From: Perna viridis
Taxonomy: Eukaryota
Length of the DNA: 64,000 bases
NCBI GenBank assembly: GCA_037379345.1
Contig: CM074514.1
Span: 45,012,001 to 45,076,000 of the forward strand
Reading direction: 5' to 3'
Shown here one piece after another: positions 1 to 64,000 of this stretch. Numbering within the stretch: position 1 is the first letter of the stretch; each line of letters starts with the position of its first letter. Below the pieces are notes generated by a model that was not told where the DNA came from, searched no databases, and was given only the letters and a program-made list of their open reading frames with translations. A program made the position numbers and the translations under genes.

Positions 1-290
1 AGAATACCACAGTAGGGTTCTTTAACATGCGAGGAACGTGGCATCTTTCCCAACACGGTGCACCACTATGGTTTGCGGCCAGGTTTTCCATATTATAGCC
101 TGACAACCCCAGCATGTAACATGCCAGGGGTACCCCATTCCACCATCTGGGGCACACATCCCAGTTGCTCTGCGGGCAGAGCGCCCTAGTCCCCGGCTAG
201 GGTTCTGAGCACTATTTAGTCGCCTTTTACGACAAGCTTAGCGCTGCTGCAGGCCTATTCTTTTAACACATGGACCTGCACAGGGCGGCT
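1..290. mobile_element. GC-rich interspersed repeat fragment (SINE/LINE-end-like), cut by the window edge
   Basis: Sharp GC contrast with the flank and a hairpin gtcgccttttacgac; family not assigned. Confidence 0.35.
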
Positions 291-770
291 GAATTAAAAG
301 AAAATTTGTTAAAAGCTAAGGAAAAATCACCTGATAAAGATGCTTTCCGAAAACTTTATTGATAAAAAATTGTTTATAAAAAAGGAGAGTAAAAATACTC
401 AAAATACATTGATCTTTAATTTGAGAAAATTAACAATTGAAATTATTGTTTTAATCACACCTACAAACAATTTAATGGAGCATGCGCAGAATCATCAGAT
501 ATTTCTCAGGTTGACATAACAAGGTCAAGGTTTAGTAAACCATAGAAAACAAACTATCATCACTGTTTCACAGATTTGTGGAACAATGCACATGAAAGTA
601 CCATGTCTCAGCTTTAGTTTGGCGAACTAAATATAAAATTCTTGATCTGTAACTATAGTATTTAGCATAAAAGTCCTAACTGCATGGTCACTCTGTCCAG
701 CTCTGTACATTTATTAAGAAAAGATTGCCAAGAGGATAATGACAACTGTAGAGCCAGGGCGGTGACTAGG

Positions 771-886
771 GGACATTACATGTGCATATACATGTAAGTA
801 AAGTGCAAATGATCATTTGGAGAATTTTTTTAGGACATTACATGTACATATACATGTAAGTCGAGCGTAAATGATCATTTGGAGAA
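771..886. repeat. Tandem duplication, about 62-bp unit x 2
   Basis: ggacattacatgt.catatacatgtaagt...aaatgatcatttggagaa at 771 and 833. Confidence 0.8.
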
Positions 887-3879
887 ATGTTATAAAGTAT
901 TAAGAACACCGGGTATAGTTAAAATTACAATTCGACAATTCAATGTGTAAGTGAAAAATTTTATATGGCAAGGGGGGTTGAAGGGTCTCAATAATACCAC
1001 AGACAATTACACAATTGAATTGGCGATCTTCCTTACTTTAGCGTCACCAAAATCTTCAGAGTCACTGTTGCTTCCTGTATTTCCCATCCCTAAATATAAA
1101 CGTCATTTCAATAACAGAAGATAACTTTCTTTTCCAAATTTTCTCAACCAGGGTCACAGGAAGTTGAGGGACGGTAACTCTGATAGTTGATCTTAACAAT
1201 CGGAACTACTCGATCATTTCCGTTCATAATATGAACGTTTCCCTGTGTAACGAGAAAGTATAGTGAGAATTTCCGATTGTGTGAGGAAAAAATGTTAAGA
1301 GTAATTTTGACTGGAAATAATTGCGCAGGTTTAAGTCTGTTACTCGTATGGACACAAAGACTATGAAATTCCTTGTTTGTAAAACAAGCAAAACCAAAAA
1401 ATGCATTGATATTCTTGTTCATTACCAGGGACTTAATATATAATTCCACTCACTGTCATAACGTATTAATTTTGAAACATCATGATAACCAAGAATGCTA
1501 GTCACACACGGGCAGTGAACTTCCAAGAAGTCTATTTTCCAGGAAAAGGAAAGTCTTTGTCTACTTGAAATATCTAAAAATAGCATATGTAATGGCATAG
1601 ACCTGTAATTAAATTTAATTATAGGAGAGTTCTTCGTGATGTCACCATTTACCTGTGATTCGGTTTTAGTTGGCAAAAAAATCTATTCAGTGGTATGGGG
1701 CATCAACTTTAAACAAGGAGTTAAACATATTTAACTCTTTGCTTTAAATCATCATGTTTTTCATTTTTTTAAGATAATTGAAAAATTCTTATGATTTCCA
1801 AAATTGCAAGCAAAATTCTTTTTATCCCTGGAATTTTTAAATAAATATTCAGCAATTAGACTATATGTGCTGAGGTTTACATATAAATATCACTACAAAT
1901 TTATTTTTCAAGTAAAAGAGTTATAAATTCACATACAAAATATGAATTATTTTACATAAATGAAACATTTTACTGAAAATTGGGATTCTAGTCACGAAAT
2001 TGTCAATTGTTTATTTGCCGGCCAATTTGACACTTAATGCTATGCAAATTAGTGAATATGACATCACTAATGAGATTGGCGAACTATCAGTCTCTGGTAG
2101 TGGATATCCAGATAATCTGTTATAAAAACTCAATATGAGGGGATTGTAGTAGTCGGTCCAGATACTCGGTATAAGTCAATATGTTTTAATATACGTAAAA
2201 TTGTTGTGGGCTATATCTAATATAAAATTCAATTTAAATATTTTAAAATTGATCATATACTCGACCCCCCACACAGTCATTCTAGTTGAAAATATAGACA
2301 CTTCGCATGTAAAGGTATCTTCAGGGCCTTGATTAGTATAACAATATGTCACAGTCTGGATGCCTCCTCCGTCTATATACCGGGTAAACTTAAAGTTTGA
2401 ACACTCTATATTTGCAACGCGAAAGAAAAAAATGATTAAAAAATCAGTTATATAAATAAAAAGGGACCAAATTAAAATTAAGAAAGTTACAATGAAAATA
2501 TTGAGGAAGGGAATAAACTAAAAATACAAAAATATCATAAAAATGTCAATTTTTAAGTAGGCTTATTAATTAGCCTACTAAGTAGGCTTATTAATTATCA
2601 GTAATTGCCCCGGGGAAAATTAGTGATACTGGGCAACTTCTAACCCTTAATTAGCAATTTTAAACTCATTGTTATGCAATAAAATTGAGAGAGGTTCCTT
2701 TTATCTTTTTAATTGTAGCAAATTAAAAAAGTTAAACAACCATTCAGGCACATTTTTATTCGTCTTTTGTCTAAAATAAAAATAATAAATTCCGTGTATT
2801 TTCAGTGGTTAAAAAAATAATATGACTATTGTTACCCCTATCCAGCCTTCATCTTTAATTAGGCATGTACTTATTCATCGAAATCCATCCAGCTTTTTTT
2901 TTACAAACAATTGGAGAAAATCGGGCAATCAAAAGCCAGACAGCAGAAGCATATAAATGTTTTATTACAAGTGACTTGATATAATAGAAAGGTCGAAGTT
3001 CAATGTTCCAAATTTGACAAACTTTAGCTTCTATTTTATTGAAATACTTGTGTTTTTAAAGGCATTATCTGCTTAATGTAAAATTGATCGACCGTAGATA
3101 GTAAGGTCGATCTCCTTTTGTGCCAAAAAGGGATGATATTGCGCTTTTTTATTTTTCAAATTCGTAGTTAAAAAACAAGAATCCTTTTGCACCAAAGCAC
3201 TTAAGGTTAATTTGCAATTATCTTAATATTATTATAATGATACTATATATGATAAATTGCTCGTTGTAATTGGCATGAAAGACCCCGTAACCGTTGTTAG
3301 TTCGGCGAACAGTGGAAAGAACTGTCCAAACTGATGGCAGAAACATAACAGAATCGCCAGTATATGTTGTCAAGAGGTTATCTGAAAACTGCTTAAATGC
3401 ACAGTTCATGGTATATTTGGTACGAGGTCTTCTGTAAAATAATCACAAACATCACAAATCAGGTTTAAGAAAAGCTAAACCAAACATTTGCTGCAGGAGC
3501 TCACTATCCTTACGCTTATATTCCTGGGAAAGTCCAAGAATCTGAATCTTGCGTCACCAAGAAACGACACGACAAAATCTGGATGTCTTTGAAATATATG
3601 GTGTCGCTACCGTTAAAGATATTTTACAGGTAAACTGACACGTGGAATTGGTAGTCTTTTTTGACGAAATTCAACTACGGGGAAAACTAATTTTGGCCCA
3701 ATTTAACTACAATGCCCGACAATAGAAATTATCGTTACGATTATAACGATTATAACTATACAAGTAACGTTTTGGTTGACACAATGTTTATGAATGTATC
3801 ATGTACATATAACAATCGTCTTATTCGAACTCATAATCTTCGTATGATTAAATATTCAAATCGATACCTACCAATAAAC

Positions 3880-3893
3880 GTTACCATGGCGAC
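3880..3893. promoter_or_regulatory. Candidate RFX X-box upstream of gene A
   Basis: GTTACCATGGCGAC (reverse strand GTCGCCATGGTAAC) fits the GTHNYYATRRNAAC consensus, about 315 nt before the ATG. Confidence 0.5.
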
Positions 3894-4208
3894 AAATTTA
3901 AGTGTTACTTACTTGCATGCAATAATACCAACTTCTTTCGTAATAATCACTTGTATCAAGTTAATTACAGATTAATTATTCATGAAAATTTCGCTAGAAT
4001 ACAAAAATCTCGTCAAGATCATACGAAGGTGTTTTTTACCATTCTCCGGAGGACCATATGTGCCAAAAGTCTTAATTAAGTTATTGTTTTTGGTCAGAGT
4101 TGATTTCGTAAATAATGAATTATATCTTAGGTAGCTACCCGTTTTTATAATATCTTTTGGGGTGAAAAGATGTCTTTTTGTATTTGACTTGGCATGAGGC
4201 TAAGTAAC

Positions 4209-7200
4209 ATGAAAATACGACAATGTTTTGGGGTGACTATAATTCTTCTGGGTAAGTTTCATTTTTTTTCAATATTTGTAATTTATACACACAGCTTTCA
4301 ATTTGCTGTTATTTGTATGAAATGAAACCATTCCTGGAAAGTGTGAACACAGTTGATTACAAAATATCTATAATGATAAAAAATGAACAGAAAAAAACAG
4401 AGTGCTACCGAACTGAACAAGGAAAGAAAATTAGCGTCATTCGTATATTTACATTTTGAAAAGAATGAAATGTTAAATAGGATTAAACTGAGTTATACAG
4501 CTATAGCCCCATTTAAAATGGTCTTGAGTTAGTTATTTACTCTCGCTCTTTTATGTTAAGTTGTTAATAAAAAGAAACTATTCATCTGGGTTTTCTTTCC
4601 TTTTCAGGATTTGCTGCCAAAGTACTTGGTGTTCGATTTCAATACTATGAACACGATGATTTGGACTTTCAACGTGATATAAGTTTGTCAGGTTCCCATG
4701 CAATTATTGGAGACTTCCCACACTGGTGTTTGGGGAACATACAAAAATGTATGGATGGATTCTCAATCAAAACTTCCATCAAAATGTTACATAAAAATGT
4801 AGACACTTCAGAAGTATTCATATTCTCAAATGGAGGCGGTTCTTTCTCGTCAGAAGGATTTTACTTATTCAAAAAGCTCGGGGATCAATACGAGGCTGGC
4901 GTTACCAAAAGCAACCAGAAATGGCGGGTAAATTTCAGATTAATTCCCGACCAACTCGTTAATTTTTTAATGACTTGGAATGAAACCAGTGGACTTAGAG
5001 TGTATGTGGACGAACTTGAATACAAACAAGATCTGCCTGAATCGTATGAATATGACGGTGATTTGTTTGACACCTATAGTCATTTCCTTATTGGTAACAA
5101 TATGTATGGTGAACCTCTTCAAGAAAACCTCTTTGAAATTGAAGAAATTGAGTTCTATGATAAAATTATTGACAACAAGATGGGTAAGCATCATTAAATT
5201 AAAAAAAAACTCTACAAACAAAACATAACGTTAACGGTTTTGTATATTATTTTGCTACGTTGACCCTATAAAAGTTTTAATTGGAAGGGATCTGTTGAGA
5301 TGATTTCTCCAGCATAATAAATAAGTAATGATACACAAAATAGCATGAGTGACGCTCAGAAAAGAAAATCAAAGACTGAAGTGTTCAAAGTCGCTAATCG
5401 TTAAATGTTCTATGCCACTGATTTTGGCTTCCTTTCAACATCCGAAATGGCACGATTGCGATATGCAATAAAATCGGGTGACTTCCGCTAGAATCTTGGT
5501 TCCCTTGACATGATTACTCTTTCATAACCGTGATGTCCCTAATGTTTTTCAATCAAAACAACTGATTATCATGAAGTGCGGGTAATGTTTTCGTTCCACA
5601 AGTTTAGCGATCTTTGGGTCGCTTGTGATATTGGCCAGGGAACCAGATTAGGAAACAGATGAAACAACTGACAATGACTATAAATATATATCGGGTCCCT
5701 GATAATGTATATGACTTATATAGTCAGTTGTAACGAGCACTTGTGTCTGAATCGGAAACTGGGTAATGTTCAATGCTAACCGGTCATTTCATCTTTAAAA
5801 TGTAATATAAACTTTCCGTTCTCATAAAAAAAACATAGAGCACATGTGCATGATATTTAAGAGGTACATGTTGATCTCGTATGAAGCTAGAACAATGAAG
5901 CTATAACGATAAACACAGCACCGATCAGCAGCATAATGTGGAGTAGTAATATATAATTTTGCAAATCATATGCGAATGTAAAGTTTTGAAATTAAGAACG
6001 CAAGAAGTTGCAGCAGTGTGGTGGACGCATTTTTTCAACAAACGGTCGGCATTCTAATGGGAACAAATTGTGCTCCTCTACTTGCTGACCTATGCCTTCA
6101 CTTTTATGAGGCTGACTTTATAGCTGATCTGATCCGAAAGAAAGGATATCGTTTAGCTAGATCCTTTAATCTCAGTTTCCGCTATATAGATGACGTATTA
6201 TCATTAAACAATCCTAATTTCGGGGATTTGATACATCGCATCTACCCCAAAGAACTTGAGATAAAGGATACCACAGACACTGTGAGGTCAGCCTCATATC
6301 TTGACCTACAGTTAGAAATCGATGGTAAAGGAAAACTATTGACCCAACTTAAAGACAAACGTGATGACTTTTCATTCAGAATTGTCAAATTTCCTTTCAT
6401 CTGTGGAAACATCCCTTCAGCACCTGCGTATGGAGTGTTCATATCACAGCTCATACGTTATGCCAGAGCTTACCGAAACTACGCGGACTTTTTATATCGC
6501 GCTAGAATTCTAAAAAATAGGCTTCTGGAACAGGGTTATGTTGCTACAAGATTGAAGTCATCACTACATAAGTTTTGTGGTCGTCATCATGGACCGCTAA
6601 GGTGTATCCATCTGCACCATGAAAACTGATTTGTTCAACGTGTCATAGTTTTCCTTTCCTCTTTCGTCTACCCCGGACTTGACTTTTAATGAGCAACTCG
6701 GCGGGTGTTTCTAGAAAATCAGAGGACGCTTACCCTACCGGTGCACCTGGTCCACGCTCCCAGTTTTTGGTGGAGTCCGAGTTGCTCATTTGCTTTTGTT
6801 ACTTTGTATGTATGATTTTAGTTACTTTATGTTCATTGTTGTGTATGTCTGTTTTCCATGTCTGGTCTTTGTCCCTGGATTACATTCTTTTGATTACCGC
6901 TATAACCTTGGTTCCCATGATTACTCCCTTCGCAACTTAAGGTTTTTGTGAATTGCTTAACCTCTGTGCATTCACGCACTTGGAATATAGAACAAAGGAT
7001 GCCTCTAGAAAAAATATCTTTAATAGATTTTACAATCATGACAATAAACACGTCTTCCCTACATCTATTGAAAATAGCTCAACCAAGAACTGTTATAAAA
7101 CACTACAAACCACGTCTTTTTATGTACATAATAAATAGATATAATACATTAAATAGAATTTTACAAAATACACGTTTTCGATTGAAACCATAATGTCCAT

Positions 7201-10200
7201 TTCCGGTAAAAGAGATAGTTGCGTTCTAAGAATATTTTTGGTAGACTTCAATAATGTTTGTATATGTCCAATCCCCTTTTCTTTTCATCTTAGCAAAATA
7301 TATTAATTTAATATTAAACTGACGTTCACACACTTCAAGTACATTAAGTTATAACTGCTTTAAATACTTCCCAGTTCTCACACTACTTGCAAAAGCTCTT
7401 TTATTTTTGTGTTACTAGATTTTGCCTACTTCTTGTTACGTGCAAAAGTTTTTTTCCTATAGGTAAAGCCGTTAATCGTCTTGGGTGCGTGGACAACATT
7501 CCAGCTAACGCCATGGTTTTACCTTTAAACAGTTCAGACACTAGCAATATGGTTCAACAATGTAGACTAATGTGTAGCCAATCTTTTGACGCAAGGATAA
7601 CGTTGTTGAGAGATTCCATGTGTTACTGTGCAAACATCAATGACCTGGACATTTTAACCACGAGTCATTCTACATGCAATGGCGACCAGCTGAATGCATA
7701 CCGTTCAACGTTTCTAACTAAACGAAATCCCTACACAATTGATGTTAAAGTCCATCGACAATCGAACAGACTATATGTAAAACCGCTCGAATCAGTGCGA
7801 ATAGAGATATTATCAAATCTACCTCACTTCGTCAGTTTCAGTGTTGACATGGGCGACGGGATAAAAATAACCACTTTTGAAAGGGAAGTGTACCATTACT
7901 GGTATCAAGCTGGTAACTTTTCAATAGTTATTACTGCCAAATTAGGCTCTATAGATGTCTCAGGTAACAAAACATTTTTGGTCGAGGATGTAGACGAAGG
8001 CATTGCTCCTGAAATGGTTCACATTGCAGGATTCCATGCTACGCACAACCAGAAAGGAATGTTTGATATATACTTTGCCAGTAACTTTTCTACAGTCTGC
8101 ACGGTAGATTTTGGGGATACTACAACCAAAGTCGAAGTTCGATCAGGATCAGGAAACATGTTTGTATCACTGCACAGATTGGAACACAGTTTTAGGCTAA
8201 TCGGTCACTACAACCCAAGTGTAACCTGCCAAAATAATTACGGTGATAAAACATCGAATACTATGTTTACTTCAAAAACATTTGACATCTTATTTGACTA
8301 TGTCACCATCGATAATGAGTTCAGAACTCAGTACGCACAGGGATTTCCATACCTCGATACTTCAGACATTTCAAGAAATACGAAAGACTCGCTTCCCTTC
8401 AAAGACAACAATGGTCTCATTTCATTTCCATTACAGCGTCCTTTTGAAAATCTTTTATCATTTAACATCGGAGATGAATCTGTCCAAAAGCGAATCTTCT
8501 ATGTCCAGTCAAATCTCACTGAAGCTGAAATAAGAATAGACAATTTGGCAGACGCCTGGATGCTAACAACAAACATCACCGTAATCATACCACCAGGATA
8601 TCAAACTTTTGTAAATTGTACATTTGGTTTATCTGTCGATGAAATGTTTTACGTGTACGCGTCAGATTATGCAGTGGTTGTCGAGTTCTTGTTTAATTAC
8701 ACCAGCATCGGCTATTATGATGTTGTGGTGAATACCTTTAATGACATCAGCGAGACTTCAATTTCTGACCTCATTTCAGTGGAGGTCCCCATCGACACAA
8801 TCGAAATCACAACAAGTAATATTATTGACAAGACTGATCCAGTCGTTTTGAGTATCAGTTTAAATATGGACAATGATGGTCCACAAAAAGTAAGATTTGA
8901 TATCGACCATGGAGACGGTCACATTCGTACTCATCACTATTTCAGCTCCACAAAATTGTTCACGTCTTACCAAAACTCCCATATATACGCAGATTGGGGT
9001 ATGTATAGAATATGTGTTACAGCTATGAATGAAATAAGTAATATAACCGCGTGTACAAGGGTCCAAGTAGGTCAAAACATGACATACAATGACATCCAGA
9101 CAGACACCGACGCTCGAGTTTCGACTAGCAATTACGCGAGCGTAATTTTGACTAGTACGTCAGGTTCAGATAGGACCTATATTGTTAACTTCGGAGATGG
9201 TCATCCTTTTACGTTTACCGACCGGGAGTTGGACGAAGGAGAAGTTGTAAGTCATGACAGTATAATTGATGATGGTAACACGACTCATGAAGGATCTCCA
9301 TTACAAAGAAATGCTTCAAACGCACTATCTACGACTGGAAATGTGTTGCTCATGACTACAGAACCAACTTCTAGGTCTCAGCAAAGTACTGGAGATCACA
9401 TGCCCAAGTCCATCGCCAACAGGACATCAGACGAAACAATAGAAGTTTACCATATCTATGAACGACCTGGGCAATATCGAGTATCGATGACTGTACAGAA
9501 CGAATTCTCAGAACAAACAAAAGACCTTTGTCCAACGATAATTGTCGATGATACGGATGTAGAAAACTGCGAAAAGCCCGATGTATGGTTCGATGGTATC
9601 GATATATCGCAACCTTATGAGCGAATAAGATCTAAGCAGATAGACATTATCGTTAACGCTTCGTCGTCTTGTAGCGACGTCTTTATGTACTCATGGAAAA
9701 TGACTCGGTTACTTAACGGTTACTACAAGACATTTAGTAGCATTTGTGAAACAGATGGTAGCAACGGCATTTTAACAATTCCTGAAGTCTTTCTCGGTTT
9801 CGGTAACTATAAGATAACAATTACGGTTGCTCCAGTTGGCTACCCGCTTGCTGCAACCTCCAAAGTCATAAATTTGAAGATAATACCTTCCCCACCAGTA
9901 GCCTACATAGCAGGAGATGACGAAATGTGGTTCTTAACATTTGGTACCACCACTATAGACTTTCAGCAATCAAGAGATCCCGATTTAATATTAAACAAAA
10001 GAAAAGGGATCGAGTACGACCTTTTCTGCATGCCAGAAAATGCATTTTCTACGATAGAAGACGACGATTTGAACACATTAAGGGGGAAATCTATGTACAT
10101 TATAGAAGACACCTTGTTTGGAGGAAAAACAAAGAACCCTGCAAGGTTCTATGACTACGCAACATGCTTGGATCCAGAGAGCTTAACGAATGCAACCGCA

Positions 10201-13200
10201 GACATCACTTTGTCTGGAGGACTGTTCAATATGCCTTCAAGATTTTTCTCGTCAGAATTTCCCAAAAAGACTTTTGTCTTGTACGTTACCAAAGATGGGC
10301 GTACCACAAAAGCACACAGGACCATTGAGTTGCGAGTGTCCAATTCTACGGACGCATTCAGTGAATTAGACGCATTGCTGGCGAAGAAAGACGTAGCAGG
10401 GGTGTTGGCTGCCGTAAATATTCTTTCATCGGGAGTTGATGGTGGGGTAAGTTTTTTTTTCATTTATTGAATGTAGGAAATATTTTTCATGTTATTCAAA
10501 ATATCTTACATTCATGAACTTTTCTAGAGAATTGCAGACAATGAGACCCAGCAACAAAATAATAACTGTGACAAAACACAACAAACTATAGTTTACTTTT
10601 TCGAATGGTCTTTACATTGTCTGAATAAAAGCGATTCCATTGGTTTTGTAAATTTTGGTGATACAACTGTAATTGCAATTAAATTTCTTAACACATTTAT
10701 CTAAATCGTATTTCAATAATTAACCATGACACTACCAACCGCTATATTGAAATCACTATGTTTCTTTTTAACAAGATACGAATTAAAACAAATACAAACC
10801 ATAGATGTTAGTTTTTGATATTTTGCAGAGCAATAGTACCGCTGCTCAAGAGGAAGCGGAACAGGTGGGTATGCACGTAATGACAAGAGAACACTTTATC
10901 TTCTAGAATGCTCCATAGTATACTAAAATTGACAAATTCGATAATTAACAAAAACGCCGCCGCTTTTTTTGAGGCGGTATAATTAAAAGCGTAATCGCTA
11001 CGGATCAATATCATAAAGAATATGAGAGAATGGTAATAAAAAAAAATTGGGTATTAAAATGACACATTATCCATTGTTCTGTATTTTTAAAGCTGTTTAA
11101 GGATAAAAAATTATGTAAGAAATAAAGGGTGTATATACAATATTTCAAAATTATGTTTTTCACTTAATTACTCCGTGACATAAAACAAAAGTAAACTATG
11201 TACAATAAATAATATTTATGATTGATAATACGAATAGGACGATGAGAAAACAGTTCAACTGGTATGATATATTAATTTTTAAGGAAAACATATATATTTA
11301 CGCCAATTGTACATAGTAATTTTCTAAACTGCACCTTTGACGTTTTCTGAAAAAAAAAGGTTGGCTGAAAATTGTGGCGGATAGAACATTTAGGTGCGAA
11401 CATCATGCTTATTAACGACAGAGTAAAATAATGATATAGGCCAAAAGGGAACTATGATATGTTATGGTATTTTTTATTAGATGAAAGAGGCTCTGGTTAA
11501 CTATGTCGAGGCTGTGTCAGACAAAGTACAGAATGTTGGACAGTGTAAAATGGCAGCTTCAGCAGTTACGTCGTTAACTGAAGGGGAAATTAGCATGAAA
11601 ACTAGGGTAGGCTTGAGCCATGTTTATTTTGAATGGAAAGTTTCATGTACCAAAATTTTTAACATGACGATTTTCTAGGTCTTTAGTTTATATCGACATT
11701 TGATATATCTCTGTCCGTAAGCTATGAATACACAGTTTACAACAAAACCAAACAAAACGAAATTCTGATTTTACTGAGATAAAGAGATAATTGGATCTAC
11801 AATATATTTTCTTTCTTTTTTCTCCATTTTTTGGGTATATAAGCTTACGTTTCTGTAATGACTATATTTACTTGTATATTTGACTGTTTTGTAGTCTAAA
11901 GGATGCGGCGCTATTGCCAAGACCTCAGCCAGTATGTCGTCCAAGTTTGCTGACGAACCAATGTCCACTTTGACAAATGTAGCCGAAGGTACTTTTATTA
12001 CCAGTTTCCAGTTTTTTTTGAAAATTAGAGAATGACAATTCTTAGATTATTCGAATTATTTGTATTATAAATTACTTATTTAGCCTTTATATGTGCTCAA
12101 ACATTTGATTTTTCATAGCACAATAATAGAGAATAATCATCGTGCACTTAAAGTATGTTAGCTATCATTAATATTTTACAGTTGGACTTAAAGGGATTAG
12201 CAATGTGCTTCCGAAGCAAACAGAAGAAAAGAATGAGAAAACGACGAAACGAACCAAGAGGCAGCTGGAAAAAGAAAATTTGGACGTTAAGGTAAGTTAC
12301 AGTGATGGATTTGGTTAAGTTCGTGTACGCTCAATGCCGAAAAGATGGTTTTCTTTTTCATTCCATGTGACCTTAATAATTTTTATGGAAATTTTGTCCT
12401 AACCGTACGCCTAGTAAATGTTAAAATTTTCATAGATCCTTTTTGCTTTCTGTGGCTACATGTTAATTTTTTTTAATAATTATACTGCCTTTGCTTTTAA
12501 AAACAATCCTTTTTAAATTGCATGAATACACTCTACCTTAATTGGTATTAATTACAAAAAGCAACTCGAATCCTAAATAGTACTGACATAGGCATTTTGT
12601 GTCTCAGGTGGATCACTGTAAAGTAGAAACAGAGGTACCACAAAAGGAGACTGATGAAACAGAGGTAGAAGAGGAGTTTGATGACTATAACTCCCTCATA
12701 AAAAGGAACGACCTCCTGGACTCAGATGAGCTCGTCTTTTTCTACAACTGTCTCTATAGCTTTCCAAAAGCTTTCCGCGGGGCTGTTCGTAAATACGGAA
12801 AGATAATGTGGTTCCCAATGTCAATTTTAGATGTAGAAAATGATGATATTTTTAGCAAGTATGCTGTTGAATGGGAGCCTTTTGATGTTGATGAGTTCAT
12901 TAATGACTATTGTCGACTTGAAAAGCGACGGTTAGATCGTGAAAGACTTGAAGCTGTAAGTTATAACAATATAAAAAGAAAAAAATGCATGGGTCAGTGT
13001 GCTCCTTTTTGAGATATAAGCATTTGAAATTTTGGCGGGAAACGGATTTCTCTTGAATTTTTTGTTTTCTGTAAGTAAGTTTCATCTATGAAAAACTCGC
13101 TAAAACAAGGAATTTATGAAAACTTCTCAAATAACATTTCAAGGTGTGTTTAATGAAATTATAAAAAGAAAATTGGGGGTCACTGGGCAAAATATTTTAA

Positions 13201-16200
13201 TGCTATGAAATGGATAAAACCAGAGGAGTCCGAAAATCTGACAAAATCGCTGAACATGAGAAGCGAACATCCTTAAGTTATGTTCATACCTTTGCCATGA
13301 CTTATTTACTTGAATTAACCCCTTTCATCATTTGCAGGGCTTGTCTTTGAAGGTTTTCCATTTTCTTCGGTCAACGGCGAGCTTGTCTTTCTGATCCCAT
13401 GTCTTGCCATGTTTTTTTTTCTTCTCTTCTGTCGATATTCTCCAGGGCTCGTTTTCGTTGTCCTTGTGGATTCCATCTCAAGAACTGGTTTACAGTGGGG
13501 CCTTCTTAGAGTATGCCATATGAAGGCTCACTTTCTCATTTTGATTTGTAATTCTATGGGAAACTGGTCTGCCCTTTGCCATAATTGTTCATTAGTCACT
13601 TTATCCTGCCGTTTTTAACTGCTCACTCATTTTTGATCAGCCAAAACAAAAGATCCAGACAAAATGTAGATTTAACTCAAGAAAAATGCCCGCGGAAATC
13701 TTAAATATTGGTTCAAACTATAAAATAACCTGAAACTGACGCAAAAATGGTCTTGATTCCTGCTTCCAGCAAAAACCATAGGGTAGGTAGGTATGGAATT
13801 ATTTAATTTTCCAAAAAACATTTTACATTAAGTTAATGAGAAAACAATTTAGACTTTAATGGTGCTTGAGCCAAAATGCCCATAAAATGTTTAGGGTAGG
13901 CACAAAAAAAAATGGATAGGTACATTTGGTAGGGTAGCAGAAAACAGACATATTATTTTGTTTTGCCTAAGTAGCAACTTTGTAAGTGTGTTTATGTTTA
14001 CATAAGCGATTATCATCTTACTACGATTTGAAAAAAGCTTTATCTTGAACCAATTCAAATATATATAAATAGGACGAAAGTGTAGCTATGGCCAGTATGA
14101 ACGCAATAGGAGATGTTTCCAACTTAATGCTTGGAAAAATGGAGGCAACAAGGCGACGACGGAAACGTCGGGAGGCGATAGGGAATGGTACTATCATTCC
14201 AGACCCAGATGAGGAAGAAGATGAAGGAGAGGACGTCGACCAAAGCCTCACGATAGAGGCAGATAATGTAGCAGTACAGATGCAAAACATTGATCCAGAC
14301 GCTGACGGTAATAAGTTCTATATACCGTACAGCCGGATAATTTTTGCGGAGTGCTAATTTTGGCGTATTTAAGCGGTCTCTCTATAAACGCCAAAATGAA
14401 TTTTGCGAAATATTTACTCTGAACTTAAGCATAAAATGCACTATTTAGCATCCGCGAAATTATAAGCGGTACAATTTTTCGTGTATTTATTTGCTTCCAA
14501 ATCCGTCAAATTTTACACCCGCTAAAAATAACCGCCATTTCGTCGGTATTATTTATTGCTAAAAACTTATAATCTTATAAGTGTTTAGATGTTTTTCTTT
14601 GCATCGATTACATGTAATATGACAATCTATCAAACCGATGAAAAGTTTGTGATTTAATCTAACTTTGAATAACGTTGTTGGCAAATTCCAGTAAACCATA
14701 TTACTAAAAAGTTAGTTTTTAAACCATACGTTTTACAGGCGAGCAAGCGATGGGTACGGATGCCGGTGGTGCCAAACTTGACTCCAGTTTATTTGGTACT
14801 ATGGGAGCAGAGGACGGATGTAGTGTTGGTGCCACGGTAAGATTTAAGGACAAACAATTTTCTTTAATAAAATAATTGTAAACGTAGTTTAAGTATATAA
14901 TTGAATAAAAAAATGATGAGAGTACATTTCAAGTTTCAGAGCATTATTACAATTTTTTAAAAATTTTGTTCCAACTTTTTTAAAGCAAGTCCTGATCTTT
15001 ACGTGGAGCATCATAAGGAACACGAAGATTTAGGTATTATGAATGAATCACTGAAAATTCTGTTTCGTAAACTGCAGGTTACTGTCAACCAAGATAATCC
15101 TTTTACGTTTGGTAATGGTACAGACTCTAAAGTAGGAACCAGAGTTGTTTCTATAGACCTTAGCAATCCTTGTACTGGCCAGAAAGCATTGGTCCAGAAT
15201 ACAACAAAACCTATTGTTGTCGAAATGGATGGTACGTTCAAATAGATACATTTTTTTCACATATTAAATGCATTTTTAATTTGGGTTAGTTGATTTTATT
15301 TTTATATTTAACAAATTAGTAACTCCTCGCATTGGTTTGTTTTTACATACCATGTAATACAACATGATCACCTAAATGTGTTGTTTTTTCTTTCAGTGTG
15401 ACGAATCATCGTTATTAGCAACATACATACATGTACGATGTTTATCATTCAATATTGTTCTATTGGTACCAATAATTTGTGATTTAAAAAAAAAGACATT
15501 TTTTTAAATAACACATTGACTAACTCTTTAGTTATCTGTTGTTTAGTCTCATACTGTTGTGTCTCGTTTTTTATTATAGTCTTTGGATTCACTTGTAAAT
15601 TTTCAAATAGTATGATATCGGTCTTTGTAGGAAATCCCGACAAAATTGACTGTCCCATGGAATTCATACTTTGCCTGTCTCGAAAAACATCCGGAGAAGA
15701 CCCGAGGGAATATAACTACCACCCGGTTCTGGTTGAGACCAATGATTCTACTATCCATTTCACTATATGGCCCGATAGGGAAGGTGATCGATTCCAAGTC
15801 TTCATAAAATACGAAGACTATCCGAATGCCACGTGGTACGACCATACGGCCATTATTCCACACGATTCAGACGCGTTTAGTCACATCAACGCGAACGACT
15901 ATCCCGAGAAGAGACGGTATCTGCAGCACACATATTTCCCGCCGCAACACCTGACTAAGTTAAATGGCACTTACAGAATTGCTATAAAGCTCTATGGTAC
16001 TAAAATAGATATTTTTATTTTATCATTTAGATGTATTTTATATTTGAAATATAATAAATAGCGACAAAAATACCAAACATAAAACAGGACAATTAAAAGA
16101 ATCCGAAGCCAAAAGCATGACCAAAAACGTGGAAGCAAGTAACTGAGACGATTTACATACATAATTTATACTGCATAATAAAATATCATGACATATCAAA

Positions 16201-19200
16201 ACTCAAGATAAAACATGACAAAAATTCGAGCACTTGCAATATGAACTCCTAAAATAAAATCTCATTAATTTTTCGTTTTCTACTGAATTTTGAACAATAG
16301 GAAGTTGCCTTTTGTAATAAAATAAGTAAGAAGTATTCATTTGCATTCCACCACTCATGTCAAGCTCATATCAACGTATTTATTAAATGTTTTATTCACC
16401 AAACTATTTCAATATATGTGCAGTAATACTGAAGCATACATTAGAAAAGACATTTTTTGTCTTGTTTTTTTTTAGAGAAAACTAATGTAAATTTTGACGA
16501 AACAAAGGTGTGTTTGAATTATTCTACACAACTTATGATATCAGGATGCAAGTTCTGGAATGAGGAGGAACAGATGTACAAATCTGATGGACTATTGGTA
16601 GCTATTTCATTTATAAAGTCTTTTACATTAATAACACAATTTATACCTAAGAATGAAAAACTTAGTTCAAGATCAACTGGCTTCAATGGACTTCGTTGTT
16701 CTTTGAATCGAGAGTCACATGACACCATATAAAAAACAAAATACAGATCGGTCTGTTTCAGGTTTGCATATTGAGGTAACTTAATTAAACAAAGAATTAT
16801 ATATATAGATCAAATTACTGTATGTTTGGTTCATTGTTTTGTTATTTGTAATAAAACATACGAAAATATGAATACAGGACAGAGGAACAGGACGAATTCC
16901 TCAGTCTGACAGAGATAAAGAGGACTTGAGGTCCATTGACTTTACACTTATGCATTGCTTTTGAAAATTCTTGTGACTGACAAGTGCATCAATCACAGAA
17001 CCAATTTTTTTTTTGGGGGGGGGGGATCCAGACACTTTGAAAAGGAGGGGCGCCAGTCGGGGTTCCTCAAAAAGGGGGCGGTAGGACATTACCTTTTTTG
17101 TCAATTTTACACATAAAATTGACAAATTTTCGAATGAAAAAGAGAGGTGTCAACCCCTGGATCCACTATCACTGAATTCACTGAATTTGTTTTTTTATTT
17201 ATACCATTTTCAAATACCAATTATTTGACACATGCAATCCAAAATTAGAACCACAAGTAAAACAATACCAGCCTGACATTATCATGTAACTGTAGAAAAG
17301 TATTCCTTAGTTTAAGTTGTGTTCTGTGTCAAATTTTGATTATTAATCTATAGGTATCTAATGACACAACAATTTGGAAGACAATATGTTTATCTACACA
17401 TTTGACGTCATTCGGCGGAGATTTTGCTGTACCACCGAACACCATAGATTTTAGCAATGTTTGGGCTAAATTTGACCCTGTCAGTAATCCCGCTGTATTC
17501 TCAACAGTGATTGCTCTTATTGGAATATACGTTATATTGGTGATATGGGCGAGACGAATGGACAAAAAGGATCTCCTGAAGGTAAGACGCCTACAGTACG
17601 TTTACGTATGACTTTAATTTTACACTGTCTACAAACACACGTGAAAACATCACAGGTGTATACTCCGCATTCTCATGTTAGAACCAGATATATTGTAGTT
17701 TCCTTTTTAGATTAGACATAGTCATGTACATGTATAAATATATTGCGATATTCTTACCTTCCCAGTGGGGTGCTACTCCTTTAGAAGACAACCTACCGAC
17801 GGACAACTACCATTACCAGATAACTGTACAGACAGGCATGAGGAAAAAAGCCGGTACCACCTCTAAAATTAGTTTTGTATTGTCTGGTGAAAGTAATGAC
17901 TCTGGAGCTAGGAGGCTGTACGATGGTCACAGGAAGGTAGGTCGTTCTAAAAGTCATCTCAACATATTACTATACCATGGCATTGTTTATATTTATTATT
18001 CATATTATGAAGTGGCAATTTTTTTTAATTTTCTTGTTGTAACTTCTATCTAATGAAAACTTGTGACTATCATGTTTTTAATATCACACTGGAACACCTA
18101 GTCTACATGGTTATTTCAGACAAAATACTTCAAAGTTCTTGAATAATTTGAATTGTTACTTTTTTAACAGTTTTTTAAAACATACAAAATGACCATTTCA
18201 GGTTCAATTTTAACTACATATATGATTTGTTATGACCGAATTTATTCACTTTTCACAGACATTAAATGAAGGCAGTATCCTGAACTACATTTTGAGTGTT
18301 GAGCAATGTTTGGGACCATTGTCCTTCCTGAGAATTTGGCATGACAACAGCGGCAAAGGAAAATGGAAGTCCTGGTTCCTAGACCAAATACAGATATCGG
18401 ACCTTCAAACTGGGGAGAGGTAAAAAAAATCGAATATTTTAATAATATACATCTAGGTACATTTCCCTTTTAATGTTTGTGCGAGTAGAACACCCTGATT
18501 TAAAAATGATGTTTTAATAAACAGCCTTCATATAAAATGTATTTCAATTGAATGTCTATAACTCATTAAGTATTCGACATAGTCAAAAAAATTTTCCACG
18601 CTTCTTGTGTTTCTCCATTTTAGATACTTCTTTCTCTGTGACCGCTGGCTTGCTGTTGAAGAGGGAGACGGTATGATAGATCGAATTATCCCCGTAGCTG
18701 GACGGGAAGATTTGGCGGCATTCAAGCATCTGTTTACGTCATCTATCAGGAAAAAGCTCACCAGTGACCACTTATGGTTCTCTGTGTTTTCACGTCCAAC
18801 TAGAAGCAGTTTCACCCGTGTACAACGAATTTCTTGTTGTATGTCCCTTCTATTCATGACTATGATCACCAATGCCATGTGGTTTAAATCTGACGAACGT
18901 GAGGGCCAGACCAATGCTTTACAAATCGGACCCGTATCGTTCACCCTACAACAGGTACTTAGATTATTTAGTAAGATATATACATAACCCCATCTTTTAT
19001 TGATGAGGAATTATTGTTACATAACTTAATCTCTAACATTAAATTTACAAAACCATCTTTAGGTTTGGTATAAGGATTCTTGTATATCGCTTTAAAGTAA
19101 TATTGGAACAATGTGCGACTTAATTTAACACCGAAAAACAGGAAGAGGTGGCGGTGGTGTAGTGTGCTTTAGGTCTGGTTTTATGTGGTCGGCTTATTAT

Positions 19201-22200
19201 GTACCTTTTGGACGAACACAGTGAAGAGTTTATCAGTGTTCAGTAGATATTTTATACAGCAAGATTCCAACTCTGAATTCCTTTTCTGAAAGAGAAAATC
19301 GTTTATTAGTTTGGGGATGGACGGCGGGGACAGATAATTTTTAGATTCGGAGATGGTGTTCCAGGTTTCGAAATAAAGGTCAAGTTCGATTATTACAAAT
19401 ATCCTTTTTGTCGTTTCGGAGTTGCAGCCCCTTTTATTGCAAAAAGGGACTCGGAACCTTCAATGCGGGAAAATCAGGTTTGCTATAAATTTGACAACCT
19501 TTGTTTTCACATATATACAAAATTGTGATTTTTGTGTGTGCAAAACTAGCATTATATAATGAAAAGATACTTGATTACACAGGCTTTCTATATGTTTTAT
19601 GTTTTAAATTATTAGGTGTTTGTCAGCTTTGCAAGTACAATGCTAGTATTCCCAGTTAACTTCATCATCATCACATTCTTCCGACGATGTCGTCCAAAGA
19701 AGAACGCTGTCGTACAGATGCACCAACAAGCACCAAAGAAAGGAAAATGGAAGAATGTCACTAGCTCATCCCAAATATGGGGCAATGCTCCCAAGAGAAG
19801 CAAATGGAGGAAGTTCACAGACGCTCTGAATAACATTACGAACTTCCATCAAAAATCAAAATACGGAGCAGACGATATTGACCCTGACGAGGAAGACAAA
19901 CCTAAACCAAAAATTGTTGGTTTACCCGAAGAAAAACAAGCTAAAAAGAAGAAGAAGCCGGGAACATTTCCTCACTGGTGTATTTATATTGCTTATGTCT
20001 GTAAGTTTCAGGTTTTAACAAATATGATTTATTTGTTTTGTGGATCACAATGGCATAAGCATTTAACGCCTTTCTTCCAAGTCATACAATCATATGATTT
20101 ATTTATATGGTGTCCATTCTTTTATTTTATAACCATTTTTAGATTGCTCAACTGGATCAAATGGGATAGGACACAAGTGAGTCAAACTTATAAAGTCTTA
20201 TCCCATTATTTTGTACTATGTCTTCAAGTCACTATGAAGCGATATTGTAAGACAGGTATCCCGGAAACTAACCATATCTTTTAACCAACACTTTTTTAAA
20301 AACTGTAAACAGCTACAAAATGCAACAACAAAAATAGCAGAAAAAAAAGGAATGGTCCATTGCGTCTTAAAATATTTTATATATTCAATGAAGTCTAGTA
20401 AAACAAGGTACTAAGTATTTTCCTGGATTAGGACTGAACTATTTTATGTTGTGTTATTTTCCCCTTTGAATCAATATTCATGCTGTTCGAAATTGATGTA
20501 ACTGTCTAGAACAATGATTGTTTGTATATTTCCAGTGACAGTATTGAGTATAATTGTACCCGGATTCTTCACCATCTTATACAGTATGGAATGGGGACCT
20601 GAGAAGGCGAACGAATGGTTGACAACATTCCTGATGTCTTTCTTTCAATCAGTTATTGTTGTACAACCAATTAAGGTAAAGGCACATGATATCGGGGTGG
20701 GGGGGGGGAAGGTTATGTTGCTACTAGATCAAGTCATCACTACAGAAGTTTTATGGTCGTCGTCATGAACTCGGGGATCGTTACGGTTAATCGGTCTGCA
20801 CCATGAAAACTGATTTTGTTCAACGTGTCATAGTTTTCCTTTCTTCTTTCGTCTACCCCGGACTTGACTTTTTATGAGCAACTCGACAGATGTTTCTAGA
20901 AAAGCTTTGGACGCTTACCCTACCGGTCCATGCTCCCAGTTTTTAGTGGAGTCCGAGTTGCTTATTTACTTTTGTTACTTTGTGTTTATTATTTTAGTTA
21001 GTTTATGTTCTTTGTTGTGTTTTTCTGTTTTCCATGTCTGGTCTTTGTCCATGTATTACATTCTTTTGATTTCCGCTAGAATCTTGGTTTCCTTGATTAC
21101 TCTATCAGAATGTGAAAATTAATTATGTTACGAAAGTTGGTGGAATACGAAAGGAATAATTATGTTGGAAGCACACCTATACATATTGCTATACTGTCTG
21201 TTAATTCATTTGAAATAAGTTTTTATTGGGGTCTAATTAAACATTGGTCAAGATTAGATCTTATGTAAAAAGTGTTAAATTATACTAGAGAATGAGAATC
21301 TCATAACGGTAATCTATACGAAATTAGTCTATGACCTTAGAATAACTAAGGGTCAGTCGGAGAAGAAATGTTCTTCTGTGCATATATGGAAATTGTAATA
21401 TGGGACAAATCGCACCACGGACAAGTCGTCACAAGTTTACTAAGACCTAGCATAGTTCCCAACTGAAAGTGCATGTTTTGACAAGGCATCCCTTGCCTAT
21501 AACTTGTTTCACCTACAGTTTATAAATCAATGGAAATTTATACAATATCTATTAACATGATTGCCTTTTATACTATGGTCTCTTTTTGTTTCTGAGACAC
21601 TTTTAAATCAGTTTTTTATTTTGAATGATGTTCAATTCATTTACAGGTGATGTGTTTGGTAGCTTTTATTGCATGTGTTCTGAAGAAACCTGACATAGAT
21701 GAGGAAGATGGTGCCAGCGAAGATATAAACAATGTTATCGCTGCTCACGACGAGGAAATGTTGAATAAAGGACACGAAGAATTGGATGGTAAGATATCAA
21801 TCATTATATTTTCTTGTTTCGATAGGTATTTGGTTCTTTTAAGACACATACAATTTGTTTTTTCTTTTATTATAACTATAGTTTTTTTCCGCTTTTGCAC
21901 TTATTGCAATTTTACGCAGGATATTGTAGAATATATGGCGTGCAGTAAGAACGTTTTACAAAATAAGCTGTAGGTTGTTGGAACCTCCACATACAATGTT
22001 TAACATTCTATAATTTAATTTGACAGAGTTTGAATTGTCTCAATTATTGTTGGTTCATGTCAGCCACTGTTCTGTGTTTTTTTTAATTATTTCCTTATCG
22101 TGTTTGTTTCTTAATTTTGAGTATTTGATATGTCTATTATTGGGTTTTAATTTGCTTGGCCGTTGGTGATTTCTCTTTGGGTTCACATCCGAATAAGATT

Positions 22201-25200
22201 TGAAGTTAGATTTTGATACTGTGTATTAAGGTATGTCGAAGAAAGCTATGAATATTTTTATTGTTATGCTTCCTTTTATCTAAAACTGTAAAACAATTGT
22301 TGCACTTACTAAGCCACACTTATCAAAACATGAGCGAAAATCATAACAACCCTCAATTCTACGGATGCAATTAGACCAGATCCGTTAGTCCAAAGTTTCT
22401 TCAGTCCGTTTATTCACATTTCATTATTTATAAAAACTCCCGAATGAAAAGACCCATGAATGAACTTTTTGCATTATAAAACTCATCGAAAAAGTGTTCT
22501 GAAGTATGACCTGCAGTTTGAATCCAGACATGGTCTCCTTTGTTAACATTGCACAAAATAACTCTTGTCACAGAGTTCCGTTCACTGGCAGGTAATACTA
22601 TATTCAATCGTGCCTTGATGTTGTTTTGAACTCTAAGTTCTGTATACACCTGTTTTGAATTATAGGTCATAATTGTCCACGAAAACATATAAATCCCAGA
22701 CAACGGAGCAATAAATATTCCATCTCCTGAATTAAAGTTTTTCCCATCATCAATCAGGACACTATCAAACTTGACGATTGAATACACCTGTAGTGTTATA
22801 TCTCCAGATAGCTCTACATAGAACATAGGCCTCCTTTTCTTTTTATTGTTGTCTGCAAAACAAGATAAAATAGAACAAGCAGTCAACAAAATGAAAGTCA
22901 AACTTAGTTGAACGAAATGGTATCAGCCGTAGATTTGTTCAGTATATGTGTTAAATATCCAGAGAGCTTTGCTATTATTTGGCGTCCGTCGTCGTTAATC
23001 TTTTTTTTTTAAATCTTCTCCTTCTTGATACTGATGGACCAAATACAACCAAACTGGGTATGAATGGTCCTGAGGGTGGTATTCTGCGTAAAACTCACAT
23101 GGGAATTGTTGATCCGTCGAAAAACATGGCCACCGTTACTAGAAATGGACCAAAGGGGTCTCCAAAACTGATAGGTTTAGCTAAATTTTGACAAGGATAA
23201 AATGTTCAACATGATGAGATCTATCGGTGGTTACATTTTCATGTAAATCTTTTAAAATGTTTTTCTTCGGCATCTATTGCTATTTTAATGATTTTACTAT
23301 TGAGAAAAAATCTCAATAGAAACTACTGAACATAATTTAATGAAAAATGATATGATCGTCCCTAAGGAACTTTTGTATAAGAAAAAAAAATATGGCCAAT
23401 AAAAATAAATCATAATCTAAAGCACAACCTCAGTTAAAATATTATGCATTCAACAGTTATTTAAAACTTATCTTGGCTTATGCTTCTTAAAGTACAGACG
23501 TACAATTATTAATGTGAATTCAAAATACCCCCCTCAAAGAAACAAAAAACTTAAGCAAACAGACAAATAAAAAAAACAAAAACCTTGTTTTTTTAGTTAT
23601 TAAATCAATTATTTTAACAACCGAATATGACCTATCTGAACAATCATCACTGGTACTTTGATCAAACCTAGAACAAGGTGTAAAGTTGAACTGTCTAATT
23701 TTAAAAAAAGAAATAAAATGTAAAATGTAAATGAGTTACAATGGCAATTTAAAATGACTGTCATTAATCATTAGGGTAACACAATTTAAATAATACATAA
23801 TAAATTCAATTCAATATTTTATTAATTGAATTGAATTGAATTGAATTTAAATTGACTGTCATTAATCATTAGGGTAACCTAATTTAAATAATTCATAATA
23901 AATTCAATTCAATATTTTATTAATTGAATTGAATTGAATTGAATTTAAATTGACTGTCATTAATCATTAGGGTAACACAATTTAAATAATTCATAATAAA
24001 TCAATTATTTGGCTTTTATGACATTATGGGCTTGATATGTGAAGCCAGTGAGACCACGAAAGGTGTTAACACAGTTTTCTCTGAGTTATTGAACTTTTAC
24101 CCAATTCATATTTACTTATAAGATTAAAAAAAAAATATCATTCTTTAAAACTGAACTGAAATTTTACACACAGATGAATGTTCTAACGTACCTATATTCA
24201 TTGCTGTGAGATTGTCTGTAAGGTTCTGAAGGCGGACTTCATATTGGACTATGGTATTTTCCAGCGTTTGCAATTGACTTTCAATGTCGGTGTTATTTTG
24301 GATAGATTTAGTTTGCAGTGAACCAAAACCGAAAACAACGACACAACTACACCATATTTCAAATTTCATTGTTTCCAAAAGCACGCAACTTTTCTACTAG
24401 AACAGAATTTTATGTGAAACAATCCTATTTATATGGTTTGCTTGTATTGAAAGGAAACGTCATATTAATGTCATGTTTGACAATCTGACAGATGTAAGTG
24501 CTGTAACAATTAGCCGCGAACTTCTACTTGACCTAACTAAAATTATTCAATATACTAGCATATTAATTATGTAATGAAATAATTGTTTTAATAAGGATGT
24601 TGCCATACGTGGAGTGTTTGCAGTTATAATAATGCTGAAACACAACAAATCCCCGATTGATTTTCCTCTCTGCCTCATTCGAACATGACAAATATTTCCA
24701 GCTGTACTTCTGATAAGAAAGAAAATCATGTTATATACATGCACGTGTTTCGTTTCGTATTCTCAAGTTACTTCATTTGAAAATATCCACGCTAGTTTTC
24801 TTATAATCTAGAGCTAGATTCTTTCCAAAGTATTGTCGATTTTATGGAATCTTGCCTTTTTGAAAATATTAAAACACTTCTTGAACACGCTCTCGTTTAC
24901 ACAAAAAAAAACAACTCCAGTCTGTTATTTGAATACCCATAAAAGGAAGAAAAGAACAGCTCACTAAAGATAGTATTATCTGAACGCATAATTCATTGTA
25001 TTCATTAATTTGTATCTTTCAATAGCTATTGTTGAGAAGAGGAAGAGGGCCAATGAGGAATGTCAACCTATTGATATGGAAACACTCAATAAAACAAGAG
25101 AGGCTCGAATGATGGAGATAAAGATGGAAACAGTCGTCCGAGAAATAGCTATTTATTTGTTATTTGTTTTGATTTTGTTTTTCCTATCATACCAACAAAG

Positions 25201-28200
25201 GGACTCCTTTTCGTTCCGAATGGCATCAAATTTGAAGAACCTGTACGACAATGGGTTTTCTAGTGTAAGTTCATTTGTGATTCTTTTTGTCGAAAATGGC
25301 TGAGATACATTATAAGTGGTGCTTTTCTTAAAATGACTTTTATGCTTCATTTGCTTTGTTTTTGAAACTATGTAAATATCAAAATAACTGGTACACTGGT
25401 AAACAATCTTTGTTACTATGATTTTATACACCCCAAAGAACTTGAGATAAAGGACACTATGAAGTCAGTCTCATACAATGACCTACTCTTAAGAGACTGG
25501 TGGAAAATGAAAACTCTTGACAGAACAATAAGACAAATGCGACGCCTTCTCATTTTATGTTGTCGACTTTTCTTTCATATGTTATAAAAAAGGAAAGATA
25601 TGGTGAAACGCAACAAATACACCATCTTAAAACCCTATAAGAATAGTAAATACTTCAAGAGATCACCAATAGGTCTTCAGTAAGTGCAAACACACCTCCA
25701 GGTAAGCTCTGAAAGGCCCGACAACAAAAGCAATAGTCTATGGTAAAAGAACGATGACACTCCTTTAAAATAAATTAAAGAGTTAATAACGATTCATTAA
25801 TGACCAACATTGACATTAGGGCGAAATCATCCATTTCTAAGCAAGTATGATGGTGCTTGCAGAACATCCGTTCTACACCTACATGTACGTATGGAGTATC
25901 ACAAACCATACATTATGCCAGAGCTTGCCGAAACTACGCGGATTTTTTGTAATGTGCTAGATTTCTTACACTTAGGCTTCTGGGAGAAGGTTATGTTGCT
26001 ACAAGATTAAGGTCATCACTACGAAAGTTTGTGGTCGTTATGGTGTATCCATCTGCACAATAGAACCAATCTGTTTCCGGTGTCATTATTCATTTACCCC
26101 GGATGTGCCTTTAATAAGCACTTCGGTGGGTGTTTCTTGAAAAGCAGATTACGCTTACCCTACCGGTGCACTTGGTCCATACTCCCAGGTTTTTGGTGGC
26201 CTCCGAGTTGCTTATTTACTTCTGATTCTTTGTACCTGGTATTTTGTTTTTTCATGTTCTTTGTTGTGTGTAAGTCTGTTTCCCCCGTGTAGTTTTCCTC
26301 CCTGAAATTTAATCTTTTGTTTCCACTCGAATCTGTGTTTCCTATGGTATTCTTGTGGAAAAACTACTTTAATTGCACACGTCGATAAAAATAATTATAT
26401 GCAATTACTATTACTTCAAGAATGATAAATATATACATATTTGTACAATTAACAGATTACAACAACAGAGCAGTACTGGAAATGGGTGGAAGCCAAACTG
26501 ATACCAGCAATGTATGCCACACATTACGACAATGGTACAGAGATCAAGAAGTGGTGGGATAAGCGTTGTACAGCAGATTTAGCATCACGACGTGTTGGAA
26601 TACCCAGATTACGACAGCTTAGAGTCAAGCCTGGTATTTCATAAGTTTTGTGATACGTTAAAAATGCTCCTTTCAATTTTGTTCATTTTATCATATATCA
26701 TTTCGAAATTGTATTCTTACAACAAGCACAGAGTTACTTATTTTTTCTATCAATACTACTTGAAAAAAGTTCTTACAAGTTTCTTTATATAGGTTTACTT
26801 CTTAACATAAAAGTGGTAGGATTTGTACTTTTCAGACACATGTACCGTGAATAAACGTCTCAAGACTCTGATAAATCACTGCCGAGACGAGTACGGTTGG
26901 ACAGACGACGACGCCAAAGACTATTTCCCCGGATGGAAAAAACCCGGCGACGAAAGTAATTATACTTCCAGTATGTTGGAAGGCGTAAAATCACCATGGA
27001 TTTACCAAAATTCGTTCGAACTCGCCAATGCTCCATATGTTGGAACGATCTCGACTTATAAGGGTGGTGGATACGTAGCCCAGTTTAAACTAAATGTAGA
27101 CAGAACAAAGGAGATGATTGCTGACTTAAGGAAAAACATTTGGATAGATATACATACCAGAGGTCTCTTCCTGGAGTTTACTGTTTATAACCCGAATGTG
27201 AACTTGTTTGGATCCATGACCATGCTGGTGGAATTCATGCAGTCTGGTGGAGCAGTAACAAGAACAGAGTTCAAGGTAATGTTGTCTTTGTTACTGCATT
27301 GGCCATCGTTAAAAAATGAATTTTAAAATTCCATTTTTGATGAAGAAAATGTAATATATTTTATATCAGCTATTGCTTTGAAATTTATTTCTATAATTTC
27401 TAACAAAAAATAAATGATCGTACAAATTACTTGAATAGAAATAAGTATCCTTCATTTTGTTTTTTAATTACATTTCTTAATTGCAGGTTTTCCGCCTCCT
27501 CAGCTATATTGGTGGAATGGGAATCTTGGTTATCATCTTTGAAGTTTTATATTCCTGCTTCACTTTGTACTTTTTTGTACGTTTTGTCAAAAAGTTAAAG
27601 AAAGAGGGAAAGAAATACTTTAAATCCTTCTGGAACAAACTGGAATTTGTTTTGATGGTGTTTTGTGTGACTGTTATTGCTATGTATGCACTGAAGCATA
27701 TCCTTACCAGTGTTGCGATGGATGCTTTGAAAGACAGAGAAAGAGGTAGGCTTACGTAAGAAATGTCTTCTTCGGTTATATGTTTTCATAGAATTTAATG
27801 CTCCGTGTCTTTACTAGTATTGCTGATGACTGGTCCTTACACAGAATCACAAATAAATGGTAAAGTTTGCATAACATTAAATGTTTTTTGCTTAAAATGA
27901 AGTCTTAAATTTCAATTAATTTTTTTTTCGTGGATAATTGAACACATGTTTTGCACGTTTTACGCACTGGTAAAATTTGTAACGCGAGGTCTATGTAATC
28001 TGCTTTTTATTTTTTGAAAAACATATGGTTCACTCCCTCTTAATAACTATTATCTTTAATGAAATAATCTAAATGCACATTCATAATTACATTGTTACGC
28101 TTCGTATTAATCTATAACTACTGCATGAATAGATATAACGATACATCTTTCTATTTATTTCAGCCGGGAACGTAAACTTTAATTCTTTGGCACAATATGA

Positions 28201-28678
28201 TGAACTATACAGCTACATGGTTGGCATAGTGGTATTTTTAGCCACCATTCAGTTTCTAAAACTGCTCCAGTTCAACAAGAAGATGAACATGCTTGGTGAC
28301 ACTGTCAGTCTGGCAGCAAAGGATCTAAAAGTATTTTCTTTTGCATTTATCGTCTATTTCCTTGCGTTTACAATGTTCGGTTTTCTATTGTTTGGAACGA
28401 CTTTGTATCCGTTTTCCGGGTTCATTACAGCAGCCGAGTCAATGTTTGCATTCACCCTGGGTAGTTTTGATTTTGCAGCAATGGAAGCCTCCCAAAAAAT
28501 ACTTGGTCCGATATTCTTTTTCTTGTTCATATTCATCGTATACGTTGGTCTGATGAGTATCTTCCTGACAATCATCGCTGATGCATTTAACACAGTCAAA
28601 GAAAACGTTGCTACCCAAACTAACGACTATGAAATTGTTGACTTTATATGGAAGAAAATTAAAGGTGTTATTGGCTAG
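4209..28678 (+). CDS. Polycystin-1-like (PKD1-family) gene A, complete, 25 exons, about 2826 aa
   Basis: Exons: 4209-4251, 4608-5183, 7463-10446, 10829-10864, 11481-11606, 11895-11988, 12182-12291, 12608-12955, 14073-14307, 14739-14836, 15078-15231, 15631-15996, 16476-16597, 17354-17581, 17766-17936, 18259-18419, 18624-18954, 19616-20000, 20536-20675, 21647-21788, 25026-25264, 26456-26633, 26836-27275, 27487-27745, 28164-28678. All introns are GT-AG with matching phases; the total of 8481 nt is divisible by 3. Motifs: signal peptide MKIRQCFGVTIILLGFAAKVLG, PKD-type xFGDG, GPS HLTSF, PLAT (IWHDNSG, FLCDRWL), SxFTRVQR, TOP (YKGGGY, WIDIHTR, YNPNVNLF), S5-pore-S6. Confidence 0.9.
4608..5183 (+). 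other. Gene A exon 2: LamG/concanavalin-like beta-sandwich domain
   Basis: Pattern GFSI...IFSNGG...GFYLF...FLMTWNETSGLRVYVD...FLIG...IEEIEFYD resembles the LamG-3 jelly-roll. Symmetric phase 1-1 exon. Confidence 0.6.
5480..5520 (+). mobile_element. Minimal (about 40 nt) 3' tip of the same Penelope-like family
   Basis: ttccgctagaatcttggttcccttgacatgattactct matches the terminus at 21070-21103. Confidence 0.6.
6017..6927 (+). mobile_element. Penelope-like retroelement, 5'-truncated (RT C-half plus 3' UTR); longest copy
   Basis: QQTVGILMGTNCAPLLADL...FRYIDDVL...SYLDL...DKRDDF are PLE-type RT motifs. The RT end is frameshifted. The 3' end is ggttcccatgattactc. Confidence 0.8.
7463..10446 (+). 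other. Gene A exon 3 (2984 nt): WSC domain, several PKD repeats and the first part of REJ
   Basis: LGCVD...CRLMC...CYCAN...C is WSC-like. Repeated DMGDG/DFGD/DHGDG/NFGDG with H.Y...G.Y strands are PKD-like. YSWK...PPVAYIAG...SRDPD is REJ-like. Confidence 0.8.
13330..13640 (-). mobile_element. Decayed RTE-clade LINE, ORF C-terminal fragment
   Basis: Minus-strand translation RK*AFIWHTLRR ... GKTWDQKDKLAVDRRKWKTF resembles the RTE C-terminal W.GH.LR ... LA.DR..W motif; contains a stop. Confidence 0.55.
14323..14548. mobile_element. Short MITE-like element with imperfect terminal inverted repeats
   Basis: taccgtacagccggataatttttgcgg ... ccgctaaaaataaccgccatttcgtcggta. Confidence 0.4.
16476..17581 (+). 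other. Gene A GPS motif and TM1 (exons 13-14)
   Basis: GCKFWNEEEQMYKSDGLL|VSNDTTIWKTICLSTHL^TSFGGDFAVPPNTIDF followed by a hydrophobic helix. Confidence 0.85.
20709..21103 (+). mobile_element. Penelope-like element 3' fragment (same family)
   Basis: Highly similar to about 6535-6927; same 3' terminus ccttgattactct. Confidence 0.85.
22428..24369 (-). CDS. Secreted C1q-domain-containing protein, 2 exons (24369-24192, 22852-22428), 200 aa, nested antisense in intron 20 of gene A
   Basis: Signal peptide MKFEIWCSCVVVFGFGSLQT, short heptad segment LQTLENTIVQYEVRLQNL, phase-1 GT-AG intron, and gC1q motifs FDSVLIDDGKNFNSGDGIFIAPLSGIYMFSW...KGDHVWI...SSFMGLFI. CDS is 603 nt. Confidence 0.88.
22960..23400 (+). 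mobile_element. Probable Helentron-associated (HINE/pearl-like) non-autonomous repeat fragment in the C1q intron
   Basis: gagctttgctattatttggcgtccgtcgtcgtt...aatcttctcc...accaaactgggtatgaat...aacatggccacc resembles common bivalve HINE-type repeats. Recognition only, not searched. Confidence 0.4.
23755..24000. repeat. Minisatellite, 98-bp unit x about 2.5, with internal (AATTG)n inverted pair
   Basis: tgactgtcattaatcattagggtaac recurs at 23755, 23853 and 23951. Confidence 0.9.
24426..24433 (-). promoter_or_regulatory. Candidate TATA box of the nested C1q gene
   Basis: TATAAATA on the minus strand about 57 nt upstream of the ATG. An AATAAA also lies at 22409-22414, just after the stop. Confidence 0.45.
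25026..28678 (+). other. Gene A TRPP-like channel region (S1, TOP, S2-S6; exons 21-25)
   Basis: REIAIYLLFV, PRLRQLRV, GGGY, SFWNKLE, FLKLLQFNKKM, FTLGSFDF, LGPIFF; stop TAG at 28676-28678. Confidence 0.9.
25427..26352 (+). mobile_element. Older, diverged copy of the same Penelope-like family, interrupted by about 270 nt of unrelated sequence
   Basis: ccccaaagaacttgagataaagga..., ggttatgttgctacaagatt..., acgcttaccctaccggtgcac... are recognisable with many substitutions. Confidence 0.7.
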
Positions 28679-30042
28679 CGTTAAATCAACATGTGTATTT
28701 AGACCATGGAGAACGGAATGATGGAAGCGTAACTATAAATGTTTAAGTAAATTTAATGTTTAATCACGGAATTTAGACAACAAATCAAATTTTGATTTGA
28801 TACAGTTCACAAAAACTGTTCATAATCGTTTGTTTGTCACAAGTCGTATATCAATAATATCGGCATCAATAAGTTCTCAGAAAACAAATACAAAAAGCTG
28901 TGATAATTGTTTAACTAATTAATATTTATTTGTTTGTTATTAATGTTTATGTTGTATTATGTATTAAAATTGCGCAGTAAAATTGTTAAATACATATGTT
29001 AAAGGTTCAACTAAACGGAAGGTATGTGGTCACTCAGTCTCAATTTGATTTGATGGACTTATCTCTTCTATACTTCCATTTCAATATAAGGTATTTCTGC
29101 TATTTGTATAATAGAAATAGTCTGAATGCTGTTCATGGTAATGTCATGTCATCTAAATTTGGTGCTGTATGTCCCTCCTGATACTGAACCACAAAACAAA
29201 ATATACAATTTACATTTAAAAACTTTACATGCAACATCAATATTTATAACGAGCTAAACATATCAGCAAGACTTAAAAGATATAGTAGCTAGTATAATGT
29301 AGCATTTCCAGTTATAAACGAGGAAAGAACGATTTTTATGGTTGCAAAATTGGTATAAATTCGCACGATTGGACACAATACCAATTTATATTTAAGGAAT
29401 GATTGGGATATTTTTTTGTGTGTGTGAAGAAATGACTAACCACTTTTCGCACACTAAATATCAATTGCGAACCTATGAGATGATAAAATGATTTTTATCA
29501 AAATAGGAAACGCATAACCTATTAAATTATATTACCTTCATATGTAAACATAGTATAAAAAATCATGGCAGTAATAAAATACTATCGTCCCAGTGATCTT
29601 TATTTAGTTCAACAAAATATAAGTAAATAAACAAAACAATGAATCTATTTTAACCAACAAGTACCATAAATGATTATAATTAATCCGATTACTGGCATAG
29701 TTTAAACCATTGTTACGAACCCTGAATACACCAACTTTCATACTTATTGGAATACAATGACTTGGAAAGACTAATTTATACTCAAAATATACGTATTTCC
29801 AACGTACATCTCAAAGCTATACCAACATCGACTACCATTTTCTCACCATTTAAAATGTTGGAAACATTCAGTTTTTATTCGAAATACATGCTGTAAATTA
29901 GCATTGAATAAGCAAATCTAATAACGACAGGAATTTTAAAACATGCATAGTATCGTTCGCCATTAAAATTTACAATAACCAATCAATTTTACTACATCCT
30001 ATTTCGCTTTTCATTTGAAAGGATGGAACTGATCTATACTTA

Positions 30043-33000
30043 TTAGCACTTCGAAGTACTAGGGGCATACCACTTCTGAGCCTTAAACACTGGATGTTGC
30101 ATAGCGCTTCCAGGATTAAAAGTGAGGGGCTTTTTAGAAGAACCCACAAAAAGACGGGAAAATACTGGCGACTGCAATCCGCTACTCTCGCCGTACGGTG
30201 TTACGTCAGAACCCGTACAAACAGCAGCCAAGTTGTCAAGACGAACAAATATGTCCTCTAACTTATTATCCAAGTTTTCCATCGACTGTCCCATTTCTTT
30301 TATATCATCGTCACCTAAAATAAAACAAAAAAAATATTTTAGTTGTTCGAATTGTCTGGTATGTTCTATATTTTACTGTACCGACACTAAACTATCAACT
30401 TCTCTTATAAGAACGTAACAACATTCAACAAGATACCGGACTCGTTGGGAGACCTGGGATTTATCTGTTTCAACATTTATACTAAGTCCGCATTAATATG
30501 ACTTTTAACAAAATATACGTGATGTGTTTACCTATGACCGTGACTAACAACACTAACTCGAACAGAAATATGAATTGTGGGCTTCTAACCTAATGCCCCT
30601 CATAGAAAAAACGCACAGAAAAATCAAAAATACAAAATACACCATGGCCAAATTATACACAATTTTCAAAAAAATACTATTGGAATATATTCTGATGAAT
30701 TTTCATGCAATTTAGCGAATTTTAACTGAAACCTTGCATTAAATACTTCATTCAAAATAAAGTAAAATGTGGCTTTGCATTCTAAAGATCAATATCCATA
30801 CATTTAGCAGTAAAGTGGTTTGTGCACAATGAAATGTTTTGGCTATGAATAGCAATCGCATGCTACCCCCCCCCCCCCAAGCGTGGTTTACAATATATCA
30901 ATACAGTTACTACGTACGCAAAGACGTAAAATGTATTTACCTTTTATAAAGCAAAACACTTTTCATATATATCTATATATAAACGTCCCAGAATGTGACG
31001 AGACTATTCGCTACACTGCTCCATCGGATCAAATTGATAAAGGGAAGATAATATAAACTTATAGAAGGGTCTGAAAATTCCCAACGATGTCAGAACTGTC
31101 GTATTTGCGACAAAATTTTTGGTCGTACCCTCCGCGGGACTCGAACTCGTATCGCTGTGACATCTATGGCAACAACGCCTGTATCAAGTCCAGCGCCCTA
31201 GACCACTCGACCAGCTAGGCTACAAAAATATAGCTTTTGCTGACCGGGTCATTCCTCCTCGTAGGATTAATCTAGGGCTGTAACTTAGTACACGATGTAT
31301 GGTAGTGCGGGAGAGTTCATCTAGGTATTATTATGTAGGATAGAGGATCAAACTAATGATGCATGTCACAACAAATCGGGTCAAATTGATACAGGGCAAA
31401 TGGAGCAGTGTAGCGAATAGAGTCGTCACATTGAAACGATATGAATATTATTGAAGTTAATACTTACTTAGGAAATATTTCAATTTTATATCTTGTAATA
31501 TTCTATTGAAGTTAATTCCAGTCCATGCCACAAAACGACTCCACATAAACGACACTAGCTCATATTCGTTGCTTTGTTTTGAAACATCATTCTTGATAAC
31601 TGCTATTGACTCATTAAGGATGGCAACAAAAATATTTATCAGTAAAAACATTACAGTAAAGAAAAAAGCGAAGAAAAACAACGGACCAAACACCCTGTTT
31701 GCACCTTCCAGAGAACGGTAGTCGTATTTGCCAAGAGCAAATGTGAGTAATGTTTCCATTGCATGTAAGATAGTTCTGTATGTTGACAAATTTGGTCCAA
31801 ACATTAAGTATCCCCACATTGCATAAGCAAGCATGAACATAAATAGAGCAAAAGAGAATGCTGACAACTCATTGGCAGAATTTCGGATAACTCCAGCAAT
31901 CATCGACATTCTTCGATTAAACCGGAACATGTGTAATAGCTTTATGATACAAACGAATATAGTGCAGGCAATGAGATAACCGAAAATTTCGTCCCACATT
32001 GCAAGTCGTTGAAAGTTGTAGTACTTATCTGAAAAAGAAAAAAAATATATATATACTTTTACAGGAAAACATTGTTTTTATCAACTATTATTCATACAGT
32101 GCTTTTTTACATAGTGTATCTCTTAAGTAGTAATATGTGACCCCATACATGTATGTACTCATTCTAATATTGTACAAGCATTCGTAGATCACATCATTGT
32201 AAATTTTTATTATATCAAATGGAGTTCAATGTCTAAGTGCTAAAATCTGTCAGACTGAGGAATAGCTGAAAAATAATGAATCATGCTAAAAAAAACACGC
32301 GACTTTGACAATGCAGGCATATTGTTTATGATCTTATGACAGTTCGTTTATCTTAGAAGTTTATGAGAATGTAGAAATGGGACTGTAAAGTTACAATACA
32401 ATCAAACCCCAAATTAATGCCATTTCTGCATTTTAGAGAACATTCGGAATAAGATTTCAAGAGAAGAATCGTGTTTTTTTTTCCAATATGAATCACCCAC
32501 TTTCTGATTCTTTAAGAAAATAGTACATAAAATGATTTTAAAGTCACTAGATACAAAACAGACATTACAATGCAAGAGAGGGGTTGGTCCTAAAAACCAC
32601 AATACAAAAGATTTTTTTAAATATACTTACTAGTCACGAAAAGTAAGGAAGTTTCAACATGTAAGCTTGTGTTTTTTGTGAAATACACCACATAAGCATT
32701 AAATTAATTACCTCTTAATTTCTTGACAGTCCGCAATGCCAGAGTTGCTATCGCATGTCTGATCATGTACATAACTATACTGACAATAGCCAGACAAAGG
32801 TTAGAAAATTCCAGAAAGTTCCAAAAACTTTTAAAATACTGCCTGCCTTCAATTTTGATTCGCCTTATTTCCCTCACAAGGTAATAAACAACGAATATTA
32901 CTGCTAGAATTTCACACGCCAACACAAAAATCCCGTATCCGCCAATATAGGAAAACAATCGGAACGTCTTTAAGAAGAACTCCGGAACAATCTCACCTGT

Positions 33001-36000
33001 TGTGCTCTGCTCGAATGATATGAAAATGTTTGAGAACATATTAACATTCGGGTTGTAGATTGAAAATTCGATAAAGAAACCTCTAGTGTATCTATCAAAC
33101 CAGTCATATTTCTCAAGATCCTCAATTCTCTTCTGCACTCTCTTTAGATTTCCTATTAAATCTGCTACATATCCGCCACCAGAATAAGTGCCATAGGTCC
33201 CTGTAAAGGGAACTCCGTCATTTTCTAAAAGAGTCCTGTACTTCCAGGGATAGTTTGGGATTCTTTCAATTGATGCTTTATTTGACACATGTTTCCAACC
33301 CTCACCGTAGGTTTCTTTATCTTCTAAGTTTGGTGACCAATCAAGACTGCAATTACGGATGACTGTACGAACACGGAACGGAACTTTACACATCTCTGAA
33401 AATTTATATCATCAAAATATTATATCTGAATAATATCTACATTGTTCTTCTTGACTACAATGGAAATTCGCCAAATATTGAAAATAACTTCTCTCGTTGT
33501 ATACTGTGAGAATAAGGAGATTATCACCGAAAACGAAAGAGAAATGCACCTTTGTTAACATTATTGTCAAATGTTTTGGTTTTCATTTCTTGGCATTTAA
33601 GAAATACATTTTGAAACTAAAGGATTTTTGATATTGAAATTTAAGTTGTGAAATGTATCTTTTAATGTTTCGTTCTCACCTGGTTTAACTCGTTCTTGTC
33701 TGATTCTGACAGGGCCTACTCTATATGAGGTAAATGTGGAAACAATTCTATCACCAAGTGAACCCAACAGATCCCCATTCCAGTGTGTGTCTACGTAGAG
33801 ATTGGGTACAAGTTCTACATTGATCCAGCGCCATACATCTTTAGGTTCATGTATCTGTGGAACAAATTTATAAATCCATTTTAATCAGAATAACAAAAAA
33901 TATTTTCAATTTTGTGAACCAAGTAATCGTTTTTCAAAAAAAAACATCATGATTGAAACTTTTACCCATATTTAAAATATGAAAGTTTAATGAGTTACTT
34001 ATATCCACAAAAAGTATTCCTACATTAATGAAAGCCACTGTACATTTCCTATAAATGACACATACAATGCAGGAACATGGTTTATAAAAGTAGCCACTAA
34101 CCTTAGTGAAATTGTTTTCTACAGTAAGCATTTTCATGATGGCGTCTTTAACATTGAATGATCTTGTGTCTCTGTTTTGATTTGCAACCAGAACAATAAG
34201 TGTAATGAACAGAAAATAGAAAATTATTTCCTTCAAAATCGAATGCATTTTCATTTCTTTTAGTCTGACGTCTCTTGCTTTAGCAACTTCTAGAGGATCA
34301 GGCGGCTCAACTTGCAGAGTACTTCGCAATTCTAAAAATAAAGCAAACGAAAATATTAGAATATCAAATCTATGTGTGATAATGATTTTTTTCTCCGACA
34401 ACTGTTATGTGCACTAAACTTTGAAAAATTAATTAAATAAGAAAAAGTCTTTTTTTTTAACTCAATATCTCATGATTAAGTTAAACCTCAACTTACAAAC
34501 GACACTCAATATTAGACATTGCTATATAACATATATAAATGTTTAAGTTAGTAGACCTAAGATACCCCCACCAACATTTTCTCCATTATTCAATTTTCTT
34601 AAAAATTTGTACATGATATTACACTAACTGTGGTACTGCCAAATTTTTAATAAAATGCACGCGCAGATTATGAACAATGAGGACTAAAATATTGCTATTT
34701 TAGAAATCTGAATCAGTAGCCAAAATATATCATATCTGGTATTCTAGAAATTATAAGATTTAACATGAAATTTTTATTCTATCTATTTTGTGGAAGCGAT
34801 GCTAGGCTTTTAATTTGCCAAAATAACAAAAAAGGTAAATTTTAGCTATCTGCTTATAAAAAAACTGCCATTTGCAAAAAAGTCCATGAATCAATTTTCG
34901 TTGTAATGATCGTAGGGTAAGGTATAGAAATAAAAAAAAAATTATGGCTAAAATCATGTTTCTATTCAATAAGGGTACCAAATATCAAATTTTGATGACT
35001 TTTAATTGATGACAGAACATTTCTGGGTGCAGCATGAGTCAATTACTGTTGCAAAATAATGTCACACAAATATTCATATTTCTGCACGAAAGGAAAATCT
35101 TATATGATAAACATAGTTCAATGCTGAACAAAGCAACAAAACGAAAACCAAAAGCTTGAAGTCTTATAAGGAATTATAAAAGAAGTATATTTTCTTAACT
35201 CTAAATTGTTAAGGAGTTATAAAACTGGCAAGACTATTGGTTAATCGCACTATCTCATGAAAGGAAACATTTTCATATTTCTATTTGAATATTTTATTTA
35301 AAGGAATCTTGATTTTCAATAGAAGGGATAATTTCAAACACTTCTCCACCTAATACAAATATATTCCCTATTGTACCTATTTAAAACATTTAATCAATAA
35401 TTCAAAAGACACATTTGTTGGGGCTACATCTTTACTCTAGAAGTTGAACAGTTTCTTGGAGTTACTTCCCTTTAACATCAGTATCACTTAGATGCTTGCA
35501 TATTAGAAGTCATTCAAACGCTTCAGTGACTAAAATCCTTTTTATCTGGATAATCTTCCTCACCCCAGGTCAACTACCTTAAACAGTCTTATCCAAACGT
35601 TTAGAGAACAGAATACTTGTGTATAATTAATAAAAATCACATCCATCTCGTTTCGTGCCTAATACCACATGTATTTGTAAGTGATAACCTCTACTGGGTT
35701 TAGCGTGGATCAGCTCTTCATCGTCTTTTGGTTTATTTGAAGTTTCGTCGTCAAAATCTGTTTCTTCCTCAATATCAGGTTTCCGTAGCAACACAGCAAG
35801 GACAACTGCTATGATGATTATCTATATAAAAAGACGGGTTTCAACATGTATTCTCTTAACCTTTAGTTAAGTATTACATTGTATTCAAACATTTTAATAT
35901 TGAAATGTATATATAGCATAAACCTAAACTCCATTGTACACCTTTCAAACCACCTTCCAATTCCTACGAACCATTTTAATAAACAAGTGTTCTACTGTTC

Positions 36001-39000
36001 TAGCTTTTGAATGTTACTAGACATTAATACTAATTATGAAACACCTGTTACGATCATTGAATGATTTACATATAGACTTAGTAAGTGGCTTAGTATCAAT
36101 CACGGCGGAGAAATAAAAACTTAAAAAACGTCTCTTTAAAAAACTGATTTTAAACCAATTTCATATCATCTAAAAATATAAACTTTAGGATAATACAAAT
36201 GTATTTACCTTAGTAGGTTGTATGACTGTTACTGATTCAAATATAGAAAGAATCATAGATGTAAGCCAGTTTAACGATTTCTCTCGCCCCCATTCCATAC
36301 TGTATAGAAATGTAAAGAACCCTGAAACTCCGACGGAAAGGAATACTAAAAACCATCCTATATAAACAAAACAATGAGGGAATTTAAATTTTGATTTCTT
36401 TTTAGTTTTCTTTTGATTAAATGTAGTCTCTCCTGTTGTTTCAAATTCGTTTTCAGTTTTCTTTTTCTCATGATCCAATTCAAGGTCTGCTACATCGTTG
36501 ATGGTCAGATCATCAGCTTTAGTTAGACCCGGTTTTAGTCTTATTTCAGACAATGTTCTAACTGGTTTGACATTTCCCATAAAAGCGTTAGAGACTCTTG
36601 CCTCCTTCGGTCTTGATTTTCGGAATATAAGATCAATCAAAATGTTAATTGGTAAAACTATCATGCTAGAAACAAAGCTTATATATAATCCATGTAGGGT
36701 AAACTCTAACGGTCCAATTCTAAAAGCCTCCACATTTTTTACATTTTGATCAGCTTCGTAAAACATGGCATTTGCGATCATAGTTGTAAATACTAATGAT
36801 AGAATACATGAAAGACGTTGTGACCGGGTGAAGTTGCTCCTCTGTGGTCGTGAAAATATAGACACCCATAAGTGGGAGTCACTAAAACTTCTTTTTGTTT
36901 TTGTCATAAATAGATTTTGGAAGCTGACTAGGTCTTGGGCACCAGCAACTGGAATGAGACGATCTATCATACCATCATCTTCCTCCACTGCAAACCATTT
37001 ATTACACAGAAAGAAAAACCTTGAAAAGAAAAGAATGATTTTTTAGCATCAAAGTGGAAGTCGGATGAAGACTTACAACTTATTTACAACTGAAACAACA
37101 GAATGATAAGTTGTAATTGACATGATAAGCATTCAATTATCAAAGCAAGACAGTTGTATACTGGGAAATGACTGACATGAGTTAAATTTTAAAACTTAAA
37201 ATTAACACTTAAAAATTAATGGTGTATCCAGGGGATTCTGTGGATGGGAAAACCCACTTTATAGAAATATTTTGCTAATTTCGTGCAAAAATGGCAATAA
37301 TCGGCAAATAATAGTGTGGAGCCCAACTTTTTTTGAAACCACTGTGGAGCCCAACTTTTTCAAAATCTTTGGATTCGCCACCGAAAAACGTCATTTTGCT
37401 CGAAGGATTTTATAACAGATAAGAATTTTTTTTATATAGTACATACGTTTCCCTGGTCTGTAGGTCTGTTACAATTATTTTACTGAGATACCATCCTTGA
37501 CTTCTCCCTTTCCCGGAATTGTCATGCCATATTCTAATGAATGTCAATGGCCCTAACCATTCTTTGACGCTCATTATATAGTGGTTTATACTGCCTCTTG
37601 ACAAAGTCTACACCAAAGATATGTAACAATGTTGAGATCCGGTTTGACAGTTTAAATTGTATCCATGCGATATTAAACATTTTAAAGTTTGTTAATTGAA
37701 AAAAAAGTATTTTCAATTTTAAAACTGTGCCTATTGGTGATGAATTCGTAATTATTCTAAGAGTGCAAAATACGCCCTTGTTGAATCAATATATAATGTC
37801 GTCATAGATAAATACAGAAATGTTTTTGATCTCTAAAAAATCCATACCTTCATTTGCTTCTCATCTTCAAGTTGTCTTGGCCCAGTATCTTTGAAATCTC
37901 CCGCCAAAACAAAATTAACACGAGACCTTGTTCCCGCCCCTCTTCTCATGCCTGTACATATTGTTATCTGGTAACAATATGTTTCTTGTGATATGTTGTC
38001 CATCAATGGCGATACTCCCCACTATAAAATATTTAATTAATGAAAAGTTAAAAACTAAATCCTTAAATATACAAGAATATCGTTTAGCTAGATCCTTTAA
38101 TCTTAGTTTCCGCTATATAGATGAAGTATTATCTTTAAACAATCCTAAATTCGGGGATTTGATACATCGCATCTACCCCAAAGAACTTGAGATAAAGGAT
38201 ACTTCAGGCACTGTGAAGTCAGACTCATACCTTGACCTACACTTAGAAATCGATGGTAAAGGAAAACTATTGACAAAACCTTACGACAAAGGTGATGACT
38301 TTTCATTCAAAATTGTCAACTTTCCTTTCATCTGTGGCAACATCCCTTTCAGCACCTGCGTATGTGTTCATATCACAACTCACAAGTTATGCCAGATCTT
38401 GCCGAAACTACGCAGAATTTTTGTATCGCGCTAGAATTCTAACAAATAGGCTTCTGGAGCTGGGTTATGTTGCTACAAGATTGAAGTCATCACTACAGAA
38501 GTTTTATGGTCGTCATCATGAACTCGTAGATCGTTATGGTATATCCACCTGCACCATGAAAACTGATTTATTCAACGGGTCATGGTTTTCCTTTCCTCGT
38601 TCGTCTACCACGGACTTGACTTTTTATGAGCAATTCGGTGAGTGTTTCTAGAAAAGCAGAGGACGCTTACCCTCCCGGTGCACGTGGTCCATGCTCCCAG
38701 TTTTTTAGTCCGAGTTGCTCATTTGCTTTTGTTACTTTGTATGTACGATTTTAGTTACTTTATGTTCTTTGTTGTGTATGTCTTTTTTCCATGTCTAGTC
38801 TTTGTCCCTGGATTACATTCTTTTGATTTCCGCTATAACCTATAAAGTGCAGAGTGTAATATGACCTCAAATATCAAGTCAATGTAGTACGACAGTTCAG
38901 ATTCTGTAAATTTGACAAAAAGATTTGAAGTAAAAGTTTAAAGTTTCATTGAAAACAATATCAAATACCTTAACAATGTCCTTTTTATCCTGATATCGTG

Positions 39001-42000
39001 TCCAAATTAATCCAATAAAATATAAAAATATGAATCCACTCAATGTTGCAAGGACAGCCCAATTATCTTTTATCTTTTGACCCATGTCGTCGAATACAGA
39101 GTTGAAATCTATGGCATTCGGGGGCACAAAGAAATCAACGCCAAACGATGTCAGATGGTTACACAGACATTTGGTGTAATTAGTGGTTGACAGTGGACTG
39201 ATCTAAAACAGAAGTTTGATGCTGAAATAATAGCTTTATGAAAACAAAACTAGATAACATTGACTTTATTTAAATTATTTTTTCCTGTCAATAATATTTG
39301 CGCGGAACCCACTTGTTTTACTATCATTCTTTGAAGTACATATTAATTAAGTGCATCTTATACTTTATTTGATGTTTACGTTTCGATTAGAAAATTATTC
39401 ACACCAACTCTCTTGAAAAGATTTATGTAAAAATCTATAAAATCGGATACGAGGTGATTCATGCATGCCAAATCTACATTTCTTTAATCTCTAACAAAGA
39501 ACCAGTAAAAGACCACTGAGTCTTATTTCGTCATTAAGTTGCAGCCCTGTTGAGATAAAAAAAAATACACTGTATATAGATTGTTCGTGAAATATCGATA
39601 CTTTGCAAGAGTTATCGTTCTTGGTTTGATTGGTTTATCTTGAAAATTACCTTTTCGCCAAAATAGAGATCTGTTTGTAGAAAGGAATAAAGTAAAGTTA
39701 TTGTGAAGGTAGACCAACAATAGCGGTTGTTCTGTTTCTACACCACGGATCACCTCTAGCATTAGCAGCGTCTGAATTATATATAGATTGATACTTGAAG
39801 TATTATTTTTTTTTACATTTTAAACTTACAGAGCATCCATCTGATGCCCATTTATCTTCAGTCACGTCCCAATAGTAACACCCAGTCGTGAGAAAGCTTA
39901 GGGTGTAGTTAATTGTTACTGGTTCTTCGGGTTCCAACAGATAATCATAATAATCTTCGTATACGTCAATTTCAGTTTCATTTACTAGAACGAAAGGAGC
40001 AGAGGTTGAAATTAAGCGATTTATAAACTTTTTATAAATAAGTTTTTACAACAATATTATAACAAGACATCATTCAAAAAACTGTACGGCCATTTCAATG
40101 ATATTATCGACCAATACCGTGTTTTAATCATTATACAGGTTTGGTTGATTTGTGGTTGTTTTACATTTCGTACTATAACAAGAAATAACTAAATTGACGG
40201 GAGTTTTCTAGAAAAAAAAACGATGGACGCTTATCATACAAGTGCAACAAGGTTATACTCCAATTTTATTTGGGTGAAAGGAAGTCCATATTATAGCAAC
40301 ATTTTTCTATTTTGTTGAGTATGTTATTGTGTTTGTTGTTTTTTTTCCTATTCGTTCTATTACTAATTATCTTTTTTCATTGCGTTTTCCCCTAATACCC
40401 TAGTTAATGCTAAGTAGGAGTTTAAAATGAATACTTTAGAAACAGTGTTCAATTTTGAAAACAAACTTACAATTCTTTGATGTTCAAATTTGTTCAATAT
40501 AATTATTCCACACATTACAAAGAAAAACTAATATCATGTTATGTTTTAATACAATTCAATCCACATCCGAATCCGTATTGATAAAAAATGAAAGTATAAA
40601 CATAATAAATATAAATGTCAGTTTTATTGTATCTCTGTTTAAGACTAGAAAAAGTTGTGAGCTTGACTCACTATATAAATACATTAATTCCCCCATTCAA
40701 TAACATGCACTTTCTGACCGCCAAATCGATTTGGATCACAATTTAAAAAAAAAGGTGCACAATCGGTTCATCAAATTCCACCAAGTGGTTTTGGATGAGT
40801 TTAGGATAAGAGGTGGAAATCTCCACTGTACTCATACTTAAAATGTGATAACGAAGTCTATGTTTTGATAATATGAGATCTTAAAATTGATTTGAATCAA
40901 ATATTAAAAAAAATGCACACTTATCATATGGAATAAAGAGTATGTAAGAGTTTCTTTAAATTCCATTAAATGGCGTAAGAGGAGATAACAATAGAGATGG
41001 ATAACCTCGCGGTCCAAGGGTACCGCTTCGTGACACAAAAGGAATGAAGTACGGGCAACCATATCATTTTACATCCCAGGTGCACGTAAAACGTGACTAC
41101 AGTGTTATTATGCAAAGGCACTAAACAGTCAACTAAAGTGACACAGCATACCTTCCGTTCGTATACCAATGTAATATTGTCCTGGACCATGCCGTCGTAT
41201 ATAATCTTGTCCAAGAAATACTCTGTGCGTCATTTCCTCTCGTAAATCATAGTTTCCAACCTCGACATCAGCACTATGTGGTATAGTTGTATTCCAGTCA
41301 TAATCAATGACCGATGGGAAATCACCATATTTCACAAAGACCTCCAGTTTTCGTTGCAAATCAAAAGGGTTGATTAAGATGATAAGAATACTGTCATTGT
41401 TTCTTACTTTAAACGAATGAAAAGTCAATGTATCCGAATTGTCTATGACAAGATTATGAGTTTGTTTGGACAACATGATCGAATCTATTTCTATATCTAT
41501 TGCTATATCTTCTGTCAAGTTTGCAACAGCTATTTGTTTCCCTTCGTCACCGTATATGTCCATTGTAAGAATTGGACTATTTATAAACTTTGCTGATGAA
41601 TCCCAAACGTATGGATTTGTTTGTGAGCTAAGAATCTACAATTTAAAACAAAAAAAGTTACGGTAAAGTATTTCAATCCCTTTTACAACATCACTCAGAC
41701 AACGATGCATGTTATGGCAAGTCAATATATACAAAAATATTCTACAGAGGAAAAAAAATGATACTTCAATTTGCATTAATTGACTAAAGATTTACTTTTT
41801 ATATTGCTATATCTATAGAAAATTTCGCCTTACTTATGTACATTGTTTTTGTACTTACAAACCATTTATACAATTATTCATGACCACAACTTTTACTTTG
41901 CAACAAAGAATTTATTACAATTTATGAAAAATACTACTAATTTGATTTTAAATAAATATTTCAGATAAACCTTTAAATCAACAACTGAGGCATTCTGCAT

Positions 42001-45000
42001 AGTTTGTAGCAATGATTCTGATGATGGCATTTGGAATGACCCTCCGACCCCATTAACTACAGAACTGTTTATCTTGGAAACTGAGCTTCTTTGAGCCAGA
42101 ACCGTCAGTAGTGGTGACTGTAAAATGACTGGTGGTTCGTCTGGTGCCTGGTTCTTTATGACCGATTGGTAAATAGTCTCTGCCACACTCAATACTTTCG
42201 ATGCCAATTCTTTCACCTGTCAGAATATCATCATTAATTTGACTACTTTAAACGTATTATTTTTCAAGGATTCCGTCAAGTGAGAATGTATGAAGGGAAG
42301 AATATTGGCGATTTTGAAAAACATAAAGGATTTTTCAAGGGATTACCAATTCCTTTTGCGGGCCCTATTTTCAGCGCTTGTTTTCACCAAAATGCGTGTC
42401 TAACTTTTACATCACATTACGTTTTTTTCCAAAATAAATATGTTTTAAAATTGTCAAAAGTATATTTTATCTATTTAAAAAAAAGCTTTAAACTTGATAC
42501 ATATAAAGCTAAATCGGTTAAATATACCACAGAAAATGTACAAAAACACTTCATGATATATAACCCAAAGCGCACCACAGTTTTCTTATCAACAGCTACG
42601 ACTGAGTCGGTAGTTATTCGACCGGATGCAGTTGTTTGGAGAGAGGGCGGCGTTATGGTTGTAGTTGTCTGTTCTATCCCATTTGATTCAAGCATATTCT
42701 GCTCTATAAAATTTGCAATCTCGTCACCAGTCGCTGCAAATACTACACTTCCTAATGTAGCAATTATATCTGAAATCATAACAATTATGAAGGAAGTGCA
42801 GCACTGTAGGTTGAAAAATTATAACAGTACAGGAGCCGGTTTGATAAAAAAACTCAAATTGAGATTTTTCTCAATCCGTCATCATCTCAAATTGTGACCA
42901 ATCTGACAGAATAAAATTGAAAATTTGAGTAAAAACTCAAGAATTAGACAAAAATCGCCTTTTTAAGTTTTTATTTAAACCCAGTACAGATCTGACTACA
43001 ACGACTTTTAGTATTCTAAAACAGTATTTAAAATCGCCGTTTTAAGTTTTTATTTAAACCCAGTACAGATCTGATTACAACGACGTTTAGTATTCTAAAA
43101 CAGTATTTAAAATCGCCGTTTTAAGTTTTTATTAAAACCCAGTACAGATCTGATTACAACGACTTTTATTCTAAAACAGTATTTCTATATCTAATAATAG
43201 TTTTGTTTATAAGTTTCTCACCCATGATAATATCGACTGGTCGGGTGGTTCAAGAAAACAGAGGGCGCTTGTCAAGTCGTTAAATTTATTCCGTGTTACT
43301 AGTTTGGATGATGACTAAGTTGTGCATTTACTTTAATTTTTTGTGTTTCATTTAATGTCGATATGTTGTCACTGTTTTCATCTACTTTATTTGCTTAAAT
43401 TCTGATTTTATTTATTTGTTTGTTTGTTGTTGTGTTTTTTTGCTTTGCTCTTAACTTTCTTATTTGTATATTTTTTTAACCGTGAGCTATGATATAGAGT
43501 ATAAAATGCCGATTTAAAGTGCCGATGCGTAAAGTGTTCCAACCTTCTGCTGCGCTGTACTTCTGACTTTGAGATTCTGTTCTCGATGTGTCAACCATGT
43601 CTTGAAAGTTATTTGCCATTTTCTCCATAGCATTGACTGCAACTGTCTGGAAGACATGGAATAATTTTATTGTATATCAGTTCATGGGTTGTCCATTAAA
43701 AATTGCAATCTCGAAGATGAACATTTATATTTCTGAACCTTTGTTATTTAATTGCCTAAGATAATTTTGAGCATAGACTTGTACAATATACACATGCATT
43801 ACTTGGAAACAAGGTAATACGGCTTAAACAGATTAGTTTTATACACTTGACATTTACCTGAGATTCTCCAGACAATTCAGAACTTTCATGTGTAATTACT
43901 CTGAATGCCATAGCGGTTTGCTGTAGAGAATCTAAAGTTGGTGTTTCTGTCTCTGCAGACAAAGTTTTGATGACAGCAGTCCGCAGCTACAAATAGAAAT
44001 TATTTAGTTTTCTAAATAGAATACCAAGTCGTAATAATATTTTTAAATAAATATTGTTCACGTGGTTGTGAATAAAACGTATAGGTTCACAACTTAAGCC
44101 TGGAGTAATATATTCTTCAGTTAAACGTGCAAAAAAGTATGAATTTTCTAAATCTACAATAATTTCACTAAGATATCAAGATTCAGAACAAACAAAACAA
44201 AATATATTAATTTTACCTCAACTCGAAGTTCTCTTGCAGCAGCTTCTTCCTCTTTACGAAGCTTTTCTGCTTCTTCAGGATCCAGTGTACTTCCAGGGTT
44301 TATGGAGGTATCTGGGGAATAAGTTGTTGTCAAGTTAAAAATAGAGCTACTTGTTGTTGGGTCAGTTTTAGATGGTGTTGTATTTGGAGCCGTTATCATT
44401 TGTAGAAGAGACGCCCTTGATATCCCGATCTGGACTGGCGAATAGTTGATAAGAGAAGCCACAGCTACTACTAGTTGTGTAGCTTCCTGTGCTTTACCAG
44501 AGGATAGAAGTGAGTCTAACTCATTGGAATCCCCGGATGTTAACGTCAAGAGGTCTGATACATCATCCACCACTGGTTCATTTACCTAAATATTAAAGAA
44601 GTATTTCTGAACTTTTATTAAAAATGCTGAATATTGTTTATGTTTCATATCTGATCGATATGAAAATGTATTATCAAACTACTATGTAATATACCCAGGA
44701 TTCAAAATTTTGTCAGATGTAAGAAATTTGCAGTATGTAGGAAAAAAACTCTTAATTTTTCCCAAAATACAGTTTGTGATAAAGACTAAAAACAAAACAA
44801 AAAATACAAACAAACATCCATGAAATTGTGTTTTCGACAATTTTCCTCTAGATTGAGAAGCACCGTTAGAAATATAACAATGTGTGAGTTAAGAAAAAAT
44901 ATCTTCTAGAAGCGCAATATTGTTCATATGGTGCTTTAAGGTAAAGAAAGTAAACCATGAACAGTTAACATTGTGTAGCTTATTAAGACACTTTTGTCAT

Positions 45001-48000
45001 GTAGTATTCGTAGCCCAACTGCCTTGAAAGACGCACTCTGCATTCACTGTTAAAGGAAAAGGTTTATAGTTAGAGCCTGACCCTGGCATGGTCTTATCTT
45101 TTGTGTTTGTATTTGTTTTAGAATGTTATTTCAAGAATTAAATTTCCTTCTCAATAAGCGATAAGTTTCTCATAAGACAGACCGTATTGTATTATATTCA
45201 CGTTTCCGTGAAACCACTCTAAACTGTGAAGTCAGCCTCATATCTTGACCTACACTTAGAAATCGATGGTAAAGGAAAACTATTGACCAAACTTTACGAC
45301 AAACGTGATGACTTTTCATTCAGAATTGTCAACTTTCCTTTTATGGCCGTTATCATGAACTCGTGGATCGTTATGGTGTATCCATCAGCACCATGAAAAC
45401 TGATTTACTCGACGGGTCATAGTTTTCCTTCCCTCGTTTGTCTACCCCGGACTTGACTTTTTATGAGCAACTCGGCGGGTGTTTCTAGAAAAGCAGAGGA
45501 CGATTACCCTACCGGTGCACCTGGTCCATTCTCCCAGTTTTTTTAGTGGAGTCGGAGTTGCTCATTTACTTTTGTTACTTTGTATGTATGATTTTAGTTA
45601 CTTTATGTTCTTTGTTGTGTATGTCTGTTTTCCCTGTCTGGTCTTTGTCCCTGGATTACATTCTTTTGATTACCACTATAACCTTGGTTCCCTTGATTAC
45701 TCTTAAACATATCTCTGGACTAACTGGCTTCCTGTGTAAACATATCTCTGGATAAATTGGTCTCCCGTGTAAACCAAACATCTTCTGAAATCCTATTATA
45801 TCGGTTTTCATGAGTTTTTAACTTAACAGAATAAATATTCCGTTTCATAGGGGAATCGGTTTAGACAGGTTTCAATGTATTAATGTGGTGTTTTCGAATC
45901 AGCTAAATATAATCGACTCGTGACGTATTTAAATGGCCTATTTATTGGGAGTACTCTTCTATGAACAAAACACCGCGAAAATTGAATTGAATTTAATTTT
46001 TATGGAAGCATAGAAATATTCGTAAATATAAGTGACTAAACTCATTATTTGTCAAAATGGTATGTATTTTTTAATTTTAGCAATCGTTTTGTTCTTACCT
46101 TCACTTTCAAATACGTTTCAACATATTCACCAATTGGATTTGAAATTCGAACCACAACGTCATGCATGAAGTCATACTCTTCTGGTCCAAGAGAAAATTT
46201 GCTCTTTGGTGTAAAGGGATCCTTCCCATAGTACAATAGTTGAGTATCATAAGATCCCCGAGGTCGTGACCAAAACCGGTAAAGTAAACCTCGCCCAAGA
46301 CTGTCCTCTTCTCCTGGATTTAACCAGCCGTTACATCGGATTTCAAATTCAGTTTCAAGCGCAAAACCTGAATTTTATCAAATTACGTCGTTGCAAAGCA
46401 AGTAATAAATAAACAAAAGTAAAGAATCAAAAACTATTTGACAAATTCTAAAAAGCTTTATTTACGTTGAGGACATACACAAATTCGATTACGCACGTAC
46501 ATCTGCAGTATAAGAAAAGTTGAACAATTCACTCAACTTTTACTTCCTGATTTAACAGAAGTTGAACTGTGAGGCGTTCGTTTTCTAAATTTTACTACTA
46601 CTAATACAAATCTCTTTCAAAACCTCGTCGAAAGATAAGACTTCAGAAAAGCGATAAAGACCAGTTGTTCAACCAATAACATATGCAATCGAAGACACGT
46701 TTTTGTAATAAGAAAGTTTTGGTCTGTTGAATCTGATACCTTATCAATGACCTGTACATTTAGAAATGGCTTATCAATAACAATTACAGAGATAATAAAT
46801 ATACCTGAGGGTGGATCAATCATGCATGTCCCGCCGTAAGGAGGAAGGTTAGTTATAAACTCATACTCTGTAAAACTTGGAGCATAACCATACACCTTTC
46901 CATCTACACGCATTCTGTAGATTCGACCTCCTATTAAGGAACGACTTTTTATCAATATTGATTGCGACTTGGTTCCTGAAAAAAGTCATAATGAATTTTT
47001 TGATAAAGAAATTTTGGAAATCTTTTCAATTATCGTATACCTGGTAAAATTTGGTACTTTGAAAAGTCGCCATTTATCTTGAGGGACTTCATATAAACAT
47101 GATTTGAAATAATATTTTTGTTTTTTATTTTAATGTTGCGGTTTCATTGGAACTGCGAAATTTCGCGAAAATTGTATTTGCCGCAACAAAATCCGGTTAT
47201 AAGGAATATTTTACTTTGACTAGCCTTTCATTTTTTATTCTCCTCTTACAACATAAGTAGTATATCTTGAACATAAAATGTGTGCAGTTTTATAATTTTA
47301 TCTATTGGTTGGTAGTTCAGTCAATTTACTTTACTTTTCTCACTCAAAAAAAAAATATAAAAAAATAACAGCAACAAAACGTTGTACTGGGTTTTAGCGG
47401 AATCAATGGTGCTGTAAGGTAATAATACTTTCCAAATAGGATATGTTTTATAAACAAACACCGTAAATAATCTTTTAATTCGTTCAAGTAATAATGTCAA
47501 TTAATGTCAAACGTACCTGTTGATGTATGAAGTTCAAGATTTTCAACCCTACTAAATTTGTCTGTGGTTTCGTTCCTTAAAGAGAGAACCCATGTATATT
47601 CTTCTTTGTCATAGTATGTACATTCCACACATCTAACCGACAGGGTAAAATCACTTGACGGGTTCATCTTTGATTTACAATTAACATGGCAGCTGTAAAA
47701 CAATAATTTTTTAATCAAGTGGACGTCTGTTTTTAGTTTTTTAGGGTGTGAACCACAATGCGTTGTCGAACTCAAAGAGCTGAAAAACACCTTGGTATAT
47801 CTGAACGATATGATACTAAGAAACTAAGTCATGATGTGTAAATAAAATATTTCTCATGCCTAAGATTTTGTCTTGCACTTTATTCTGAATATTTCTAAAA
47901 TTGTTTTCTGCAAAACTTTGTAATTATTATCATGAAGTCGAGTTTTTAAATTAATTTTGATACCAATTGACAAATATTCATTTGGCTAATCAGAAATAAG

Positions 48001-51000
48001 GAAACTTACTTTATAGTAAGAGTCGGAGGATCACCCTCAACTATATAGACTACTTGTCTATATGTACTGGATCTTGAATCTTTGATCACTTCAAGTTCGA
48101 ACACATTTTCTGATTGTGGCTCAAAGTAAAGAGTAGAAACCTGAAACAGTGGAGTATTCATAGGTAAAATACCAATGCCAGTCCCAAAACATCCATCCTG
48201 ACGTGTCATATTAATGTAAGTACTCCATTCTGGAATGTCGATGTCTGGCATTGTCGAGTCATACTTCTCTGATGCTTGTCTACAACGCCATATGAATAAC
48301 ATCCCTGTTTTGTTATTTCTATTGTCGATATCTGGATCGTAGGTATCGTCTGCAGCATTCATTATCAAAATATTGTTATAACCAACCACACGTGCATTCC
48401 CTCCATTTATTTTCACATGTAAGGGTGTTGGAGTAATATTCAAATATGTAAAATCTTCAGACGACAATCCATATATTTCGGTCATTGATACGTTAAGGCT
48501 AATCCTATAATGGCCATTTTCAAAAGAACGTGGTGGAAATAATAAGTTAAAATGATCAAGTTTAACATTATTCCTTAAAACATACTCCTGAAACGTATAG
48601 TCTTGGTATGTGTCTCCTTGTGAAATCTTATAAATATTCCATCGATAACTAACGTTTTGAGACACTTTACAATTGACTTCAGCATAACTTTGTAAGTTAA
48701 TCCATTCCGATTTTTGAATCTTTTCAGGTTCATCGATACTGAGACCACCACCAACGATGTGCACAACTGGATAGAAACAACTGATACCACTGATTATTGC
48801 GACACTCGATAAACTTTTCGATGAAATTTCATTACTACCAACTACGTTAACAGTATAGGTTGCATTTACTCGATACATGTGGGTATGAATCAAGGTTGGG
48901 GACAATTGCCAATTAATATACCTATAATTCATCGATTCAGCGGTTTTTTGACAATTATCCTCACCATAAATGGTCAGTGCTGACCCGTCACCAACATCCC
49001 AAATGTAACATGATGTCGTCCCTGGCTGACTAAGTTGTAGACTGAATGTGATCTTTTCAAAAGCGTTAGTTGGTCCATTATTTGTTAAAGTTGACATTAG
49101 TACAGTCTGGTACAAACGAATAACAAATGAATTAACAACAAAAGAAAGCTGATTACTTGCATTTACAATAACAGTATACTCCCCGTCTAGTTTGTACTTA
49201 TAAGAAATAGTTGCCTCAGCCGTCGTCAAAGTATCTCCGTTTCCGAAATCCCAAGCATAATTGATATTGTTACCACTTACAACAGTTGTATCAAATGTAA
49301 TATCCCTTTCAGTAGGGTATATGTTTGCATCGTCACCATAACCGTAACTTACATCTGAGCTATGGTCAGATAAATAGAAATACCTCACTACTTTTAACCC
49401 TTCAAGTCTTTCTAGAACCCAGATAGACTTAGCATCACTTAAAGACGACAAGGCATTATTGACATTAAAACGTATATTGTATTGTCCCTTCTGAACAAAC
49501 GTATGTGCCTTAGAAATTTGATGATTGTCTAACATTTTGTCAATCAGATTGCCTTGTTCCGAAATGCCATCGTTAAAATTAATCGTATAACTGACTTTGG
49601 TTCCACTTTCAATTGTAAACACAAAGTCTATAGTGCCACCGGTTGACACAAAGTCGTGATCTGCACTTATTGATATTCCTGATATTGTTTGTTGAAGCGA
49701 AGTCGAGGTTGAGAAGGTCAAAACACTTAACTTATTGGTACATTGAATGTCTATTTGAACTCCTCCAATATAGTTCTGGTTTACCCAAGTAGCACTGATA
49801 TATTCAATTTTTCCAATTGTCATTTGAGCAATATAAAAATTATGTATGCTAAGATTTGAAATTGTCGTGGAACAGTTTAGGTGCGATGGTGCATCGATTG
49901 AATTCAAGTACTGAATTTTCATTGGTATTTCACCAGGTGGATTTGAAATTACGTGAGCGGTCGACACTACCAGTCCCTGAATTAGGTTTTCGACAAATAT
50001 TTCCTTATCCAGAAATACAATTTGAGAAGAAATGCTGTTTGAAGCTATTATACTTATATTGTATATTCCAACATTAGTAACTCGTAATGAATGAAAATGC
50101 GTAGTTGGACCGCGGAAGCTGTTAGCAATAGACGTGTTTACGAAATCGATGTTATTCAATTTGATATTCAACAAAAGGTTGGAACCATTTTCTGTCTGAA
50201 TATTTAAAGTGACCTCATCGTTAGGTTTAACTGCATAATTGCTTGCCCAAACATCTAAGCCAGTTATTGTCTCTTCTGTCATAACTTCTCCCGCTATATA
50301 CTGATTACTCACAAAATTTGAAATATTTACCTTTATCTCAAATGTACCTACTGGATAGTAATGATACAGTGTTAACCAGCTAGTGTCATTCATAGTTGGA
50401 AGAAATTTATACAAGGACGTCCCATCACCGAATTGCATATCAATATGTACATTGCTATAATTATGCACTGCTAGTATATCAAACTTAATATTACCAGAAT
50501 AGTTATGATCAAGGACAGTTTTCTTCAAGCTGCAATTTCCAATAACGCCCTGAACTTTGATATCAGTGTCTGTGACAATATAACTTATGTCGTTTGAAGC
50601 ATTTACAGTTATTGTATAGTTGCCTTCGTTGTTGTATCTGTAAAACACAACAAAGAATAAATGCAAGACAAAACTCTGGTGTTGTGTGCAATTTCAAATG
50701 ATAATGAGCAATTACTTAATTAGTTTAAGCAGGTGCATTATATCGAACCGCAGCAATTTGTACGTTTGAAGGCAATGAATCTTTATTTAACGTTTTCATG
50801 TTGGTTCCATATAATTTTAAAAAAATGAAATAAATCATATTTCCTGGTAACTGTTTCTCAGCCCCATTTTCCCCTGTTGAACCCTAGAAAATGTGAAATA
50901 ATCGAATATCATTACAGCACTAGTTTACTTGTCATACTTAAAATGTATTTATTGGAACATACATGTGTGAAAACGTCACAGGTAATATAAACGACAACAT

Positions 51001-54000
51001 GTGTGGATCATTGACAGTCTCCACTGACCCATCTCCGTAATCGATAGTGTAGGTTACATGTGAGCCTGTCTGTAGGGCAATGGTTAACTCAACTGTTTCT
51101 AATTCTTTGTAGAAAGTCTTATCAGTCTGTAAAGTGGCAATACCGACAGGATCCATATTTTCAGCATCAATCGCTGTTAAAAATGCAAAAATGTATACCA
51201 TTTTTAAGTAATAAATTTTTTTGAAACTTGAAATATTATGAGTAAGCTCTGAAAAAATACCCCTCACTTCAAGTGAATTATATCATATTTGATCCTTAAG
51301 TTGGATTATTACCCTTCCCTGAACTGACATTAGTTATCTTTCTTCATGAAAATCTCTATATGATGACAATTTGTTCTATATATTTAATCAAATTTCATTG
51401 GGTGGTTAAAGTAGAGAAAAAAAACTAAATTACACTACGTAAAAGGTGAAGTATGCAGTCATTATTGATATTATTTTATTTCATTAAAAATATTCTTTTC
51501 TCATAATTTTCATAATGTTTTTTTTTAAATTACCTGTACAAGAACGGCCAGGACGTTTTGGATTCAATGAAATGTCGAGATAGCCACTCATACAAGTACA
51601 GTTGTAATAACCCTCCAAATTAGTGCATTCCGCTTTAACATTGCAGTCATTCCATAGTGAATTCTCACATTCATTTATATCTAAAAAATGAAACGTTTTG
51701 AATATTTACATAGATTCGGTTCCATTTATTTACAAATAGCATTAAAGTTTCATATTATATATTGCATTACGATAATTCGTTTAATGTATAATGTGGTATA
51801 TAAACAAACCGTTAAAAGTATACTTTACATTTGTTTCCATTTAATCACGGGAACTCACAAGTCTTTCAACCTTTCCCCACTGACCAGTAATCATTTTTGA
51901 AAATAAATCAACATTTTTTGTATGTACAAATCATTTTGTTTACCAGAGTTCAAAACAAGGGGAGTAATTAAGTTAACTATTCAATTAAAATGGGCAATAA
52001 CCCAATTTAGAAAAAAAAATGTTGAATGGTGAAAAAGCATTGTTAAAGACGCAATTTCTGATACAATACGAAAGAATAACACTATATTTGGTAAGAGCTT
52101 TACTAAGTCTGCTTTTCTTGTTTTAAGCTGTGTATACAGCATTTCAATGTGCTTTTAAGTCGTTACATGAAGAACTTAATTGTATTAACTGCGTTTTGAC
52201 CAATTACTCATCAAGGCTGTATCATAACGGATGATGATAATTTGACCAATTACTCATCAAGGCTATATCATAACGGACGATGATAATTTGACCAATTACT
52301 CATCAAGGCTATATCATAACAAAAGATGATAATTTGCAGTTTAGTATTAAATTTTATGAGAAAAAGCTTCACAAGTCCGATTTATTGAGAATTCATCAAC
52401 CATTTAGTACCAACGAATTCTTTTTTAGTATTGAAGATTAAAAAATATACGTATGTTTTCTTATTGTCAGCAGGAGTACTTTTGATTAGTAAAATATGAA
52501 GAAAAAAACATGTCATGAACAGTAATAAGATCTGATTACCATAGGTATGTATGCCTACCTTGAACTGTAAGATTATCGGCAGACAACTCAATACCATACT
52601 GTAGAAATGTTTCTTCGTTTTCCATCATAACATTATACAAGTCTATAGCCGTGGCGTTTGTTGACAGATTATAATAGAGGTAAAGGTTGACTACAATACT
52701 ACCAGGAGATATTGTGTGGATGGAGAGACCATTGTACGTATCAGCGAGGTACGATTTATCCATTGTAACGTGAAGCTAAAGAAGAAAGAAGAACTAATAG
52801 TTATTTTAAAATATGCCAAGAGGTTCCATTAAAAAGGGACAAAAATGCATTCGATGATCATATAAACATTAAAATTAGAGGTCAATGATATAAATGAAGT
52901 TCTGTCGTATTTGTATTGTTCAAAGTCTTTTTAAAATATCTAGCTGAAAACAAGTCCCATAAAAGCTAGGTAAATGCAGTAAACTACATATTAAATTGAA
53001 CATAATCATGATCGTAAATTCAGTGCAGTTACTATAAAAACATACTGAATATCGTAATTGGTTCAGTAGATTACTAAATTCGTTTGAGTCCTCATTCTGG
53101 TAATCTGAGGTAAACACAGCTTCACTGTCATTAAGCTTCAATATCTTTATAGACATTTCAAATTTTACTGCATCTACAATTGATCAGAAATATTGATATG
53201 ATATACTGCATTCACTATCGGCAGTACTAGTATTGTGTGACTTAAAATAAGTTGATGCTTTGATCATTATACAGTACTATGTAATTTTTCAAGTTGACAA
53301 GTTTTATATAAAAGTCATCTATCTTCTTAACGCATTTAACAAGACTCAGTATAATGTAAATCTCCACCGGGGGCTTATTTTGGTGTATATTAGCTATCTA
53401 AAAAAGCCACAATCGGCTTCAGTGCACCAATTACCATACAACTAAATGGGGAAGACTTAAACTTTTCGCATACCCTTTTTACGCAAAATCGCTATAGTTT
53501 ACATCCGCCAAAATAACCTGCAATACGATATTAAGTTACCTTCGCAGGTAAAACCGTCCTTTTGGTAAAAGCCATCATGACATACACAGTAATATCTGCC
53601 ATCTGTGTTGCTACAATTAGAGTATTGTGAACAGGGACTACTGGAACATTCATTTATATCTGTAAATACAACGATAATCCAACAACAAGATCGTAACCAC
53701 AGCAAGTTTTATTTCTAAAATAAACATTATAGAAGAATAAAATACATGCATCAATGCTTCAAGCTTAAATAAAAAAAAAATGAAAAAAATAACAAGGTAA
53801 ATATTTACCTTTGCACTCATTGCTGACTTTTTCGAATCCCGTCAGGCAAATGCAAGTGTAACTTCCAACTGTATTCAAACATTGAGCATTGGTCATACAA
53901 GGAGAAGATAAACATTCGTTTATATCTATAAAAAAATAGCAGTATAAACAACATTGTATGTGTTTATGTGATGAAAAGCAACATTACACCAATTTTTAAC

Positions 54001-57000
54001 TTTACTGTAGATGTTACTGCAAATTTTTTTTAATCATACATTTTACATTTAAGCCAGCCTGAAAAACTTAAGGTACAATTAAATGTAAATACAAATCGTT
54101 TTAAGGAAAAACTAAAAAGGTATACCACGTTTATATGTCAATAATTTATCACAAATGATGTTTTAAATTTTACACTGTCAATTCTTACCTTCGCATTTAT
54201 TATTCAGCATTTGAAAGCCTTCATTACACGTGCACTTATAGCTGCCATCTGTATTTGTACATATGGATTTTGACGGGCACAAACCATACAAACATTCATT
54301 TGTGTCTGCGAATATAATAAATTATGTTTGTTTTACCTGTTTGTGGACAGGAAAAATACAAGAGATATGATAATTTTATACGATAAAATCCGAAAACACA
54401 ATCATATATACTGCAAGAGTAATCAAGGGAAACAAGGTTATAGCGGTAATCAAAAGAATGTAATCCAGGGACAAAGACCTGACATGGAAAAGAGACATAC
54501 TCAACAGAGAACATAAAGTAACTAAAATCATACATACAAAGTAACAAAAGGAAATGAGCAACTCGGACTCCACTAAAAACTGAGAGCATGGACCAGGTGC
54601 ACCGGTAGGGTAAGCGTCTTCTGCTTTTCTGAAACACCCACCGAGTTGCTCATAAAACGTCAAGTCCGGTTAGACGAAAGAGGAAAGGAAAACTGACACG
54701 TTGAACAAATCAGTTTGTATGGCGCAAATGGATACACCGTAACGATTCATGAGTTCATGATGACGACCATAAAACTTTTGTAGTGATGACTTCAATCTTG
54801 TAGCAACATAACCCTGCTCCAGAAGCCTATTTGTTAGAATTCTAGCGCGGTACAAAAAGTCTGCATAGTCTCGGCAAGCTCTGGCATAACGTATGAGTTG
54901 TGATATGAACACTCCATACACAGGCGCTGAAGGAATGTTGCCACAGATGAAAGGAAAGTTGACAATTTTGAATGAAAAGTCATCATGTTTGTCGTAAAGT
55001 TTGGTCACTAGTTTTTCTTTACCATCGATTTCTAAGTGTAGGTCATGATATGAGGCTGACTTCACAGTGTCTGTAGTATCCATTATCTCAAGTTCTTTGG
55101 GGTAGATGCAATATATCAAATCCCCAAAATTAGGATTGTGCAAATTTTGTTATGCTGTACTCTTATCAAAATCATTAGAATCAAAGACTAATGAGGGTTC
55201 AAGGGGTGGGTGGGTAGCCTCCTTTGGCTCGAAAAGTTTGGTTGATTATTAGTATATTGAAAAAAATACATTGATTTTTATTTTGGAGCCGCCCCTTCAA
55301 GGCCAGTCAGTTTTTTCGGAATGTTTTAACCTGCCAATCCTTTAGACAATAAAATTATTATAGGCAAGTAAATTAAGGCTAACAACAAATTACCGAACAC
55401 TAGTCCAATTCATAATCAAGTCAAGTCCAAAATAAATCTGGCAAAATAGATATTACACCACCGGGGCTGCTGGTACCCCTATAGTCCTGAATTGGTGCAG
55501 GAACTTCAAACGAAATGGTGAGTTAAATCTAGATTTTACAGCGCACTAAAGATCATTATGATTTAATTTATTTTTATATAGTATTGATCTATATTTAAAT
55601 TAAGGATTTCTTAAATTAAAAGCAACTGTGTTAACAATGCGATCTACTTGAAAAAAAGAGTACATCATTCTATGCCGTAAGGACAATCTGAGATTTCTTT
55701 TGAATTCTGAACTGAGTTAAAATAGTATCACAAAAGTATACCTATACAGTCCGACCCAGTAAATGTATATCCTGTCCAGCAACTACACTTGTAGCTACCA
55801 TCTGTATTTGTACAGTTTGAATGTACTGGGCAGGAAGAACCAGATATACATTCATCTACATCTAAAGGAAAAAAATATTTATTAGAAAATTTTACATTAA
55901 TATTGAATTGTTCACCAATATTGAAATCAGATTTGCGTTTTTGAGTTAAAGATAAAATAAAATAAATGTGTGTCTTTCTTCTTGTTCCTCGGTCAACAAA
56001 ATGTATTTTCCCTAGTATCTTACCTTTGCAACTGTTGTTACTCAATTCAAAACCATCACGACATAAACAACTGTAAGATCCCTTAGAATTATGACAGTCA
56101 GAATTCACAGGACAAGGACTGTTGTAGCATTCATTGATGTCTGAAAGGCATAAAAGGCGTATGTCATCATACAATTGTTTTATTTACTGATGTTCCATAA
56201 TGGGAGTCCATAGGCAGTCGACATCTAATCCTGTGCATTGACTGTCTTATAAAACCCATATTGGGTATGACAATACAACCAATACACCCTATGGGTAATT
56301 AAATTCCTTAAAGATAAACGTAGAAAACCATGCCTCATCATTTAAACAAACCCGAAAGATAACATAGTTAAGTTTTACGAAAAAAAGTGACTTGTTCATT
56401 TTCAAATAGATACAGCTTGTTGATATATGTGTTTTATAAGATATATCAAGAATCTATCAATGCTAAGAGTGTACGACCGAGATCTTTAACGAGGACCAGC
56501 AGACTTTGAGAACATGGAAATCTTATATGGTAATGTTTGAAATTTTTTTTAAAGATTTAGTGTGTCACAAACTGGCATACTTTTGGTGAGACAAATGACA
56601 AGTGACGAAAAATATTTATACCCTTTCCTACAAAATGAGAAAATGTTACCTTCACATACACCTCCTGCTTTGACAAATCCTTCATTACAGATACAGGAGT
56701 AGCTACCTTCGGTGTTATTACAGAAGGAATCTTCAGGACATACGCTTTCAATACATTCATCAACATCTAAAACATTATACAATATTATAATATCTAAGTG
56801 AAGCAAAATTATGGTATCGAAGATGGAAATTCATGGGCAAAGCAAACCGCTCCAAAAGACATTAACTAAAACAAATACTAACAATAAAAAAGACAACAAA
56901 AATAAGTAAATCTCTCTTTAAAAATCAGGCGACATGTGTATAAGGTGTGGCACATGAAGAAAAAAATGCAGATAATTTATTTCAACATCCAATTATTTTT

Positions 57001-60000
57001 ACCTCATAACATCCATAATTTACCATCAAAGTGTATGAACAATATATCATTTTAAGATATTGACAGGTCAAATTTACTTTACATGCACTACATTATAATG
57101 GCGGGAAAATTTTACATGAACCGCATCAAAAGATCCAAAGATGAAGTGAACGATCAATGCATGAAAATAGTCTCCAACTTTTCAATATTTTTTTTAATTT
57201 TTAACGATGCAAAACATTCTGTACATTCGTTAAGTTAAAGGATATTATTAAACCTTTAAATCATTGTTACATTTATAAACATTTCGCTGTTACGCCAGGT
57301 AGGAGTGTTTTGCATATATATGCTTCAAAGAGTAATCAAGGGAACCAATGTTATAGCGGTAATCAAAAGAATGTAATCAAGGTACAAAGACCAGATATGG
57401 AAAACAGACATACACAACAAAGAACATAAAGTAACTAAAATCATACATACAAAGTAACAAAAGCAAATGAACAACTCGGACTCCACTTAAAAACTGGTAG
57501 CATGGACCAGGTGCATCGGTGGGGTAAGCGTCCTCTGCTTTTCTAGAAACACCCGCCGAGTTGCTCATAAAAAATCAAGTCCGGGGTAGACGAAAGAGGA
57601 AAGGAAAACTATGACACGTTGAACAAATCAGTTTTCAATACTGACGATACATTTAGTTTAATGCTTAAGCCGGAAGGGTATATTCTATCGAATATGAAGC
57701 AAATATTCTGATATGAAGTCAATTATATTTCAAAATTCAATTATATTTAAGGTAACAAGAAAACATTAGAACGTGTACGAATCATGCACGCTTGAGAGTA
57801 ATCAATGGAACCAAGATTCTAGCGGAAATCAAACGAATGTAATCCAGGGACAAAGACCAGACATGAAAAACAGACACATCAAAGAGCATTATGCAAATAA
57901 AACAATACATACAAAGTAACAAAAGCAAATGAGCTAAAAATTGGGAGCATGGACCAGATGCACAGGTAGGGTCATTTATCATTGTTCGTTAAGAATATAT
58001 ACTTACCACGACATTGGTTGTTAATTAAAGTGTATCCTTGTTGACAAACACAGTAAAAACCACCATCAATGTTGATGCATGTAGAATGTAAACCACAAGT
58101 CGACTTATCACTACATTCATCAATATCTATAACAAAAAATAAATCTAGAGAAATGAATTAAATTCATTTACATTTTAAGGTAAAGTTCAATCATTTAATA
58201 TATATCTTATTATATAAAATATATGTTTGGTAAATATTTAAGCTCGATGTATCATATATAACAACAACATATAAGACATTCAGAACTGTCAATTGAATAA
58301 TACCAAGGCATTCAATGTGTGTTTACATATCAATTAATCCGTACAAATGTTTCAAATTGTAAAGAAATGTTTTTAAAAAATTATGACAAATATTATTACC
58401 CAAACCATACAATGTATTTTGTTTGGTTTAAAATGAGTACAGAGATTAGCAGTCGCCCATATTTTAAAATGAGCACAGAGATTAGCAGTCATACTTATCT
58501 TAAAATAAGCACAGAGATAAGCAGTCATCTACATCTATATTTTAATTGATGAAGTACTGTGATGTCCTCACCTAAGCATAATCCAGCGTGTTCATAGAAT
58601 CCATTCAAACATGTACAAGTGAAACTGCCAATGGTGTTGTTACAGATGGAATGACTTGAACATGCAAAATCTAAACACTCGTTAACATCTAAAATCAAAT
58701 AATTATACATTAGATATAACTTTTTTTAAACTTAAATAAAGTAGATTATGAACTTTGCTTTTGGTATCAATGCCTCTCGTTAGGTACATCTAAATAAAAT
58801 CAAACATTAAAACAAGTCACCACTGCTGCTTTCATACTTATCCTTGTCATATAAAGAGTAATGAAATAATATGACATGCGAACTGTAAATTTATATTTCT
58901 TACCTTCACAGAATCCGTCTCCATTTTTATCATAGCCAGTATTACACTTGCATTTATAGCTCCCAACAGTGTTTGCACAACTGGAATCATTTACACATAT
59001 TCCACTGGTTAGGCATTCGTCGATATCTACAAAAATATCAGATAAAAGGAAATATAAACATTAACAAATATTCTGAATTAAAATAAAAAAAAAAACATAT
59101 ATCTTTAAAAATCGTTCGATTTATTGTATTGATATCTAGAAAAATATCACGTGATAATAAAGAAGAGTATTCACATAAGATAATTAATAAGTTAATCTCT
59201 AATCTCTAATCAATAGTACTAGAACAAAATACATTCGAATAAGATAATAAAAAACTCATTTTACCTTTGCACAAACTCGACTCTTCATAAAATCCTTCTC
59301 GACATTGGCAGGTATAACTTCCAACTGTATTGTTACAGATGGAATAGGGCGGACATGGGTATTCGTCACATTCGTCAATGTCTACAAAAATGTTATAATG
59401 TAAAAATACCAAATAATATTCAAATGGGTAAATTGAAAATTGAAATAAGTAAGCTGCTTATTTTGAGCTGCAAAGACCAACTTTAAATAAAATTTCAAAA
59501 GCAGATTTTTTTCTAATTTAAACGCTTCTCTTCTGCATTTTACTGATGAACAGTTGATCATTTTATACGTATTTCAGAATCCGTACAGTTGTATTTTAAA
59601 CATGGAATCCAATATATAAACTTGATAATAACTTACCACTGCATTCGTTTTGTTCCATGATATATCCTTGATGACAATTACATTTATAGCCTGATAATGA
59701 GTTTGTACAATTACTGTTTACTGGGCATGGCGCTGACAAGCAATGGTCAACTAAAAAAGAGACATAATGATATAATAAATATTAAGTTATAGTTGGTATT
59801 ACAAAACAAAAGCTTGGACTAAGAAACCCATAAGATGTCTATATCTTATATATATTGATTAAGCAGTTTTCCACAAGTAAAGCAATCTAAGATTTTTGTA
59901 GTAATTTAAAATCATTACATCTTTGTATATGGAAGAGATTGTCTATTTTGTTAATCATCATTAATTTATGATTCATTTTGAAATATCATTGAGCTGATGA

Positions 60001-63000
60001 ATACGTTTCTTCTTATTCATCAGGTACTTCGCAAAATAATTTATAAATCAAGTAGGTAAGTGTTCATATAAAAAAACACATTAAAGTCGTGTTTTGACTT
60101 GGTTTACACTTGGTTAGCTTAGACAATTAATTTTAAAAAGTGATATATCAATGATGAAAAATTGATATCTTTGCTATTCATATAAATAAATAGAAATAAA
60201 AACCTTGTTCTGTCGTCGGTAGATCGGTTGTTGTAATGTCGGTTGCAATATCAACTTCAACAGTAGTTCCTTCTTTAAGGCCTAAAACAAATCATTTAAT
60301 AAAATAAAACGAAGCAGGAATAGTATTTACTGTCTCACTTAAGTACAGAAGTCAAAACAGATCATTAAACTTTAACTTTAAAGGTTGCTTCCATCAAATT
60401 AAGTATTCATAAACTCAACATATGCTTGCAAATACACGAAAAAAAATACCAGTATACACACACAAAATATATATACTTACCAATAAATGATGTAAACTCA
60501 TCCTTTATAACATATCCTGGGTTGTCCATAGAGTAATATGCCTGATTCAGTTTATTCTTCATTGTTACAGCATCATATACCCCATCAATTACAGTTACTT
60601 CAAACATAACAACAACACTACCGGGTCTAAAAACCAAACGTATACAAGTGATATCTCAATAATTGCATTTAGTTATTTATGATTTTTAAGAGTTTTGATG
60701 TCTACGTTTTGTAAACATTTCAGGAATGTTTCTAATTTTGAACAGGTCATACGGAATAACCTTGTTGGTGGAAGTTAACACTCATTGCGGTTTATATGTG
60801 TAAACTGCCGCAAAGCAGGTGCACTGTATCATACAACCTATTAAAAATAGAAATATTCCTTATGATGATTTTTTCAAGATTCAATAGAATTAATTTGTAA
60901 TCAAGACATTGTTTATTTTTACATTATTTGAAGTACAGAGTGGTCCAGATGACTTTAAAATCAATGTCATACCAGGTCATATAAAGAAATTTGGTTGGCT
61001 AAAAAGGAGACAGCCAATCAGAAAGCTTGCTACAAATTAAATCAGATTATATAAATATGATGAGAGCAAATTCAGACACCTTTTTGTTCAATGGAAAAAA
61101 ATGAGCAATAGTGATAATTCTTTTACAAATTTTGATCATAAATACATCACTATATCGCTGTATAAAAAAGGCATTACTATTCAAATGTTTTAACAAATGT
61201 TTGAGTTACACGACAGTAAAGAATGAATAGGCACACTAAAGGCCAATCAGTTTTTACAATTTTTCAGTTGATTGCATTTAATTTTAAACAAGAGAAAATA
61301 TTTAGATTTTCAAATATACTGTGAGTACTTACTGGAAGCCAACGATGACAATGTCATCTATTGATAAATCCGATTTGGCTAAAATGCTCAGGAGCTGCAA
61401 GAAGAATACATTACGAGATAAAATTACATTCATTTGGTACTTGAATGTAAATATTTATTTATGTTTGTTTCTATACATGTTACTGTGTAAAGAAAGCGGT
61501 CTTTAATGTGAAGTATTTTACGCAACAAGAAAAAATATGTATTTACCGTCCCATTTTATCTAAATTGCGAGAGAATCACTTATTTGATTAGTTAAAATAA
61601 ATAGAAAATATTGTTTCACGATTTAAAGCCTTAAACATCGAATGTAAAGAACAAAATTATAACAGAGTGCATTATCGAAATGAATGGGTTAGCGTACTCA
61701 CAAACTGTTTCATCTGGGCTGCCATATTCTGAAAGGCCTGTGATTGGGGATCGTTCAAATCGTCGTTCCAGTTTTGATCCGTGACAATTTGACCCTGATA
61801 ATCAGTTGTTGAATGATGTGATGCTTTAGTTGATATACCATTTCCCTGTCCAGAATCATCGGTCACAAATACGTCATTTTTCTTGGTTATTTGATCTTGA
61901 TTTTCATTCCCACTATCTATAGTGGTAATTTCGTTTATGCCAAGAGAGGCATAAAACGTAGTTGATTCTCCTATTAAATGTTCAGTACTGCCTTGTTGTT
62001 TGGTGAACTTCGTCGTAATCATATTATTTTCTGTTGAAAAGAAATCATCATCATTAGGTAGATGGGTACTTGAAATCTTCATGGTAGTAAATTTATCTCT
62101 TGTCAATTGGTCGCTTGTATGTTCCACATATTTATTGCTTGACATTTCTTGTGGAGGTTTCGTTGTTTCAGTTTTTATAGTTGTGATACTTGTATCGACA
62201 TTGTGTGTAGGATTAGTCGTTAGATAGTCGGTATTTAAGTAGGGGAATGCAGTTGATACATCATTCCTATCATTTTGATTATCTAAGGAACTTGTTGTTA
62301 TTGCTCTTATATTCGTAGTTGTTTCTTCTATAGAACTTGTATTTATTTCTCCTATGGAACTTGTAGTTGTTTTTCCTATGGAACTTGTAGATGTTTCTCT
62401 TACGGGACTTGAAGCTGTTTCTCCTATGGAACTGGTGGTTGTTTCTGCTACGATACTCGTAATTATTTCTCCTATAGAACTGGCAGTTGTTTCTGCTACG
62501 GAATTAGTAGGTGTTTCTCCTATGGAACTGGCAGTTGTTTCTGCTAGGGAATTAGTAGGTGTTTCTCCTATGGAACTGGCAGTTGTTTCTCCTACGGAAC
62601 TGGTCGAAGTTTCTCTTACATAATTTGAAGTTGTTTCTCCTTTAGAACTTGTAGCTGTTTCTCCTATGGAACTTGTAGTTGTTTCTCCTATGAAATTTAT
62701 TGTCGTTGTTTCATTCATGGAACTTGTACTGGTTTCTTCTATGATATTTGTAAATACATCTATGGAACTTGTTTCTCCTATAGAAGTTTTGCCAGTTAAC
62801 TCCACCGAAGATGTTCTTAGAGTACTTGTTATTCCTGTTTCACTTGTTGTTTTGGTTATAGAGCTGGGTGTTGATGCGTCAAGTTCTGTCGTTTTAAAAG
62901 GTGTTTGAGAACCACTCGAACTTAAAGTAACGTCTGTTTCTTTTTCAGAAGTGGAATCGCTAGTCAACAAGGTCGACTGGCTTGAAAAAGAGGCTGTGAC

Positions 63001-64000
63001 AGATTGTGTATTGTTTGCGTCATAAATATGAGCCTTCGGTGTACCAATAGAAGAAGAAATAGAACTTAAATTAGTGGAAATTCCAGATGCATCTCCTGTG
63101 AGTGAGATTCGATTGGTTGTTATTTCCTTTTCTGTAAAGGTATTGTCAGTCATCATTGACAAATTTTCAGTTTTCTTAGTCTTAGTGTAGTCGGTTGAAG
63201 AAAAAACTGATGAGTCAATATCAGACGTTGTCGTACTCATAGTGTCGGATGTTTTGGAGTTAACTGAGTCGGAACTCATGTTGGTAGTAGATAAAACACC
63301 TGCGGTCACAGAACCAGTAGCTATCGCATGATATGTTCTGCTAGATATGTTTTCTGGAATGGGTGAAACCGTCCTTGTTAATGCATTATTTGTGCTTATA
63401 TCCGTCGCCGATTCCGTTACTCTCTTTGATAAAGTTGCAATTTCAGTACTAGATGTTTGCTTGTCTAGTAACGTATTTGAGTTTAAGTCCGTAATATTTC
63501 CCGAATCTGTTGTAATAGTGTTTTCTTCTGTCGACTTAATTGTAATTGTACTCATGATAGTTGACGAACGTACATTATCAGACACTAAATTACTGTTCAA
63601 GTCATTGTCACTAGCAGATGGTTTAAATGATGAAACATAATGTTTTGTTGTTCCATCGATATCTGACGACACTTCTGTATCACCGGAAGTACTTCTACTT
63701 AATTCCCGATTTACGGAGGTCATTTCAGTTGCATATTTAGAAAATGTTGTATAACCATCATTGCTCACAGTATCATCTACACCAGAAGACATAATATTAT
63801 TTGCTGCCGTAGACGTTTCAGTTGTTTCAGATTTAGCTGCTGGAGTGCTGCGAAAAGACATTGTTTTCTCTACAGCAACGGTGCTTTTATCCTCTGTTAT
63901 ATCAGAAGTAACTTTAGTTCTATCACCAACATGTTCATATGTAGTTTTATCGTCTTCAGTACTATCATCGTATGAGGTTGAAGCAACTTCGATCGAGAAA
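30043..64000 (-). CDS. Polycystin-1-like gene B with mucin/SEA/EGF ectodomain, 5'-partial, 40 exons in window, >4300 aa
   Basis: Exons (high to low): >64000-61702, 61394-61333, 60626-60481, 60281-60204, 59750-59637, 59381-59265, 59026-58904, 58688-58572, 58126-58007, 56766-56650, 56140-56024, 55861-55742, 54305-54189, 53925-53809, 53659-53540, 53173-53046, 52775-52559, 51680-51534, 51173-50963, 50637-48010, 47692-47517, 46975-46805, 46367-46099, 44585-44217, 43986-43858, 43646-43544, 42769-42576, 42216-41971, 41635-41152, 39984-39830, 39202-38969, 38021-37848, 37607-37447, 37019-36209, 35821-35689, 34331-34102, 33854-33680, 33395-32712, 32028-31468, 30314-30043. Junctions are GT-AG, the summed length keeps frame, and the frame stays open to the window edge. 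Motifs: [32 protein letters not shown] / YNPNVNMF. Confidence 0.87.
30992..31432. mobile_element. 441-bp element bounded by 33-bp inverted repeats, enclosing the tRNA-like unit
   Basis: aatgtgacgagactattcgctacactgctccat (30992-31024) vs atggagcagtgtagcgaatagagtcgtcacatt (31400-31432), 30/33 complementary. Confidence 0.7.
31121..31221 (-). ncRNA. tRNA-derived (SINE-head-like) Pol III unit, not a canonical tRNA
   Basis: Minus strand agcctagcTGGTCGAGTGGTctagggcgctggac...acGAGTTCGAGTCCcgcggaggg shows an A box and a B box, with an over-long central region. Confidence 0.65.
38072..38841 (+). mobile_element. Penelope-like element copy, antisense in an intron of gene B
   Basis: [19 protein letters not shown]...[10 protein letters not shown], frameshifted; starts about 50 nt from a PLAT exon acceptor. 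Confidence 0.85.
38969..39984 (-). other. Gene B GPS motif and TM1
   Basis: [18 protein letters not shown]|[17 protein letters not shown]^[16 protein letters not shown], a canonical four-Cys GPS. Confidence 0.88.
40190..40405 (+). mobile_element. Highly decayed 3' UTR of the same Penelope-like family
   Basis: gacgggagttttctagaaaa...ggacgcttatc...gtgca followed by a T-rich tract. Confidence 0.45.
42951..43184. repeat. Minisatellite, 79-bp unit x 3
   Basis: aaaatcgcc...cccagtacagatctga recurs at about 42951, 43030 and 43109. Confidence 0.9.
45204..45879. mobile_element. MITE-like element with imperfect TIRs, host of the PLE copy
   Basis: Left end ttccgtgaaaccactctaaac vs reverse complement of the right end tacattgaaacctgtctaaac; internal taaacatatctctgga repeats. 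Confidence 0.5.
45223..45703 (+). mobile_element. Penelope-like copy with an internal deletion, inserted inside a MITE-like element
   Basis: Jumps from aactttcctt directly to tatggccgttatcatg; TAAAC on both flanks (45220-45224 and 45704-45708). Confidence 0.8.
46099..51173 (-). other. Gene B PKD repeats and full REJ module
   Basis: [22 protein letters not shown] (PKD); [19 protein letters not shown]...FALETEF (REJ). Confidence 0.85.
52195..52336. repeat. Minisatellite, 46-bp unit x 3
   Basis: tttgaccaattactcatcaaggct recurs at 52195, 52241 and 52287. Confidence 0.9.
52559..53173 (-). other. Gene B SEA domain 2 with GSIVV motif (52689-52703)
   Basis: [16 protein letters not shown]...LSIHTISPG^[10 protein letters not shown]; followed by a 12th EGF exon at 51534-51680. 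Confidence 0.75.
54416..55139 (-). mobile_element. Penelope-like element copy
   Basis: ORF 54670-55143 is the RT C-terminus ending ...TDLFNVS; the full 3' UTR follows. Confidence 0.85.
57329..57637 (-). mobile_element. Penelope-like element 3' UTR copy
   Basis: Reverse complement of about 6622-6927. Confidence 0.85.
57795..57971 (-). mobile_element. Penelope-like element short 3' fragment
   Basis: agagtaatcaatggaaccaagattctagcggaa...gagcatggaccagatgcac. Confidence 0.75.
58428..58535. repeat. Degenerate minisatellite, about 36-bp unit x 3
   Basis: aaaatgag.acagagattagcagtc appears three times. Confidence 0.75.
60481..61810 (-). other. Gene B SEA domain 1 with GSVVV motif (60608-60622)
   Basis: Spliced sequence ...[10 protein letters not shown]^[10 protein letters not shown] matches the SEA autoproteolysis loop. 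Confidence 0.75.
61702..64000 (-). other. Gene B mucin-like Ser/Thr-rich stalk exon, ending in the start of SEA domain 1
   Basis: More than 760 open codons dominated by S/T/E, ending ...[26 protein letters not shown] (SEA N-terminal pattern). Confidence 0.8.
62320..62790 (-). repeat. Coding tandem repeat, 24-nt / 8-aa unit (ETTTSSIG-like), about 19 degenerate copies
   Basis: Recurring gtttctcctatggaact on the + strand; translation [34 protein letters not shown]... Confidence 0.85.

Follow-up and report, generated by a model that had tools for sequence, protein, structure and literature searches.

The DNA analysed here, a stretch of 64,000 nucleotides from Perna viridis (hereafter the window), raises the question of whether an ectodomain built like that of a membrane mucin and a polycystin channel are encoded by one gene, and what such a protein would do. 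We found a single minus-strand locus encoding an S/T-rich exon, a first SEA domain (SEA1), 11 EGF domains, a second SEA domain (SEA2), a twelfth EGF domain (EGF12) and PKD, REJ, GPS, PLAT and PKD channel regions, with GT-AG splice sites and compatible phases for all 18 of the 18 ectodomain exons. It is a transcribed mollusc gene for a polycystin-1-type channel/receptor with a giant mucin-like stalk and an SEA and EGF ectodomain. The best overall explanation, to which we assign a probability of about 0.8, is one very large polycystin-1-family (PKD1-like/REJ-type) gene whose N-terminal ectodomain was extended by a membrane-mucin cassette. The predicted order begins with the S/T-rich stalk, SEA1 (G/SVVV, the slash marking here and below a cleavage point or a splice joint), a rod of 11 EGF, SEA2 (G/SIVV) and EGF12; PKD repeats, REJ, GAIN/GPS (HL/T), TM1 and PLAT follow, and then 10 further TM segments, whose pore is PKD2-like. 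The in-frame, phase-compatible exon model on the minus strand put forward in the initial annotation is borne out by the GT-AG sites and by Pfam matches exon by exon, and its three motifs, FQPG/SVVV, ISPG/SIVV and the GAIN HL/T, are present at the expected positions of the spliced exons.

The polycystin part was delimited with Pfam profiles, all features given here and below lying on the minus strand. The first PKD-repeat exon (50963-51173) matches Pfam PKD with an E-value of 8.5e-5, and the large exon that follows (48009-50637) contains some five PKD repeats and the beginning of REJ (E 6.5e-40 and 9e-34, respectively), with 638 phmmer relatives at E <= 1e-10. Three further REJ exons lie within 46048-47823, bounds which are those of open frames and not splice sites; they match Pfam REJ positions 209-415 in three pieces and are collinear with the orthologue P0156 by tblastn. 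The GAIN-region exons (38900-44585), placed by collinear tblastn and hydropathy, end in a GPS (Pfam E 9.2e-6) reading CLCNHL/TSFG at 39149-39157, with TM1 next in the same exon. Two exons encode PLAT (37413-38036; Pfam E 4.2e-7, 60-70% tblastn identity to P0156). The membrane core (31460-37042), comprising a TM2-5 exon, the polycystin (TOP) domain, PKD_channel and the pore, was assigned from Pfam (Polycystin_dom E 2.6e-29, PKD_channel E 6.3e-34), a PDB match and hydropathy, and the probable last coding exon, with the C-terminal tail, from an open frame only (30046-30372). A crude hydropathy count gives 11 strong segments, the number initially proposed for the core, in the collinear scallop orthologue and 10 in the exons of the window. 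The pore matches the PDB structure of polycystin-2 with E 4.8e-29 and its filter reads LGK where polycystin-2 has LGD; since the filter aspartate is replaced, the core probably joins a PKD2-like protein in a heteromer, of which it would be the odd subunit.

Upstream of the PKD exons, twelve exons match Pfam EGF_CA, with E-values of 2e-8 to 3e-10 for the calcium-binding (cbEGF) ones and 5e-5 for EGF1. All twelve have GT-AG sites, a length divisible by 3 and phases 1-1, and they are placed as had been claimed, eleven between the two SEA domains and one after. Ten of the eleven in the rod between SEA1 and SEA2 are calcium-binding, the exception being EGF1 (59637-59750), which starts with DHCLSAPC, is without the calcium-binding consensus and also matches EGF_MSP1_1 (E 4e-6). 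The cbEGF exons are EGF2 (59265-59381, E 4.5e-9), EGF3 (58904-59026, E 1.6e-9), EGF4 (58572-58688, E 5.1e-9), EGF5 (58007-58126, E 2.6e-10), EGF6 (56650-56766, E 5.9e-9), EGF7 and EGF8 (56024-56140 and 55742-55861, two stretches of one ORF piece with a joint E of 2.3e-18), EGF9 (54189-54305, E 1.1e-9), EGF10 (53809-53925, E 4e-10), EGF11 (53540-53659, E 2.4e-8) and EGF12 (51534-51680, starting DINECEN, E 1.6e-9).

Taken singly, none of the window SEA exons reaches the Pfam SEA cut-off, and the domains were recognised with profiles of orthologue SEAs, which match the window exons in the correct order (both SEA2 exons and the last SEA1 exon). SEA2 is made of two exons. The first (53046-53173) matches a six-orthologue proximal-SEA profile at positions 4-54 (E 3e-7) and the Ylistrum SEA by tblastn (E 9e-6); the second (52559-52775), single copy in the genome, matches the same profile at positions 52-119 (E 4e-12) and carries the motif LSIHTISPG/S(IVV), the candidate G/S cleavage falling between 52701 and 52700. 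SEA1 is split over three exons. Its first third (beta1-alpha1) is encoded by the last ~45 codons of the S/T-rich exon M5, ending at 61702, which give a partial Pfam SEA match (E 2.3e-4, profile positions 9-41) and align to the distal SEA of abalone. A predicted micro-exon of 62 nt (61333-61394; acceptor TTCTTCTTGCAG, donor GTAAGT, phases 0 to 2) adds 20 residues and the CA of a split Gln codon; its match to the orthologue distal-SEA profile is weak (E 2.2, positions 36-61) and falls between those of both flanking exons. The last exon (60481-60626), reading (Q)PG/SVVVMFEV...EFTSFI, matches this profile at positions 60-111 (E 1.4e-10) and the distal SEAs of H. asinina, Gigantopelta and Octopus by tblastn (E 5e-7 to 3e-4). 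The spliced reading is IVIVGF-Q-PGSVVV, with candidate G/S cleavage between 60620 and 60619.

Sequence contigs presumed to be RNA were compared over positions 48000-53999; they have a depth of 2-7 and each cover part of the gene. They contain the minus-strand GT..AG joints 50637/50963, 51173/51534, 51680/52559, 53173/53540 and 53659/53809, the latter (EGF11/EGF10) coming from run X2. One alignment stops exactly at 53046, the edge of the first SEA2 exon, and contigs ending at 53927 continue identically from 54191 onward, within EGF9 (219 letters in X1). Spliced contigs thus connect EGF9 to EGF10, EGF11 and the first SEA2 exon, and the second SEA2 exon to EGF12, PKD and the REJ exon; the joints between the two SEA2 exons, between M5 and the micro-exon, and between the micro-exon and 60626 are predicted. 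The EGF9-to-REJ-exon region is spliced into one transcript. The EGF12-PKD joint 51173/51534 occurs, at these exact coordinates, in X1 (study P1, repeated in X14) and X3 (study P2), and its presence in two studies is decisive for one gene, as the initial annotation had it, and not a mucin beside a polycystin. That the two are neighbouring genes, linked only through chimeric or read-through transcripts or an assembly artefact, is highly improbable: the contigs are shallow and an ATG with a hydrophobic stretch, a possible signal-peptide mimic, immediately precedes the acceptor of the PKD exon, but the EGF12-PKD joint is GT-AG and phase matched, neither a TM nor a stop exon lies in between, and the junction is in frame in nine independently predicted orthologues of three classes.

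The 3' part of M5 occupies 61702-64000 as an open frame with the donor TTT/GTGAGT (phase 0). The S/T stalk of more than 700 aa initially described is thus present, its size having been underestimated: the ORF extends past the window to about C4:45078329 and encodes 1,559 aa in all, with S+T 0.38, P 0.02 and no Cys. Within this exon, at 62315-62743, Tandem Repeats Finder detects 17.8 copies of a 24-nt unit encoding SSIGETTT-type repeats of 8 aa. The stalk is acidic and proline-poor (2-5%), so that only its S+T content makes it mucin-like, and its dense O-glycosylation is an assumption. Upstream of the window, four further S/T-rich exons lie on the same strand and there is probably a third SEA (SEA0), suggested by profile matches; the total stalk would be at least 1,559 aa and probably about 5,400 aa. 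It is unlikely that these four exons and the SEA-like pieces form a separate mucin gene, with the polycystin gene beginning in the 1,559-aa exon or shortly ahead of it. In favour of a separate gene, the RNA contigs were compared over the region given above only, SEA0 gives weak matches (E 3e-5 and 0.004), its two halves are 7 kb apart and a search for SEA matches upstream of the window did not find its middle exon. Against this, strand and composition (S+T 0.37-0.38, no Cys) match those of M5, the phase-1 donors and acceptors are compatible, with a repeated ending SSDAG/GT, and the Octopus, Gigantopelta and H. asinina models likewise have an SEA, then an S/T-rich region, then the EGF array. 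The signal peptide and the 5' end of the gene were not found; the hydrophobic stretch before the PKD exon, which could mimic a signal peptide, corresponds to the acceptor's polypyrimidine tract.

Nine orthologous gene models from three mollusc classes have the same domain order as the window gene. The EGF array, SEA, EGF, PKD, REJ, GPS, PLAT and PKD_channel are found in the Argopecten, Ylistrum, Mizuhopecten, Potamilus and Mya models, and the same set in three Haliotis, Gigantopelta and Octopus models. The layout is conserved across bivalves, gastropods and a cephalopod. Among the scanned models, Pfam SEA is above cut-off in Ylistrum (37.1 bits), Gigantopelta (54.6 bits) and Octopus (109.4 bits), and the H. 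rufescens model (6,593 aa) has 3,200 aa in front at S+T 0.34-0.61. The public names of these models (scallops, unionid, Mya, abalones, Gigantopelta, Octopus) are "polycystin-1-like" or "uncharacterized"; automatic names among relatives include 'receptor for egg jelly-like', and 'AGRE1-like' for the Mya orthologue. SEA together with polycystin appears in no paper of the literature searched. The initial annotation could not confirm that the architecture was undescribed; RefSeq models already contain it, unremarked.

The window gene resembles the polycystin-1 family (PKD1, PKD1L1-3, PKDREJ, SpREJ1-10 and LOV-1, whose N-terminus is described as mucin-like) in its PKD, REJ, GAIN/GPS HL/T, TM1-PLAT, polycystin domain and C-terminal PKD channel. 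A hallmark of this family is cleavage at the GPS, which yields N- and C-terminal fragments and is required for polycystin-1/LOV-1 function (PMC9829181). The catalogued sea urchin and human ectodomains comprise LRR, WSC, C-type lectin, SUEL, one EGF (SpREJ1) and a Ser-rich stretch (SpREJ9) (PMC1934368), with no SEA, cbEGF array or kilo-residue S/T stalk, whereas the window gene has all three; this agrees with the absence of the combination from vertebrate PKD1-family proteins asserted earlier. The parallels drawn with MUC1-type SEA domains, ADGRE and ADGRF also proved apt (PMC6954182, PMC13643018). MUC1, MUC3A/B, MUC12 and MUC17 share an enormous S/T-rich domain, encoded by very large exons, and an SEA with the self-cleavage motif G/S[V/I]VV, and MUC17 has EGF domains on either side of SEA (PMC13643018). 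In these mucins the cassette is followed directly by one TM helix with a short tail, whereas the window cassette is spliced onto PKD-REJ-GAIN-11TM, its stalk is proline-poor, and it has two (perhaps three) SEA with an 11-EGF rod between. ADGRE receptors (EMR/CD97) carry EGF arrays and a mucin-like stalk ahead of GAIN, and ADGRF1/F5 a GSVVV-type SEA upstream of GAIN, forming two non-covalent joints in series; such cleaved domains remain associated until pulled apart by force (PMC6954182). In ADGRs, however, GAIN is followed by a 7TM secretin-like domain instead of PLAT and a polycystin channel core, and ADGRs are not known to combine an EGF array, two SEA and a giant mucin in one chain. Notch likewise has a long EGF array leading to a SEA-like, pre-cleaved, force-sensitive membrane-proximal module, compared with MUC1 in the case of Notch2 (PMC6954182), but it is furin-cleaved and not self-cleaved, has LNR modules and a single TM, and no sequence relationship between it and the window gene was found.

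By analogy with the SEA domains of MUC1/3/12/17 and the GAIN of polycystin-1 and adhesion GPCRs, SEA1, SEA2 and GPS would self-cleave during folding, their fragments staying non-covalently associated. The protein would thus consist of three or four fragments in series. Less probably, the SEA domains are instead stable spacers that are either not cleaved or cleaved to no effect, in an adhesion or ligand-binding device with no mechanical fuse; such a device might be a receptor on sperm or cilia that recognises a glycan or an egg coat, as the sea urchin REJ proteins do. The egg-jelly names of relatives fit this proposal, as do the lectin-type gamete receptors among sea urchin PKD1-family ectodomains (PMC1934368) and the classic role of cbEGF arrays as protein-binding modules; moreover, the predicted SEA site of MUC16 is not the actual one, so that the motif alone is no guarantee of autoproteolysis (PMC4456727), and the residues following G-S vary among orthologues (SIII, SLVI, SLLV). 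On the other hand, G-S shows no variation among the proximal SEAs examined in three mollusc classes, the window motifs GSVVV and GSIVV are exactly those of MUC1 and MUC3/17 (PMC13643018), and a micrometre-scale stalk better fits drag or barrier roles than specific binding. We retain self-cleavage and force sensing as an inference, in which drag on the glycosylated stalk from mucus, flow or a bound surface would be transmitted along the stiff cbEGF rod and could pull the joints apart in turn, shedding the stalk. In the last step, the GAIN-proximal stalk, controlling the channel/receptor core, would be exposed or relieved. The protein may thus be a mucus or flow sensor with serial rupture points, and its architecture represents a variant polycystin-1-family ectodomain that is conserved among the molluscs compared.

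The source assembly comprises 723 Mb in 46 contigs, and the window corresponds to contig CM074514.1 (C4), C4:45012001-45076000. Its DNA is AT-rich and of invertebrate character (GC 0.28-0.40), and a frame scan of the window found no run of N. When the minus-strand stop-to-stop frames are read from 63999 downwards, the first is a 775-aa S/T-rich frame that leaves the window. SEA-like pieces, 11 EGF units of the pattern D-x-D/N-E-C...C-x-C, two further SEA-like pieces and a 12th EGF come next in order, and PKD, REJ, GPS, PLAT and channel frames trail behind the 12th EGF down to about 30046. All domain and profile searches of the window were run exon by exon rather than on a joined spliced model. 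The Pfam family EGF_CA was matched by 12/12 EGF exons, with E values of 2e-8 to 3e-10 for the calcium-binding units (cbEGFs) and 5e-5 for EGF1, which has no calcium-binding start. These exons measure 114-147 nt, all multiples of three, and are of phase 1-1; a GT donor and a polypyrimidine-AG acceptor were found at every ectodomain exon. Interspersed repeat copies lie in the introns at 54299-55149, 57328-57988, 45606-45719 and 38763-38873 (minus strand), with one 157-aa ORF and two further recurring frame types; they are likely to be transposon remnants enlarging the EGF8-EGF9 and EGF5-EGF6 introns.

The second half of the gene matches the polycystin families. In Pfam searches, an 895-aa exon matched PKD (E 6.5e-40) and REJ (PF02010, E 9e-34), and REJ profile positions 4-415 were covered collinearly across four exons. 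The GPS domain (PF01825, E 9.2e-6) carries the motif HL^T, and hydropathy places a hydrophobic segment 30 residues downstream of it. PLAT (PF01477, E 4.2e-7) comes after the GPS/TM1 exon, and Polycystin_dom (E 2.6e-29) and PKD_channel (E 6.3e-34) were also detected. By a crude hydropathy count, 10 segments of the window exons pass the threshold, against 11 in P0156, the collinear orthologue from the scallop Ylistrum. The pore exon aligns with polycystin-2 (E 4.8e-29). At the selectivity filter (31460-32077, minus strand), the LGD of polycystin-2 is replaced by LGK here, by LGE in scallops and by LGH in abalone: the Asp position varies inside the orthogroup and the flanking pore helix is conserved. 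Because the filter reads LGK, the sequence suggests a non-canonical subunit that would pair with a PKD2-like protein. A second PKD1-like gene, with GPS, PLAT, a transmembrane core and a PKD channel, occupies 17381-28675 on the plus strand and probably starts near 12000. It shows 33-61% identity over HSPs with the scallop orthologue and stands tail-to-tail with the SEA/EGF polycystin gene, the two ends being about 1.4 kb apart.

To join both halves, we relied on RNA contigs from four runs aligned to 48000-53999; these are low-depth contigs, not reads, and each covers part of the gene. The contigs skip introns, and the skipped parts end in CT..AC, that is GT..AG on the minus strand; the runs therefore contain spliced RNA. 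Minus-strand joints were thus recovered at 53659/53809 (EGF10 to EGF11), 53173/53540 (EGF11 to SEA2a, the first exon of the proximal SEA), 51680/52559 (SEA2b to EGF12), 51173/51534 (EGF12 to the first PKD exon) and 50637/50963 (PKD exon to REJ exon). Contigs ending at 53927 continue with letters identical to the EGF9 3' end, and the predicted SEA2a donor at 53046 is the exact alignment end of one RNA contig. Three joints are left out by the contigs, namely SEA2a to SEA2b, 61702/61394 and 61333/60626. The joint from EGF12 to PKD is found in run X1 of study P1 and in run X3 of study P2; run X14, whose rows are identical to those of X1, was left out as independent support. The initial annotation had placed the mucin, SEA and EGF exons in one gene with the polycystin exons, and this spliced joint, present in two studies, bears it out. 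At the PKD-exon acceptor (51173-51282, minus strand), translation of the polypyrimidine tract gives a mimic of a start codon and signal peptide, by which gene predictors could be misled into a separate polycystin gene start.

The distal SEA domain (SEA1) is completed by a predicted 62-nt micro-exon at 61333-61394 (minus strand), with acceptor TTCTTCTTGCAG and donor GTAAGT, which ends with the CA of a split codon. It agrees with the mucin exon's strong phase-0 donor, TTT^GTGAGT at 61702, with the phase-2 acceptor at 60626 and with the segment missing relative to the orthologues. Spliced in this way, SEA1 reads ...GF-Q-PG^SVVV, so that the FQPG^SVVV first proposed for this domain is recovered once the micro-exon is spliced in. 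A two-exon SEA1 with FRPGSVVV, read from the unspliced frame, was ruled out because, aligned with the distal SEA of Haliotis asinina, of Gigantopelta and of Octopus, it is about 20 residues short. A search for transcript-derived proteins that span the junctions of SEA1 yielded nothing but the unspliced ORF of the window itself. In the H. rufescens protein P0152 (XP_048238653.1), the distal SEA at residues ~2340-2365 is without a segment of about 25 residues present in H. asinina (LQFLQQIFGNTNLAPYIDSIVITGFR); the H. rufescens RefSeq model probably skips the equivalent micro-exon.

The proximal SEA (SEA2) is encoded by two minus-strand exons that meet in phase 0, 53046-53173 and 52559-52775. On single window exons, the Pfam SEA family matched the first third of SEA1 alone (E 2.3e-4, below cut-off), and the small ORF 60181-60291 had no Pfam match. 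Profiles were built from the orthologues. The profile of six proximal SEAs matched SEA2a at positions 4-54 (E 3e-7) and SEA2b at positions 52-119 (E 4e-12), with no other match in 114 kb. The profile of five distal SEAs matched the three SEA1 exons in register (positions 10-41, 36-61 and 60-111), the last of them with E 1.4e-10. In both domains the beta2-beta3 turn carries the motif G^S[V/I]VV, and Gly-Ser is kept in every proximal SEA examined (PGSIVV, PGSIII, DGSIII, AGSLVI, SGSLLV, NGSVVV, EGSVIV).

Examination of 30 kb upstream of the window extended the S/T exon to a full length of 1,559 aa. Four further S/T-rich frames of 331, 505, 775 and 2,248 aa, all cysteine-free, lie on the minus strand of C4:45076001-45091560, with an S+T fraction of 0.37-0.38, 2-5% proline and compatible phase-1 sites. 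The exon ending ...SSDAG^GT recurs, and two of the upstream frames share ...RSD[HY][AV]SSDAG^GT; this shared ending suggests exon duplication within the stalk. Two pieces of a putative extra SEA (SEA0), also on the minus strand, were detected beyond. One, at L004:2995-3633 (C4:45098995-45099633), reads ...RRKRQAEVTVLPGHRGRLKIVEGVQWHDDLLDINSDAFLQLEEDIIIM and matches the distal-SEA profile with E 3e-5; the other, at L003:5991-6194 (C4:45091991-45092194), reads YSQG^SIEVFFVLKL with E 0.004. Besides fitting the distal-SEA profile, both pieces match the SEA at the N-terminus of the Octopus orthologue, and neither has a Pfam match. A furin-type RRKR precedes SEA0, which carries QG^SIEV. A regex search of the upstream DNA found no SEA0 middle exon, and no signal peptide or transcription start was found there. 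A third SEA probably stands upstream of the whole S/T region. Given these frames and pieces, together with the orthologues, the stalk may reach about 5,400 aa, and the third SEA may bring the candidate self-cleavage sites to four.

With the PKD/REJ exon as query, HMMER retrieved 638 relatives (E <= 1e-10). In the best 150 of these 638, at least 2 EGF motifs (regex) were found only in a mollusc orthogroup. This EGF-array group includes Argopecten irradians (XP_069125477.1, named 'polycystin-1-like protein 2'), Potamilus streckersoni (KAK3612418.1), Mya arenaria (named 'AGRE1-like'), Haliotis cracherodii (named 'polycystin family receptor for egg jelly-like') and H. rufescens (XP_048238653.1). 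Word-based searches added Ylistrum, Mizuhopecten, Pecten, H. asinina, Gigantopelta aegis and Octopus vulgaris. The Pfam domain order of the orthologues is EGF_CA (x4-11), SEA, PKD, REJ, GPS, PLAT, Polycystin_dom and PKD_channel. For SEA, the gathering score is passed by Ylistrum with 37.1 bits, by Gigantopelta with 54.6 bits and by Octopus with 109.4 bits over three stretches. The Ylistrum protein is collinear with the window from EGF12 to the pore; in Octopus and Gigantopelta, a SEA is followed by an S/T-rich region and then by the EGF array. The 6,593-aa H. rufescens protein, described by composition and motifs only, has an S+T fraction of 0.34-0.61 over its N-terminal 3,200 residues. No evidence of such a layout was obtained outside molluscs, where the matches of a word-based search carry EGF or SEA families and no polycystin families. 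Judged from these protein sequences, the design is kept across three mollusc classes.

Known systems resemble parts of this architecture. The MUC3/12/17-type mucins consist of a PTS region, EGF-SEA-EGF, a single transmembrane segment and a short tail, and in MUC17 the EGF domains flank the SEA on both sides (PMC13643018). The same cassette is present here, but EGF12 is spliced to a PKD-repeat exon instead of a transmembrane exon, and we counted the 2-5% proline of the P. viridis stalk against membership of that class. In the adhesion GPCRs, a GSVVV-type SEA stands ahead of the GAIN domain in ADGRF1/5 (PMC6954182), but in ADGRE and ADGRF the GAIN is followed by a secretin-like 7TM, whereas here PLAT, Polycystin_dom and PKD_channel come after the GPS and 7tm_2 had no match at E <= 0.1 on ten core exon pieces, a part of the exons after the GPS. 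Among the features of the polycystin-1 family, REJ, a GPS with HL^T closing a predicted GAIN domain ahead of TM1, and a PLAT in the first cytoplasmic loop are present. Vertebrate PKD1-family proteins had been said to be without the combination described here; consistently, the sea urchin and human ectodomain catalogue has lectin, SUEL, WSC and LRR modules, one EGF and a stretch rich in Ser, and neither SEA nor EGF array (PMC1934368).

Full-text literature searches found no paper on a REJ domain together with a SEA domain, or on LOV-1 together with mucin-like. The four papers with both polycystin and SEA domain concerned, judged by their titles, fibrocystin/PKHD1 or adhesion GPCRs, and an oyster polycystin paper is silent on these ectodomain domains (PMC12677090). 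The sequences themselves are not new, because automatic RefSeq models, under names that say little, already show the architecture. The names 'AGRE1-like', 'polycystin-1-like protein 2' and 'uncharacterized' conceal a coherent family, which, with its logic, appears undescribed.

The motif for strain-driven autoproteolysis in MUC1/3/12/17 is G^S[V/I]VV; the fragments remain associated and unfold under force (PMC13643018), and SEA and GAIN, alone among domains, are known to self-cleave yet stay together until pulled apart (PMC6954182). Polycystin-1/LOV-1 function requires GPS cleavage (PMC9829181). Prediction of a SEA site may fail, as it did in MUC16 (PMC4456727). From the literature on the SEA motif, the SEA/GAIN joint and GPS cleavage, the likeliest working model is that the protein would be a chain of fragments held non-covalently, in which a stiff cbEGF rod would transmit drag on the stalk to one joint after another and lastly to the GAIN/channel core. 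We give a chance of roughly one in four to the full proposal that molluscs possess a 'serial-fuse' polycystin. Its micrometre-long glycosylated tether would be linked to the channel core via three or four joints that are already cleaved and can be separated by force (SEA0, SEA1, SEA2, GAIN), and graded mucus or flow drag would lead to stepwise irreversible shedding and channel activation.

In polycystic kidney disease biology, it has long been asked how polycystin-1 ectodomains sense force and control the channel. A natural variant whose rupture motifs are of textbook form and sit at defined positions, and in which a GAIN and two or three SEA domains would be lined up behind a giant tether on a polycystin of the channel type, would offer a tractable test system for polycystin-1 force sensing. 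The MUC3/12/17-type EGF-SEA-EGF cassette is moreover not confined to single-pass mucins. If true, the 'serial-fuse' polycystin would represent a principle of mechanosensing in which the logic of membrane mucins, of Notch/adhesion GPCRs and of TRP channels is combined in a single polypeptide.
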